A stretch of DNA of 64,000 bases from NCBI GenBank assembly GCA_043814985.1, contig JBDRJK010000019.1, positions 56,561-120,560 of the forward strand, read 5' to 3'. Below are positions 1 through 64,000 of this stretch, one piece after another (the first letter of the stretch is position 1; every line of letters starts with the position of its first letter). A program made the translations under genes and the position numbers. The notes beneath the pieces were generated by a model. It was not told where the DNA came from and ran no database searches. It saw only the letters and a list, made by a program, of their open reading frames with translations. This DNA comes from Candidatus Aenigmatarchaeota archaeon. GTDB lineage: Archaea > Aenigmatarchaeota > Aenigmatarchaeia > Aenigmatarchaeales > Aenigmatarchaeaceae.

Positions 1-1
1 T

Positions 2-183
2 CAGAATACAGTTTTAAGAAAATTTAGAGATAGAATAACCGGACATCTTGAGGACATGGATATGAAAGAATTTATAGAATTATATAGAGAAATTGATAAA
101 ATTGGGATTAAAAATATTTTAAAAGATTATTTAAAATTTAGAGATATAGTTATCAAAAAATTAAAAGATACGGAAAAGACTTA
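2..183 (+). CDS. 3' end of a hypothetical protein truncated by the window edge (ends ...KKLKDTEKT*)
   Basis: Open frame from window start to TAA at 181-183; no recognisable domain. Confidence 0.3.
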
Positions 184-189
184 AATCCT
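180..189 (+). promoter_or_regulatory. TATA-box-like element (cTTAAATcct) about 25 nt upstream of the GTG start at 209; leaderless-type promoter
   Basis: Same 20-nt motif CTTAAATCCTyGTTTTyCyATA recurs at 595-616 upstream of the next ORF. Confidence 0.4.
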
Positions 190-208
190 CGTTTTCCATA
201 TTTTTATT

Positions 209-592
209 GTGAGTATTCTTGATAGATTTAGAAAAAAGAAGGAAGTAGATAAGAAAAAAATTCGATTAGAAAAGTTAAAAATGAGGGGTTTTACTCAAAG
301 AAACGAAGATGAAGTTATGAAAAAAGAAGATATTTTAGGTTTTTGGTGTCATACTTGTGATAAAAATATAACAAAAAGAGACATAAGAAAACATCTAAAA
401 AATAAACATAAAGTGTTTCTAGCAAAGTTTGGAGAAGAAACAAAAATTATACATGTGTTAGATAATGATAAAAAACAAGAATTTCTAAAAATAGAGGAAG
501 TAGCATTAAGAAAACACAAAAAAAAGACTAAAATGAAAAAAGAAAAGGTTACACCTGTAAAATACATCTTGGAATTATACTTAAAAGAATAA
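209..592 (+). CDS. Lys-rich small protein with C2H2-like zinc-finger motif (CHTCDK...HLKNKH)
   Basis: ORF track; Cys-x2-Cys...His-x4-His spacing; start may be GTG 209 or an internal ATG. Confidence 0.45.
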   Translation: MSILDRFRKKKEVDKKKIRLEKLKMRGFTQRNEDEVMKKEDILGFWCHTCDKNITKRDIRKHLKNKHKVFLAKFGEETKIIHVLDNDKKQEFLKIEEVALRKHKKKTKMKKEKVTPVKYILELYLKE

Positions 593-594
593 CC

Positions 595-604
595 CTTAAA
601 TCCT
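595..604 (+). promoter_or_regulatory. Second copy of the TATA-like motif cTTAAATcct, about 26 nt upstream of in-frame GTG at 625
   Basis: Direct repeat of the element at 180-200. Confidence 0.4.
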
Positions 605-810
605 TGTTTTTCTATAGATTTAGTGTGGGTGCCATACGAATTTTAGGTCTAATCTTATTGATAGTAGGTATCATACTCTTAATTGGTCCGGTTCTTTTTT
701 CATTTCTCGGTTTAGGTGGCTTCCTAATAACTGGAATTTTATATGCGATTTTATTCGTCCCATCAATTATTTTAATTGTTGTGGGAGCATGGCTCTACGG
801 AAAAAAATAA
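604..810 (+). CDS. Small two-TM membrane protein (likely real start GTG at 625)
   Basis: Hydrophobic ILLIVGIILLIGPVLFSFLGLGGFLITGILYAILFV segments. Confidence 0.4.
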   Translation: MFFYRFSVGAIRILGLILLIVGIILLIGPVLFSFLGLGGFLITGILYAILFVPSIILIVVGAWLYGKK

Positions 811-828
811 GATTAGAATGGTTTTAGT

Positions 829-1443
829 ATGAAAAAAATAGCTTTGGTAGGCTTGATTTTATTTGTGGTTCTTATAGCTGGCTGTAGTCAAACTACTACA
901 ACTACTTCTGATACAGGTCAAGAAGCAACAAAACAAGAAACACAAATTTACACGGGTAATACAGAAAATCTTCTACCTGAAAGAGATGAAATCAATACAG
1001 AATATGAAATATTAACAACTGAAGATTTCGATATAACTAAATATTTTTCAAAATATCAAACAAAAGGTTTAATGACAACAGGATTTGAAAGTGGTAGTTA
1101 TATGGAACATGAAATTTTGGAAGAATTTCCTAGAAACACCATAACTGTAGGATACATTTTCATACTAAAGTTTGATTCTGTTGATAATGCCGATTTATTT
1201 TATACTACTATGATTGATATGATAAAAAACGAGGGTGGGTATAAAGAGATAAGTTCTTTTTGGATAGATGCTGACTGTTTTGGTAAAGAAGGGTTTTATC
1301 CTGATTACCCCCTGAACAATTATTATCAAAATTTTTTCTGTAAAAAGAAGAACATCTTTTTCAATACAGAAACTTCAGGTTATAAAAAAAGCAGATTATC
1401 TGATTCTGAAGAATGGGCTAAAACAATAGCCGACAAAATTTGA
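829..1443 (+). CDS. Putative lipoprotein (signal peptide plus lipobox LIAGC), Thr-rich linker
   Basis: N-terminal hydrophobic segment followed by AGCSQTTTTTSD. Confidence 0.55.
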   Translation: MKKIALVGLILFVVLIAGCSQTTTTTSDTGQEATKQETQIYTGNTENLLPERDEINTEYEILTTEDFDITKYFSKYQTKGLMTTGFESGSYMEHEILEEFPRNTITVGYIFILKFDSVDNADLFYTTMIDMIKNEGGYKEISSFWIDADCFGKEGFYPDYPLNNYYQNFFCKKKNIFFNTETSGYKKSRLSDSEEWAKTIADKI

Positions 1444-1907
1444 ATAGTATGAAAATCCTAATAGCTATTTTGATTCTAGCAACAGTTTTGATAGCCGGGT
1501 GTATAAATGCACATTTGGATGTTTCTAAGTCTAAACAAGAATTTAATTGTCCATTTGAAATGGAGATAAAAGATGCTATACAAAATAGATTTCTTTATCA
1601 AAAAGAATATGGAGCTAGTACGGAAGCTGCTCTTGTAAATTGGAATATCTCAGACACATTACTTTTTCAAGATGATTATGAAACAAAATCAATGACTATA
1701 GTTTGTAGATATGGTTTAGAAAAAGGAGAAAATATAAACTATCTTTATTGTCATTTTGGAATTTTTGATTATACAATCCAACAATTGATTGTGGATTCTC
1801 AAGACATCGTAAAAGAAAAAGTAGTACATAGGATACTAGAACCTATAATTGTTGATACGAGTAATAACTTTACAGTTGTTGAATTGAAATGCCAAAAGGT
1901 TTCTTAG
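1440..1907 (+). CDS. Putative lipoprotein (lipobox LIAGC)
   Basis: Signal peptide/lipobox; ATGA overlap with the upstream lipoprotein gene. Confidence 0.5.
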   Translation: MNSMKILIAILILATVLIAGCINAHLDVSKSKQEFNCPFEMEIKDAIQNRFLYQKEYGASTEAALVNWNISDTLLFQDDYETKSMTIVCRYGLEKGENINYLYCHFGIFDYTIQQLIVDSQDIVKEKVVHRILEPIIVDTSNNFTVVELKCQKVS

Positions 1908-2146
1908 ATTCTCTCTGAAAAGAAGGTATTTTGGCAGTTAAAAGTCAATTTAACAGGTTGTAAGGCTGCACCTACCTTATGTGTAAGTGTTTAAATTCTC
2001 TTTCTTAAAAAAGGGGTAATTTTTTGACGATTTTTTTCGATTCTTCAAATTTTTAGCGATAGAAAGCGATTTGATGATATTTTCAATTTTTTAAGCTTTA
2101 AATATCGCCACAAATGACCTATCTAAGCTAGGTAAGGTGATTTAAT

Positions 2147-2428
2147 ATGGTAAGTGAAAGAAGAATAGAGGACATGAGCAGAGAAGAATTAATCCAAAAA
2201 CTCAAAGAGACAGAGAATCTAGGTGTAAAAATGACCAGACCAAATGACGACAGTAGAATTCAAATGAAATTGTCAGAGGACAGATTCGTTGCAGAACTGA
2301 TGGACTTAGGTTTGTCAGAGAAATTAGCAACTAGACGATATAAGGAATTTTTGAGACTAGGCGGTCTCAGTAATTTCGTCGTGCTGAAAAACGGGTCAGT
2401 TACAACCAAGAGAATTTCAAGGTATTAA
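2147..2428 (+). CDS. Hypothetical protein; first gene of a compact small-gene cassette
   Basis: ORF track; stop overlaps the next start. Confidence 0.4.
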   Translation: MVSERRIEDMSREELIQKLKETENLGVKMTRPNDDSRIQMKLSEDRFVAELMDLGLSEKLATRRYKEFLRLGGLSNFVVLKNGSVTTKRISRY

Positions 2429-2429
2429 C

Positions 2430-2591
2430 ATGACAAAAAAAGGATACTCCGTCTACTTAGGACGGGAGTTGAGCTTTATGGTAGACAAACTTATAGAAAA
2501 CAACTGTGGAAAGGTCAACGATACACTTAGTGGATTGATAAAACGAGGAATTGACAGTTTCGAGAAAGAGATAATTAGGGGGAATAAATAA
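2430..2591 (+). CDS. Ribbon-helix-helix (CopG/Arc-like) small DNA-binding protein, 53 aa
   Basis: Translated by hand: MTKKGYSVYLGRELSFMVDKLIEN... has the typical RHH N-terminal beta-strand plus helix; 1-nt overlap TAATG with the next gene. Confidence 0.4.
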   Translation: MTKKGYSVYLGRELSFMVDKLIENNCGKVNDTLSGLIKRGIDSFEKEIIRGNK

Positions 2592-2986
2592 TGACAGACA
2601 TACACTTTGAGAAATGGTTATACCAAAAATTCCAGAGCGAATTTAAAAACAGTTTGAAAAAACAGAAGCAGAAAGCCAATGAGATTTTTGAGAAGCAGAA
2701 GAAGAAAAACGACAAAAGAAGGGAAGAAACACAGAAGATAGCCAGCAATGTTCTTGACAAATACCCTTTATTTGCCAATGGTGTGCAAGTGAAGGGTAAA
2801 ATTACATGCAACAACAAACTTGAAGATGGTAAGCTATGTGATTTCGAGTTTGAGCCTAAGAAAATGCTGTTGGATAGGGCACCAAACATCCAAGATGAGA
2901 ATGAATTGCTGAAATACTTCTTGGGTATGGATTTGACTGCTATATGCAGGAAATGTGGGAAGACCTTGAAAATTTCATTGAGGTGA
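2591..2986 (+). CDS. Hypothetical zinc-ribbon protein (CNNK...C, CRKC)
   Basis: Two CxxC-like pairs; charged N-terminus. Confidence 0.45.
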   Translation: MTDIHFEKWLYQKFQSEFKNSLKKQKQKANEIFEKQKKKNDKRREETQKIASNVLDKYPLFANGVQVKGKITCNNKLEDGKLCDFEFEPKKMLLDRAPNIQDENELLKYFLGMDLTAICRKCGKTLKISLR

Positions 2987-2990
2987 TTGA

Positions 2991-3155
2991 ATGGACTATG
3001 ATAAATTAGCTAAGAAAATTTCTAAGCATTTACAAAAGGATTTTGTATCAAGAAAAGAATTTAAACAAATGGGCAAAGCTGTAGATACCTTGCTATTGAT
3101 ACATGATGAGGAAGCCAAGAAAATCAATGCTGATAAGATAAGATACATTGGCTAA
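2991..3155 (+). CDS. Small hypothetical protein (54 aa, MDYDKLAKKISKHLQKDF...)
   Basis: Hand translation; tightly packed between neighbouring genes. Confidence 0.3.
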   Translation: MDYDKLAKKISKHLQKDFVSRKEFKQMGKAVDTLLLIHDEEAKKINADKIRYIG

Positions 3156-3159
3156 AAAT

Positions 3160-3873
3160 ATGAATAATAAGAATGTAAGAATTCAACGAATGCACAAAAA
3201 AGCTTATTTTGTACTTTACCATATGTTATTCTTGCTATCTGAGGAAGAATATAATCTTACATCACTCGCTAAAATTATCGGAGAAAGCAAACAAAACACT
3301 TTATTTCATCTTAAAAAAGCACAAAAGAAGGGATTGGTAAACCAACATAGAGACACAAATTTCTGGTTCGTATTACCCAAAGGATTGGGGTCTATCCGAC
3401 TATTGAAAGCTTTTGTCAAATCAAAGAAGAGAATACCTAAAAAATACATAGGAAAGAGACGTTTTCATGCTTTCAAGGTAAATGGTAAATTGGGAACTAA
3501 ATTAGATACAAGACAGATTATAGAGCGTAATGGTGCGATTTTTGAGAATTCAGTCTATCAAGCTACTTATGGAATTGTGGTATGTGAGGATAATTTTGTT
3601 GCAACATCTAAAAAGCTTGGTTTGGCTACCTATACATTTGATTATAGTGAAGTATATTCCATTTTTGATGAAATAATTAATAAAATTAATAAGGAAACTC
3701 CATTCAAGATAAAAACTTACGAGTGTGAGATGGAGGTTGCTGAACTTCTGGACCAAAAGGACATAATTCAGGATGCTGAAAATAATGAAGGTTACCTCTC
3801 AGAATACTATTGGTACGATAATAGCTGGGACTTCTTAGAAAGGGAATTTAGAACAGAATTTAAAGATGTCTAG
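3160..3873 (+). CDS. Winged-helix (MarR/TrmB-like N-terminus) protein with uncharacterised C-terminal domain
   Basis: N-terminal SLAKIIGESKQNTLFHLKKAQKKGLV resembles HTH recognition region; ORF track (ATG 3160 preferred over TTG 3148). Confidence 0.45.
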   Translation: MNNKNVRIQRMHKKAYFVLYHMLFLLSEEEYNLTSLAKIIGESKQNTLFHLKKAQKKGLVNQHRDTNFWFVLPKGLGSIRLLKAFVKSKKRIPKKYIGKRRFHAFKVNGKLGTKLDTRQIIERNGAIFENSVYQATYGIVVCEDNFVATSKKLGLATYTFDYSEVYSIFDEIINKINKETPFKIKTYECEMEVAELLDQKDIIQDAENNEGYLSEYYWYDNSWDFLEREFRTEFKDV

Positions 3874-4216
3874 TGTTTTTCATCTGTAGGTCTTCTTTAT
3901 CCTTTTGATGTTTAAATCCCAAAAGGGCAAAAAATATAGAAACTGAACAAAAAGCTACTCCTAATGCTAATAAAAAAGCTGAATTATTCAATGTAAATTT
4001 TGAGTCTTCTAGAAAAACATTTGATACAGAATCAAAACTTTCTTTTTGCTGTTCATAAATTTGTGGTTTTTCCAAATGTAAATCATTAGTATAAACAATG
4101 AAATCTAACCACTGACCACGTATACTAACAAAAGATGAGAACATAAGACTGCAAATTATACCACTGAATCCTGCCAAAGTTGCCAATACTTTAGCAAATT
4201 CAAAGAATCTGTTCAC
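3860..4216 (-). CDS. Small membrane protein
   Basis: Two hydrophobic helices; ORF track. Confidence 0.35.
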   Translation of the reverse strand: MNRFFEFAKVLATLAGFSGIICSLMFSSFVSIRGQWLDFIVYTNDLHLEKPQIYEQQKESFDSVSNVFLEDSKFTLNNSAFLLALGVAFCSVSIFFALLGFKHQKDKEDLQMKNTRHL

Positions 4217-4284
4217 ATAAATTATTTAAAGTTCAAATTTTATATACTAAATAGGTATTTTAATTTCAGACCCCATTTCTTATT

Positions 4285-4701
4285 ATGAGATTCAAATTTT
4301 TGGAGGATATGGCAACAGCAGATGTTGCGTTCGAGGCTTACGGGAAGACTCTGGAAGAGGCCTTTGCTAATTCAGCTCTTGCAATGTTCGAGGTTCAGAC
4401 TGATGTTGGAAAAATTAAACCGATTATTTCCAAGGATGTTGAGATTGTTTCCGAGAACAAGGAGTCTCTTTTGTTTGACTGGCTTTCCGAATTGCTTTAT
4501 TTCAGGGACATAGAGAACATGTTCTTCGGCAAGTTTGACATCAAGATTGAGAAGAATGAGAATTTCAAGCTGACTGGCAAGATATATGGTGAGAAGATAG
4601 AGGGGCATGAGCTGAGGACCGAAGTGAAGGGTGTCTCCTACCAGTTGATGAAGATAGAGGAAAAGCCGGAATTCAAGATCAGGGTTATTCTTGACGTCTG
4701 A
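4285..4701 (+). CDS. Archease (RtcB activator/chaperone)
   Basis: MRFKFLEDMATADVAFEAYGKTLEEAF... matches the archease family signature and length (about 140 aa); RtcB lies 1.2 kb downstream. Confidence 0.8.
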   Translation: MRFKFLEDMATADVAFEAYGKTLEEAFANSALAMFEVQTDVGKIKPIISKDVEIVSENKESLLFDWLSELLYFRDIENMFFGKFDIKIEKNENFKLTGKIYGEKIEGHELRTEVKGVSYQLMKIEEKPEFKIRVILDV

Positions 4702-4759
4702 TTTTTACTACTAAAGAGTATTTAAAGTTTGCTATCTTATTTCTATTAGGTTGTTTGTA

Positions 4760-5044
4760 ATGGCTAGAATTAATAATACGATAAGAGAATCTTTGGATAA
4801 ACTTAGTTTTCATTTGAGGACAGAAGAAAAGAATGACCATATGTCTATTAAAACCAAGCCTGACATGCTTCTTGAACTGGTCAAGAAAAGAAAGAGGACC
4901 GTTAGGGAATTGTGCAACATACTGGATGTTGATCAAAGAATTCTGTCCAGCTGGGTTAATGCCCTTGAGAGCAATAAAATCCTGAAAACAGAAGCTTCTA
5001 TTTTTGGTGAATCTTTTATTAAACTGAATGGTTACAAGGAATAA
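4760..5044 (+). CDS. Small winged-helix DNA-binding protein
   Basis: KKRKRTVRELCNILDVDQRILSSWVNALESNKILK HTH-like segment. Confidence 0.4.
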   Translation: MARINNTIRESLDKLSFHLRTEEKNDHMSIKTKPDMLLELVKKRKRTVRELCNILDVDQRILSSWVNALESNKILKTEASIFGESFIKLNGYKE

Positions 5045-5280
5045 TAAAATTATATATTAAAATAATTAAAAACAAAAATAAAGATGGTTATATTCTTTAT
5101 TTGACAAAAAAACTTACTTAATAATCATCATCTTCTTTTTGAACTTCTTCTTTCATTTTCTTTTTCTTTGGCATGGATATCACCCCCTGTAGGCACTATC
5201 TCTGACAGATGGAAGAATTATGGACAACCTCTATTTAAACTTTTAACCGTATTTAAACATGACCTCTCACTTGCCAGTTA

Positions 5281-5847
5281 TTAAAAAAACGACAGTATCA
5301 GGTCTATTCCTCTGGCAGCTATGAATATGCCCATTACCTTTGAGATTATGTCAACTGTTCCCTTGCCCAAAAACTTGTTTATGAAGCCGTAGGCCCTTAG
5401 GAATACCCATATTAGAGAAAGTGAAAGCAGCAATGCAAGAGAAGTCAAAACCGCACCTATGCTGTTAGTAAAAAATATTACACTGGTTATTACTCCAGGC
5501 CCTGTTGTTATAGGGGTGGCTATTATAACAGCTGCCACACTGTAGTTCCTAGCCTTTTCCTTTGATATTTTGAAGTTAAGTATCATCTCCAAACCCAGAA
5601 GGAAAAGGACAATGCCGCCGACAATGGTAAAGCTCCTGAGGGATATGCTGAACACGTCAAGTATGGAGTTGCCACCTATGATGAAAATAAACGCAAGAAT
5701 GCCTGCAACAGTTACTGCCTTGTTTACGCTCTTTATTTTCTCTTTCTTGCTGAACTTTTTGGTTATGTCCGCGAAAACTATGTACGAAGAAAAGGGGTCC
5801 ATTATCATGAAAAGTATTATGAATGCCTGTAAAAAACCCGTCAACAT
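5281..5847 (-). CDS. MarC-family (UPF0056) integral membrane protein
   Basis: MLTGFLQAFIILFMIMDPF... N-terminus and 6-TM profile typical of MarC family. Confidence 0.65.
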   Translation of the reverse strand: MLTGFLQAFIILFMIMDPFSSYIVFADITKKFSKKEKIKSVNKAVTVAGILAFIFIIGGNSILDVFSISLRSFTIVGGIVLFLLGLEMILNFKISKEKARNYSVAAVIIATPITTGPGVITSVIFFTNSIGAVLTSLALLLSLSLIWVFLRAYGFINKFLGKGTVDIISKVMGIFIAARGIDLILSFF

Positions 5848-5884
5848 AAAGTATATTCACTTTTGTTGTTTTATAAACCTATAA

Positions 5885-7318
5885 TCAACCTTTTACAACA
5901 CCCAAAGGCTTCAATCTGCAAACAATCTTACTTATACCAGCCTTCTCACAAGTCTCAACAACCTCTGTAACATCCTTGTAGGCAAAGTCTGCCTCTTCAG
6001 CCAATGTCTTCAACCCAGCGCTCCTGACAAAGATTCCCCTTTTCTCCATATCTCTTTTTACTTCCTCTCCACTCTTTCTTCTCAATGCCGCATGCCTTGA
6101 CATTAATCTCCCAGCTCCGTGGGCAGTGCTGAAGAATGTATCCTTTCCAGTCTCTGTCCCGACAAGCAAATAAGAATAAGTTCCCATTGAACCTCCTATG
6201 ATAACTGGCTGGCCGATATTCTTGTAGATGTCAGGTAAGGCAGCATGACCAGGTGGAAACCCTCTCGTCGATCCTTTCCTGTGAATCCATACTTTTTTCT
6301 TGTTGCTATCAATAACATGCTCTTCCTGTTTGATGGTGTTGTGGCTGACATCGTAAATTAGTTCTAATCCTAAATCTTCTGCGCTCTTTCCAAAAATATT
6401 CTCAAAGCTCTGCCTGACCCAGTGAAGTATCATTTGTCTATTAGCTAAAGCATAGTTGACGGCGCATGATGCAGCCTTGAAATAATCCTGTCCCTCCATG
6501 CTCTGTGCCGGGGCGCATGCAAGTTCCCTGTCAGGAATCTTTATTCCGTATTTTCTCATTGCTCCCTCCATGACCCTTATGTAGTCTGTTGCAACTTGAT
6601 GTCCTAGTCCTCTTGAGCCGCAGTGTATCATGGCTGTTATCTGGCCCTCTTTTTCTATTCCCATTGTTTTGGCGACTTCAGGCAGGAATATCTTGTCAAC
6701 CCTTTGGACCTCTAGATAATGGTTTCCTGAACCAAGGCTTCCCAATTGTGGAATGCCTCTCTGCTTGGCCTTGTCAGAAACACGGGAAGCGTCAGCTTGC
6801 TTCATTCTTCCCCTGTCCTCAATCCTTTCCAAGTCCATCTTCCAGCCATAGCCGTTCTTGACAGCCCACTCAGCTCCTGTTTCCAATACCTGATTCAGCT
6901 GATTCATGTTCAGTCTTATTCTTCCTTTAGAGCCTAGACCGCTTGGGACATTCCTGAAAAATGCCTCCACCAAGCTTTTTACTTTTGGTTTCATGTCCTT
7001 CTCATTCAGGTTGGTTCTTATCATTCTCACTCCGCAAGAAATATCATAGCCGCAGAATCCAGGAGATATGATGCCAGTATCAAAATCAAATGCCCCGACC
7101 CCTCCGATTGGAGCCCCGTATCCCTCATGTGCATCTGGCAAAACAATAATGTTCTTTAAAATTCCCTTTAATGTTGCGCAATTAGAGGCCTGCCAAAATG
7201 TCCTGTCTCCCTGTATCTTTTCAATCATCTGCCTAGAAGCGTGAACCCTGACAGGAACCAGCATCTTGCCGGTTTTTGGAATCTCCCAGAGAACATCGTT
7301 TATTTTGTTTATCTCCAT
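5885..7318 (-). CDS. rtcB: RNA-splicing ligase RtcB (tRNA ligase)
   Basis: 477 aa; conserved RtcB blocks (LPDAHEGYGAPIGGV, HCGSRGLGHQ, HNTIKQEEH, STAHGAGR). Confidence 0.9.
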   Translation of the reverse strand: MEINKINDVLWEIPKTGKMLVPVRVHASRQMIEKIQGDRTFWQASNCATLKGILKNIIVLPDAHEGYGAPIGGVGAFDFDTGIISPGFCGYDISCGVRMIRTNLNEKDMKPKVKSLVEAFFRNVPSGLGSKGRIRLNMNQLNQVLETGAEWAVKNGYGWKMDLERIEDRGRMKQADASRVSDKAKQRGIPQLGSLGSGNHYLEVQRVDKIFLPEVAKTMGIEKEGQITAMIHCGSRGLGHQVATDYIRVMEGAMRKYGIKIPDRELACAPAQSMEGQDYFKAASCAVNYALANRQMILHWVRQSFENIFGKSAEDLGLELIYDVSHNTIKQEEHVIDSNKKKVWIHRKGSTRGFPPGHAALPDIYKNIGQPVIIGGSMGTYSYLLVGTETGKDTFFSTAHGAGRLMSRHAALRRKSGEEVKRDMEKRGIFVRSAGLKTLAEEADFAYKDVTEVVETCEKAGISKIVCRLKPLGVVKG

Positions 7319-7341
7319 ACTATCATCACTATCTTATTATT

Positions 7342-7350
7342 CTTTATAAA
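7342..7350 (+). promoter_or_regulatory. Consensus archaeal TATA box (cTTTATAAA) about 25 nt upstream of ATG 7372
   Basis: Spacing implies a leaderless transcript. Confidence 0.5.
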
Positions 7351-7371
7351 GATTTAATTGCAATAACTTGT

Positions 7372-7656
7372 ATGCCAGTGAGTACAGCACCATACAGGAG
7401 GGCTTATTTACATACGAAAAGCAAGGGAAGAGAGGGCACTGTCAAGTGCGGTTATTGCGGGAGAATGGTTCCCAGATGGAAGACCTTTACAAAATTCAGG
7501 GGTTTTAGGATTTCAGACCCGATTTTGAGAAGACAGGTCCCAAGTTATAGAATACACACGTTCCAGCAGAAGATGTATGTCTGCCCGAGCTGTGCCAGGA
7601 GAAGAAAAATTGTTAAACCAGGCAAAAGCGTCAGGAAAAAACATCTCAAGGTTTAA
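7372..7656 (+). CDS. Zinc-ribbon ribosomal protein, S26e-like (94 aa)
   Basis: KGREGTVKCGYCGRMVPRWK...YVCPSCARRRK pattern resembles S26e (possibly L34e); the track ORF start at 7276 overlaps RtcB and is unlikely. Confidence 0.45.
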   Translation: MPVSTAPYRRAYLHTKSKGREGTVKCGYCGRMVPRWKTFTKFRGFRISDPILRRQVPSYRIHTFQQKMYVCPSCARRRKIVKPGKSVRKKHLKV

Positions 7657-7688
7657 AAGCTTCAATTTCTATATAATAAAGTGATTTT

Positions 7689-8018
7689 ATGAACGTAATT
7701 GAATCAAAGCCAGTGGGAATGCCAGAAGCAAAGGAAATTATGACTAGTCAGGAGAAGGACAAGGAAATGACATACGAGCAGAAGCTGGCAATGGAACATC
7801 TAAAGAAGTTTACCAAACTAAAAGCTGCTGAGGCCAAGAAAATGTTGGAAGAGCTATCAGCAGTTCTGAGAATGTCTGAGGAGACCAAAATCCAAATTAT
7901 AAATCTCTTGCCAAAGAAGCCAGAGGAGCTGAGAATGATATTCACAAGAGAGAACTTCAGCTTGAAGGACGATGAAATCAAGAAAATACTAGAGATAGTT
8001 AAAAAATACCATAAGTGA
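7689..8018 (+). CDS. rpoF: RNA polymerase subunit F (Rpo4)
   Basis: EAKEI...YEQKLAMEHLKKFTKLK...LLPKKPEELRMIFTRE matches RpoF family; followed by the conserved DUF655 partner gene. Confidence 0.7.
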   Translation: MNVIESKPVGMPEAKEIMTSQEKDKEMTYEQKLAMEHLKKFTKLKAAEAKKMLEELSAVLRMSEETKIQIINLLPKKPEELRMIFTRENFSLKDDEIKKILEIVKKYHK

Positions 8019-8584
8019 TGCTTATGCCTTTTCTAAGAGACGAAAATGTGATAGTATTAGATTTCCTTCCAAGGGGCCATGCAGCTGGAAGACAGGAGTC
8101 TTTGGCACAGGTAATAGGCAACAAATACTTCTCATTGTTGGAGGTTGTTGTGAGAAAGGATGTTTCCTTTAAGTCAGGAGACATTGCCTACATAGGCGAA
8201 TCGAAAAGGGACCAGATAGATCACATCAAAAGAAGGATAACCATCAGGGACCTGACAACCTTTGCCAAGTCCGAACTGCCCTTTGTTGTTGAAAAACTGG
8301 TTAAAGAGAACGAGGAGAAGTTTGTCAACTTCTTTAACACTTCTAGACCAATCTCGACCAGATTGAATCAGTTAGAGCTCTTGCCGGGAGTCGGGAAAAA
8401 GCACATGTGGGACATAATCAAGGAGAGGAAGAAGGGAGAGTTCAAGAGCTTCAAGGACCTTTCAGAGAGGATAAAGCTCATGCCAGATCCTGCCAACATA
8501 GTCATCAAGAGAATAATGGAAGAGCTGGAAAATGACAATGTCAGATACAGGCTGTTTGTAGCAGGTCCTGTCAGGAGATATTGA
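8015..8584 (+). CDS. DUF655-family HhH nucleic-acid-binding protein (conserved rpoF neighbour)
   Basis: LELLPGVGKKHMWDIIKER helix-hairpin-helix; 4-nt overlap with rpoF. Confidence 0.55.
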   Translation: MMLMPFLRDENVIVLDFLPRGHAAGRQESLAQVIGNKYFSLLEVVVRKDVSFKSGDIAYIGESKRDQIDHIKRRITIRDLTTFAKSELPFVVEKLVKENEEKFVNFFNTSRPISTRLNQLELLPGVGKKHMWDIIKERKKGEFKSFKDLSERIKLMPDPANIVIKRIMEELENDNVRYRLFVAGPVRRY

Positions 8585-8877
8585 TGGATGTAATGGGAAA
8601 ATTGCAGCAACTTCTTCTAAAAATTCCCAGAGGCAAAGTAACAACTTACAAGGAAATAGCTAGAGCGCTTGGTATCCATTCTAGGGCTGCCGGAAGATTG
8701 CTTGGAAGTAATCCTGACAGCAAGAAATACCCATGTTATAAGGTTGTTTATGCTGATGGAAGATTGGGAGGATACACTAGTTCTACAGGTTTAAAGGAAA
8801 AGGTAAAAAGACTTAAAAAAGATGGGATAGAAGTAAAGAATGGAAGGATTGCCAAAAAGTCGTTCTTTTATTTTTAA
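8581..8877 (+). CDS. MGMT-like DNA-binding domain protein (COG3695-type) with variant PCYKV motif
   Basis: YKEIARALG...PCYKVVYADG resembles the O6-alkylguanine alkyltransferase C-terminal domain (PCHRV) with His replaced by Tyr. Confidence 0.55.
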   Translation: MMDVMGKLQQLLLKIPRGKVTTYKEIARALGIHSRAAGRLLGSNPDSKKYPCYKVVYADGRLGGYTSSTGLKEKVKRLKKDGIEVKNGRIAKKSFFYF

Positions 8878-9165
8878 GCTGTTTTTACTACTGGATGATA
8901 GTTTTATATATCACCTGAGCTTAATTATTATTACGGTTAAGTGATAAAGGTGTATATGTGTTTCAATTTCCAAAAGGTGACTTTGTGTTTAGAAAACTCA
9001 AACCAAAAAGACCCGTTGTGATAAGGAACTGCAATACTGTAAAAGTTTGCTATTATCATAAGGGAACTAAGACATGCTTGGGTCCTTTGTGCTACTGGCT
9101 CAGGATTGGCAGATGTCCTATTCATGATAGGATAATAATCAAAAGAGGCAAGTAATAAGGGTTTT

Positions 9166-10275
9166 TTAAGAAGAAATCAGAATCTTCAATGTTTTGAAAT
9201 CAGCATCAGTCTTTATGGCAGTTGGACAGAAATGAGTTCTTGACACCTTGAAGCCTTTTTTCTCAAGTTTTTTGAATAAATAATCCATTCTAGGTATCTT
9301 TGTTTTAAGGACCTTTGCCAGATAATGTAAATCATAGTAAAAGGCAGACATGTCAGCCTCATCTATTAATAGATTCAGGAGTTTCTCCTCTTGTTTCTCC
9401 AAATTGAAGTCCCTTTTTCTCAAGTCAGCAAGCACCTTCTTGCAGAACTTCCCATCTAGGATGCTTCCCAAGTATAAAGGACCAACTATCTTGAATTTTT
9501 CACCGCAAAAACACTTTTCCTTCAATTCTCCTTGCTCCCTATTGCCGCAGGAGCAGTCCATGACATAACCGAATTCCTTGAGTATGTCTTTCATTTTGCC
9601 CAGATGCTCTATTTTTCCATAAACTCTGAAATAGTGCTTTGTGGAGTGCATTAGTAATGGAACAAAGACCCTCTCTCTTTTTGACAGGGTCAGCATTATG
9701 TTGGTTATCAGTATCCTCATTCCCAGTTCTGGATAGTAATCTGTCTTCAAGGAACGGATTCCGTACTTTCTAAGGCATGTTAGAGGATAGGTTCCACATA
9801 GGGGAGCCTGATCAGTTGCAGTTACACAGAGAAAGCCTCTGTGGTATATTGACCTTGCAGCAGAATCAAGATAAGGTACGGGAGTTCCAAAGGGATCCAA
9901 ATCAATGACATTAAAGATGTTCTGATGAAAAAGAATATTCGCGTCTCCCTTGCTGGCCTTGCATTTCCTTGATAGCTTGTTCTCCTTTATGTTCTTTTTA
10001 ATTAGTTTCACAGCAACAGGGTTCTTGTCATTCAGGAAAACCTTTTCTATTCCCTTGATTTCCTTGGCATACCTTAACCCTCTTATACCAGTTCCTGCTA
10101 GGGCATCGCATATGGTTATCTTGTCCTCGAACTGCTCTTGGAAGGCATGTATTGCTGATATTGAGATGTCCCTCAGCAGCTCTGCCTCTGGGTTATAGAA
10201 TACAGGCACATCGTAAATTCTCCCCTCAGGAACCCAGAACTTTACTTTTCCTTCTTGGACTTTCTTCAGTTTCAT
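9166..10275 (-). CDS. trm1: tRNA (guanine26-N2)-dimethyltransferase Trm1
   Basis: FYNPEAELLRD, DALAGTGIRGLRYA SAM-binding motif, C-terminal Cys cluster; 369 aa. Confidence 0.85.
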   Translation of the reverse strand: MKLKKVQEGKVKFWVPEGRIYDVPVFYNPEAELLRDISISAIHAFQEQFEDKITICDALAGTGIRGLRYAKEIKGIEKVFLNDKNPVAVKLIKKNIKENKLSRKCKASKGDANILFHQNIFNVIDLDPFGTPVPYLDSAARSIYHRGFLCVTATDQAPLCGTYPLTCLRKYGIRSLKTDYYPELGMRILITNIMLTLSKRERVFVPLLMHSTKHYFRVYGKIEHLGKMKDILKEFGYVMDCSCGNREQGELKEKCFCGEKFKIVGPLYLGSILDGKFCKKVLADLRKRDFNLEKQEEKLLNLLIDEADMSAFYYDLHYLAKVLKTKIPRMDYLFKKLEKKGFKVSRTHFCPTAIKTDADFKTLKILISS

Positions 10276-10447
10276 AAAGAGAATTATGCCTTATCACTAT
10301 TAATTACCACTGCCAGTGGTAAAGGCTGTATTTATCATTTTTGGCTAAAGCTTTGAATAGTAATTTCATGAATTGTCGAATGTGCAAAAAAGATTTATAA
10401 GCATTAATTGACTACTAAGAATAAGTTGATTATCGAGGAGCTAAAAA

Positions 10448-11524
10448 ATGCCTGAAATTGACATCAAAAAATTCTTGCTGGAGAAAAAGCCCACTATTGA
10501 TAAAGTGGTTGAGAAGTGGATTCCCAAAAAATTTGACATGAATTTCATGGATTTTGTTTTTGGTAAAACAAGATACCAGTATAATGTTGATGTTGTTAAC
10601 AAGACTATTACCGAGCCCATTTGGGAGTTTTTGGAAAGGGGAGGAAAGAGATGGAGACCATCTTTGTTCCTTCTAGTTGTGGAGGCTTTGGGTGGTGACA
10701 AGGAAAAGGTCTTTGACTTTGTTGTGATACCAGAAATAATTCATAATGGGACTCTTTTTGTTGATGATATTGAGGACAGGAGCGAGTTGAGAAGAGGCAA
10801 GCCATGCATGCATTTGATGTACGGTATGGATGTGGCAATCAACACTGGCAACACTATGTATTATTTGCCTCTTTTGCCTCTGATCAAGCACAGAAAGGAT
10901 TTTGATTCAAACATACTTCTTAATGTTTACGAGACTTATGTCCAGGAAATGATAAACCTGGGTCTTGGGCAGGCCATGGACATAGCTTGGCATAATGGCA
11001 TATGCAATGCGGACAATCTCTCTGAGAAGGAATACTTACAGATGTGCGCTTTCAAGACAGGGACTTTGGCTAGGATGTCCGCCAAGATTGCTGCAATACT
11101 TTCAGGAGCTGATGACAAGCTTGTGGAAAATTTAGGCAATTATGCTGAGACAATCGGTATAGCGTTCCAAATACAGGACGATGTACTGAACTTGGTTGAG
11201 GGAGAGTTCACGGAGAATAAGGGGCTTGGTGAAGATATAACAGAGGGGAAGAGGAGCCTTTTGGTGATAAACACTTTAAACAAGGCAAGTCAAGAGGACA
11301 GGAAAAGACTTCTAGAGATTCTTGGCATGCATACTAATGTTCAGAAACTAAGGAATGAGGCAATATCCATAATCAAGAAATACGGTTCAATTGAGTATGC
11401 AAAGGAGAAGGCAAAAAAAATGATTATGGAGGCTTGGGAAGGCGTTGACAAACTTATTCCAGACTCGGATGCTAAGTTAAAGTTAAAGGCCTTTACTGAT
11501 TACTTGGTTGATAGAAAAATATAA
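10448..11524 (+). CDS. Polyprenyl diphosphate synthase (GGPP synthase-like) with N-terminal extension
   Basis: First DDxxD motif (FVDDIEDRSELRRGKP) and second (QIQDDVLN); SD-like GAGGAG upstream. Confidence 0.8.
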   Translation: MPEIDIKKFLLEKKPTIDKVVEKWIPKKFDMNFMDFVFGKTRYQYNVDVVNKTITEPIWEFLERGGKRWRPSLFLLVVEALGGDKEKVFDFVVIPEIIHNGTLFVDDIEDRSELRRGKPCMHLMYGMDVAINTGNTMYYLPLLPLIKHRKDFDSNILLNVYETYVQEMINLGLGQAMDIAWHNGICNADNLSEKEYLQMCAFKTGTLARMSAKIAAILSGADDKLVENLGNYAETIGIAFQIQDDVLNLVEGEFTENKGLGEDITEGKRSLLVINTLNKASQEDRKRLLEILGMHTNVQKLRNEAISIIKKYGSIEYAKEKAKKMIMEAWEGVDKLIPDSDAKLKLKAFTDYLVDRKI

Positions 11525-11535
11525 GGAGGAATAAT

Positions 11536-11688
11536 ATGGAGAATGACAATCTAAAAATGGTTTTAATAGATGCATCTGATGGACAGTGGGTAACTGTACC
11601 TAAACCAATTTACGAGACAGTAATAGAGGATAAGGGTTTCCTTGAAGGAAGACTTTATCTGTTAAGAAAAGAACATCCTAGTTTATAA
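11536..11688 (+). CDS. Small hypothetical protein (50 aa) with strong SD (AGGAGGA)
   Basis: Hand-translated MENDNLKMVLIDASDGQWVTVPKPIYE...; not in the ORF track (<60 aa). Confidence 0.3.
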   Translation: MENDNLKMVLIDASDGQWVTVPKPIYETVIEDKGFLEGRLYLLRKEHPSL

Positions 11689-11748
11689 TTAGCACCACCA
11701 AGGGTAGTAAATAAAATACATATTCCCTTAAATTGAATACTACATGTT

Positions 11749-12057
11749 ATGTTCCAAAAAATATCAGGAAACGTTTTAACTCCTGAAAAAATCAAAATTT
11801 TATTGAAGCTTAATAATATCATGATAAAGTTTTCCCCCTTCGAGGACCATACAGAGTTCGGCAGAAAGATTGAGGGTGAATTGAAAAAGAGATTCGGTAC
11901 ACATGGTTTGGAGTATGATTCAGAAAGTAACAAGTTTAGAGTCGAGGAAGGGAAAATCAGATGCATAACTCACGACTGTGGGAGCACCTGTTGCAGCGGT
12001 CTAGGAGATATTTTTTATGTTAGTGGAGAAGAACTTCAAGAGATTGCGAAAAACTAA
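11749..12057 (+). CDS. Hypothetical Cys-containing protein overlapping the mvk start
   Basis: ORF track only. Confidence 0.25.
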   Translation: MFQKISGNVLTPEKIKILLKLNNIMIKFSPFEDHTEFGRKIEGELKKRFGTHGLEYDSESNKFRVEEGKIRCITHDCGSTCCSGLGDIFYVSGEELQEIAKN

Positions 12058-13066
12058 GGCTTCTGCTCCAGGCAAGGTTATATTGTTCGGCGAACATGCT
12101 GTTGTCTATGATAAGCTAGGAATTGCCGCTTCTGTTGATTTGAATTGTCTTATTGAGGTTAGTACTAATAACGAGAATAAGGTTACCTATGAGATAAAGA
12201 AAATAGGAATGAAGAAGTCCATGACAAAGGAAGAGCTTTTCAATCTTTATGAAACTGTTGAAAGGCTCAAAAGAGAGGAAAGATTTGACGAAATAAAAGA
12301 ACTTCAAAAAAATGAAAAGCTAAACGCAGCCCTTTTCCTAATTTCTTCACTAATGAAGAAATACGGGTTTGTACCTATTGATGTGGTTGGTGATTCAGGC
12401 GTTACCAAGAACCTAGGTTCCAGTTCCTCAGCCTTTTCCGCGACTGCTATGGCAGTTTCAAAGTTTCTGGGAAAAGATATCTCTAAAGAGGATATTTGTG
12501 ATATGGCTTACCAGGGAGATGTGGTTGCTCATGGTGGCACGCCGTCGGGCATTGACAACTCCATTGTTACTTACGGTGGTTATATCCAATACAGGAAATC
12601 AAAGGGAATAAAACCTCTTGACATTAAGTTCAAGCTTCCTATAATTTTTGTGGACAGCGGTCAACCGTCCAGAACAGGTGAGACTGTTCCTTACATCAGG
12701 GACCAGAGAAATAAGAACAAGGAATTCGTTGACCAAGTTTTGGATAAGCTAGACAAAATCTCTATCCAAGCCTTGGACGCTCTGAAAGAAAATAAATTGG
12801 AATTGATAGGCAAGTTAATGCTGGAATATTATTCGGAATTGAAAAAGCTCAACATATCAACAGAAAAACTGGATGAGATAGTTGAGATCGCTATCAAGAA
12901 CGGAGCATTAGGAGCAAAACCAACAGGAGGATGGGGTGGAGGTTGCTGTCTGGTTCTTGCAAAGGATCAGGAACATGCAGATGAATTGGTAAAGATTTAC
13001 GAAGAGAACGGTTTTAATTCTTTCCAGACCAAAATAGGCGTAGAGGGTGTCAGGGAGATAAAATGA
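12017..13066 (+). CDS. mvk: Mevalonate kinase
   Basis: SAPGKVILFGEHAVVYD and GHMP-kinase motif LGSSSSAFSA; 349 aa. Confidence 0.85.
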   Translation: MLVEKNFKRLRKTKASAPGKVILFGEHAVVYDKLGIAASVDLNCLIEVSTNNENKVTYEIKKIGMKKSMTKEELFNLYETVERLKREERFDEIKELQKNEKLNAALFLISSLMKKYGFVPIDVVGDSGVTKNLGSSSSAFSATAMAVSKFLGKDISKEDICDMAYQGDVVAHGGTPSGIDNSIVTYGGYIQYRKSKGIKPLDIKFKLPIIFVDSGQPSRTGETVPYIRDQRNKNKEFVDQVLDKLDKISIQALDALKENKLELIGKLMLEYYSELKKLNISTEKLDEIVEIAIKNGALGAKPTGGWGGGCCLVLAKDQEHADELVKIYEENGFNSFQTKIGVEGVREIK

Positions 13067-13593
13067 GAATAGCAGTTGCAATTACAGGTGCTTCTGGCAG
13101 TGTTGTTGGTTTGAGATTAATAGAAGAACTAAAGAAGAAAGTTGAAGTTACAACAATAATATCAGATGCAGGTGAGAAAGTACTGAAAGAAGAGACAGGA
13201 ACTAAAATGAAAGCCGACTATGAGGAAGATGATATAGAGTCTCCCTTGGCGAGTAGCTCGAACATCGTAGATGCTTTCATAATATGTCCTTGCTCTGTGA
13301 AGACCCTGTCTGCAGTTGCCAATGGTTATACTAACAACCTTATTATCCGTTTGGCTGATATACAACTGAAGATGAGAAGGAAGTTGATATTGTGCATTAG
13401 GGAGACTCCCTTCAATCTCATGCACATAGAGAATATGAGAAAGGTTACCTTGGCCGGTGGAATCATAATGCCTTTGAACATCGCATATTATTCCAAGCCT
13501 AAAACCTTGGATGACGTTAATGATTTTTTTGTGGGCAAAGCTTTAGATTTAATTGGAATTGAAAACAAATTGTATAAGAGGTGGAAAGAATGA
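13063..13593 (+). CDS. ubiX: UbiX-family flavin prenyltransferase (prFMN synthase)
   Basis: MRIAVAITGASGSVVGLRLIE flavoprotein N-terminus; 176 aa; overlaps mvk stop. Confidence 0.8.
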   Translation: MRIAVAITGASGSVVGLRLIEELKKKVEVTTIISDAGEKVLKEETGTKMKADYEEDDIESPLASSSNIVDAFIICPCSVKTLSAVANGYTNNLIIRLADIQLKMRRKLILCIRETPFNLMHIENMRKVTLAGGIIMPLNIAYYSKPKTLDDVNDFFVGKALDLIGIENKLYKRWKE

Positions 13594-14840
13594 GTTTTAG
13601 AGGATTCATAAAAAAACTTGAAAATAACAATATGATTAAAAAAATCGAAGATGAGATTGATTTGAACTTGGGTCTTACCGGTTTTTTGAAAAATAAAACC
13701 CAGAGTTATGTTTTTGAAAACATAAGAGACTTTCCTAATTTTAAGATAGCCGCAAACCTTGTGACAGACAGAAAACATTTGGGCTTATCCTTTGATTGTA
13801 GTGAACAGGAAGTTGTAAAGAAGGTAGCCGATGCTATTAGAAATCCCGGAAAGTTGAATGAGGTAGACGATGCGCCATTTTTTGAGGTTGAAGCAAAACT
13901 ATCAGACCTACCAATACCTAGATATTTGCCTACAGATGGGGGTCCTTACTTATCGTCTGCTATTGTCTTTTCAAAAGATAAAGAACTTGGAGACAATGTT
14001 TCTTTCCATCGAATGATGGTAAAGGACGGAAGGATAATAATAAGGCTTGTTAAAAGACATACTTGGGAATTCTATGAGAGGTCAAATAGAAATTTGGACA
14101 TAGCGATATGCATAGGTCTTGACCCTGCTATTTTAGAGGCCGCTGCTGTATGCACAGATATAAGTGTATTTGAATTGCCAATAGCAAGCGCAATAATCGG
14201 AAAACCAATTGATGTTGTTAAATGTAGAACATGTGATTTGAAGGTTCCTGCTGAATCTGAGATAGTTATCGAGGCAACGATTACAGAGGAATGGGATGAC
14301 GAGGGGCCCTTCTTGGATATTACACTTACTCCTGACATAGTCAGAAGCCAGCCAGTGGTAAAGGTCAAAAAGATATTCCATAGGAAAAATCCTATATTTC
14401 ATGCTTTGCTTCCAGGCGGCTATGAACATGGAACAGTATGGAAAACGCCAACAGAGTCAGTCATGTTTAATGAAGTGAACAAAGTGTGTGCATGCAAGGA
14501 TGTCTTTCTAAGCTTTGGGGGATGCTCCCGTTTGCATGGGATGGTTCAGATAAAAAAGAAAAATAAGGAAGACGGACTAAGTGCTATAGAAGCTGCGTTC
14601 AAGGCGCATCCGAGCATGAAGCATGTGTTCATAGTTGATGAGGATATTGATATCTATGACATTAATGCAGTTGAATGGGCCCTTGCAACAAGATTCCAGG
14701 CAAAAACAGACTTGGTTATAAAACATGACTTAAAGGGTTCTACTCTGGATCCATCTTCTAGCAAGACGGGGAAGACATCCAAACTAGGGTTTGACTGTAC
14801 AATAAAAGGTGACCCAAAGGAATTCAGAAAAGTATTTTGA
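13581..14840 (+). CDS. UbiD-family decarboxylase (candidate trans-anhydromevalonate 5-phosphate decarboxylase)
   Basis: 419 aa UbiD-like; operon context between UbiX and AcnX genes. Confidence 0.7.
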   Translation: MERMSFRGFIKKLENNNMIKKIEDEIDLNLGLTGFLKNKTQSYVFENIRDFPNFKIAANLVTDRKHLGLSFDCSEQEVVKKVADAIRNPGKLNEVDDAPFFEVEAKLSDLPIPRYLPTDGGPYLSSAIVFSKDKELGDNVSFHRMMVKDGRIIIRLVKRHTWEFYERSNRNLDIAICIGLDPAILEAAAVCTDISVFELPIASAIIGKPIDVVKCRTCDLKVPAESEIVIEATITEEWDDEGPFLDITLTPDIVRSQPVVKVKKIFHRKNPIFHALLPGGYEHGTVWKTPTESVMFNEVNKVCACKDVFLSFGGCSRLHGMVQIKKKNKEDGLSAIEAAFKAHPSMKHVFIVDEDIDIYDINAVEWALATRFQAKTDLVIKHDLKGSTLDPSSSKTGKTSKLGFDCTIKGDPKEFRKVF

Positions 14841-14870
14841 TGAACTCCATATACAAAAATCGTCAATAAA

Positions 14871-15194
14871 ATGATTGTAATGATTGCTGGTAGGGGAAAA
14901 TATAAAGTTTGGCTAGAAAAGAAAAAGGTTGGCAAGGAGACAGTTTTATTTTTGTTTGGTGGAGAAAAACCGCATGTAGGCTGTGTTATAATAGTTGAAC
15001 CAAAGAGGAAAACTAAATTGATAAAATTTGATAACCATAAAGACTATATTGTTGCAAGACCTATTGCTGAAAAGTTTTGTAAAAAAACAAAGAGAAGAGT
15101 TGTTTGTGTTGCAGGAATCCATGTGGACAATGCGACAAAAGAAGAGATTAAGATTTTAGTTGACAACTGCAAAAAAATTGAGGAAAGGATATAG
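14871..15194 (+). CDS. Uncharacterised 107-aa protein embedded in the mevalonate operon
   Basis: ORF track; abuts the AcnX large subunit start (15195); no recognisable family. Confidence 0.4.
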   Translation: MIVMIAGRGKYKVWLEKKKVGKETVLFLFGGEKPHVGCVIIVEPKRKTKLIKFDNHKDYIVARPIAEKFCKKTKRRVVCVAGIHVDNATKEEIKILVDNCKKIEERI

Positions 15195-16391
15195 ATGGAA
15201 CTGACAAAAGAAGAGAGGGAAATGTTTGTTGGTGAAAGGGGAGAAGGCATACAAAAGGCAATGGAAATAATTGTTGCTTTAGGAAAGATATACAGTGCTG
15301 AAAGGCTCATAAGGGTTACAAGCGTTCAGGTTGCTGGTGTTAGCTACAAGAACCTGGGCGATGCTGGCATTGAATTTCTAGAGGATTGGGCAAGAAAGGG
15401 AGCAAAGATTTCTGTCAGAACTACATTAAATCCTGCAGGCATGGACTTGGAGAACTGGAAGAGATTAGGTTTCAAGGAAGAGTTTGCAAAAAAGCAGCTC
15501 AAAGTAATAGAGGCTTTCAAGAAGATAGGCATATCTCCTGTCTGCACATGCACACCCTACCTGATAGGCAACCTGCCAAAGTTCGGGGAGCATATTGCAT
15601 GGAGCGAGTCGTCTGCTGTTTCCTTTGCCAATTCTGTAATAGGAGCTAGGACCAACAGGGAAGGAGGTCCCTCTGCACTGGCAGCTGCAATAACAGGAAG
15701 GACAGCCTGCTATGGTTTTCATTTGAAGGAGAACCGCAAGGCAGACTTTGTCTTTGATGTGAAGTGCAAGGTTGATGGCTTCTCAGACTTAGGAGCTTTG
15801 GGGAACATTATTGGAAAATCTGTGAAAAACAAGGTACCATACATAATAGGTGTGAAAGAAGAGAATCAGGACAACCTGAAAGTTTTGGGAGCCTCAATGG
15901 CTGCTAGCGGTGCTGTAGCATTATACCATATTGATAATGTTACTCCTGAAGCTAAGATAAGGGACATGAGAAAGGAAGAATTCCAGACCATAGTCATTGA
16001 ATCCTTGGAAGAGGGCTACAAGTCTTTGAACTCTAACGAGAATGAGATAGACTTTGTTAGTATAGGATGCCCTCATGCTTCAGTTGATGAGATTAAGAAG
16101 ATATCAGAACTTGTCATAGGAAAGAAACTCAAGGCAGAACTGTGGGTCACAACCTCAAAACATGTCAAAAAGCTGGCAGACAAATATGTTAGGACAATAG
16201 AGCAAAGCGGCGGCAAGGTCCTAAGTGATACGTGTATGATTGTTGCACCAGTTGAGGATTTTGGTTTCAAGAATCTTGCCACAAACTCTGGCAAGGCTGC
16301 GTTCTATGCGCCTTCTTATTCTAAACTCAATGTCAGGTTCGGCTCGCTTGAACAATGTATTAATGCAGCATTAACAGGTAGATGGGAATGA
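15195..16391 (+). CDS. Aconitase X (AcnX) large subunit, phosphomevalonate dehydratase
   Basis: 398 aa; AcnX-type catalytic domain; coupled to the small subunit downstream. Confidence 0.75.
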   Translation: MELTKEEREMFVGERGEGIQKAMEIIVALGKIYSAERLIRVTSVQVAGVSYKNLGDAGIEFLEDWARKGAKISVRTTLNPAGMDLENWKRLGFKEEFAKKQLKVIEAFKKIGISPVCTCTPYLIGNLPKFGEHIAWSESSAVSFANSVIGARTNREGGPSALAAAITGRTACYGFHLKENRKADFVFDVKCKVDGFSDLGALGNIIGKSVKNKVPYIIGVKEENQDNLKVLGASMAASGAVALYHIDNVTPEAKIRDMRKEEFQTIVIESLEEGYKSLNSNENEIDFVSIGCPHASVDEIKKISELVIGKKLKAELWVTTSKHVKKLADKYVRTIEQSGGKVLSDTCMIVAPVEDFGFKNLATNSGKAAFYAPSYSKLNVRFGSLEQCINAALTGRWE

Positions 16392-16765
16392 AGGGAAGAA
16401 TAATAAAATTTGGAGATGTGGAAGGAGAGGCTATTGTCTCAAAAGAACCAATAAGCTTTTTTGGCGGCGTTGACCCGGATACTGGAATAGTTATTGAGAA
16501 AGGCCATTCTCTGGAAGGCAAAAACATCAAAGGAAAAATACTGGTCTTTCCCACAGGAAAGGGTTCCACTGTCGGTTCCTATGTCTTGTACAGGTTAAAG
16601 AAGAGCAATGTCGCTCCCTTGGGTATAATAAACGAGGAGTGCGAGCCCATAGTTGCTGTCGGTGCAATAATATCTGACATACCATGTGTTGACAAGATTG
16701 ACATAGGTAAGATAAATGATGGTGATATGGTCGTTATTGAGGGAGAGAAGGTTACCATCAAATGA
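16382..16765 (+). CDS. AcnX small subunit (DUF126 swivel domain) of phosphomevalonate dehydratase
   Basis: GEAIVSKEPISFFGGVDPDTGIV...LVFPTGKGSTVGSYVLYRL typical of PMDh small subunit. Confidence 0.75.
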   Translation: MGMKGRIIKFGDVEGEAIVSKEPISFFGGVDPDTGIVIEKGHSLEGKNIKGKILVFPTGKGSTVGSYVLYRLKKSNVAPLGIINEECEPIVAVGAIISDIPCVDKIDIGKINDGDMVVIEGEKVTIK

Positions 16766-16811
16766 CGATGCCATTAAAAAGGTATTAAAAGATTTGGACA
16801 TAAAGTGTATT

Positions 16812-17612
16812 ATGACGGACAACCTAATTTTGATCAAGCTCGGCGGCAGTCTTATAACAGACAAGAACACGCCCTTTACACCAAGACACGATGTTATCAA
16901 CAGACTGGCAAAGGAGATACACGAGGCCAGGCAGGAAAAGAAATTAAAGATTATTGTAGGACATGGTGGCGGTTCTTTCCCTCACAAGCCGGCAAAGGAC
17001 TATAGGACTAATGAAGGCATAGTGAACGGAGACAGTTTCAAAGGAATCTCTCTTGTCCAGGACGCGGCTTCTAAGCTTAATCGAATAATTGTTGATGCTT
17101 TGATAGATGCTGGCGAGAACGCTATTTCTGTGCAACCTTCTGCTTCCCTTATATCAGAGAACGGCAGGATAAAGGAGTGGTATCTTAAGCCAGTAACTGA
17201 GATGCTAAAAAATGATTTGTTGCCAGTACCTTATGGTGATGTTTCAATGGACACAAAAAAGGGCTGCTGCATAATATCCACTGAGGAGATTCTTAATTAC
17301 ATAGCAAAACATTCTTCTTTCAAGAAAATAATCCTTGCTGGTATAACCAATGGTGTGTATGAGAAAGACCCTACAATATACAAGGATGCCAAACTGATTC
17401 CTGAGATAAACTCGAAGAACTTCGAGGAAATCAAAAAATACCTTGGTGGCAGTACTGGGATTGATGTCACTGGAGGCATGCTCCACAGGGTAACTAGGAT
17501 ATTTGAGCTGTCAAAGTTCGGTACTGAATCTATTGTGATGAGCGGGGAAATAGAGGGCAACCTGAAAAGGGCTTTGCTTGGAGAAAGAGTAGGAACGCTT
17601 ATGAGATTGTGA
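16812..17612 (+). CDS. Isopentenyl phosphate kinase (amino-acid-kinase family)
   Basis: LILIKLGGSLITDK and GHGGGSF motifs; ATG at 16812 preferred (track start 16716 overlaps AcnX-S). Confidence 0.8.
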   Translation: MTDNLILIKLGGSLITDKNTPFTPRHDVINRLAKEIHEARQEKKLKIIVGHGGGSFPHKPAKDYRTNEGIVNGDSFKGISLVQDAASKLNRIIVDALIDAGENAISVQPSASLISENGRIKEWYLKPVTEMLKNDLLPVPYGDVSMDTKKGCCIISTEEILNYIAKHSSFKKIILAGITNGVYEKDPTIYKDAKLIPEINSKNFEEIKKYLGGSTGIDVTGGMLHRVTRIFELSKFGTESIVMSGEIEGNLKRALLGERVGTLMRL

Positions 17613-18139
17613 TTATGGAAGAGATAATTTCTGTTGTAGATGAGAAGGATATTTTACTGAGAGGAGAAGACAGGAAAAAAGTCCATGCTTCCACCTTTTG
17701 GCACAGAGGAATACATGTTTTTCTTTTCAATAAAAAAGGTGAGCTGTTAGTTCAATTGCGATCTCCAGACAAGGACAAATATCCCAATACTTTCGATTGT
17801 TCTGTCTCAGGTCATGTTGATTATGGAAATGGATATCTTGAGACCGCTAATAGGGAAATGAATGAGGAAGTTGGGCTGGATGGTTTAGATTTGGAACTGC
17901 TTGTGCATTTCAGGATGGTTTATGGTGATAGGGATTATATGATAAGCAAGCTTTTCAGGTGCGAATATGGTGGTGAGATAAAACCGAATGAAGAAGTTTC
18001 AGAAATAAAATTCTTGAAGATGGATGAACTGAAAAAAGCAATAATTGAGAAGCCTGATATGTTTACTCCTTGGTTTGTGGAAATGTTAAAATGGCATTTT
18101 AAGATGGAAAATAAGTTGCATATTCTTAAGGTTTATTGA
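17609..18139 (+). CDS. Nudix-fold protein resembling type 1 IPP isomerase (IDI-1)
   Basis: HRGIHVFLFNKKGELLVQLRSPDKDKYPNTFDCSVSGH..REMNEEVGL and C-terminal TPWFVEML align with IDI-1 conserved blocks. Confidence 0.5.
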   Translation: MIMEEIISVVDEKDILLRGEDRKKVHASTFWHRGIHVFLFNKKGELLVQLRSPDKDKYPNTFDCSVSGHVDYGNGYLETANREMNEEVGLDGLDLELLVHFRMVYGDRDYMISKLFRCEYGGEIKPNEEVSEIKFLKMDELKKAIIEKPDMFTPWFVEMLKWHFKMENKLHILKVY

Positions 18140-18146
18140 GAATTTT

Positions 18147-19187
18147 CTAAAGCTTTCTTTGATCAACCCAGTCCTTGACTTTTCCATCCAAAATGTATTT
18201 TGTATTTTTCAATTCTTCTATGTTCTTAGAGCCAGTCAAAAGCATTGTTGTCTTCAGCTCCTTTTCCAGTTTGTCAATATATTCTTCCACACCCTGTTTT
18301 CCTTTGGTTTTCAGAATCCTCAAGAAGGGTAAAGCTATGCCGCACATCTCCGCTCCAAGTGCAATTGATTTGGCAATGTCAACACCTGACCTAATCCCGC
18401 CCGTAGCAATTAGAGGCAGCCCTACTTTGGCTTCTATAATCGAAACAGGAGTCGGGATTCCCCAATTCTTGAAATTCTGGAACTCCTTGCCAGATATCAA
18501 GCCGTCAATAACAATCCAGTTAGTTCCCCCAAAACCTCCCACATCTATTGCCTTGACACCAGCTTCCTTAAGTTTCAAAGCAACATCTCTTGATATGCCA
18601 AAACCTACCTCCTTGCCAATAACAGGGTATTTCAAATCCTTGCATAAGTCCTTCAGAAAACATAGGCATTCACTGAAATTGGAGTCTCCGTTTTTCTGGA
18701 ATATCTCTTGGGAGGGGTTTATGTGAACGCAAAGGGCATTTGCTCCAACATATTTCAAGGCTTCCTCGATTTTATCAATGCTGAATTTCTTCAATTGATA
18801 TATGCCTACATTGCCGAAAAGCAGAACATTAGGAGCAACATCTCTAACATAGTAAGTATCCTTCAATTTAGGGTCTTCTATCATGGCTCTCTGGGATCCC
18901 AAAGAAAATCCAATACCTTTCTTCTCTGCTATTTCTGCTAGGTCCTTGTTTATTTTAGTTGCCTCTTCTGTCCCACCTGTCATTGATGCTATTGTCAGGG
19001 GTAATCTGAGTTTTGTTCCAAGAAACTCCGTGGTAGTGTCTATTTTTGCCAAATCCAATTCAGGCAAAGAATTATGAACTAGGTTAACATCCTCAAAACA
19101 TGCCTTATTGCTTTCAACATTCTCCTCTATGCATATCTTAAGATGGTCCTTTTTTCTTCTCTCCGTTGTCATAGTAATAGAATACAA
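18147..19187 (-). CDS. fni: Type 2 (FMN-dependent) isopentenyl-diphosphate isomerase
   Basis: N-terminal TERRKKDHL, ASMTGGT, GGFGGTNW motifs; 346 aa. Confidence 0.85.
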   Translation of the reverse strand: MYSITMTTERRKKDHLKICIEENVESNKACFEDVNLVHNSLPELDLAKIDTTTEFLGTKLRLPLTIASMTGGTEEATKINKDLAEIAEKKGIGFSLGSQRAMIEDPKLKDTYYVRDVAPNVLLFGNVGIYQLKKFSIDKIEEALKYVGANALCVHINPSQEIFQKNGDSNFSECLCFLKDLCKDLKYPVIGKEVGFGISRDVALKLKEAGVKAIDVGGFGGTNWIVIDGLISGKEFQNFKNWGIPTPVSIIEAKVGLPLIATGGIRSGVDIAKSIALGAEMCGIALPFLRILKTKGKQGVEEYIDKLEKELKTTMLLTGSKNIEELKNTKYILDGKVKDWVDQRKL

Positions 19188-19238
19188 AGGAAGAATATAT
19201 AAAAGTGATAACCGGATACGATGAAAGACGAAGGCTTG

Positions 19239-19628
19239 TCAGAATTTGACTGTTTCTTTGGGAAATACCTTTCTAAATGATTCGTATACATTTTCATTTA
19301 ATTGTTTTTTTGTTTCTTTATCCAACTCATGGAGATACATATCCCCCCCTGCATGAGCTCTATCTAAACCTCCAATATTATTCAAGAAATCCAAATTGTC
19401 TGTGTTCGTTTTCCTTGCTCCTTTATACTGTGGAATCAGTTTTTTAGAATCAATATCATGAATCACAGAAAGAAGAATATTTTGCTCTCCATATCTTAGC
19501 AAAAGAGTTTGTTCTATACCATTCTTTGTAAAGAAATCTTTTCTATCTAAAACATTAAGTCCTCTTTCCTTAAGTTCATCAATTACTCGTCCTATATTGC
19601 CTTTTTTAGTTTCTTGTACCATAGCCAT
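19239..19628 (-). CDS. Hypothetical protein (second gene of a two-gene minus-strand cassette)
   Basis: ORF track; no recognisable family. Confidence 0.35.
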   Translation of the reverse strand: MAMVQETKKGNIGRVIDELKERGLNVLDRKDFFTKNGIEQTLLLRYGEQNILLSVIHDIDSKKLIPQYKGARKTNTDNLDFLNNIGGLDRAHAGGDMYLHELDKETKKQLNENVYESFRKVFPKETVKF

Positions 19629-19644
19629 ATTTTCACCAATTATA

Positions 19645-20019
19645 CTATTGGGATCCTATGCTGAGTTTCGGTATATCCAATCTCTTTTTCCCAATCCCTA
19701 ATCTTCCAAACAACTTCCATCTTGTTGCCTTTACTACAACTTCCTTTCCAACCCCACATTTTTTAATTTGTGTATGAATATATCTATTACAACTTGGTGA
19801 ATGTGGTCTTTTGACTTCTTTATACTCCATTAGAGCATTTTTATTCATATATCCCTCTGGTAAAATATACACATCTTGATTGCATCCTGGACATGGTATA
19901 CCCGTTTTTGCAACTCCACTACCCGGAACTTGTATAGGAATATCTATGTTGTAATTTACCAACGGGATTTTTTTCAGATTTGGTTCACCGTTTTCGTATA
20001 CAGTTTCTATTAATGACAT
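19645..20019 (-). CDS. Hypothetical Cys-rich protein (CPGC...C...C)
   Basis: ORF track; possible zinc-binding. Confidence 0.35.
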   Translation of the reverse strand: MSLIETVYENGEPNLKKIPLVNYNIDIPIQVPGSGVAKTGIPCPGCNQDVYILPEGYMNKNALMEYKEVKRPHSPSCNRYIHTQIKKCGVGKEVVVKATRWKLFGRLGIGKKRLDIPKLSIGSQ

Positions 20020-20145
20020 ATTTACAACCTCCCTTTTAGGTTATCCTATTATAAAACTAAATCTTTATATACTTATCGGTAGTAAAAACAGCCTTATAAA
20101 ATCTTCCCTGATTCTAATATCGTTGTTTGCTGAATTTCTCGTCAA

Positions 20146-20508
20146 ATGACTGAAGTTTGTAAATTGTCGTGGTTAAGTATATATTCCGACGATGAGATAT
20201 TTTCTATTCGAGTGGTGGTAATTTTTATGACAGCTGATCCCATCTTAGGTCAAACAAAGTCATACAGGCATAAGGACATGCCAGATGCCGTGAGGAGGGC
20301 TGCTGAAAGTCTTCCTAAATTGGAAGGCAACCCACACCTGCCTGTATATGGTTCTCAGCATCTTGAAATACTAAGAAAGTCTTTGGAAAAGCAACTGAAT
20401 GTTTCCATACCGCATATCCTTGTGAAAATCATTCCTGAGGAAAAACCATCAATTGATTATGAAACTGATTTGGTTTTTCATGCAGGTTATTCTGGTACCG
20501 AAGGTTAG
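20146..20508 (+). CDS. Hypothetical protein upstream of aIF5B
   Basis: ORF track only. Confidence 0.3.
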   Translation: MTEVCKLSWLSIYSDDEIFSIRVVVIFMTADPILGQTKSYRHKDMPDAVRRAAESLPKLEGNPHLPVYGSQHLEILRKSLEKQLNVSIPHILVKIIPEEKPSIDYETDLVFHAGYSGTEG

Positions 20509-20560
20509 CAATTTTTTACACTAAAGATAAAATCTTTTAAGCTTCTAGATTTAACTATTT

Positions 20561-22288
20561 TTGATTGATATGATTAGGCAGCCCATTGTTGTGACTATTG
20601 GCCATGTGGACCATGGAAAAACCACTTTGCTAGACAAGATTAGAAAAACAGCTGTCCAGTCAAAGGAAGCTGGCGGCATAACGCAGGCAATAGGCGCAAC
20701 AGAGATACCTCTGGACATTGTCAAGAAAGTGTGCGGCGACCTTCTGAAGAAAATGAAAATAGAAATCAAAATTCCAGGCTTGTTATTCATAGACACTCCT
20801 GGACACGAGGCTTTCACAGCTATCAGGAAGAGGGGATCATCAATAGCTGACTTAGCGATTCTTGTTATTGACATAAATTCCGGCATACAGCCCCAGACAG
20901 ACGAGTCAATTCAGATATTGAAAGAGTTCAAGACGCCCTTCCTTATCGCAGCAACCAAGATTGACAGGTTGGAGGGTTGGATAAGAAAAGAGGGCTCTTG
21001 CTTTTTAGAGAGCTTCGAGAAGCAGCCGGACTGGGTAAAGCAGAGGTTTGATGAGAAGTTCTACAGGCTCATTGGTCAGCTATCAGAGAGGGGTTTCAAT
21101 TCAGAAAGATTTGACAGGGTTGAGGATTTCAAGAAGACCGTTTCAGTAGTGCCGTGCTCCGGATTGACTGGCGAAGGCATACCTGAACTTTTGATGATGC
21201 TTACTGGTCTTGCACAGAACTTCCTGAAAAATGAGTTGGAAGTATCCAAGGGCATTGGCAGGGGCTCCATACTTGAGGTTAAAAATGTGAGAGGTTTGGG
21301 CTCAACAATAGATGTGATTCTTTATGACGGAGAAATAAAGAAGGGGGACTGGTTGATAGTCGGTGGTAAAAAACCAATAGTGACAAAGATAAAGGCCCTG
21401 CTAAAACCTAGGCCGTTAAAAGAAATAAGAGTCGAGAAGCAGTTCGAAAATATCGATTATGTTTTTGCTGCTGCTGGAGTAAAGATTGCAGCGCCTGATT
21501 TGGAGGATGCCATTGCAGGAAGTCCCATAGCTACTGTCCATGAGGGAGGCCAGATAGAGGAGATGAAGAAGGAACTGCAAACAGGTATAGAAGAGATTGA
21601 GTTTGAAAAGGCAATTGATGGGATAATACTGAAGGCAGACAACCTCGGCAGTTTGGAAGCCTTGATTGGTATTTTCAAGGACAGGGTTCCCATACAGAAG
21701 GCAGGAACAGGGAATGTTCTGAGAAAGGACGTTATTGCGATAGATGCTGGCAAGGATTCCCTGAAGAAAATTATTATAGCTTTCAATGTGGGCATTGATG
21801 ATGTGGCTGCCCAATACGCAAAAGACAAGTCAATCAAGATTCTACAGAACAACATAATATACAAACTGACAGAAGGTTATGACGAGTTTGTGAAAGAAGC
21901 TAAAGAGAAAATCAGATTGCAGAAGCTTGACACAATAACCATGCCAGCCAAGATTAGGATAATACCAGGTCACACCTTCAGGGCTTCAAACCCTGCCATA
22001 GTTGGAGTAGAAGTTTTAGCAGGGACAATAAAGGCTGGCTACAGGCTCCAGAAGGGAGGGAAGGAGATTGGGGAAATAAAGACAATACAGTCTGACAACA
22101 AGACTTTGGAGAGGGCTGAAACTGGAGACAAAGCCGCAGTTTCCATTGTTGGACCGACTGTTGGAAGGCACATAATGGAAGGGGATGAAATAACAACTCT
22201 TTTGACTGAAAAGGACTTGAAGGTTTTGGAAGATTTAGAACTGAATGCGGAAATACAGCTTGCCAAGCAAATTCTAGGCATTGATTAG
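20561..22288 (+). CDS. infB: Translation initiation factor aIF5B (IF2 homologue)
   Basis: GHVDHGKTTLLDKIR, DTPGHEAF GTPase motifs; 575 aa. Confidence 0.9.
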   Translation: MIDMIRQPIVVTIGHVDHGKTTLLDKIRKTAVQSKEAGGITQAIGATEIPLDIVKKVCGDLLKKMKIEIKIPGLLFIDTPGHEAFTAIRKRGSSIADLAILVIDINSGIQPQTDESIQILKEFKTPFLIAATKIDRLEGWIRKEGSCFLESFEKQPDWVKQRFDEKFYRLIGQLSERGFNSERFDRVEDFKKTVSVVPCSGLTGEGIPELLMMLTGLAQNFLKNELEVSKGIGRGSILEVKNVRGLGSTIDVILYDGEIKKGDWLIVGGKKPIVTKIKALLKPRPLKEIRVEKQFENIDYVFAAAGVKIAAPDLEDAIAGSPIATVHEGGQIEEMKKELQTGIEEIEFEKAIDGIILKADNLGSLEALIGIFKDRVPIQKAGTGNVLRKDVIAIDAGKDSLKKIIIAFNVGIDDVAAQYAKDKSIKILQNNIIYKLTEGYDEFVKEAKEKIRLQKLDTITMPAKIRIIPGHTFRASNPAIVGVEVLAGTIKAGYRLQKGGKEIGEIKTIQSDNKTLERAETGDKAAVSIVGPTVGRHIMEGDEITTLLTEKDLKVLEDLELNAEIQLAKQILGID

Positions 22289-23007
22289 AATACCGTGAAA
22301 CCTAGCAACAACAAAATAATTATCAGCAGAGGCTGGTGCACCAGATAAATGAACAGCGACTTTCTACCAAGAAATGATAAGAATCTTACAATGGAAGAGT
22401 TTGAAACATCTTTTATCTTGAAGCTTCTTTTGCCGTTCTTGTATAAAACGTTTCCAAAATAAATTCCCAACAGAGTTATCCCGAACCATGGAAGAATTGG
22501 AAAGTAGTCAAAGGTGTAAAAATGTTGTGGAGCAAAGCCCAGCCACAAAAGCCAAGGGAAATCAAAGCTGAAGTTTTGTAGATATAAACCAATAATAATT
22601 AACAACAATCCTAGCAACAAGTTCAGTTTTTTAAACTTCAAGAAGAACTGACCGAGTATTATTGAAACCCCTATGAAATGAAGGATTCCGAAAACTACAA
22701 AGGATTCAGGAAATGTTAGAAACGTGATAACACTTATTAGAAGACCATAACTAAAAACCTTCAAGCCCCTTGAAAAGTACTTCTTGTATGTTTCCTTTAA
22801 TTTCTTGCCCCTGATTCTACTATAGCTTATTGTCAGGCTTAAACCAACTAGGAAAATGAAAATAGAGGCACCTAAACCTGGAAGAGCCATTCCCAAGCTG
22901 AAGGTGTATATTCCCAGATACATAAGGGTAAAGGACCAGTTGAAAATCACAATCCTGATTAATGCAATTCCACGCAGAGCATCTATTTCCCAAAACCTCT
23001 TCTTCAT
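22285..23007 (-). CDS. DUF1624/acyltransferase-3-like polytopic membrane protein
   Basis: N-terminal EIDALRGIALI motif; multi-TM. Confidence 0.55.
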   Translation of the reverse strand: MKKRFWEIDALRGIALIRIVIFNWSFTLMYLGIYTFSLGMALPGLGASIFIFLVGLSLTISYSRIRGKKLKETYKKYFSRGLKVFSYGLLISVITFLTFPESFVVFGILHFIGVSIILGQFFLKFKKLNLLLGLLLIIIGLYLQNFSFDFPWLLWLGFAPQHFYTFDYFPILPWFGITLLGIYFGNVLYKNGKRSFKIKDVSNSSIVRFLSFLGRKSLFIYLVHQPLLIIILLLLGFTVF

Positions 23008-23085
23008 AACTTTTAAATAGTTTCTTTTTAATTAATAAACAACCCGGAAATGTGCCTAATAAGCTAAAACTGGGGGTGATATATT

Positions 23086-23667
23086 ATGGCATTTAAAATT
23101 GTAGTAAGCGAACCAAAAAGCAGAAAGGCTTGGCAGATAGAAAAAGAAGCGCCTTTGCTGGTTGGGAAGAAGATTGGGGAAAATTTCGACGGTTCTTTGA
23201 TAGGCTTGTCCGGTTTCAAGTTGCAAGTTACTGGCGGTAGTGACAAGGACGGCTTTCCAATGAGACCGGATTTGGACGGGTCGCAAAGGAAAAAGGCTTT
23301 GCTGACAAAGGGCATCGGTTTCAAGGGAAGGAAAAAGATAAAGAAGAAAATCTTCAAGGTCAAGGGCCTTAGAAAGAGGAAGTTCATAAGAGGCAACATA
23401 GTTTCTGACGATATAATGCAGATAAACTGCAAGATTGTGGAAGGAGAAGGTGACATTCCAAAGATATTGGGAATACAGCCAAAGGTAAAAGAGGGTGAGG
23501 AAAAAGCAGCAGAACAGCCTAAAGAGGAAAAGCCACAAGAGAAACCAAAAGAGGCTCCCAAGGAAGAAGCAAAACCTGTAGAGAAGAAAGAGGAACCCAA
23601 GAAGGAAGAGCCCAAACCAGAACCAAATAAAGAAGAAAGCAAGCCTGAAGAGAAGAAGGGTGAGTAA
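23086..23667 (+). CDS. rps6e: Ribosomal protein S6e with about 60-aa K/E/P-rich C-terminal extension
   Basis: MAFKIVVSEP...GFPMRPDLDGSQRKKALL matches S6e; SD GGGGGTGA upstream. Confidence 0.8.
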   Translation: MAFKIVVSEPKSRKAWQIEKEAPLLVGKKIGENFDGSLIGLSGFKLQVTGGSDKDGFPMRPDLDGSQRKKALLTKGIGFKGRKKIKKKIFKVKGLRKRKFIRGNIVSDDIMQINCKIVEGEGDIPKILGIQPKVKEGEEKAAEQPKEEKPQEKPKEAPKEEAKPVEKKEEPKKEEPKPEPNKEESKPEEKKGE

Positions 23668-24178
23668 ATTCAACAGGGAAATCGAGACCAAGTTCAGAGT
23701 GGATGAGAAACTCTCCTCCAAGCTAAAGAGTCTAAACCTTGTTCCACATGAAGAGATAGATGAATATTTCTTTACAAAGGAAAATGTTACTGGAAGCACA
23801 TATCTCAGGTTCAGAAAGAAAAAGGGAAAGGTGTTTCTTAATTTAAAGAACGTGATAATCGGTGGGACTGATGTTGACATCTATGAGTCAGAGGAAATTA
23901 TGACCGAATTGACAGCAGAACAGTATGAAAAATTAAGAAAAATATTTGAAATACTATTTCCCATAAAATTACAGGTAAGAAAAATAAGAAAGACTGGAAA
24001 ATACGGGCAATGTGAAATATGCCATGATTCTGTTGATGACTTGGGCGAATTTTTTGAAATAGAAGGCAGCAGAGAAAATATAAAGAAAGTCTGCGAAGAA
24101 TTAGATATTGATAATAGCTTGAGAGACAGAGAAAAGGGTTATGTTGAAATGACTTTAAAGAAAATGGGATTGAAATGA
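23660..24178 (+). CDS. CYTH-domain (CyaB/thiamine-triphosphatase-like) protein
   Basis: N-terminal EIETKFRV motif characteristic of CYTH. Confidence 0.55.
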   Translation: MSKFNREIETKFRVDEKLSSKLKSLNLVPHEEIDEYFFTKENVTGSTYLRFRKKKGKVFLNLKNVIIGGTDVDIYESEEIMTELTAEQYEKLRKIFEILFPIKLQVRKIRKTGKYGQCEICHDSVDDLGEFFEIEGSRENIKKVCEELDIDNSLRDREKGYVEMTLKKMGLK

Positions 24179-25374
24179 AAAAAATAGATGAGAGATTAAT
24201 ACCAGAAGTTAATATCGGCACTCTTGGTCATGTAGATCATGGCAAGTCATCAGTTGTCCAGGCAATTTCAGGAAAGTGGCCGGCAACTCATTCTGAGGAA
24301 CTCAAGAGAGGAATCACAATAAAATTAGGATATGCTGATGCAACTATATACAAGTGTGATAAATGCAATTTGTTTTGCTCAACAGAAAAATGCATCAAAT
24401 GTTCTGGAAAGTGCGAGCCTGTGAGAACAGTCTCATTTGTTGACGCTCCTGGCCACGAGACCCTGATGGCGACTGTTTTGGCAGGGGCAAGCTTAATGGA
24501 TGGAATATTGTTTATCATAGCTGCTAACGAGAAGTGTCCGCAGCCCCAGACAAGGGAGCACCTGATGGTTCTTAACATCGTTGGGATAAAGAACGTCATT
24601 ATTGTCCAGTCCAAGGTAGATCTGGTTACCAGGGAAAAGGCAATGAATAGCTACAATCAAATAAAGGAGTTCGTCAAGGGGACAGTGGCTGAGAATGCTC
24701 CGATAATTCCTGTTTCTGCGCAGAAGAACCTTAACATGGACCTTCTGTTGCAATTGATACAAGAGAGAATACCGACTCCGAAAAAGGACAATACCAAGCC
24801 TGCCAAGATGCTGGTTGTCAGGTCTTTTGATGTTAACAAGCCTGGAACAGAGATTGAGAAACTGAGAGGAGGAGTATTGGGAGGAGCCCTCATACAAGGA
24901 GAATTGAAGGTTGGGGACGAAGTCGAGATAAGGCCTGGCATAAGGACAAAGGACAACTGGAATCCAATCAAGACAAAAGTATCTGGTTTGCAGAAAGCAG
25001 GCAAGGATTTGGAAAGAGCAGATGCGGGAGGTCTGCTGGGTGTTCTGACAGAGCTTGATCCATTCCTATCCAAGGCAGACTCGCTCACGGGCTCTCTGGT
25101 TGGAAATGAGCTGCCTCCTATATTAAACAACATATCCTTCAGGCCAAACCTTTTTGATAAGATAATTGAGAAAATAGAACCGTTGAGAATGGAGGAGCAG
25201 CTGATGGTCAATGTGGGGACTGCTAGAACATTGGGAATAATCAAGAACCTTAAGGACGGTGTCTGCGATTTGGAGCTAAGGCTTCCCATATGCGCTGCCA
25301 AGGGTGACAGAATCGTCCTTTCAAGGAGAATTGCAGAAAGATGGAGACTCATTGGGTGGGGTCTCATAGAATAA
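24175..25374 (+). CDS. eif2g: Translation initiation factor aIF2 gamma subunit
   Basis: NIGTLGHVDHGKSS, zinc ribbon CDKC...CIKC, DAPGHE; 399 aa. Confidence 0.9.
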   Translation: MKKIDERLIPEVNIGTLGHVDHGKSSVVQAISGKWPATHSEELKRGITIKLGYADATIYKCDKCNLFCSTEKCIKCSGKCEPVRTVSFVDAPGHETLMATVLAGASLMDGILFIIAANEKCPQPQTREHLMVLNIVGIKNVIIVQSKVDLVTREKAMNSYNQIKEFVKGTVAENAPIIPVSAQKNLNMDLLLQLIQERIPTPKKDNTKPAKMLVVRSFDVNKPGTEIEKLRGGVLGGALIQGELKVGDEVEIRPGIRTKDNWNPIKTKVSGLQKAGKDLERADAGGLLGVLTELDPFLSKADSLTGSLVGNELPPILNNISFRPNLFDKIIEKIEPLRMEEQLMVNVGTARTLGIIKNLKDGVCDLELRLPICAAKGDRIVLSRRIAERWRLIGWGLIE

Positions 25375-25400
25375 CAAAATATTTAAGCTTAAATGTATAA

Positions 25401-26810
25401 TTGTTTCTTATGAAAAAGCTGGTATTGTCATTTCTGGTCCTATCTATTATCTTGACACAAGTTGCATTTGCGCAAGATTTCAACATTGTTGTGGAACCTT
25501 CTGATTTATCACACTATGATTTTTTTGCCAGCCATACTGCTTACATAACAGTTACCATAAACAACCCAATGCCAGAGGACTGGTTCTCAATAATTGTGTT
25601 CGGATTTCCTAATGAATGGGTTGTTGCCAAGGAGTCCTTGGTAAAAATACCTTCTTACAGTAGCAAAACAGTACTTCTAGAGGTCAAACCAGCAAGAGAT
25701 GCCATACCTCAAGAAAAGGAATACCTGCTTAAGATTACAAGGCCCAGCACAGGTTCTGTATTAGAGCAAGCCATGCGCATAAATATCAAGCAGGTCACAT
25801 CAGCAATAATAAGGGACATTTCCCTGAGCTGCGAGACTTGCTCTGATGAAGTCATAGTTTCGGGTGATGCTCTTAATGTTGGCTCAAAATCGTTGACCAA
25901 CTTGGCTGTCATAGTAAAGGTTGCCAACCAGCAAAAAACATTTCCAATCAATAGGTTGGGTGTGCTAGAAAGCAAAGATTTTGCTCTCAGCTTCTCGTTA
26001 GATGGATTAAGTCCAGAAGAATATGATGTTGATTTTAACTTGGTCAATGATGTTGGCATGAGCTTTTACAAAGAAACAAAGACACTTAACATCCCTTCCT
26101 TTGAGAACGTCATCTATGATGAAGAGGTATCTACAACACCGTTCGGAAGCTCGGTGACTGTTACAGCAACCAACACCGGTAATGTTGTTGCAGAGGCTGA
26201 CTTGCAGTCTGTTTCAACAGAGGGATGGCATTATTTCATATCAGGCCCGACTCCAACAGGCATGATGCTCGGCAGTTATTTCTGGAAAGTAAGCTTGGCG
26301 CCTAACGAGTCCAGAAGCATAACCTACTCTGAAATCTACTGGCCAACTTATGTTCTGATAATTTCCGCTGTGATGATTGCAGTTTTCATATACTGGCAGT
26401 CAACAGCTTTGGTTTTCTCAAAAAGATTGATTAGGAAGTCTGGAAAAGAGGTCTCAGTCTCCCTTCACTTGAAGAGCAAGAAAAGGGGCGTTGGCAATGT
26501 TGTTGTCAAGGACAGTGTTCCTGCTGATTTCTCGATTGTCAGCAAGTTCGAAAGCGTTAAACCGCTCATAAGAAAGGTAGCAAGCGGGGTAGAGCTCCAT
26601 TGGAAGTTGGGAAGTCTGAGTCCACATGAGGAAAGAGTTCTCCATTACACATTGAAGCCAGCAAGGGAATTGTTTAAAGATGTAAAGCTACCAAGCGCAA
26701 AGGCAAAGGGTGTTAGACGCAAAGCACCTATTTACAAACGTTCTAACAGGGTTTCTATTCATCCCAAGAAAAGGGCAAAAGGCTTTGTCACAGTATCAGT
26801 CAAGGAATGA
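25401..26810 (+). CDS. Large secreted/cell-surface protein with C-terminal TM anchor
   Basis: Signal peptide, Thr/Ser/Val-rich beta-like repeats, TM near residue 330, basic tail. Confidence 0.45.
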   Translation: MFLMKKLVLSFLVLSIILTQVAFAQDFNIVVEPSDLSHYDFFASHTAYITVTINNPMPEDWFSIIVFGFPNEWVVAKESLVKIPSYSSKTVLLEVKPARDAIPQEKEYLLKITRPSTGSVLEQAMRINIKQVTSAIIRDISLSCETCSDEVIVSGDALNVGSKSLTNLAVIVKVANQQKTFPINRLGVLESKDFALSFSLDGLSPEEYDVDFNLVNDVGMSFYKETKTLNIPSFENVIYDEEVSTTPFGSSVTVTATNTGNVVAEADLQSVSTEGWHYFISGPTPTGMMLGSYFWKVSLAPNESRSITYSEIYWPTYVLIISAVMIAVFIYWQSTALVFSKRLIRKSGKEVSVSLHLKSKKRGVGNVVVKDSVPADFSIVSKFESVKPLIRKVASGVELHWKLGSLSPHEERVLHYTLKPARELFKDVKLPSAKAKGVRRKAPIYKRSNRVSIHPKKRAKGFVTVSVKE

Positions 26811-26842
26811 TTCTGGAAAAGAATTTAAAGCTTACATAACTA

Positions 26843-27097
26843 ATGATTTTTATGTCCAAACGTGATCGTTTTAGTATACCAGTAGAGATTTTGGAAACAT
26901 CTATAAATGGAGCTACAATGAGACAGATTGAGCGTGAAATGTGTCTAGCTGATACTCTTTTTAAAAAATATGAACCAATGCTTTTAGAAGAAGGAACATT
27001 AGAAAAGAAAGAAAAAATATATATAACAACAGAAAAAGGCAAAAATGCTATAACAACATATCAAGAAATGATGGCATTGATCGAATCCAAGGCTTGA
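26843..27097 (+). CDS. Small putative DNA-binding (winged-helix) protein
   Basis: ORF track; 84 aa. Confidence 0.35.
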   Translation: MIFMSKRDRFSIPVEILETSINGATMRQIEREMCLADTLFKKYEPMLLEEGTLEKKEKIYITTEKGKNAITTYQEMMALIESKA

Positions 27098-27146
27098 TGA
27101 TACCAAATAAACTTATAAATACTTCTTTAATTAATTCTGAATATAT

Positions 27147-27262
27147 CCCCGTCTGGCTCAATGGTAGAGCGGTCGGCTGTAGCTTTTTACTGTTGTATTA
27201 AGCATTTAGCAACCGTTCAAACAGAAACCGACAGGTTGGGAGTTCGACTCTCCCGGCGGGGA
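27147..27262 (+). tRNA. tRNA-Tyr (GTA) with 44-nt canonical intron (27183-27226)
   Basis: Acceptor CCCCGTC/GGCGGGG, D-stem GCTC/GAGC, anticodon stem GTCGG/CCGAC, loop CTGTAG^A, T-arm GGGAG-TTCGACT-CTCCC. Confidence 0.6.
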
Positions 27263-27306
27263 CTCTTTTCCTTTTTAGAAAAGAATAAATCTATGTTATC
27301 CAAAAG

Positions 27307-27624
27307 ATGAATATGGTATTAAAGAGAATTAGAAACTTTTTAGAAATTCACACTGACTACTTCAAACTATCCCTCAGGAATAGGAAAAAGTCTGTCCTTT
27401 GTCCCATGTGCAGCAAAAACATATCTAAGATAAGTGCAATAGTACTTTGTAAAAAATGCGATGAAAAATTCTCTAAGTATTCTGATAACTTGAAAAGAAC
27501 AATCGTTGAGAGAATAAAGAAACGTCCGAACAAAACCAAATGCTCTTTCTGTAATGAAGGCGGTCTGAAATTGGATAACAGACTGATTTACTGTGCTGAT
27601 TGCGACGTCTCCTTCCATCTCTAG
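27307..27624 (+). CDS. Zinc-finger protein (two CxxC pairs)
   Basis: CPMCSK...CKKCDE and CSFCNE...CADCD. Confidence 0.4.
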   Translation: MNMVLKRIRNFLEIHTDYFKLSLRNRKKSVLCPMCSKNISKISAIVLCKKCDEKFSKYSDNLKRTIVERIKKRPNKTKCSFCNEGGLKLDNRLIYCADCDVSFHL

Positions 27625-27660
27625 AATAACCTTTAAATACTTTTCAATTGAAATAAGGTT

Positions 27661-27780
27661 TGGTTGCCGATCAAAGAGTGTAGGCAAGACCCGTTCCCAT
27701 TTCGAACACGGTAGTGAATCTACATTTCGATTTCGGTTGTACTGTCGAAAAGATGGGAACCCGAAGTAGTTGGCGACCAC
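27661..27780 (+). rRNA. 5S rRNA, stand-alone, embedded in a tRNA cluster
   Basis: Helix I pairs GGTTGCCGA with TTGGCGACC; loop C CCGTTCCCATTTCGAACACGGTAGT and TGTACTG...GGGAACC match archaeal 5S conserved blocks. Confidence 0.7.
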
Positions 27781-27846
27781 TACTTTTCTAAATATTCACA
27801 AACTAGAAAACTATTTAAATATCTTACGAAATAAAACAATAGATAT

Positions 27847-27918
27847 GCCTCGATAGTATAGTGGTTAGTATACGGGCCTGTCGAGTCCGTGACCTGGGTT
27901 CAAATCCCAGTCGGGGCG
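27847..27918 (+). tRNA. tRNA-Asp (GTC)
   Basis: Acceptor GCCTCGA/TCGGGGC, anticodon stem CGGGC/GTCCG, loop CTGTCGA, T-arm CTGGG-TTCAAAT-CCCAG. Confidence 0.65.
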
Positions 27919-27929
27919 CAATTATATTC

Positions 27930-28187
27930 ATGGTCGTCATACTGAAGCTGAACAAAGGAACAGCAGAGAAGCTTTTGGAATTCACTTACATCAAGCCAGA
28001 GCAGTCTAGGAATCTCTCAGGCAAGGGACTGACATTGGAAATTGATGATAAGGACTTTTTGATAGAAATACACGAAAGGGAAAAGATGATAGAGATAGCG
28101 GACTATAATGGAAGCTTCGGGATATGGTTCAAGCTTACAAAGGAGAAAGTCAAGAAATTGAAGGAAATAGCAAAAATGGGCCCATAA
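27930..28187 (+). CDS. Small hypothetical protein between tRNA-Asp and tRNA-Lys
   Basis: ORF track (internal ATG chosen; the track N-terminus overlaps tRNA-Asp); stop overlaps the tRNA-Lys 5' end. Confidence 0.25.
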   Translation: MVVILKLNKGTAEKLLEFTYIKPEQSRNLSGKGLTLEIDDKDFLIEIHEREKMIEIADYNGSFGIWFKLTKEKVKKLKEIAKMGP

Positions 28188-28299
28188 CTCAGTTGGTAGA
28201 GTGCCAGGCTTTTATCTGTTAGATAAAAGCATGTGTAACGCGAAAGCGTGATGACAGGAAGAAACCTGGAAGTCGTGGGTTCGACCCCCACTGGGCCCA
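28178..28299 (+). tRNA. tRNA-Lys (TTT) with 49-nt intron (28215-28263) containing a C-box-like GTGATGA
   Basis: Acceptor GGGCCCA/TGGGCCC, D-stem ACTC/GAGT, anticodon stem CCAGG/CCTGG, loop CTTTTA^A, T-arm GTGGG-TTCGACC-CCCAC. Confidence 0.6.
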
Positions 28300-28305
28300 C
28301 TTTAT

Positions 28306-28415
28306 GCCGAGATAGCTCAGCCTGGTGGAGCGCCGGTCTCATAAAATCATTATGAGATTTGATCCCAAGATGATATGGAATCCGGAGGTCGAGGGTTCAA
28401 ATCCCTCTCTCGGCA
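28306..28415 (+). tRNA. tRNA with CAT anticodon (Met, or Ile2) carrying a 36-nt intron (28344-28379)
   Basis: Acceptor GCCGAGA/TCTCGGC, D-stem GCTC/GAGC, anticodon stem CCGGT/TCCGG (U31-U39), loop CTCATA^A, T-arm GAGGG-TTCAAAT-CCCTC. Confidence 0.55.
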
Positions 28416-28438
28416 TAATTCATTGTTAAAGTGATTGA

Positions 28439-28795
28439 ATGCACTGGAAAGAGAACTTCAAGGAAGGCAAAGAAATAATTCTTTCTACATGCTCCAATTC
28501 AGGGGAGCCCAATGCCAACATAGTCATTTCCTTGGGGTTTGCTGATGAGAAGCTGCTTGTAGCGGACTGCTAGATGACAACCACAATAAAGAACCTGAGG
28601 GAAAACAAGAATATCTGCGTGGTCGGTGGCTATTTCAGAATAAAGGGAACAGTTGAAATATACGATTCTGGAAAGTACTTTGACGTTTGTTCTGAAATTC
28701 TTCGTGGGCAAGATGAAACACTTGAAATGAGGAATGCAATCATTATTACTGTTAAAGAAGTTTTTGACTTGGAAAATAATAAGAAAATAATTTAA
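28439..28795 (+). pseudogene. Pyridoxamine 5'-phosphate oxidase (PPOX/FMN-binding split-barrel) family gene interrupted by an in-frame TAG at 28571-28573
   Basis: Hand translation MHWKENFKEGKEIILSTCSNSGEPNANIVISLGFADEKLLVADC-TAG-MTTTIKNLRENKNICVVGGYFRIKGTVEIYD...; both halves are contiguous PPOX-like sequence in one frame. Confidence 0.5.
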
Positions 28796-29485
28796 TTACC
28801 AATACATTTTCTGCTCCTTTCCTATCTTCAGTCTGAAGTAGTTCAATAGGTAATACTTGAAGGCTGTCCTGTGGAAGCCTTTCTTGAAGCGCCTTGCAGA
28901 AATGAGCATGTACAATTCTTTACAACACTTGACCTTCCCCACCTTTCTCAACCTGTTGCCCAGGTCAAAGTCCTCCAAAAAATTTAATCTGAAAGGATGC
29001 TTCTTCAGAATATCTCTTTTGAAGGCAGCGTTCGATGCGCATATGCAAGGGTAATCCATTTTTGAGACTATCCTCAAAAACAAATCTCCCCATACTTTCA
29101 AACCGATCCTGGCCTCGGTTTTTGCATCATATGGGATTATTGGCCCGAATATGCATACATTGTCTTTCATTAATTTAGATATTTTTTCAATCCAGTCATC
29201 GGGGGGACGGCAGTCAGCATCGCAATATGCTACTATTTCTCCTTTAGCAGTCTTCCATCCAAGGTTCCTTGCACTGGCAATTCCATTTTTTTTGTCCCTG
29301 ACAACTTTGTCAGCGTATTTCTTGGCTATATTATATGTGTCGTCAATTGAATGTCCGTCCACGACAATTATTTCAGGTTTCAGAGTCTGCCTCTTCAAAC
29401 ACTGCAGACATTTCTTTATGTACTTTTCCTCGTTCTTGGCGCAGACCACCACAGATATTGTCATAAGAGAAATATGAAAAAACAA
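28796..29485 (-). CDS. Family 2 glycosyltransferase (soluble, 229 aa)
   Basis: VVVCAKNEEKYIKKCLQCL...VVDGHSIDDT...CDADC GT-A motifs. Confidence 0.75.
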   Translation of the reverse strand: MFFHISLMTISVVVCAKNEEKYIKKCLQCLKRQTLKPEIIVVDGHSIDDTYNIAKKYADKVVRDKKNGIASARNLGWKTAKGEIVAYCDADCRPPDDWIEKISKLMKDNVCIFGPIIPYDAKTEARIGLKVWGDLFLRIVSKMDYPCICASNAAFKRDILKKHPFRLNFLEDFDLGNRLRKVGKVKCCKELYMLISARRFKKGFHRTAFKYYLLNYFRLKIGKEQKMYW

Positions 29486-29509
29486 AATATATAATGCTTG
29501 TGCAAGAGT

Positions 29510-32161
29510 TTACTTCTTTGTCTTGAGTGCTGCCTGCGCAGCAGAAAGAATGGCTATTGGAACCCTGTAGGGAGAAGCGCTGACATTGGTAAGTCCTATG
29601 CTGTGGAAATACTTGACGCTTTCAGGGTCTCCACCATGCTCCCCGCAAACACCTATCTCAATACCCTTCTTCACCTTGTTGGCCTTCTTGATTGTTATCT
29701 CCATCAGCTGTCCCACCCCGACCTTGTCTATGGTCTGGAACGGGTCCTTCTCTAATATGCCACTGTCTAGATAACATGAAATGAACTTGCCTGCGTCGTC
29801 CCTTGAGAAACCAAGGGTTGTCTGCGTTAGGTCGTTCGTGCCGAAGCTTATGAAGTCAGACTCCTTTGCAATCGCATCAGCTGTCAACGAAGCTCTCGGA
29901 AACTCTATCATGGTTCCTATCTGGTATTTTATCTTGCCTTGGGCTCCTGTCTCCTTGGCAGCCTTCAATATTATCTCCTTGATTTTTCTGAACTCTTGGA
30001 TATCAATAATATTAGGAACCTCGATCATGGGTTTGGGATTTTTGCCCGCTTTTTTGGCTTTCAATGCTGCCTTGAAGATGGCCTTGGCCTGCATCTCACT
30101 TATTTCAGGATAGACAACACCTATTCTGCATCCCCTGAAGCCGAGCATAGGATTGAACTCATGTAATTTGGAAATCCTCTCCCTTATTGTCTTTTCAGGA
30201 GTCTTTGATGTTCTGGACAATGTCTTTATGCCGCCCTCTGTTTTGGGCAGGAACTCGTGCAATGGTGGGTCAAGCAGTCTTATTATCACAGGTTTATTGT
30301 TCATGACCTTGAATATTGCTACAAAATCACTTACCTGGTGTGGCAAGAGCTTGTCAAGTGCAATCCTCCTCTCCTTTTCATTGTCTGCTATGATCATTTC
30401 TCTCATTGAGTTTATCCTGTCCTCCTCGAAGAACATGTGCTCAGTGCGGCACAATCCAATTCCCTCGGCGCCAAAGTCTAGTGCCACCTTGGCGTCATGT
30501 GGGTTGTCTGCATTGGTCATTATCTCCATCTTCTTGACCTTCTTTGCCCATTCCATCAACACTCCAAACTCGTCAGATATGATAGGATCAATAACTGGAA
30601 GCTCACCCAAATAGAATTCGCCTGTTGTTCCGTCAAGCGTGATGTAGTCCCCTTCCTTGATTTTTATGAAGCCTACTGTCATCATGTTGTTTTCCTCGTC
30701 AATCGATATTTTCCCGCAGCCCGCAATGCAGCACTTGCCCATTCCCCTTGCGACAACAGCAGCGTGCGAGGTCATGCCGCCTCTTGCTGTCAGTATGCCC
30801 TCTGCGACATGCATTCCCTCAATGTCCTCTGGTGATGTCTCGTTCCTAACAAGTATTACTTTCTCATCCCTGTCGCTTGACCATACAAGAGCATCCTCTG
30901 CTGTGAACACAACCCTTCCAACAGATGCTCCTGGCGATGCTGGCAGGCCCTTGCCCAGCGGCTTCTTCTTTTCCTTGGGGTCTATTCTTTTATGTAGGAG
31001 CTGCTCCAGTTTGCTCGGCGCTACTCTCATAATTGCCTCCTCTTTTTTTATGAGGCCTTCCTTGACCATGTCAACAGCAATTTTAACAGCTGCCGGTCCT
31101 GTCCTTTTCCCGTTTCTTGTTTGTAAAATGAAAAGCTTGCCCTTCTGGACTGTGAATTCTAAATCCTGCATGTCCTTGTAATGCTTCTCAAGCTTGTTCC
31201 TTATCTGATACAGCTGCTTGTAAATGACTGGCATCTCCTTCTTTAGCTTGTCTATGCTTTTGGGCGTTCTTATTCCTGCAACCACATCCTCTCCTTGAGC
31301 ATTGATTAGGTATTCGCCGTAGAACTTGTTCTCTCCCGTGCTTGGGTTTCTTGTGAAAGCAACACCAGTACATGAGTCTTCTCCCATGTTGCCAAAAATC
31401 ATGGTCTGTACATTCACGGCAGTTCCAATCAGACCCTTTATGTCGTTTATTTTCCTGTACTTTATTGCTCTAGAGTTGTTCCATGAACTGAAGACAGCGT
31501 CAATTGCCATTTTCAGCTGCTTCTTGATATCATTTGGAAAGTCCTTTTTTGTTTCCTTTTTGATGACTGCCTTGAAGTCCTTTACCAATTTCTTGAGGTC
31601 ATCAACCCCAAGTTCGTAATCATAATGTATATCCTTTCTCTTCTTTGCCTTGGTTATTATTCCTTCAAAGTGCTTGTGCTCCACATCCATGACAACATTC
31701 CCGAACATCTGTACGAACCTTCTGTAGGAATCCCATGCAAATCTTTCGTTGCCAGTGTTTTCTTTTAATCCTTTCAACGTCTTTTCATTTAGACCTAGGT
31801 TCAATACTGTGTCCATCATGCCAGGCATGCTGACAGCAGCGCCGCTCCTTATTGATAATAGCAGAGGCCTCTTCACATTTCCCAGGCAGAAGCCCATCTT
31901 GTCCTCCAGCTTCTTTATGTTTTTATCAATCTGCTCCTGCAGTCCAGAAGGATATGAATTTTTGTTCTTGTAAAAGTAATCGCATGTTTCTGTTGTTATG
32001 GTGAACCCAGGTGGCACTGGCAGGCCCATTTTTGTCATCTCTCCCAGGTTTGCTCCTTTGCCTCCTAGAAGGAGTTTGTCCTTTGTATTGCCCTCTCCGA
32101 AGAAATACACGAATTTTTTTGATTTGGTGTTTGTTTTCATTAAATCTTTTACTCCTCTCAA
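29510..32161 (-). CDS. ppdK: Pyruvate, phosphate dikinase
   Basis: 883 aa; GGKGANLGEM ATP-grasp start, phosphohistidine region GGMTSHAAVVARGMGKCC, PEP-utilising C-terminal domain. Confidence 0.9.
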   Translation of the reverse strand: MRGVKDLMKTNTKSKKFVYFFGEGNTKDKLLLGGKGANLGEMTKMGLPVPPGFTITTETCDYFYKNKNSYPSGLQEQIDKNIKKLEDKMGFCLGNVKRPLLLSIRSGAAVSMPGMMDTVLNLGLNEKTLKGLKENTGNERFAWDSYRRFVQMFGNVVMDVEHKHFEGIITKAKKRKDIHYDYELGVDDLKKLVKDFKAVIKKETKKDFPNDIKKQLKMAIDAVFSSWNNSRAIKYRKINDIKGLIGTAVNVQTMIFGNMGEDSCTGVAFTRNPSTGENKFYGEYLINAQGEDVVAGIRTPKSIDKLKKEMPVIYKQLYQIRNKLEKHYKDMQDLEFTVQKGKLFILQTRNGKRTGPAAVKIAVDMVKEGLIKKEEAIMRVAPSKLEQLLHKRIDPKEKKKPLGKGLPASPGASVGRVVFTAEDALVWSSDRDEKVILVRNETSPEDIEGMHVAEGILTARGGMTSHAAVVARGMGKCCIAGCGKISIDEENNMMTVGFIKIKEGDYITLDGTTGEFYLGELPVIDPIISDEFGVLMEWAKKVKKMEIMTNADNPHDAKVALDFGAEGIGLCRTEHMFFEEDRINSMREMIIADNEKERRIALDKLLPHQVSDFVAIFKVMNNKPVIIRLLDPPLHEFLPKTEGGIKTLSRTSKTPEKTIRERISKLHEFNPMLGFRGCRIGVVYPEISEMQAKAIFKAALKAKKAGKNPKPMIEVPNIIDIQEFRKIKEIILKAAKETGAQGKIKYQIGTMIEFPRASLTADAIAKESDFISFGTNDLTQTTLGFSRDDAGKFISCYLDSGILEKDPFQTIDKVGVGQLMEITIKKANKVKKGIEIGVCGEHGGDPESVKYFHSIGLTNVSASPYRVPIAILSAAQAALKTKK

Positions 32162-32288
32162 TGAGTAAATATTGATTTTTTAATATATTTAAAATTTACA
32201 CAATAACCAACATTTATTTTGATGTTCAATAAAAGATTAAAGAGTTGTTATATAAATAAAATATCCAAGAAACATATATATTGAAAAT

Positions 32289-32362
32289 GCCTCGATAACT
32301 CAGTTCGGTAGAGTGCCTCACTTGTAATGAGGATGTCGGGGGTTCAAATCCCTCTCGAGGCT
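32289..32362 (+). tRNA. tRNA-Thr (TGT)
   Basis: Acceptor GCCTCGA/TCGAGGC, D-stem ACTC/GAGT, anticodon stem CCTCA/TGAGG, loop CTTGTAA, T-arm GGGGG-TTCAAAT-CCCTC. Confidence 0.75.
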
Positions 32363-32507
32363 TCAGTTTTTTTCAGATATGGAAAATCCAGAATTTAAAT
32401 TAAGGTCTTAAAACACTTTCAACGAGCATTCTCAAGACTTTTTAAAGCTTTCATTAGTTTATAAGATTCCGTATAATTTTATAAATGAGTTTTTCTCTAT
32501 TCTTAAT

Positions 32508-33539
32508 ATGCTTCCTACGGTGAGTTTGATTGTTCCAGCGAGGAACGAGGAGAAGGTTATAGGCAAATGCGTAAGAAGTTTGTTAAATTTGGACTATCCC
32601 AGAGACAAGCTAGAGTTAATAGTTGCAATAGACGGCTCCAAGGACAGAACCTTAGAGATATGCAAGAGCTTTGGTAGGAGAGTGAGGGTCATAAAATCCT
32701 GTCCAAAGACATGCAAGGGAGACGCCTTGAACAATGTGATACCCAAGGCAAAAGGCGAGATAATAGGTATCTATGATGCTGACTGTATTGTTGATAAAAA
32801 CTGCCTGAAACATGCTGTCAAGCACTTTTCTGATAAAAAAATAGCAGGAGTTTGCGGCAATCTCAAGTCCCACAACAAGGAGCAGGGCATGATTGCAAGG
32901 TCACTGGCCCTAGAAACCAGCTTCATATCTTTCATAGAGTACTTCCTTAACAGTCTCGGAGCCAACACACATTTCTTTGGAAAGAACATGTTCATAAGAA
33001 AGAATGTTTTGATGGATGTGGGCTGTTTTGACACTGAGACTTTTGTGGAAGACGTGGAGATGTCAATAAAGCTGAAAAAATACGGTTACAAGACGGTTTT
33101 CGAGCCCAATGCAATTGCATGGAACGAGGAGCCGCCTTCCTTCAGAGCATTCTTCAAGCAGCGTATAAGATGGGCCAGAGGAGCTGCAAAGCTGCTTAAG
33201 TACAAAAGAAGGCATGGAAAGGAATTCTTGTCAGATGCAATGCACGGCATATACTTCTACGTTCCACCTTTCGGTCTTATAACAGCAACTGTCCTTGCAA
33301 TTGTTATGCAGTTCGGCTTGCCCTTTTTCTTGATACTTCCCTTTATTGTCCTTTTTATGTTCAACATGGTTCTGCTGGTTTATTCGAGGATAAAGTTCAA
33401 GGAGCCTATGGGAGATTTGCTTTATCTGCCGGTGTGGTTTGTTTTGAGCAATGTTCACTTGGTCTTGTTGCTCAAAGGCCTTCTAGATGAGAAAATGGAA
33501 AAGAGTGTTTCTTGGAATTCTGTCAGGGCATTTTCTTAA
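32508..33539 (+). CDS. Membrane-anchored family 2 glycosyltransferase (processive-type, C-terminal TM helices)
   Basis: SLIVPARNEEKVI, YDADC, QRIRWARG (QxxRW) motif; C-terminal hydrophobic helices. Confidence 0.7.
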   Translation: MLPTVSLIVPARNEEKVIGKCVRSLLNLDYPRDKLELIVAIDGSKDRTLEICKSFGRRVRVIKSCPKTCKGDALNNVIPKAKGEIIGIYDADCIVDKNCLKHAVKHFSDKKIAGVCGNLKSHNKEQGMIARSLALETSFISFIEYFLNSLGANTHFFGKNMFIRKNVLMDVGCFDTETFVEDVEMSIKLKKYGYKTVFEPNAIAWNEEPPSFRAFFKQRIRWARGAAKLLKYKRRHGKEFLSDAMHGIYFYVPPFGLITATVLAIVMQFGLPFFLILPFIVLFMFNMVLLVYSRIKFKEPMGDLLYLPVWFVLSNVHLVLLLKGLLDEKMEKSVSWNSVRAFS

Positions 33540-33581
33540 ATGTAAATATATAAAAACACTTGCATATTATTCTCTTAAACA

Positions 33582-33690
33582 GGGGTCATAGTCCAACCAG
33601 GCCAAGACGGCTGGCTCCAGTCATGGAGCTTTGATTCCGAAGATGAAAGGAAGAAACCAGCTGATGGGGGTTCAAATCCCTCTGACCCCA
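33582..33690 (+). tRNA. tRNA-Trp (CCA) with 35-nt intron (33621-33655)
   Basis: Acceptor GGGGTCA/TGACCCC, anticodon stem GCTGG/CCAGC, loop CTCCAG^A, T-arm GGGGG-TTCAAAT-CCCTC. Confidence 0.55.
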
Positions 33691-33705
33691 CTTCATTGTG
33701 ATTGT

Positions 33706-34104
33706 ATGGATTGTGTCTTTTGCAAGATTGTGAAGGGGGAGATACCCTGCCACAGGGTTTATGAGGACGATGAGTTCTTTGCATTTTTTGATATAAATCC
33801 TCTGAACCCAGGACATACTCTCCTTATTCCCAAGAAGCATGTCCAGTGGGTTAATGATTATGAGCCATTTTGCAGTTACTGGCAAACAGCAAGGAAAGTA
33901 GCTAATGTGATACAGAAGGTTCTTGACCCTTTGGTTGTCTCCTATGTTGTATATGGTTTGGGTGTTCCCCACGCGCACATACATCTGATACCAAAGTTCG
34001 AGAACGACGAGCATCCATTGGGACCCAACCCTGAGAAGGTGCAGAAGATACCAGAAGAGGAAATGAAAAAAATCGCTGAGAAAATAAGAAAGTCTTTTAA
34101 ATAA
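33706..34104 (+). CDS. HIT-family (histidine triad) nucleotide hydrolase
   Basis: CVFCKIVKGEIP N-terminus and HAHIHLIPK histidine triad; ATG 33706 (the track start overlaps tRNA-Trp). Confidence 0.8.
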   Translation: MDCVFCKIVKGEIPCHRVYEDDEFFAFFDINPLNPGHTLLIPKKHVQWVNDYEPFCSYWQTARKVANVIQKVLDPLVVSYVVYGLGVPHAHIHLIPKFENDEHPLGPNPEKVQKIPEEEMKKIAEKIRKSFK

Positions 34105-34127
34105 TTACAATTAAAATCTATTCTAGA

Positions 34128-34199
34128 GCGCCGATAGTCTAATGGTTAGGACTTCAGCCTTCCAAGCTGATAATCCGGGTTCGAATCCCGGTCGGCGCA
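34128..34199 (+). tRNA. tRNA-Gly (TCC)
   Basis: Acceptor GCGCCGA/TCGGCGC, anticodon stem TCAGC/GCTGA, loop CTTCCAA, T-arm CCGGG-TTCGAAT-CCCGG. Confidence 0.75.
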
Positions 34200-34206
34200 C
34201 ATTTTT

Positions 34207-35634
34207 GTGATTAACATGAGGATAGTCTTATGCACACCACCATTCAGGACGACTGATTATTGCTGGCCACCTCTGGGTCTATTGTATATGGCTTCCTATC
34301 TCAAGACAAAAAGCAGCCATGTTGTGAAGGTCATTGACGCTTATTACAGCATGAATGAGAAGCAGTTTCTGGATCAAATGAAGAAGGAGAAGCCTGACGT
34401 GATAGGCTTCAGCTGTACAACTTACACATTCTTGAAATCAATGGAACTGCTTAAGAAAATAAAAAATGCCCTTCCCAACACCACAATTGTTCTGGGCGGC
34501 ATCCATGCGACATTCTTTGCTGACAAGATATTGAAGAACTACAAGTTCATAGACTTTGTGGTCAGAGGAGAAGGTGAGATTGCCTTTACGGAACTGGTCA
34601 ATAATCTGGGGAACAGGAAGAAACTGATAAATATCAATGGACTGGCCCTTCGCGATAAAGGCAAGATAATAAGCAACGAGCCAAGCTTTATCTCTGATTT
34701 GGACTCCTTACCTTTGCCAGACAGAAGGCTTTTGGGGAACAATGACTATTCACAGTACTGGTTTGGTCTGAAGCTTAACTTTGGAAAGTTCACCACGCTC
34801 CTGACATCAAGGGGGTGTCCGCACAATTGCAATTTCTGCTGTTGTTCCGCCCTGTTCAAGAGAAGATGGAGAACAAAGTCTGTAAAAAACATCCTTGATG
34901 AGTTGGAGGAGATGTACTTGCAGGGTTACGGGACCTGCATTATTGTTGATGACAACTTTACCTTGAATCCCAAAAGAGTTGTTCAGATATGTAGGGGCAT
35001 AAGAAAGAGAAAAATAAAGATGAATTTCCATTGCGAGGGAAGGGTCGACAGGACAGACCCCAAAATATTGAAGGAAATGAGAAAGGCAGGCTTTTCAACC
35101 ATATACTTTGGGATGGAAAGCGGGGTCCAGAAGGCTCTTGATTATTACAAGAAGGGGATTAAGGTTGAGCAAATCAAGAATGCTGTCAGGAATGTTAAAA
35201 AGGCTAGGATGAATGCTATAGGATCCTTCATAATAGGTTCCCCGGTAGAGACCAAGGAGGATGTAATGAAGACACTTGAATTCGCTTCTGGGTTGAAAAT
35301 AGGTCTTCAGATAAACATACTAGAGCTTGTTCCAGGATCAGAGATATGGATGGATAATATTAAGAAGATGGGAAAGGACGACTGGAAGAAGGCGCATTTC
35401 ATAACAGAATTCTATGACAACTTCACAAGAAAGGAGATGCTTTATTTTAGGGACTTGGGCTATAAGATGCTGTCTGAAAAGTGGATGAAAGTAAGTTCTG
35501 TGAAGGAACTGCCCAGCCTGTTGACAAGCTATAACGTAAAGGTTATAGTATCAAACATTTCCAAAGACCCATACTTATTCGTAAAACAGTTGAGCAAAAT
35601 TCACAAAAAGGGTCTGTACCCTTTCAAGGTATGA
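34207..35634 (+). CDS. B12-binding domain radical SAM protein
   Basis: N-terminal cobalamin-binding-like domain; CPHNCNFCC radical-SAM cysteine motif; 475 aa. Confidence 0.75.
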   Translation: MINMRIVLCTPPFRTTDYCWPPLGLLYMASYLKTKSSHVVKVIDAYYSMNEKQFLDQMKKEKPDVIGFSCTTYTFLKSMELLKKIKNALPNTTIVLGGIHATFFADKILKNYKFIDFVVRGEGEIAFTELVNNLGNRKKLININGLALRDKGKIISNEPSFISDLDSLPLPDRRLLGNNDYSQYWFGLKLNFGKFTTLLTSRGCPHNCNFCCCSALFKRRWRTKSVKNILDELEEMYLQGYGTCIIVDDNFTLNPKRVVQICRGIRKRKIKMNFHCEGRVDRTDPKILKEMRKAGFSTIYFGMESGVQKALDYYKKGIKVEQIKNAVRNVKKARMNAIGSFIIGSPVETKEDVMKTLEFASGLKIGLQINILELVPGSEIWMDNIKKMGKDDWKKAHFITEFYDNFTRKEMLYFRDLGYKMLSEKWMKVSSVKELPSLLTSYNVKVIVSNISKDPYLFVKQLSKIHKKGLYPFKV

Positions 35635-36182
35635 GTATGGATAAAACACAAAATGAAATAATCAAGACTGCTGCAGAAATTATTAGGAAAGGTCAAATAG
35701 TCGTGTATCCGACAGACACTGTCTATGGTATTGGTGGTGATGCTACTTCTGAGGAGGTTGTTAGGAAAGTATACGAAATAAAGAGGAGACCTATGAATAT
35801 GCCGATTTCAGTTCTTGTTTCAGACTTTGAAATGCTTGAGAAATATGCTGAAATAAACGAAGAGCAAATGGCTATCTTAAAGAAATTTTTACCAGGACCC
35901 TTCACCTTCATTCTAAAGCCAAAAATAAGGCTTTTTGTTTCTCGGGGTACAGTTGGGTTCAGAATACCAAATCACTGGTGCACCCTGATAGTTAAGGAAT
36001 TTGGAAAGCCAATAACAACCACATCAGCCAACATACACCAACAGACTACTCCTGATAACATAGAAAAAATAAGAGATAATTTTAAGGAATCTGTTTCTCT
36101 ATACATAGATGAAGGAACTCTAGAAGGAAAGCCTTCAAAGGTTGTAGACTTGATAGATAGATTAAAAGTGATTAGAGAATGA
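35631..36182 (+). CDS. YrdC/Sua5-family threonylcarbamoyl-AMP synthase (t6A pathway)
   Basis: IVVYPTDTVYGIGGDA motif; 183 aa (YrdC-only form). Confidence 0.8.
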   Translation: MSMDKTQNEIIKTAAEIIRKGQIVVYPTDTVYGIGGDATSEEVVRKVYEIKRRPMNMPISVLVSDFEMLEKYAEINEEQMAILKKFLPGPFTFILKPKIRLFVSRGTVGFRIPNHWCTLIVKEFGKPITTTSANIHQQTTPDNIEKIRDNFKESVSLYIDEGTLEGKPSKVVDLIDRLKVIRE

Positions 36183-36340
36183 AATACAAAAGGTTCAAAC
36201 AATTCAAGGACCAGAGAAGGAAGATAGCAGAAGAGAGGATAGAAATACTTGAAGGCATGGTAAAGAAGAAGCCTGAGTTCGAAAAGAGGTATAAAGAACT
36301 AATAAAAAGGATAGCTAAGAAATATAGATTAAACATTTAA
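36179..36340 (+). CDS. Small highly basic protein (53 aa), translationally coupled (ATGA) to the YrdC gene
   Basis: Hand translation MKYKRFKQFKDQRRKIAEERIEILEGMVKKKPEFEKRYKELIKRIAKKYRLNI. Confidence 0.3.
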   Translation: MKYKRFKQFKDQRRKIAEERIEILEGMVKKKPEFEKRYKELIKRIAKKYRLNI

Positions 36341-36364
36341 ATATTAAAGACGTAAAGTGAGTTT

Positions 36365-36769
36365 ATGAAACAAGTGCCACCACAGAAGATTGTAGAGAGA
36401 GTTTCAGAGAGACTGAAGAAGGACGAGAACATCAAGCCTCCACAGTGGTCTAAGTTCGTGAAGACAGGTATGTCAAGCGAAAGGCCCCCTATAAAAGAGG
36501 ACTGGTGGTTTTCCAGGTCCGCAGCCATTCTGAGAAGGATTTATGTTCATGGGCCTGTTGGCACGCAGAGACTTAGGACGTCTTTGGGAGGCAGGAGAAG
36601 AAGAGGACACAAGCCTGCTCACCGTGCCAGTGCTGGAGGAAAGATAATAAGGACAATTCTTCAGCAGTTGGAAAAGGCTGGTTATGTTAAAATAGTTGAG
36701 AATCCAAAAAAGGGAAGAGTAATAACGCCCAAGGGCCAGAAACTTTTGGAAAAGGCTGCAGGTGGATAA
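36365..36769 (+). CDS. rps19e: Ribosomal protein S19e
   Basis: PPQWSKFVKTGMSSERPPI...WWFSRSAAILRRIY...GGRRRRGHKP matches S19e. Confidence 0.85.
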   Translation: MKQVPPQKIVERVSERLKKDENIKPPQWSKFVKTGMSSERPPIKEDWWFSRSAAILRRIYVHGPVGTQRLRTSLGGRRRRGHKPAHRASAGGKIIRTILQQLEKAGYVKIVENPKKGRVITPKGQKLLEKAAGG

Positions 36770-37025
36770 GATGAAGAGCGATGATGTCAAGCAGTTCGAG
36801 GATTTGAAGAACCAGACTCTCAGGAAGGTCCTGTCCAAAAACGCCCTTGAAAGGCTTGGTAGAGTTAAGCTGGCAAACCCTGTGCTTGCGACCCAGTTGG
36901 AGATGTACTTGCTTCAGGCTTTCCAGACTGGCCAGTTGAAGGGAAACGTTGATGATAAAAAGCTGAAACAGATTCTCAATATCCTAGTTCCAAAAAAGAG
37001 GAAGACGAGTATCAAGAGAAAGTGA
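36762..37025 (+). CDS. PDCD5/TFAR19-family dsDNA-binding protein (COG2118)
   Basis: LRKVLSKNALERLGRVKLANPVLATQLEMYLLQAFQTGQL; conserved position after S19e. Confidence 0.7.
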   Translation: MDKMKSDDVKQFEDLKNQTLRKVLSKNALERLGRVKLANPVLATQLEMYLLQAFQTGQLKGNVDDKKLKQILNILVPKKRKTSIKRK

Positions 37026-37029
37026 TTAT

Positions 37030-37197
37030 ATGCCCAAGGCAAACCCATTAGCAAAAAAACTGAGACTGATAGCCGCTGGCAAGAAGAAGCCAGCTCCTAG
37101 ATGGGCTGATCTGAAAAAGCATGGGAAGAGAGCTAGGACCAGAAGAATTGCTGTTCATGTTACAAAGCACTGGAGAAGAGGAAGACTAAAGAAATAA
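37030..37197 (+). CDS. rpl39e: Ribosomal protein L39e-like (55 aa)
   Basis: Hand translation MPKANPLAKKLRLIAAGKKK...KHWRRGRLKK; expected position in the S19e-COG2118-L39e-L31e cluster. Confidence 0.5.
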   Translation: MPKANPLAKKLRLIAAGKKKPAPRWADLKKHGKRARTRRIAVHVTKHWRRGRLKK

Positions 37198-37208
37198 TAC
37201 TCTGACTA

Positions 37209-37913
37209 TTATTTTATATTCATTCCAAGCAATTTTAAAACATTTCTTACAAGAGGATGATTCATTATCCTGTCCAGACCATCCAGTTTTTCTATTGTGG
37301 CCAATATACCCAGAGTGTAGAGACCGTATAACAGTGGTATGAGAAGGGAAAACCCATTGGGATAACCGTAGCTACCGCTTCCAATAACTGTTATTTCAAC
37401 TATAATATCAACAACAGCGATAACCATGGCCAATATCAGGGCACTCTCCCTGTTTTTCTTTGGAATGTTCGCTATGCCCCACAAGCCTACCACTATTGCC
37501 AGTGGCATCATGTCAGGTAGTGGCTCCAGATAGAGGTCCCTGATATAAAGTACGAGCGCAGAGAAAATCAGAGCATAGAAAATGGCGTTTGCCCCTATTA
37601 GGAATTTTACTTTTTTAAAATTCAGGAATAAGAACCTGACAATGACTCCAAGTGAGAAAAATAAAAACACCAACTCTACGGGTACCAGCCCAAAGACAAA
37701 GAAGAGGGATTCATTGTATGTCCAGTGTCCGTTCAGCGTGCCAAAGTATTCAAAAATGAAATCTGCAAGTGCTACAATAAGGCCTATTCTCCAGTACTTT
37801 TCAATTTCCTTTAATTCCTTCCTCTTGAGAATTATAATCAGCACCGAGAGTGCTGTTGCGAAAAGCGATAGTAATGTCAAGTAGCCTAGCATGGTCGATA
37901 CCTTATTACTCAA
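37209..37913 (-). CDS. Polytopic membrane protein, unknown function
   Basis: Six or more hydrophobic helices; inserted within a conserved ribosomal gene cluster. Confidence 0.4.
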   Translation of the reverse strand: MSNKVSTMLGYLTLLSLFATALSVLIIILKRKELKEIEKYWRIGLIVALADFIFEYFGTLNGHWTYNESLFFVFGLVPVELVFLFFSLGVIVRFLFLNFKKVKFLIGANAIFYALIFSALVLYIRDLYLEPLPDMMPLAIVVGLWGIANIPKKNRESALILAMVIAVVDIIVEITVIGSGSYGYPNGFSLLIPLLYGLYTLGILATIEKLDGLDRIMNHPLVRNVLKLLGMNIK

Positions 37914-37947
37914 TGATGTTTTTTCTACCTCAAATATCTTTCACTCT

Positions 37948-38808
37948 CTATGTTAATAGTTTCAATTCTTCCATTCTCTTCTTAGCATCTATCGAGCTTC
38001 TGAAAAGGTGCCAAAATATCTTTTGCAACCATTCAACCCATTGCTCATCATAAATATAGTAAAGAATGTACATCTTTTCTTTCATCTCGTCCTTTGAGTA
38101 GTCCTTGGGATCCAATGATTCCCTTAGGATAGCTACCTTGTTGTCTATTATGTTGCCTCTTATGGGATGGAAGCAGTGTCTTACCTCAACAACATCTCTT
38201 CCTGTCTTCTGGTTTATTGAGAGAACATTCTGTATATTGTCTATGCCTGCCAATTCCACCCTGTTCAAGAACTTCAGTGAAATTTTATCTTTGCCCATAA
38301 CCTCCAAAACATTAAAGATTCTCTTCTTTTGGTCTGTTAGGTTGACAAATGATAGATTCCCTGATAAAAATAATATTTGCTTCTCTGCTTGCCTGAGCTC
38401 GTTCACAAATTCTTTGAAATGCGAGGATGAACTATATTCTTTTTTATTGATCATCTTCATTTCTTTCTTGTCATTGTCAATGAACTGGAATATTTCTGAA
38501 GGGCTGAAGTCTTTGTGGTACCTGCCAAAAATTATTTGTTTGAAAAGTCTTTCTTGAATATTAGATGCATGGAATTTCTCCATATTATTCCAGAAAACAA
38601 CCTTTAGCGAGCCTCTGGTACCTCCCCTGAAGACCCTTGAGGAGATGGTTCCCTGTTCCTTTTCTATTTTTTCCACATAATTGTTGGCTGTTCTCCAGTT
38701 AATATTAATGTACTTCGCTATCTCATTGATGCTTCTAGGCTTCTGATAGACGAATTCATTGATTTTCTTTGTTATTTCCTTGGTTAGAACCATGCTAATA
38801 ATATACAA
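37948..38808 (-). CDS. Winged-helix domain protein (N-terminal HTH SINEIAKYININWRTANNYV), unknown C-terminus
   Basis: ORF track; HTH-like N-terminus. Confidence 0.4.
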   Translation of the reverse strand: MYIISMVLTKEITKKINEFVYQKPRSINEIAKYININWRTANNYVEKIEKEQGTISSRVFRGGTRGSLKVVFWNNMEKFHASNIQERLFKQIIFGRYHKDFSPSEIFQFIDNDKKEMKMINKKEYSSSSHFKEFVNELRQAEKQILFLSGNLSFVNLTDQKKRIFNVLEVMGKDKISLKFLNRVELAGIDNIQNVLSINQKTGRDVVEVRHCFHPIRGNIIDNKVAILRESLDPKDYSKDEMKEKMYILYYIYDEQWVEWLQKIFWHLFRSSIDAKKRMEELKLLT

Positions 38809-38867
38809 CTATGTGTATAAAAAAGTGTATGTAATATACATATTTTGTACAACTATAAACTAATTAT

Positions 38868-39167
38868 ATGAAAAGAAATGTGAATTGGAAAAAATTCAAG
38901 AAACTGCTTGATAAGAATGAAGCAGGGTATGGTGCCATCAAGTATAGAGAAACCGTTGATAAACTACTCGAGGACGAAATATTCAGCTTTAAGCCAGAAG
39001 GCAATTACCAGATAGTGGGGTGTAACGTGGTTCTTAATCCCCACTCACATATATTGACTCTCTATTTCACAAGAAAGTCTGACGCTGTCAAATATGCAAA
39101 TAAAAATTATGGCAATGCTTTATACGAGGTAATGGTTGACAAGATAGAAACTCTTGTTCGGAGTTGA
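38868..39167 (+). CDS. Hypothetical small protein
   Basis: ORF track only. Confidence 0.3.
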   Translation: MKRNVNWKKFKKLLDKNEAGYGAIKYRETVDKLLEDEIFSFKPEGNYQIVGCNVVLNPHSHILTLYFTRKSDAVKYANKNYGNALYEVMVDKIETLVRS

Positions 39168-39582
39168 TTAAATGTCTATGCATCCTGATATAATTAAACT
39201 GACACATGAATTGTTTCCTGTAATAGCTGAATTTATAATCCAAAAAGAAAAGGAAAAGGAAAGGAAGGGGTTTCAGAGCCGCAAATACATCAATACTTTC
39301 ATAAGTTGAGCCAGGAGGGAGGTGTAGATGGTTTGACATTCAGATATGAGACATTGGAAAGGCCATGGAGTACACAATTAGAACAAGTCATAACAAACAA
39401 TACTAGAAGTGGACGAATCGAACAAATTGGGAACTCTTTAAACCTCACCGTATACGGCAGAAGTTTAATGGACAAAAAATAGAAATTTAGTCAAGTTCTT
39501 TAGACCAAATGGAAGAGCCCCTAGAAGAGATTCATTATCAGTAATATTAAACCTTTAAATATTTCTCCTTCATTTTATTGTT

Positions 39583-40056
39583 ATGGCTGAAGAGAAAATA
39601 TTCACAATTCCCTTGAGAGATATATTTTCAAAGGAAAGAGTCAGAAGGGCTCAAAACGCATCTAGGCTAGTTAGGAAATTCTTGATCAAGCACATGAAGT
39701 CTGAGAACGTTAAAGTAGGGAACTCTATTAATGAGAACATTTGGAAAAGGGGAATGCAGAAGCCTCCAAGAAAGGTCAGGATTCATGCTGTCAAAGAGGA
39801 AGATATTGTTTATGCTGAATTATTGGGTGTCGAGATAAAGACACCTTCCAAAGAAGAGTTGAAGAAGAAGGACGAGAAGAAGAAGCAAAAGAAGGAAAAG
39901 ATAAAGGAAGAGAGGAAGGAGAGGAAGAAGATGTCAATACAAGAGGAAATAGCCGAGGAAGTTAAAGGAAAGCCAAAGGAAATACCAGAAATCAAAGAAG
40001 AGGTTCCGAAAGAAGAACCAAAAAAGGAAGAACCTAAGAAAGAAGACAAGAAATAG
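39583..40056 (+). CDS. rpl31e: Ribosomal protein L31e with K/E-rich C-terminal extension
   Basis: MAEEKIFTIPLRDIFSKERVRRAQNASRLVRKFL...NENIWKRGMQKPPRKVRI matches L31e; tail KKKDEKKKQKKEKIKEERKE... Confidence 0.75.
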   Translation: MAEEKIFTIPLRDIFSKERVRRAQNASRLVRKFLIKHMKSENVKVGNSINENIWKRGMQKPPRKVRIHAVKEEDIVYAELLGVEIKTPSKEELKKKDEKKKQKKEKIKEERKERKKMSIQEEIAEEVKGKPKEIPEIKEEVPKEEPKKEEPKKEDKK

Positions 40057-40086
40057 TTTAAATACTTCTGTTTCTAATTTCAAGAC

Positions 40087-40755
40087 ATGCCTTTCAAATT
40101 TTCAAAGATAGAATTTAACGGGGACCCAAACATAGGTCTGTACGGCTTTGCCACGAATGATTATTGTGTTCTGGGAATCGATCCGCGGAAAAAAATTCTT
40201 GAGCAGATAAAGAAAACTTTAAAGGCTGACATCAAGGTATCAACAATAACCGGGACACAGCTAATAGGTCTTTTTGCCTCGGGAAATTCTAACGGGATAG
40301 TCCTGACAAAGATAATTGAAAATTATGAATTGAACAAGCTGAAGAAGCTGTTTGGTATAAACTTGGAAGTCATAAAGCCAAGGGAAACCGCCTTAGGGAA
40401 TCTTATACTTTGCAATGACAATGGTTGTATAATATCCAAGAGTCTTTTCAAATACAAGAAGGCCATATCTGATGCTCTAGGATGCGAGGTTGTTGTTGGG
40501 AAGGTTGCGAATGTTGACATAGTCGGTTCAGTAGCAATCGCATCCAATGTAGGTTGTCTATGCCACAGGGAGGCAACAAAGCAGGAAATGGAGAAGATTG
40601 AAAAACTCTTAAAGGTTAAAGTTGATGTAGGAACTGTGGGCTATGGCAGTCCTTTTATAAAATCAGGATTAATTGTTAATAGTAAGGGAGCCCTATATTC
40701 AGAAGGAACAACAGGAGCTGAATTAGGAAGGATATCAGAAGTATTTGGTGAGTGA
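40087..40755 (+). CDS. eif6: Translation initiation factor 6 (aIF6)
   Basis: FNGDPNIGLYGFATNDYCVLG and five-fold repeat architecture; 222 aa. Confidence 0.85.
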   Translation: MPFKFSKIEFNGDPNIGLYGFATNDYCVLGIDPRKKILEQIKKTLKADIKVSTITGTQLIGLFASGNSNGIVLTKIIENYELNKLKKLFGINLEVIKPRETALGNLILCNDNGCIISKSLFKYKKAISDALGCEVVVGKVANVDIVGSVAIASNVGCLCHREATKQEMEKIEKLLKVKVDVGTVGYGSPFIKSGLIVNSKGALYSEGTTGAELGRISEVFGE

Positions 40756-41164
40756 AATGACAAAAAAGCAAGAAGATATACAGAAGAAGGCAGTGCAATT
40801 CCAGATTTTGGAATCTAATTTGAAAATGCTTCAGGAAAGAGCAGGGGAAATCAACCAGAGGTTGAACGAATTCCTGCAGACCAAGTCAGCAATAGAGGAG
40901 CTGAAGACAACCAAGCCAGAAAAAGCCATGATACCCTTGGGAAGCGGGAACTTTATTTTCGGTACTGTTGAAAACAGCGATGACATAATTGTCGGCGTTG
41001 GAAGCGGTATTGCAGTAAAGAAAAAGAGGGAAGAGGCCTTGAAAATTCTTGATGCCAAGATAACAGAATCGCAGAATGCAATGAACGATATCACAAAAAA
41101 ATCCCAGGGTTTGATACAGAGCTTGGAAAGAATACAGCTTGAGATACAAGAGTTGCAGAGGTGA
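40745..41164 (+). CDS. pfdA: Prefoldin alpha subunit
   Basis: Coiled coil, central beta-hairpin region (MIPLGSGNFIFGTV...VGVGSGIAV), coiled coil; conserved position before ftsY. Confidence 0.6.
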   Translation: MVSEMTKKQEDIQKKAVQFQILESNLKMLQERAGEINQRLNEFLQTKSAIEELKTTKPEKAMIPLGSGNFIFGTVENSDDIIVGVGSGIAVKKKREEALKILDAKITESQNAMNDITKKSQGLIQSLERIQLEIQELQR

Positions 41165-42740
41165 TAGCATGTTCGGTTTTCTAAAAAAGAAGTTGAAAGA
41201 AGGAATAGATAAAATTTCTAAGAAAGTAAAGAAAAGGGAAGAGGAGATAATAGAGGAAGCTGTTGAGGAAATAAAAAAAGAGGAACAGATAGAAGAACCT
41301 AAAGAGGAATTGGTAAAGGAAGTCGAGGAAGAATTGGAGGAAGTTGTAGAAGAAGAGCCAGAAGTTGTTGAAGAACCTAAAGTTGAGGAAATCAAACCTG
41401 AAATTGAAGAAGTAGTTGAAGAAATCAAAGAAGAGATACCTGAAGTTATTGAAGAACCTGAGATTGAGAAAGAAACAATAGAAGAGGAAACCACTGTTGA
41501 GCCTGAGGTTAAAGAACCCACTGTTCTTGAAGAAGTTAAAGAAGAATTAAAGAAAGAGGAAATCAAACCGGAGATAGAGGAAGCCAAACCTGAAGTCAAA
41601 ATAAAGGAAAAGCCTAAAAAGGAGAAGGGTTTTCTTGAGAAATTTAAGGAAAAGGTATCACATGTTGTTAAAGAAGAACCAGTTGAGCCTGAAATAAAGG
41701 AAGAACCCGAAAAGGAAATCAAGCCGGAAGTGAAGGAAGAGATTAAGCCTGAAATCAAAATAAAGAAAAAACCTAAAAAGAAAGTAAAGGAAATTCCAAA
41801 GGAAAAGCATGTCATTGAAAAACCGACGGAAGTAAAGCCTGTTGAAGAACTGAAAGAGGAAAAGAAGGCAGGCATTCTCAAGAGAATAAGGAGAAAGGTT
41901 ACTGAGAAGAAGATAAGCGAGGAAGATGTAAAGGAAATGCTTGAGGACTTCAGGAAGGGTTTGATTGAGTCTGATGTTGCTGTTGATGTTTCTGAAAAAA
42001 TTGTAAATGATTTGAAGGGAAATCTTGTGGGCAAGTTCCTAAAGAGAAGCGAAGTCGAAAAAATTATCAAGGAATCTTTCAGGAAATCTATTTTAGAGGT
42101 TTTGGATGTTGATGGCATTGACCTGATAGAAAAAGTGAAATCCAAAAAGCCGTTTATAATTATTTTCCTTGGTTTCAATGGTTCTGGCAAGACAACAACC
42201 ATTGCAAGGATAGGTCACTTGTTAAAACAGAAGGGTTTCACTTGTGTCCTTGCTGCTGCGGACTCTTGGAGGGCAGCTGCCATTGAGCAACTGGAGGTTC
42301 ATGGCAAGAATCTCGGCCTCACTGTTATCAAGCACAAGTACGGTGCAGACCCGGCTGCTGTTATTTTTGATGCAGTCAAGCACGCAAAGGCCAAGGACAT
42401 TGATGTTGTCCTTGCTGACACTGCTGGCAGGAGCCATGCCAATACCAATCTTGTTGACGAGTTGAAGAAAATAGTAAGAGTGAATAAGCCTGACATGAAG
42501 GTTCTTGTTCTGGACGCATTGACAGGAAACGACATCTACGACCAGTGCAAAATTTTCAATGATGCTGTTGGTGTTGATGCCTTGGTTATAACAAAGGCAG
42601 ACGTTTACGAGAAAGGCGGTGCAGCACTTTCAGCTTCCCACACCATAAACAAGCCAATATTATATCTCGGAGTGGGTCAGAACTACGAGGACCTGGAGAA
42701 GTTTGACCCGGAAAAGATTGTAGAGAAACTTTTAGAGTAA
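41139..42740 (+). CDS. ftsY: SRP receptor FtsY with about 300-aa E/K/P/V-rich acidic N-terminal domain
   Basis: C-terminal NG domain GFNGSGKTTTIARIG, DTAGR, TKAD motifs. Confidence 0.85.
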   Translation: MRYKSCRGDSMFGFLKKKLKEGIDKISKKVKKREEEIIEEAVEEIKKEEQIEEPKEELVKEVEEELEEVVEEEPEVVEEPKVEEIKPEIEEVVEEIKEEIPEVIEEPEIEKETIEEETTVEPEVKEPTVLEEVKEELKKEEIKPEIEEAKPEVKIKEKPKKEKGFLEKFKEKVSHVVKEEPVEPEIKEEPEKEIKPEVKEEIKPEIKIKKKPKKKVKEIPKEKHVIEKPTEVKPVEELKEEKKAGILKRIRRKVTEKKISEEDVKEMLEDFRKGLIESDVAVDVSEKIVNDLKGNLVGKFLKRSEVEKIIKESFRKSILEVLDVDGIDLIEKVKSKKPFIIIFLGFNGSGKTTTIARIGHLLKQKGFTCVLAAADSWRAAAIEQLEVHGKNLGLTVIKHKYGADPAAVIFDAVKHAKAKDIDVVLADTAGRSHANTNLVDELKKIVRVNKPDMKVLVLDALTGNDIYDQCKIFNDAVGVDALVITKADVYEKGGAALSASHTINKPILYLGVGQNYEDLEKFDPEKIVEKLLE

Positions 42741-43238
42741 TTATCTTGGTATTATAATTCCACTCAAATCCTCATAATTTCCTTCTAGATAGGCTTTTGC
42801 GGTTAAAGCGCACAGTAAAGCATCATACTCGTCCTTGTTCTTTCTAGGTTCCTTGCTTAATCCAAGAACCTTTTCTGATGCTTTAGAGAATACTTCTATC
42901 ACCCTGTATTTTCTTTCAATCAGAATCTTGACAAGCTTGATTGCCCTTATCACAAGTATCCTCATTGTTGGAAATAGAGGCGAAACAGGTTGGAATCCCC
43001 GCTTCATTAGTTTTTCGTCAGCAGGCCTCCATGCTCCGGATTTGGGCATCCAGAAGGGAGCATCTATTGCTATGCAATCTGGCTTGATTAAGTCAATCTC
43101 ATTGATGATATCAAGATCGCTGTAGAGTAATTTCGTCTCTGAGCCCTTCTCTGTTAATAGACAAAAACCAGTAGGGTTTTTAGACATTCCTGCAAGGTCT
43201 AGACCCACTACTTTCATATTAATATTTAAGAACATCAA
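42741..43238 (-). CDS. DUF429-like RNase H-fold protein
   Basis: VVGLDLAGMSKNPTGFCLL N-terminus and C-terminal DALLCALTAKAY resemble DUF429. Confidence 0.45.
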   Translation of the reverse strand: MMFLNINMKVVGLDLAGMSKNPTGFCLLTEKGSETKLLYSDLDIINEIDLIKPDCIAIDAPFWMPKSGAWRPADEKLMKRGFQPVSPLFPTMRILVIRAIKLVKILIERKYRVIEVFSKASEKVLGLSKEPRKNKDEYDALLCALTAKAYLEGNYEDLSGIIIPR

Positions 43239-43255
43239 AAATTAAACTGTTAGGT

Positions 43256-44578
43256 ATGCTTGAAAAACTAAGCCAAGGATTAAAGAACGCCATAGACAGG
43301 ATAACCAAGTCAGGATATGTAAACAAGGAGCTTGTCGATGATTTGGCCAAAGACATCAATAAGACTCTCTTGGCAGGAGACGTCAATGTAAAACTTGCGG
43401 ATTCTTTGACTAAAAGGATAAAAGACAGATCATTGAACGAGAAGCCACCAAAAGGTTTGACAGCAAAGGAGCACTTGGTAAAGATTGTTTATGATGAGCT
43501 GGTTAAATTCGTTGGTGATAAGCCGGAAATAATGATGAAGCCTGGCAAGATAATGTTTGTCGGTCTTTTCGCTGCTGGAAAAACAACATCAATAGGAAAG
43601 CTTGCCAACTTCTACAGGAAAAAAGGACTTAGACCAGCATTGATTGGTTGTGACATCCACAGGCCAGCTGCTATGGACCAGTTGTCACAGTTGGCTGAAC
43701 AAAACCATGTTCCTGTTTATGCTCCCAAGGATGTGAAGGACCCTGTTGAGATTGCAAAAACAGGCCTTCAGAAATTCAAGAAATATGATATCATAATTAT
43801 TGATGCTTCAGGTAGAAGCTCTTTGGATAATGAGTTGGCTGATGAGTTGAAGAAGCTGGGAGATTTTATAAAGCCTGACGAAGTCCTGTTGACAATACCA
43901 GCAGACTTGGGACAGGCAGCAGGGGAGCAGGCTGAAGGTTTCAAGAAACTGGTTGGAATAACAGGAATATTCCTTACAAAAATGGATGGAACAGCAAGAG
44001 GCGGCGGAGCTTTGACATCTTGTGCAATAACAGGGGCTCCGATAAAATTTATTGGAATAGGGGAGAAGCTGGATGCAATGGAAATTTTCGATCCTGAGAG
44101 GTTTGTCTCAAGGTTGATTGGTTTCGGTGACATGCAGGGCTTGTTGGAAAAGGCAAAGGAAGCAGAGTTCAAACCAGAAACAGCTGAAAAAATAATATCT
44201 GGCAAGTTCAGCATGGACGAGTTCTTTGAGCAGTTGCAGTCAATGCAGAAAATGGGTTCAATGAAATCTGTTCTTGGCTCTATTCCAGGAATGGCTTCAA
44301 TGAAGATGCCAAAGGACATGGATGTTAATAAACAGGAGCAGAAAATGAAGAAGTGGGGCTTTATGATTCAGTCAATGTCAAAAAAAGAAAGGGCAGACCC
44401 GACAACAATTAATCCCTCTAGAGTGAAAAGAATCGCCAAGGGTTCTGGGACACAAGAATCCGAGGTCAGGGAATTATTGAAAACCTACCAGCAGATGAAG
44501 AAGATGATGAAGATGTTTTCAAGCAAGAGAGGAGTTATGGGAAAAATGATGAAGAGATTCAAAGGCTTCAAATTATGA
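43256..44578 (+). CDS. srp54: Signal recognition particle protein SRP54
   Basis: GLFAAGKTTSIGKLA, DASGR, TKMDGTARGG, Met-rich M domain; 440 aa. Confidence 0.9.
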   Translation: MLEKLSQGLKNAIDRITKSGYVNKELVDDLAKDINKTLLAGDVNVKLADSLTKRIKDRSLNEKPPKGLTAKEHLVKIVYDELVKFVGDKPEIMMKPGKIMFVGLFAAGKTTSIGKLANFYRKKGLRPALIGCDIHRPAAMDQLSQLAEQNHVPVYAPKDVKDPVEIAKTGLQKFKKYDIIIIDASGRSSLDNELADELKKLGDFIKPDEVLLTIPADLGQAAGEQAEGFKKLVGITGIFLTKMDGTARGGGALTSCAITGAPIKFIGIGEKLDAMEIFDPERFVSRLIGFGDMQGLLEKAKEAEFKPETAEKIISGKFSMDEFFEQLQSMQKMGSMKSVLGSIPGMASMKMPKDMDVNKQEQKMKKWGFMIQSMSKKERADPTTINPSRVKRIAKGSGTQESEVRELLKTYQQMKKMMKMFSSKRGVMGKMMKRFKGFKL

Positions 44579-45156
44579 GGACCTTCATTCTTTACTCAAG
44601 AAAAGCCAGAACAGACAACAAATTCAGCATAGATGACCTGTTAGATTCTGGTGGGAGGATGGATGTTGTCTGCAGTTGTATAACTTCTGCTTTGTGGTTA
44701 TCACACAAGTCACGGGATGACACCAACTTTATTCTGGTTATGAACGGTCCGCCAAACCCTCCAGTATCAATCTGGTTTGACGGCTCAAAGTTATTGAAGG
44801 TCTATGTTGACGAGAAGACCAATGCGATGTGGATAAAGAAGCTCCTGTCATTCAAGTTCGATAAGGAATGGAAGGAAATCAGCGGGACCAAGATTTCCAG
44901 AAAAAGTTTTCAGGAAGTATTAAAGGAATTAAATGGAAAGGTTTATGTCTTGCATGAGAAGGGGACTCCCATCAAGGATGTGGAAATAGAGGAGAACCCC
45001 ATCTTCGTGTGCGGTGACAACATCGGCATACCCCATGCTGAGGAGAAGTTTTTGATTAACAGAGGAGCGGAAAAAGTTTCGTTGGGCAAGAAGGTTTATC
45101 TTGCTACATCATGCATATCAACTTTAAACTGGATATGCGACCAAAGAGGTATTTGA
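44575..45156 (+). CDS. trmY: tRNA (pseudouridine54-N1)-methyltransferase TrmY (SPOUT, COG1901)
   Basis: MRTFILYSRKA...DLLDSGGRMDVVCSCITSALWLSH matches TrmY N-terminal signature; adjacent to Pus10. Confidence 0.6.
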   Translation: MRTFILYSRKARTDNKFSIDDLLDSGGRMDVVCSCITSALWLSHKSRDDTNFILVMNGPPNPPVSIWFDGSKLLKVYVDEKTNAMWIKKLLSFKFDKEWKEISGTKISRKSFQEVLKELNGKVYVLHEKGTPIKDVEIEENPIFVCGDNIGIPHAEEKFLINRGAEKVSLGKKVYLATSCISTLNWICDQRGI

Positions 45157-46383
45157 ATGATTGAAAACATTTCAAAGGTTTTAGAAAAAAATCTATGTGA
45201 CCATTGTCTGGGAAGATTGTATTCTAGATTGTTGACAGGCATGACAAACGAGGAAAGGGGAAAGGCCATCAGGAAATTTGCAGCCATGATGATTGATGCC
45301 AAAGTAATTGACAATCCCGATATAGACTTTAATAACTTCCACGGTTTCAAATTCCGGAACAATGAGAGAGAAATAAAAAAGGGAAAGTGTTCTTTATGTT
45401 CCAACCTTTTTGACAAGCTTGACAGCTTTGCTGAAAAGGCTTATAAGAAAACAAATAGGCTTGAGTTTGAAAGCTTTCTTGTTGGTTCAAAAATCAGTGA
45501 TGATATTTTCAAGAAAGAGGAAAAGCTGTGGGAAGTAACTGGGATAGAGCTTGTCGAGTCAATTAAGTCCGAGATAAATAGGGAATTGGGAAAAAAGATA
45601 TGGGATTTGAACAAGAAGCCTGTCAATTTCAAGAAGCCTGACATACTCATAGTTGCGAATTTTGTGAATAACAAAATCGAAATAAAGATAAACTCGCTCT
45701 ATGTTCTAGGCTATTACAATAAATTGAAAAGAGGCATTCCTCAATCCAAGTGGGGGACTCCCGGCAAGTACAAGACATCTGTTCAGGAGATAATTGCCAA
45801 GCCTTTCATGAAAGCCACAAAGGGAAAGAGCAATTCATTTCATGGTTCTGGAAGAGAGGATATTGATGCTACATGTCTTGGTTGGAGACCTTTTGTTTTT
45901 GAAGTTATAGAACCTCTAAAGAGAAAAATAAATCTTAAGGAAATCGAGAAGCAGATAAACAAGAGCAAGAAGGTCAAGGTCAAAATTATTAAATTCTGTG
46001 ATAAGGATACAGTCATAAAAGTCAAGGAAGGGAGAGGTGACAAGACCTACAGAGCCCTTGTCAAACTGTCAAAACCAGTGGGGAAGAAAGAATTGGGAAA
46101 GCTCAAAGAGCTGAAAGTGTCAATATCACAGAGAACTCCTATCAGAGTTTCACACAGAAGAGCTGATTTGATAAGAAGGAGAAAAGTAAAGGAAATAAGC
46201 TACAAGCAAATCAACAGCAAGACCTTGGAAATCAAGGTAAAGGGCGCTGCTGGTCTGTATATCAAGGAGCTGGTCACTGGAGACAAGGGAAGGACCAAGC
46301 CTTCTGTTGCTGAGAAGCTCGGCTGCGAGGCGGTTGTGAAGGAGCTCGATGTCATTAAAATCGAGAGACCAAAAAACTTATAA
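45157..46383 (+). CDS. pus10: tRNA pseudouridine(54/55) synthase Pus10
   Basis: N-terminal zinc motif CDHCLGRL...C, catalytic region GSGREDIDATCLGWRPFVFEV; 408 aa. Confidence 0.7.
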   Translation: MIENISKVLEKNLCDHCLGRLYSRLLTGMTNEERGKAIRKFAAMMIDAKVIDNPDIDFNNFHGFKFRNNEREIKKGKCSLCSNLFDKLDSFAEKAYKKTNRLEFESFLVGSKISDDIFKKEEKLWEVTGIELVESIKSEINRELGKKIWDLNKKPVNFKKPDILIVANFVNNKIEIKINSLYVLGYYNKLKRGIPQSKWGTPGKYKTSVQEIIAKPFMKATKGKSNSFHGSGREDIDATCLGWRPFVFEVIEPLKRKINLKEIEKQINKSKKVKVKIIKFCDKDTVIKVKEGRGDKTYRALVKLSKPVGKKELGKLKELKVSISQRTPIRVSHRRADLIRRRKVKEISYKQINSKTLEIKVKGAAGLYIKELVTGDKGRTKPSVAEKLGCEAVVKELDVIKIERPKNL

Positions 46384-46397
46384 AATTTCGGTTCCTA

Positions 46398-46976
46398 TTG
46401 ATTCAAATGGAAGACGACCTGTTTCTGAAAAGCAAAATAGACAAGCTGAAGGGCAAAGAGCCTGTCGTGAGGATCCGAGCCAAAGAAACCAAGGAAGAGT
46501 ACAAGAGGCCTTCCTGGGACGAGTACTTCATGAGCATAGCCAAATTGGTCGGGACCAGAGGCACATGTGACAGGGGAAGAAGCGGGGCAATAATAGTAAA
46601 GGACAAGAGGATTATTACCACTGGCTACGCAGGCTCTCCAATGGGACTGCCCCACTGCGATGAAGTCGGCCATTTGATGAGCGATGTCATGAATCCTGAT
46701 GGTTCAGTGTCAAAACATTGCGTGAGGACTGTTCACGGTGAGCAGAATGCCATTGTCCAGGCTGCTCTACACGGGGTTTCCACCAAGGGAGCTACTATCT
46801 ATACCAAGTTTGAGCCCTGCTTCATTTGCGCCAAGATGATAATAAATGCGGGAATAAAGAGGGTTGTCTGCCAGAGGAAGTACCACGCGGCAGAATTCAC
46901 CAGGAAGTTCTTCAAGGAAGCCGGCGTTGGACTGATTGTCCTGAGTGACGAAGTTGAGGAATACCCTAACCAGTGA
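46398..46976 (+). CDS. dCMP (deoxycytidylate) deaminase
   Basis: HCDEVGH and HGEQNAI...PCFICAKMI zinc-binding CDA motifs. Confidence 0.75.
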   Translation: MIQMEDDLFLKSKIDKLKGKEPVVRIRAKETKEEYKRPSWDEYFMSIAKLVGTRGTCDRGRSGAIIVKDKRIITTGYAGSPMGLPHCDEVGHLMSDVMNPDGSVSKHCVRTVHGEQNAIVQAALHGVSTKGATIYTKFEPCFICAKMIINAGIKRVVCQRKYHAAEFTRKFFKEAGVGLIVLSDEVEEYPNQ

Positions 46977-47541
46977 TTTTTGATAAGACTTCTTCTACCT
47001 TTTTTTGTAAATCCCCTAGAGTTCCAGTGTTTTTTATTGTAAAATCAGCCATTGCTACTGGCCCTGCTTTATGAAGGTTCCCTATCTCAGAATAGTCCCT
47101 GCTTTGTGCCTGTTCTTGTGTGAATGGCCTGTGTCTCATTTCTTTATCATTCTTTGGATCGTATTTTCTAATTTCTAATCTCTTGTAGCGTGTTTCTGGC
47201 GAAGCATAAACAGCTATACAGATAAATGATTCACCGTACCTTTTCTTTAATTCCAGATACTCTTCCCAGCTGTACAAGCCATCAGCAATAACATCACCCT
47301 TTTCCAGTAATTTGTCGATTTTCGGTATGTTCAAAATTGCATATGCGGCCATGCCATGCTCCTTTCTTATTTTCTCCCTTATTGGCCTTTCATTCTCTTC
47401 TGTTGGCTCAAGACCTCTTTCTTTCACAATATCCAGTGTTATCTGCCCAAAACGTATGAATTGAAAGCCTTTCTTTACAAGCATGTCAGCTACTGTGCTC
47501 TTTCCAGAACCTGTCATTCCTACTAGTGCGATTACCTTCAT
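46966..47541 (-). CDS. UPF0200-family P-loop kinase (dephospho-CoA-kinase-like, archaeal)
   Basis: GMTGSGKST Walker A; IAVYASPETRYKRLEIR and C-terminal AMADFTIKNTGTLGDL pattern. Confidence 0.55.
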   Translation of the reverse strand: MKVIALVGMTGSGKSTVADMLVKKGFQFIRFGQITLDIVKERGLEPTEENERPIREKIRKEHGMAAYAILNIPKIDKLLEKGDVIADGLYSWEEYLELKKRYGESFICIAVYASPETRYKRLEIRKYDPKNDKEMRHRPFTQEQAQSRDYSEIGNLHKAGPVAMADFTIKNTGTLGDLQKKVEEVLSKITG

Positions 47542-47578
47542 CTAACCACTTAATATATAAACTTTTAATTAATAACTA

Positions 47579-47587
47579 TTATAAATA
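47579..47587 (+). promoter_or_regulatory. TATA box (TTATAAATA) about 25 nt upstream of the L21e ATG
   Basis: Spacing consistent with a leaderless transcript. Confidence 0.45.
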
Positions 47588-47603
47588 TTTTAGGTTGGTT
47601 TTA

Positions 47604-47882
47604 ATGGTTTCAAAATCGCACGGTCCAAGAAGGGGAACAAGGAAGAGGTTTAAGAATGAGAGGAAGGCCACTGTCAACCAGTTCATGAGGAAGTTTGAGC
47701 TGGGAGACAAGATAGTGATTGACATAGAGTCCTCTTCGTCCAAAGGCATGCCTTTCAGAAGGTTCCAGGGACGTACTGGCAAGGTTGTTGGACAGAGGGG
47801 AAGGGCCTACTTGATTGAGATAAAGGACGGCAACATGGTCAAGAAGATAGCTACGAACCCGGAGCATATTAAAACCATATAG
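47604..47882 (+). CDS. rpl21e: Ribosomal protein L21e
   Basis: MVSKSHGPRRGTRKRFKNE...GRTGKVVGQRGRAYLIEIKDG matches L21e; ATG 47604. Confidence 0.8.
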   Translation: MVSKSHGPRRGTRKRFKNERKATVNQFMRKFELGDKIVIDIESSSSKGMPFRRFQGRTGKVVGQRGRAYLIEIKDGNMVKKIATNPEHIKTI

Positions 47883-47919
47883 TTATTTTAATAATTTCTT
47901 GGTAACTTATTCTATATAC

Positions 47920-48005
47920 GCGGAGGTCCGATAGTCTGGTCAATTCGGTAGGCTTGAGGAGCCTATGGGTTAGTCCCTTCGCAGGTTCAAATCCTGCCCT
48001 CCGCA
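47920..48005 (+). tRNA. tRNA-Leu (GAG), long variable arm
   Basis: Acceptor GCGGAGG/CCTCCGC, anticodon stem TAGGC/GCCTA, loop TTGAGGA, 15-nt variable arm, T-arm GCAGG-TTCAAAT-CCTGC. Confidence 0.7.
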
Positions 48006-48064
48006 CAACATATTTTCTCATGAAGGGCGGCACATTAATAAGCAAAATTTCATAAATTGTTAGT

Positions 48065-48547
48065 ATGAAGAAAAGATATTTTTTGATTATTGCAGTTTTG
48101 ATTTCAATTATAGTATCATTATACTTCTATATATCATATTTTTACATCGCGGAAGTACCAAATGAGTATATAGCTTGTGGTTGTGGTTGCTGTGGTGGTA
48201 TGGAACCTCAAGAAGAATGTATCTACCATTCAAAAGGTGATGATATGAGGTCAATTATTATAAACGATAGGTTAATGTCCAGAGACCCTATATGCCCTAC
48301 GGTTGGGTGTAGTTTTCCTATAAAATATGTCTATTGTGACTGCACTCAAGACAATTCCGGTTCATGTGATAGAACTTGCGAGTCTGATGATGATTGTCAA
48401 TTATCATGTGGTTGTGACTGTATCTCTAAAAACGAAGTTTGTAGATTTGCAGGTACTTTTTGCGAAGAACCGGAAGAAAATCCAAGCCTTTATCAGAAAT
48501 GCATATGTATCAATAACAGATGTGAACTTAAATGGGAAGAGGGTTAA
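48065..48547 (+). CDS. Secreted/membrane-anchored cysteine-rich protein (about 28 Cys in 160 aa)
   Basis: N-terminal TM; CGCGCCGG, CDCTQ, CDRTCESDDDCQLSCGCDC, CICINNRC motifs. Confidence 0.5.
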   Translation: MKKRYFLIIAVLISIIVSLYFYISYFYIAEVPNEYIACGCGCCGGMEPQEECIYHSKGDDMRSIIINDRLMSRDPICPTVGCSFPIKYVYCDCTQDNSGSCDRTCESDDDCQLSCGCDCISKNEVCRFAGTFCEEPEENPSLYQKCICINNRCELKWEEG

Positions 48548-48598
48548 GGGAGAAACGTAGTTTCTCCTTAGGAGGTTCAAATCCTGCTCTCCGCACAT
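48548..48598 (+). repeat. Hairpin plus tRNA-Leu 3'-end-like fragment (27/30 nt identical to 47976-48005)
   Basis: GGAGGTTCAAATCCTGCTCTCCGCACA vs tRNA-Leu GCAGGTTCAAATCCTGCCCTCCGCACA; no 5' half present. Confidence 0.5.
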
Positions 48599-48646
48599 CT
48601 CATGTTCTTCACCGCTTGATGTGAGGGCAGCAATAAGAATAAATTT

Positions 48647-49846
48647 CTAAATTTTTGTTGGAGAAGCTTCTCTCAAATAATTTTTATTGATTTTTATTCT
48701 GGTTCCATTGTGGTAGTATTTTTTCTTTGATAATCTCTCCCATCTTACCTCTTTCCCGAGTATGCTTAAAGTTCTTGCTACAACCAAACAAACAAGGGAC
48801 AGCGCCGAGTCAAAAGTCAAATAAAGAGGGATGAACGGAATAAGACGCCCCTCTTTCATTTTAAACAAACCTATGGAGATAGCTAAGAACGAGATTAGAA
48901 ACGGAATAATAGAAAAAATACGCAATTGCAGGCTGCTCGCAAAAATAAAGGCTATTAAAGAAAACAAACTTATGGTCTGTATAGCCACTGGATTGAGGGA
49001 TATCACCGTTGAGGTAATTTTTTTCTTTCTAAATACGAATCTCGTGGGCATGCTGTACCATCTCAACCTCTGTATAAAAAAGTGATAGACACTCTCGACC
49101 TCCTCTTGCCATACACTTGCACCAGTAACGGCCATCTTCCAGCCCCTGTTTTTCAGATTGCTGGCCATTTCTTCATCTTCTGCGAGCGTCTTTCCATGAC
49201 CACCCACATCTTTCCACGCTTTCCTCTTGAACGAATAATTAGCGCCGCAAATGTACTGTTCAACGCCCATCCTCGCTCTTCCCCAATACGCAACATTTAA
49301 CATCCACACGTCCTCTATGGCCCTCATCCTGGTCAGCAAGTTCTTGTACCAGTTACCGCAGAATACCAATCCCAAGGATGCGCCAATCCTTTTGTCACTC
49401 ATCAGAGTGCGGACGTGTTTCATCAGCCAGTCTCTTTCACATATTCCGTCAGGATCTGTGAGGGCGATGATGTCCCCCTTTGCCACATCTCTTATGGCAT
49501 CGTCAAGGACCTGGCCCTTTCGGTTGTATCCCTTTTTGCTTCTATAATGTTTTATCAGCCCCAATTTCTCGTAGTGCTTGCATATTTTCAGAGTCTTGCC
49601 AGTAGACCCGTTGTCATAAACTATTATCTCGTACTTGTCCTTTGGATAGTTCAATTTAAGGAAGTTTTCGATCTTTCTTTTTATTACATTTCCTGCCCAG
49701 TCGTCCCTGTATGCATATGTCATGACGCTGACCTTTGGCAAGACCTTTGGTTCCTTTGGCTGATAAGGTCTTTTCGCAATAAAGGCATAAAGAAGGTTGA
49801 GTAAGGATGACAGTATGAACAAAGATGATAGTATTTCTGTAAGCAT
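48647..49846 (-). CDS. Family 2 glycosyltransferase with C-terminal TM region
   Basis: KVSVMTYAYRDDW...YDNGSTGKT...DPDG GT-A motifs; 399 aa. Confidence 0.65.
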   Translation of the reverse strand: MLTEILSSLFILSSLLNLLYAFIAKRPYQPKEPKVLPKVSVMTYAYRDDWAGNVIKRKIENFLKLNYPKDKYEIIVYDNGSTGKTLKICKHYEKLGLIKHYRSKKGYNRKGQVLDDAIRDVAKGDIIALTDPDGICERDWLMKHVRTLMSDKRIGASLGLVFCGNWYKNLLTRMRAIEDVWMLNVAYWGRARMGVEQYICGANYSFKRKAWKDVGGHGKTLAEDEEMASNLKNRGWKMAVTGASVWQEEVESVYHFFIQRLRWYSMPTRFVFRKKKITSTVISLNPVAIQTISLFSLIAFIFASSLQLRIFSIIPFLISFLAISIGLFKMKEGRLIPFIPLYLTFDSALSLVCLVVARTLSILGKEVRWERLSKKKYYHNGTRIKINKNYLREASPTKI

Positions 49847-49892
49847 ACTTTATTATTGGTGGCGTTTAAATAAGCTTTTTTATAAATTCTGA

Positions 49893-49919
49893 TCTAGTTC
49901 AAATCCGGCCCTCCGCACC
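49893..49919 (+). repeat. Second tRNA 3'-end-like fragment (TTCAAATCCGGCCCTCCGCACCA)
   Basis: Shares TTCAAATCC..CCCTCCGCAC with tRNA-Leu 3' end; no 5' half. Confidence 0.4.
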
Positions 49920-49952
49920 ATTCTTATTAATCAAGAATTCTAAATTGATAAT

Positions 49953-50792
49953 ATGAAACTAATAATCTTAGGTTCTGGTGGAGCATGGTCTTGTCCCATA
50001 CCCACTTGCTTTTGCGAAAAATGTAGAGAAGCAAGAGACAAGGGAGTGCCTTATTCCAGAGGAGGGCCTTCCTTATTCATAGAAGAGGAGAGCATACTGT
50101 TTGATACCCCGGAGGAAATTACTCAGCAATTAAACAGGGAGAAAGTAAAGAGATTGAGGCACGTATTCTACACTCACTGGCATCCGGACCACACCCAAGG
50201 CATGAGGATATTTGAGAATATTGCAAGACGTTTGAAGCACCCGCAAGAATTACCGTTTGATGCGGAAATGATTGATGTCTATATACCAGTTGAGGTCTAT
50301 GATGATTTCAAAAAGTATTTGTCGAATTTTTTCTATTATGAAGAAAATGGATGGATAAGGGTTCATAAGATAGAAGACAGGAAAGAAATAAAGATAGGAA
50401 GGTTGTCCATAATTCCTCTAAGCTTTAGGGTTCCGGGAAAATCCCGTTATGGGTATCTAATAAAGGAAAGTAAAAAGAAGGTATTCTACGGGCCTTGTAG
50501 CATATGGAGCATGACAACTGACGAGAGCTTTGACAGTACTGATTTAATGCTTATAGAATTTGGTTGGTTAGGGAACACAGAAGAGAAAAGAAAGAATGAT
50601 CCCAAGACTTCATCTATTCACTATCACATAAGCTTTGAAGAGGATATAGAACTTATCAGAAAACTGAAACCTAAACGGACTATACTTACACATATCGACT
50701 ATACGGATTTTGAAAATGCTGAGAGGTTGGTAAAACCATTCAAAAAATTGAATATAGATATAGCATATGATGGCATGAAAATAGAGGTTTGA
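49953..50792 (+). CDS. MBL-fold metallo-hydrolase with N-terminal Cys cluster
   Basis: HTHWHPDHTQG (HxHxDH) motif. Confidence 0.65.
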   Translation: MKLIILGSGGAWSCPIPTCFCEKCREARDKGVPYSRGGPSLFIEEESILFDTPEEITQQLNREKVKRLRHVFYTHWHPDHTQGMRIFENIARRLKHPQELPFDAEMIDVYIPVEVYDDFKKYLSNFFYYEENGWIRVHKIEDRKEIKIGRLSIIPLSFRVPGKSRYGYLIKESKKKVFYGPCSIWSMTTDESFDSTDLMLIEFGWLGNTEEKRKNDPKTSSIHYHISFEEDIELIRKLKPKRTILTHIDYTDFENAERLVKPFKKLNIDIAYDGMKIEV

Positions 50793-50841
50793 TTAGAGTT
50801 CCAACATCCGCATTTTTATTCTAAAAATTCCAACTAACCAT

Positions 50842-51522
50842 ATGGTAGACTGGTTCGGTTCGTTTCCCGTGGCTCCACTGCTTTTCGCGTTTCTGATTCC
50901 AATAGTTTACTCCTTGGTTAAAAGAAAGGAACTCAAATCAATCCTATTAATGACAGCATGCTCAGTAGGGGTCGTTGCCTTCTATCCAATTACTAACTTT
51001 CTGAGCAGCTCCATCCCGTTGTTTGGTTATTTAATAGGAAAAGTCATTCTTTTTGTCTTGTTCCCAATAGGGACAATATTCTTCATAGAGCGCTGGAGCA
51101 TCAAAGACATCTTCACGAACTTGGGTGTCAGAAAGGAGAACCTAAAGAAAAGCATTCTCTATGGTTTATTAGCTGCAGTGGTTACAATAGCCATCACCAC
51201 CTTGATTATTACTAGTAGCCAGATTGATTCTGTCTATAGCACGGTCATGTTTTTCGAGTCCTTCACAGAGGAGTTCTTCTTCAGGGGCTTTTTATTGCTG
51301 TATTTAATGAAAAAGACCAGTCCCAAGGTAGCATATGCAACATCCATACTCGGCTTCATCCTAATACACCCCCAGAACTTTGACAATCTATTTATAATCT
51401 CAACAATGGTGCAGGGAGTTCTGATGACTGTCATTGCCGACAAGACCAAAAACATAGTGGGTCCTTGGGTTGGTCACGGCCTTAATAGGGTTGTTCCCAG
51501 TCTTCTGAGAATCCTTTTCTAG
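50842..51522 (+). CDS. CPBP-family (CAAX protease-like) intramembrane metalloprotease
   Basis: TEEFFFRGFLL (EExxxR) and downstream His motifs; multi-TM. Confidence 0.65.
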   Translation: MVDWFGSFPVAPLLFAFLIPIVYSLVKRKELKSILLMTACSVGVVAFYPITNFLSSSIPLFGYLIGKVILFVLFPIGTIFFIERWSIKDIFTNLGVRKENLKKSILYGLLAAVVTIAITTLIITSSQIDSVYSTVMFFESFTEEFFFRGFLLLYLMKKTSPKVAYATSILGFILIHPQNFDNLFIISTMVQGVLMTVIADKTKNIVGPWVGHGLNRVVPSLLRILF

Positions 51523-51569
51523 ATAATCTATATTTAAAGATTTCTTCCTTACTTTAATCTAGTGATAAG

Positions 51570-51836
51570 ATGGGAACTCCAAACTTTGAAATTAAAAGGG
51601 AAGAACATAAAAAGTGGTTAGAAGAACAAGGGATACCATTTGGAAGATGTGACTATGCTCCTAAAGAGGGGAATCTGGGTACTAACAAGTGTAGCATATA
51701 CTCTCATGTTGATCCTGAATTCCAAGTTTTCACATGCCTTTCTGCATGTGGTAATGAAGTTAATGGTTTTGAGAACAACCTGAAAGTAACGCCATGTGAA
51801 CATAAAAGATTGAAAGACCAATATGAAAAGAAATAA
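51570..51836 (+). CDS. Hypothetical Cys-containing small protein
   Basis: ORF track only. Confidence 0.3.
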   Translation: MGTPNFEIKREEHKKWLEEQGIPFGRCDYAPKEGNLGTNKCSIYSHVDPEFQVFTCLSACGNEVNGFENNLKVTPCEHKRLKDQYEKK

Positions 51837-51839
51837 TAA

Positions 51840-52259
51840 TCAGAATGATTTCATATATTCTCTTATCTTATTAACCGAAATCTTGACTTCTTCAATTATT
51901 TTGTCATTCTTCATGTTCTCTTTGGCATAATTCATGATAGGTCTTACTGACTCTATCTTCCTGCCGAATCTCTCCATCCATCCGTGCCTAGGAAATATCC
52001 AGAGGTGAAATTTATGCTCGGAATCCTCGTTCTGAAAGAGGTAGACATCCTTTATTTTTAGTACTTCCTTCATTCCCCTTCTGAGATTTATTAGCAGTTT
52101 TATGAATTCCTTTGACTCTTCTTCATTGAGGTCAGCAACAGAATTTATCTTCCTTTTGGATGATATTATGAAGAACCCTGGTATGGGAATCTCCCAGTCT
52201 TGGCCAACTTCGAAATGGTTAGTGGTTATTATTGTCTCATCAGGGAATAATTTTTCCAT
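51840..52259 (-). CDS. HIT-like nucleotidyl hydrolase/transferase
   Basis: HKFHLWIFPR histidine-triad-like motif. Confidence 0.5.
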   Translation of the reverse strand: MEKLFPDETIITTNHFEVGQDWEIPIPGFFIISSKRKINSVADLNEEESKEFIKLLINLRRGMKEVLKIKDVYLFQNEDSEHKFHLWIFPRHGWMERFGRKIESVRPIMNYAKENMKNDKIIEEVKISVNKIREYMKSF

Positions 52260-52332
52260 ATTAAGAAATTATGAAAATTGGTATTTATTAGAATATTATA
52301 ATTTTTTAAACCAGCATTTCTAAATCTATTAT

Positions 52333-52848
52333 ATGAAAAAGACAAAGACTTACGAGAACTTTCCTTTATGGATAGTCGCCTTAACTAACCTTTTCTCCCT
52401 ATCAATCTATCTGATAGGATTATATATTTTCTCAAGATTTGGAATACTATTCGCTGTATTCTTCGCTCTTTACATTATCTGGACTGAATTCCGCTTGGTT
52501 ACAAAATCCTGCAGGAATTGTTATTATTATGGTAAATTCTGTGCATTCGGAAGGGGCAAGTGCTGTTCTCTGTTATTCAAGAAAGGCAGCCCCAAGAGGT
52601 TTGTGAAAAGAAAGGTAACAATGAAAGACCTAATCCCAGATTTCCTATTAACTATACTTCCAATGATAGCAGGAGCCATACTTCTAATATACGACTTTTC
52701 ATGGTGCATTCTTGCATTAATAGCCTTTTTGATTGTTTTCGGATTCTTTGGAAATGCAGTGATCAGGAGCTCTTTCGCCTGTAAATATTGCAAGCAAAGG
52801 AAAATAGGATGCCCTGCAGAAAAGTTATTCAAGAAAAAGAACAAATAA
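52333..52848 (+). CDS. Membrane protein with cytosolic CxxC clusters
   Basis: Four TM helices; CRNCYYYGKFC and CKYCKQRKIGC. Confidence 0.4.
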   Translation: MKKTKTYENFPLWIVALTNLFSLSIYLIGLYIFSRFGILFAVFFALYIIWTEFRLVTKSCRNCYYYGKFCAFGRGKCCSLLFKKGSPKRFVKRKVTMKDLIPDFLLTILPMIAGAILLIYDFSWCILALIAFLIVFGFFGNAVIRSSFACKYCKQRKIGCPAEKLFKKKNK

Positions 52849-52881
52849 GCTTTTTAACCTTGAATTACAATTAAAATCAAT

Positions 52882-53586
52882 ATGAAAGGCATGATTGTAC
52901 CTGACCATCTGGGCGTTATTCTTGACGGCAATAGGAGATGGGCTATCGAAAATAAACTGAAGCCTTGGAAAGGCCACGCTTTCGGGGCTGAGAAATTTGA
53001 AAAATTTTTGGAATGGTGTGTGGAATTTGAAATACCTCAAATTTCCGCATATGTCCTATCAACAGAGAACCTTAACAGGTCAAAAAGAGAAGTTGATGCT
53101 CTGCTAGATTTATTCCAAAATGAGCTGGAAAGAGTCGAGAATAATAAGATAAGCCTTCTGGACAAGTATGAGATAAGAATGAAATTTATAGGAGATTTGA
53201 CCAGACTGCCTTTGGGACTCCGTAGAGTAATGGGAAGAATAATGGACAAGACAGAAAAATATAACCAAAGAGTCTTCAACATTATGGTTGCTTATGGTGG
53301 GAAGTTCGAGCTGACAAACGCTGTCAAGAAAATAGCTAAAAAGGCCTTGGAAACAGGCATAGTAACTGTGACCGAGAAGACAATAAAGGACAACCTTATG
53401 GTAAAAGATGATATTGACCTTCTTATTAGGACTGGTGGGGAGAAGAGGCTTTCCAACTTTATGCCAATCCAGGCCGCCTATGCAGAGATGATAGTTCTAA
53501 GAAAATTGTGGCCAGACATCAGGAAAAGCGATCTGAAAAGATGTATTATGGAATACTCTAGAAGGCAGAGAAGATTCGGCCACTAG
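52882..53586 (+). CDS. uppS: cis-Prenyltransferase (undecaprenyl/dolichyl diphosphate synthase)
   Basis: HLGVILDGNRRWA signature; 234 aa. Confidence 0.85.
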   Translation: MKGMIVPDHLGVILDGNRRWAIENKLKPWKGHAFGAEKFEKFLEWCVEFEIPQISAYVLSTENLNRSKREVDALLDLFQNELERVENNKISLLDKYEIRMKFIGDLTRLPLGLRRVMGRIMDKTEKYNQRVFNIMVAYGGKFELTNAVKKIAKKALETGIVTVTEKTIKDNLMVKDDIDLLIRTGGEKRLSNFMPIQAAYAEMIVLRKLWPDIRKSDLKRCIMEYSRRQRRFGH

Positions 53587-55223
53587 ACCTTTTCTAGTAT
53601 CTTTCTTACTCTTTCTCTTCCTATTATCAGAATGAACGGAGCTAGTCTGGGACCCCAAGACTTTCCTAGCAAAGACAGATATATTGCCTTGAAGAAATCC
53701 TTTGAATCGATTCCTACTTCCTTTTTTATCTCGAAGAACCTTCCATACAATTCCTTTTCTGTTAATTCTTTTTTCAAGTCATTAGCCAAAATTTTTAATG
53801 CTTGCCTTTGTTTATCATCCAACTTTTCCTTTGGGGGATTTTCCAAAATCTTTATCTTGTAGCTTTCGCCTCCGTATCTTTCTGCCCAGTTCTTGGCCAT
53901 CACGAGCATTTCCTTTATCTTGTTCTCGTCCTCTACTTTCTCCAGATGTCCTGTTGACTTGAACAGCTCGATTGCCTTCTCAAGCATCTTCTCCTTTGGA
54001 ACCAATTGCGAAACTAAAGCAGCATAATCAAAAGGAATCTGGGCCGGCATCTTGTCGGGAACCTCGACCTCGCTCATAACATATAGCCTCTTTGAGAACT
54101 CCTCTTTGTCGTCCTCTTCCATGCCAAAGTAAATTCTCTGCAGCTTGTAGAACTCGTCAACATACTTCGGGATGTACTCATAAGAAAAATCTCTGACTCT
54201 GTTCGGTCTCTTCATGAATAGCAGTCTCAGTATTTGCGGCGGAGCAAACAAGGGCCACTCCCATGTTGCCACCACATTACCCACGGATGCCGACATCTTC
54301 TTGCCAGATACAGTCAGGTACTCATAAGGTTGAATGTAGTTCTTTCCAGGATAAGGCTCTGCCCAACCAAATATTTTTTCACATATCTCACCAGCGCTCC
54401 AGAAGGAACCCCCTGGCATGAAGTGCTCCTTGCCGCCAGCCTCGAAAATGACCTTCCAGTGTGCCCATAACATTCCCCACTCTACTCTCCACAACAATTT
54501 TCCGTTCTTCATGTTGCTTTCTCCCTTGAAGCCGCAGCCTTTCAGCTTTGTGTAAGCATCCACACCGAAAGGTTTGAACTGGTAGTCCTCGCAGGAATAT
54601 TTCACAACACCCCCATCCATACTAGTCACCTTTGTTGTCATTAGTTTTCTACAGTTCTCGCATACAGGCTTCCATGGAGTCCAGTCTTTGGCTAATGGGA
54701 CCCTTCTCTTCTTGTTGAGAATCTCTTTGATTTCATCAAGGTTTTCAAACACAAGCTTGATCCACTTGGAGAAAGTTCCTGCTCTATATTCCTTGGATGT
54801 TGAGAAGTATTCAGGGCTTGTCCCGAATTTCTTCAGGCTTTCCACAAATTTCGTGCAGAAATGCTCGCTGTAAGTCTTGTGGCAACCCTCAGGGCATGGT
54901 ATGTCAGCAACAGGCATTCCCAGATACTTGTCAAAGCTTTTGGGTATCCCTGCAGGAACCTTTCTCAAGGCGTCCATGTCCTCCCCTATCCACAGGAACC
55001 TGGGTTCACGACCCTTTTCCTTCAGTGACCTTACAACAGCATCGTTCCTTATGACGTCGGACGCGTTGCCTATGTGAGGAACTCCGGAAATTGAAGTAGA
55101 ACTTTTTACAGCAAAATTTTTGGGCAGCTCGTATTTCTTTTTTATGTAATTGTAACCTTTCCTGTTCAAAATCATGTCTGCTATCTCATCTGACCAAAAT
55201 ATTTCTCCCATAATAATCTCCAA
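53583..55223 (-). CDS. lysK: Class I lysyl-tRNA synthetase
   Basis: HIGN (HIGH-variant) motif, KMSAS (KMSKS) motif, about 545 aa archaeal LysRS-I architecture. Confidence 0.85.
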   Translation of the reverse strand: MEIIMGEIFWSDEIADMILNRKGYNYIKKKYELPKNFAVKSSTSISGVPHIGNASDVIRNDAVVRSLKEKGREPRFLWIGEDMDALRKVPAGIPKSFDKYLGMPVADIPCPEGCHKTYSEHFCTKFVESLKKFGTSPEYFSTSKEYRAGTFSKWIKLVFENLDEIKEILNKKRRVPLAKDWTPWKPVCENCRKLMTTKVTSMDGGVVKYSCEDYQFKPFGVDAYTKLKGCGFKGESNMKNGKLLWRVEWGMLWAHWKVIFEAGGKEHFMPGGSFWSAGEICEKIFGWAEPYPGKNYIQPYEYLTVSGKKMSASVGNVVATWEWPLFAPPQILRLLFMKRPNRVRDFSYEYIPKYVDEFYKLQRIYFGMEEDDKEEFSKRLYVMSEVEVPDKMPAQIPFDYAALVSQLVPKEKMLEKAIELFKSTGHLEKVEDENKIKEMLVMAKNWAERYGGESYKIKILENPPKEKLDDKQRQALKILANDLKKELTEKELYGRFFEIKKEVGIDSKDFFKAIYLSLLGKSWGPRLAPFILIIGRERVRKILEKV

Positions 55224-55262
55224 TAATTAAATTATTTATATTAGTTTACATAAAAAGAGGGT

Positions 55263-56459
55263 ATGATAGACCCGTACACAGTATCTGTTTTGTTATTCTT
55301 CGCACTTCTCGGAATCATAATATACAGGGACAGGAAGAACATTGACTTCAAGTATATCCTCCTGATGAGGAGAACCAAGAGGTTCAGTAAGATATTGGAC
55401 ACTATAGCTAAGAAGTCAGTTACTTTCTGGAAAGTCACAGGAACAATAGCCTTTGTGCTTTGCTTCCTTGTCATGATATACGGCACCTATACTATGATTA
55501 ACATTGCCTATCTGATTCAGACTGGTGTGATAGACCAGCCAGCGCTATCTTTTGCGCTTCCTGTTCCATCGGACCAGATGATTGTCTCGCCCGGTTTCAT
55601 AGGAATACCCTTCTGGATCTGGATAATAGTTATTACAATAATTTTGATACCTCATGAGGCTTTCCACGGCATAATAGCAAGGGCTGAGAAGATAAAACTG
55701 AAGGATGTCGGTCTCATGCTTTTGGCGATTTTCCCAGGCGCGTTCGTTGAGCCTGACGAAAAACAATTAAAGAAATCAAAGCTGATGACAAAACTGAGAA
55801 TTTTCTCTGCTGGAAGCTTCATCAACATTGTCATAGGAATGCTTGTGATAGTTCTGGTTCAGAGTCTTCTCTGGTCCCCGAATGTGGGCGGCATACTCAT
55901 AACAAACGTGAACGAGACATCACCTGCTTATGATATAGGCCTAGAAGAGGGAATGGTTATTGAGAGCATTGATGGAAAAGAACTAACCATGAATTTCGAT
56001 GAGTATTCCTTTTTGATACTTATGGTGTCAGGCTCAAACTCGGGAGACATCACGCAATACATATCCCAGCTGATTCTTTTCAGGGAGCTCAGTGCTTACA
56101 GCCCTGGAGACACTGTTAGTTTGAGAATTAGTGGAAACGATTATGATTTAACATTGGCTGAACACCCGGAGATAGAGGTGGAAGGCGGGTTCCCCTACAT
56201 AGGAGTAAACTCCAAGTTCAACGTAGCAGATGTCAACATGTTCTTTGTCCTGTTCCCGCTTTTGGGATTGATAGCAACCCTCAGCATGCTGGTCGGCGCC
56301 TTCAACATACTCCCTATATATCCTCTGGACGGTGGCTTGATAGTCCAGTCATTGGCTGAAAGGTTTGCAAAGAAAATATCAAAACAGATTGTTATTGGCG
56401 TAACAGCAGTAATGGTTGTTATAATAATATTCAGCTTTGTAGGTCCTCTGTTTCTATAG
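55263..56459 (+). CDS. Site-2 protease (peptidase M50) with PDZ domain
   Basis: HEAFHGIIA (HExxH) in TM helix, PDZ-like middle region, multi-TM. Confidence 0.8.
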   Translation: MIDPYTVSVLLFFALLGIIIYRDRKNIDFKYILLMRRTKRFSKILDTIAKKSVTFWKVTGTIAFVLCFLVMIYGTYTMINIAYLIQTGVIDQPALSFALPVPSDQMIVSPGFIGIPFWIWIIVITIILIPHEAFHGIIARAEKIKLKDVGLMLLAIFPGAFVEPDEKQLKKSKLMTKLRIFSAGSFINIVIGMLVIVLVQSLLWSPNVGGILITNVNETSPAYDIGLEEGMVIESIDGKELTMNFDEYSFLILMVSGSNSGDITQYISQLILFRELSAYSPGDTVSLRISGNDYDLTLAEHPEIEVEGGFPYIGVNSKFNVADVNMFFVLFPLLGLIATLSMLVGAFNILPIYPLDGGLIVQSLAERFAKKISKQIVIGVTAVMVVIIIFSFVGPLFL

Positions 56460-56848
56460 AACTTTCAGTTCCTTTATGTCGCTGTTCCTTTCCAAGAACT
56501 TTCTTATGACCTTTATGTTGCATCCGCCCTTGCCGATTATGGAGCCTCGGTTTTCAGAATTCAAAACAACAGTTGCCTTGCCGTCCTTTATCTCGATTTT
56601 CTTGGCCTTGGGTATCATGTTCTTTATGAATTCCTCGTCGTTCTCGTCCCACTCAAACACCTTTATTGGCTTTCTGAGCATCTTCTCTGCGCTCTTGATG
56701 TTGTAGCCGTTCTTGCCTATTGTCCTGGCCATCTTCCCGGGATTAACGAGAAAATAAAGAGTGTCAGAAAAAACACAGTCCCTAATTTCAGTTCCTGTTA
56801 TGTTCTCGAATGTTGCCATCAGTTTTATTGTGTCGTTGTCAAATTCTC

Positions 56849-56852
<4 letters not shown>
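56454..56852 (-). CDS. nusA: Archaeal NusA-like transcription factor (two KH domains)
   Basis: IGKNGYNIKSAEKML and IIGKGGCNIKVIRKFL KH motifs; conserved position after L30e/rpoA''. Confidence 0.75.
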
Positions 56853-63981
<7,129 letters not shown>

Positions 63982-64000
63982 GGAATCACTTCTTTTTGAC

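Follow-up and report, generated by a model that had tools for sequence, protein, structure and literature searches.

Copies of a tRNA-Leu 3' end mark the junctions of a probable gene-cassette island in an Aenigmatarchaeota archaeon

The stretch of DNA that we analyzed, 64,000 nucleotides from a Candidatus Aenigmatarchaeota archaeon (the window), contains a variable island at about 47.9-52.9 kb that runs from a tRNA-Leu gene to a UPP-synthase gene and whose junctions are copies of the tRNA 3' end. The repeat goes beyond an att core and forms a structured unit, ~100-130 nt long, which is also found behind the intact tRNA. We think that this is probably a tRNA-anchored island of gene cassettes, in which the 3'-end copies are the junctions and the tRNA-derived unit acts as a re-usable recombination site.

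Copies of the tRNA-Leu 3' end in the window

A single tRNA-Leu(GAG) gene, the intact head of the array, was called at the locus by ARAGORN and Rfam (47920-48006 or 48005, + strand; Rfam score 49.6 bits), with L21e, a kinase-like gene and dCMP deaminase upstream of it. An earlier note on this DNA had reported that the last 27 nt of this tRNA recur twice in the same orientation. The recurrence and the orientation stand, but the string is 24 nt long: GGTTCAAATCCTGCCCTCCGCACA matched the + strand at 47984-48007 (0 mismatches), 48574-48597 (1) and 49896-49919 (3), with none expected by chance (100 shuffles). The core proper, 21 nt that span the tRNA from its T-loop to its 3' end, lies inside tRNA-Leu as copy 1 (47985-48005) and recurs as copy 2 (GTTCAAATCCTGCTCTCCGCA, 1 mismatch; 48575-48595, +) and copy 3 (GTTCAAATCCGGCCCTCCGCA; 49897-49917, +), the 5' part of the latter being orthologous to copy 3 of a related locus, L081. 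Where the note had described two segments ending at 49919, we count at least four copies, and the island, about 5 kb in all, continues from tRNA-Leu to ~52.85 kb. Copy 4, which the note had missed, comprises an internally deleted core, GTTCCAACATCCGCA (50798-50812), and flanking sequence (50798-50823, +), equivalent to the 3' half of L081 copy 3 and its flank; its 19-mer CATCCGCATTTTTATTCTA (50805-50823) is an exact match to that 3' part and flank, with 0 expected. Mismatches grow with distance from tRNA-Leu, from one to three and then to an internal deletion.

The copies do lack a 5' tRNA half, as had been claimed: none was found beside orphan copies 2 and 3, Rfam is silent there even in E-value mode, and going upstream, identity to the tRNA ends at the T-loop. 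The similarity of copy 2 reaches 43 nt at 84%. It was within the DPANN archaea that split tRNA genes were discovered; such genes break at position 37/38 (or 25/26), and complementary leaders reassemble a functional tRNA. Stand-alone tRNA pieces in a DPANN-type genome, identical in part to a tRNA 3' end, recall the split tRNA genes of Nanoarchaeum and Caldivirga, and the window's intron-containing tRNAs, of which there are several, also speak for such an origin. However, the orphans here start in the T-loop, at position 53/54 and not 37/38, have no anticodon, D-arm, acceptor 5' strand or partner pieces, and are decaying, with the T-stem 5' strand broken in both copies 2 and 3. They also coexist with an intact tRNA-Leu(GAG), occur many times per locus in relatives and give no Rfam signal, so that a reading of the copies as independent degenerate tRNA-Leu pseudogenes, the alternative named in the earlier note, or as split-tRNA 3' halves is effectively refuted. 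Only tRNA-Leu has such copies; no orphan 3' copies of the window's other seven tRNA genes were found.

Gene content of the island

From its head the array reads tRNA-Leu, a Cys-rich gene, copy 2, a GT2 gene on the opposite strand, copy 3, an MBL gene, partial copy 4, then CPBP, 88-aa, HIT-like and 171-aa genes, and the UPP synthase. The trailer, or R-arm, of tRNA-Leu (48007-48064, +) has the architecture found after relatives' tRNA-Leu genes and in orphan units, with a stretch, GAAGGGCGGCA (48022-32), that partly repeats the core in inverted orientation and an AT-rich TATA-like stretch ~25 nt ahead of the ATG at 48065. The first cassette (48065-48547, +) is, as previously described, a Cys-rich protein with a hydrophobic N-terminus: a 160-aa ORF with 20 Cys, predicted to be membrane-anchored or secreted and with zero Pfam or PHROG matches. 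The NCBI annotation covers its last 100 aa only, and the real length is probably 160 aa. At the 3' end of this cassette lies a type-1 'L-arm' hairpin, GGAGAAAC-gta-GTTTCTCC (48549-48567, +), a perfect 8-bp stem directly 5' of copy 2, which had likewise escaped the earlier note.

The R-arm of copy 2 (48596-48672, +), made of a loop, an inverted repeat GAGGGCAG (48623-30) and a TATA-like box, faces the 3' end of the GT2 gene, whose ORF in the window takes its final 9 codons from this arm. This GT2-family glycosyltransferase, correctly placed on the opposite strand by the earlier note (48647-49846, -; Pfam PF00535/PF13641/PF13632), has 399 aa in the window and 390 aa in relatives, and homology with L081 and L086 starts only at ~48672. 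Its upstream region (49847-49896, -) contains TATA-like boxes and is 87% identical to L081. Cassette 3 (49918-50792, +) consists of a gene for an MBL-fold hydrolase (49953-50792) with its own upstream motif GAATTCTAAATTGATAATATG; the upstream motif TTCTAAATTGAT has a single occurrence within the window. Past copy 4 lie a CPBP/Rce1-like intramembrane protease gene that is not in relatives' islands (50842-51522, +) and a type-A promoter module without a core, ATTTAAAGATT, 17 nt, TAGTGATAAG-ATG, followed by the 88-aa gene (51532-51836, +). The remaining island genes encode a HIT-like protein (51840-52259, -) and a 171-aa membrane protein (52333-52848, +), and the UPP synthase, starting at 52882, is the conserved right border. 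A surface-related role, earlier proposed for the cargo, is plausible from sequence for the GT2 and Cys-rich proteins only. Neither a GC nor a skew anomaly was found along the island, leaving a foreign composition unsupported.

Gene content differences between relatives

Synteny was derived from look-ups of GT2 and MBL homologs because an SRP54-based genome scan gave no usable syntenic relative: its only close match (L001, 93%) was too short, and the rest were at most 55% identical and not syntenic. The Cys-rich gene and copy 2 are missing in L081 and L086, and the Cys-rich cassette is missing from all related loci; homologs of its protein, in unrelated organisms, have only a ~60-aa domain in common and no unit nearby. 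In L081 a single copy, GTTCAAATCTTGCCATCCGCAtttttattcta, is uninterrupted, whereas in the window the order is copy 3, MBL and GTTCCAACATCCGCAtttttattcta. On this alignment MBL is a module inserted into an ancestral copy 3. A 75%-identical homolog of MBL in L133 has a tRNA-Leu(TAA)-type unit on either side, and the unit downstream of it carries a type-1 hairpin. Other cassettes also recur beside different neighbors, such as a 180-aa gene in L083 and L124 and a 140-aa gene in L089 and L121, with break points at the core or just past the inverted repeat and not confined to one fixed nucleotide.

The GT2 gene is present once per genome in 8/8 related genomes examined, the sole island gene conserved in all, and the neighboring copy 3 has an ortholog in L081, so the idea that GT2 was a lineage-specific delivery does not hold. 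Its segment nevertheless differs from its surroundings. Among the window, L081 and L086, GT2 pS is 0.39-0.52, against 0.71-0.82, which is saturated, for the flanking housekeeping genes LysRS, UPPS, Pus10 and dCMP deaminase in the same genomes. Its synonymous divergence is several-fold lower than theirs, suggesting that the GT2 segment may have been exchanged recently between genomes, although codon constraint could account for part of the low pS. The non-coding GT2 upstream region and copy 3 are 86-89% identical to L081, after which identity falls to 52%.

A structured unit in related Aenigmatarchaeota

We found 74 units in 44 sequences among related Aenigmatarchaeota contigs. At the 20 loci with at least two units, all adjacent pairs are co-oriented (31/31), spaced 322-4948 nt apart (median ~670 nt), and the largest array, in L083, has seven units at the threshold used. 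Most of these loci come from one sediment metagenome series, so the breadth of the pattern is uncertain. A typical unit reads hairpin, 21-nt core, inverted repeat of the core, TATA/SD-like module and next gene. The core is perfect in 38 of the 56 orphans, and their identity to the tRNA drops off sharply 5' of the T-loop. Of the 56, 35 carry the inverted repeat and 42 a TATA-like box. This inverted repeat is also conserved behind true tRNA genes.

The hairpins keep their pairing. In the type-2 hairpin 90/90 cells are paired, with four pairs changed on both sides and none on one side, a result that 0 of 500 shuffles reached; the type-1 hairpin is 95% paired, with three compensated pairs, and its family also stands 5' of cores in L083, L110, L127, L106 and L133, again with compensatory changes. 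We considered whether the R-arm loop (CTGATG ... CTGA) encodes a C/D-box or k-turn RNA and rejected this, since the boxes are not conserved among copies (by eye).

Units sit between genes in a regular way. Their hairpins lie right behind stop codons, and 48 of 56 orphans have a co-oriented ORF 30-170 nt downstream, the next start mostly at 71-86 nt. This placement between co-oriented genes, with TATA- and SD-like motifs ahead of the start and covarying hairpins directly behind the stop, would fit units that serve mainly as expression signals, each combining a terminator or 3'-stabilizing hairpin with a promoter and an element derived from the tRNA, and that spread from gene to gene because they work, with the array as a by-product. 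We consider this very improbable. It does not explain why the conserved center is exactly the tRNA from T-loop to 3' end, why units cluster near tRNA-Leu or in one co-oriented array per locus, or why cassettes break at the core; moreover, the orphans are not tRNA-like by Rfam, and the promoter-like arm of copy 2 is directed at the end of a convergent gene, GT2. A point against a tRNA-anchored island is that the arrays in L082, L083, L089 and L124 begin past an EamA stop codon, not at an intact tRNA.

Searches for an integrase and comparison with known systems

Repeated use of tRNA att sites in tandem, with partial tRNAs left behind, is an established process (PMC6563490; bioRxiv 10.1101/2020.12.28.424599), and the earlier note had read the duplicated 3' ends as an insertion footprint left by integrase-less remnants. 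The footprint part agrees with our data, in that the copies are recombination scars at a tRNA site and the cargo varies among relatives; signs of decayed integrase-bearing elements were not seen. In such an account each segment would be what is left of a larger self-integrating element, a virus or plasmid encoding a tyrosine integrase, which inserted at tRNA-Leu and has since lost most of its genes, the integrase included. Duplicated tRNA 3' ends adjoining an intact tRNA, the variable cargo and the rise in mismatches away from the tRNA all fit it, and the process is well documented elsewhere, in Thermococcaceae (PMC9897764) and in degenerate tycheposons. However, no integrase or fragment of one matched Pfam or PHROG among the window ORFs of at least 230 aa, the island genes or 27 ORFs beside relatives' units. 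A viral or plasmid attP was sought in IMG/VR with both forms of the core, with the TAA-type core and with the hairpin/T-loop junction, and there were zero matches. The modules are compact, their promoter-like and hairpin ends are intact, composition is not anomalous, and identical modules occur whole in different arrays, which random decay would not yield. An origin from decayed elements is therefore unlikely.

Integrated elements at tRNA genes in Thermococcaceae are 9-23 kb long (PMC9897764). Elements of the SSV and pNOB8 types, PYG1 and TKV resemble the island in the duplicated 3' part of a tRNA, with identity starting in a tRNA stem-loop, but are 9-23 kb or more and encode an integrase, and none was found here. 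SSV-type elements have their att core within the integrase ORF, which integration splits into int(N) and int(C) fragments on either side of the element. A mini-ORF (M..ILDKASSKEALFKSCPPH) that seems to cross a type-2 hairpin and core raised the possibility of such a split integrase, which we ruled out: no long ORF runs past any core, and the hairpin shows compensatory changes, not coding constraint. An integrase-like ORF spans 0/66 cores, and the open frames of at least 60 codons that cross cores only enter neighboring genes.

Islander-type islands share the intact tRNA at one end and the displaced direct 3' copy at the other, as well as presence/absence among relatives with an uninterrupted site (L081, MBL), but differ by their tyrosine or serine integrase gene, usually next to the tRNA, for which neither the island genes, nor window ORFs of at least 230 aa, nor the 27 relatives' ORFs gave a Pfam or PHROG match. 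The tycheposon islands of Prochlorococcus and the tandem integrated elements of archaea and bacteria come close in their intact tRNA head, partial 3' copies at successive junctions, displacement of older insertions outward by newer ones, variable cargo and remnants without integrase. In contrast to these, most modules here are single genes of 0.3-2 kb whose ends are conserved and consist of hairpin, inverted-repeat and promoter-like elements. An intact tRNA is missing from the head of some arrays, the host belongs to the DPANN archaea, and neither a tycheposon-type integrase nor a replication module was found in the fetched loci of relatives (tested ORFs beside the 74 units).

Integrons and CALINs have been reported in archaeal MAGs (PMC9668308), and the arrays are similar to them in having co-oriented, short, mostly single-gene cassettes between structured hairpin sites <4 kb apart, toxin-antitoxin-like pairs (MNT/HEPN, found in the arrays) and, as is frequent there, no integrase on the contig. 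The site differs, being a tRNA T-loop-to-3'-end core and not R''-L''-L'-R'; cassettes here apparently have their own promoter and no common Pc, and the array head is tRNA-Leu, not intI/attI, with no integrase in the window. The units resemble a canonical attC poorly: the core GTTCAAA fits GTTRRRY at 5/7 positions (by eye), inspection of the sequence 5' of the hairpin showed no R'' partner, and the supplementary tables of PMC9668308 do not contain the core string. Excised circular cassettes were sought among 17 full-length short contigs, none of which had a terminal overlap.

Ordinary homologous recombination offers a route without a dedicated recombinase. The ~100-nt units would be portable homology blocks, made up of the tRNA 3' end with its conserved trailer and promoter, through which modules are looped out and re-inserted or swapped from cell to cell, with gene conversion by the functional tRNA. 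Units of this size could support such recombination: the duplicated block in L133 (~100 nt, ~90% identity) reaches past the tRNA into the trailer, type-A R-arms follow most cores, break points fall at more than one position, no integrase is encoded in cis, and conversion from the tRNA could maintain the orphans' perfect cores. Against this, the onset of identity is abrupt and coincides with the T-loop, the crossover point of classical T-loop-targeting integrases; the hairpins next to the core have compensatory changes that preserve their pairing; and the inverted repeat of the core is conserved behind true tRNAs, where competition with the acceptor stem is expected. Because of these three features the units look like sites recognized by a protein or by their structure, and we regard homologous recombination alone as rather unlikely.

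Discussion

We favor a cassette island assembled at a re-used, tRNA-derived site. In this model the segment from T-loop to 3' end, generally with a downstream inverted repeat of the core and often with a hairpin ahead, would serve as the recombination site at which small modules enter, drop out and are exchanged, each usually a single gene together with a TATA/SD-like module of its own. Each insertion would regenerate the tRNA or unit and displace the older copy downstream, which would produce a co-oriented array. We infer that a recombinase acting in trans catalyzes the exchange, that crossover takes place within the core or next to it, and that the AT-rich boxes act as promoters.

A bolder form of the proposal, possible but doubtful at present, is that Aenigmatarchaeota, and perhaps other DPANN, have a new integron-like gene-capture system. 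Its attachment site would be the T-loop-to-3'-end part of tRNA-Leu (GAG and TAA), its cassettes single genes bearing a promoter and a conserved hairpin end, and an unlinked chromosomal or episomal recombinase would move them between arrays and lineages. The search target is then a putative recombinase that recognizes the hairpin, GTTCAAATCC and the inverted repeat.

There are practical consequences as well. The 21-nt core could mark such islands in metagenomes, where the units account for contig breaks in MAGs. Units also flag real small genes, and their annotation as tRNA pseudogenes is unwarranted.

DPANN archaea have minimal genomes and depend on hosts. To our knowledge few mobile elements have been recognized in them, and how they gain and shuffle accessory genes is therefore largely unknown. 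The layout recurring in relatives of this archaeon looks like a little-known archaeal route of gene trading. If that is true, the tRNA-Leu cassette island, with its glycosyltransferase, predicted Cys-rich envelope protein, hydrolase, protease and toxin-antitoxin-like modules, would give DPANN archaea a platform dedicated to gene exchange that could be compared with integrons or with the tRNA islands of Prochlorococcus.

Copies of the tRNA-Leu 3' end in the window

The window holds a single tRNA-Leu(GAG) (47920-48006; ARAGORN; Rfam, 49.6 bits), and its last 24 nt occur again on the same strand at 48574-48597 (copy 2, one mismatch) and 49896-49919 (copy 3, three mismatches), with zero matches in 100 shuffles. 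For copy 2, likeness to the tRNA extends over 43 nt at 84%. Both orphan copies lack the 5' part of the tRNA, with identity ending at the T-loop, and Rfam is silent on them even at E = 1. No orphan copies of the other seven tRNA genes in the window were found, and base composition across the island, from tRNA-Leu to the UPP synthase gene, is ordinary. The earlier note had described recurring tRNA-Leu 3' ends in one orientation and with no 5' half, which these matches bear out and extend, and it had correctly called the cargo as a Cys-rich ORF and a minus-strand GT2 glycosyltransferase gene.

Four tRNA genes of 109-122 nt (27147-27262, 28178-28299, 28306-28415 and 33582-33690), found by Rfam and missed by ARAGORN, presumably contain introns and cluster with a 5S rRNA gene (27663-27778). 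A second GT2-family gene (32508-33539) is flanked by tRNA-Thr and an intron-containing tRNA (region 32289-33690); no orphan copies of these two tRNAs were found.

A structured unit recurs across the lineage

GT2 homologues in the lineage form a graded series of 66-88% identity, and we fetched their locus contexts for comparison. A unit, as used here, is typically the combination of a 5' hairpin (L-arm), a 21-nt core running from the T-loop to the tRNA 3' end, and an R-arm with an inverted repeat and a TATA/SD-like module; an orphan is a unit without an intact tRNA. In a second clade (loci L082, L083, L089, L091 and L124), arrays occupy the interval from SerRS-EamA to topoisomerase I and again surround GT2, with at least seven co-oriented units in 7 kb of L083. 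The L091 topoisomerase I gene (1167-4922) is interrupted by an intein. Scanning metagenomes for the core plus its inverted repeat added 36 further loci. The units total 74. Twenty loci contain at least two of them; these give 31 neighbouring pairs, every one co-oriented, at spacings of 322-4948 nt.

A perfect core, GTTCAAATCCTGCCCTCCGCA, is present in 38 of 56 orphans, and identity to the tRNA drops to about 50% across the 5' strand of the T-stem and to background further 5'. The inverted repeat of the core, GGAGGGCGG, follows about 30 nt downstream in 35/56, and a TATA-like box is found in 42/56. The next feature after 48 of the 56 is a co-oriented ORF, its start mostly 71-86 nt past the core and often behind TAGTGATAAA-ATG. 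The same trailer is also present after genuine tRNA-Leu genes.

Two hairpin families directly precede many cores. Type 2, AAAGCTTCTT-cta-AAGAAGCTTT, is 100% paired across nine distinct sequences; four pairs differ at both positions and none at just one, a pattern equalled by 0 of 500 shuffles. Type 1, GAGAAAC-gta-GTTTCTC, which precedes copy 2 in the window, is 95% paired with three compensated pairs. In single-strand folding, GCCCTCC of the core pairs consistently with a downstream GGAGGGC.

Two unusual tRNA-Leu sequences were seen among these loci. In L127 (about 843-1000, minus strand), an intron follows the anticodon of a tRNA-Leu(GAG) that ARAGORN missed; in L104 (about 160-250, plus strand), the variable arm of a tRNA-Leu 3' portion has gained an insert of about 23 nt. 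Short metagenome contigs end inside units (the 3' end of L117 falls within a type 2 hairpin), which suggests that MAG assemblies fragment at the repeats and contain fewer arrays than exist.

Identical modules are seen beside different neighbours. A 180-aa gene common to L083 and L124 is 97% identical upstream and through the L-arm, and 62% just past the core; the tRNA-Leu genes of L093 and L122 are identical to their 3' ends and unrelated beyond; and a 140-aa gene shared by L089 and L121 shows 96-98% identity from the TATA box on, not before. Break points thus concentrate in two places, the 3' edge of the core and the far end of the inverted-repeat segment. Among the genes carried by arrays are MNT/HEPN pairs, HTH proteins, VIT1, zinc-ribbon proteins and a large number of unknowns, with no integrase domain in any cassette protein tested. 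As in chromosomal integrons, toxin-antitoxin-like pairs (NTP_transf_2/HEPN; MazE/ParE) lie in or beside arrays (L083 10175-11360 and 12720-13650; L091 9905-10817; L131 11314-11857).

Variable island content around a conserved GT2 gene

The window and three related loci (L081, L086 and L087) share a neighbourhood of SRP54, Pus10, dCMP deaminase and L21e, followed by UPP synthase (UPPS) and LysRS. The window runs tRNA-Leu, Cys-rich gene, copy 2, GT2, copy 3, then an MBL-fold hydrolase gene (MBL) and onward. L081 runs tRNA-Leu(GAG), an unrelated 133-aa gene, GT2, a copy 3 orthologue (ctaGTTCAAATCTTGCCATCCGCA) and different small genes, and lacks copy 2. The nearest relative, judged by LysRS and UPPS (85%), is L086, whose island holds a 338-aa gene, GT2 and a 75-aa gene but neither of the two copies; in L087, six other genes intervene between tRNA-Leu and GT2. 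Therefore, GT2 is the sole constant in the interval from tRNA-Leu to UPP synthase.

Several side features were noted in these neighbourhoods. About 240 nt of L086 (4840-5073, shown on the minus strand), upstream of the 338-aa gene at the contig end, are strikingly GC-rich for an AT-rich genome and may represent either a structured RNA or an assembly chimera. L081 has a LAGLIDADG homing-endonuclease gene (15211-16047) between Pus10 and Methyltrn_RNA_2 that the window lacks. In the window, the genes for two RNA polymerase subunits appear to be fused: a single 1911-aa ORF (58246-63981, minus strand) combines an Rpb2 (RpoB) domain with an Rpb1 N-terminal (RpoA') domain, and a stand-alone Rpb1_5 (RpoA'') gene comes after it. 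This ORF is kept in at least three Aenigmatarchaeota genomes (window, L081 1-649 and L087 1-1287).

The Cys-rich ORF (48065-48547) encodes 160 aa with 20 Cys and a hydrophobic N-terminus, and matches no Pfam or PHROG family. Its public annotation (P0199) is confined to the C-terminal 100 aa. The longer, 160-aa form is more likely, because the ATG at 48065 follows the unit's TATA-like box at the customary spacing and gives an extra hydrophobic N-terminal segment.

GT2, on the minus strand between copies 2 and 3, occurs once per genome in all eight genomes examined and is therefore not a lineage-specific acquisition. The promoter-like arm of copy 2 (48596-48672) aims into the 3' end of this convergent gene and could drive antisense transcription; the window GT2 ORF also takes nine extra C-terminal codons from that arm. 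Synonymous divergence (pS) of GT2 is 0.39 (dS 0.54) between the window and L081, against 0.76-0.79 for flanking LysRS, UPPS, Pus10 and dCMP deaminase; 0.48 between the window and L086, against 0.72 (LysRS, UPPS); and 0.52 between L081 and L086, against 0.71-0.82 (LysRS, UPPS), with flanking genes at or near synonymous saturation in all three comparisons. Codon constraint is an alternative explanation for the low GT2 values. Identity to L081 is 86-89% in the non-coding DNA between the GT2 start and copy 3 and falls to 52% beyond it, and on the C-terminal side homology with relatives begins only at about 48672, the exact end of the copy 2 R-arm. The simplest reading is that a unit-bounded GT2 segment was traded among these lineages long after they diverged.

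An MBL insertion within the core

The sequence 3' of the MBL stop codon, GTTCCAACATCCGCAtttttattcta (50798-50823), is a partial fourth copy. Its 19-mer CATCCGCATTTTTATTCTA exactly equals the 3' part plus flank of L081 copy 3, and has no other occurrence in the window or in 133 loci. Compared with L081, the window therefore has an insertion containing MBL, with its start within the core and its end likewise within a core, as is classical for a duplicated site. L133 carries the nearest homologue of MBL (75%), in an analogous array on tRNA-Leu(TAA), where the tRNA and about 75 nt of trailer are duplicated 1.3 kb downstream, ahead of MBL; after that gene comes a hairpin, GAAAGAAACC-gta-GGTGTCTTTC, which directly adjoins GTTCAAATCCCAGCTACCGCA.

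Proposed recombination at the tRNA-derived unit

In the best-supported model, the tRNA-derived unit would be used repeatedly as a site of recombination, where small modules bearing promoters would be inserted, deleted and exchanged. We favor this model because units are strictly co-oriented, the identity boundary is sharp at the T-loop, hairpins are conserved in structure and accompanied by the inverted repeat, and MBL was inserted within the core. The T-loop is a known crossover location of tRNA-targeting integrases. Searches of the window gave no integrase, viral contigs in IMG/VR contained neither the cores nor the junctions, and none of 17 full-length short contigs was circular. Homologous recombination between the units, each about 100 nt, is a serious rival to the recombination-site model. 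SSV-type integration was rejected because no ORF spanning the core was found. The earlier note had read the two cargo segments as element remnants that now lack an integrase: that the repeats are recombination junctions is well supported, but an integrase-mediated history of decay is not shown, and pure decay of larger elements fits poorly with such compact, recurrent and well-formed modules.

Tandem re-use of tRNA att sites is known (Krupovic et al. 2019, PMC6563490), scattered partial tRNAs occur in the variable tycheposon islands of Prochlorococcus (bioRxiv 10.1101/2020.12.28.424599), and in Thermococcaceae tRNA fragments derive from 9-23 kb elements (PMC9897764). Integrons with canonical attC sites are present in archaeal MAGs, including one Aenigmatarchaeota CALIN (PMC9668308); the core string described here is absent from that paper's tables, and we found no description in the literature of tRNA-Leu cassette arrays in DPANN archaea. 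We therefore regard the island as a variant form of known systems, tRNA-anchored in principle and integron-like in grain and architecture, with no linked recombinase. The weight of the finding lies in this lineage-wide, structured cassette architecture, more than in three repeats alone.
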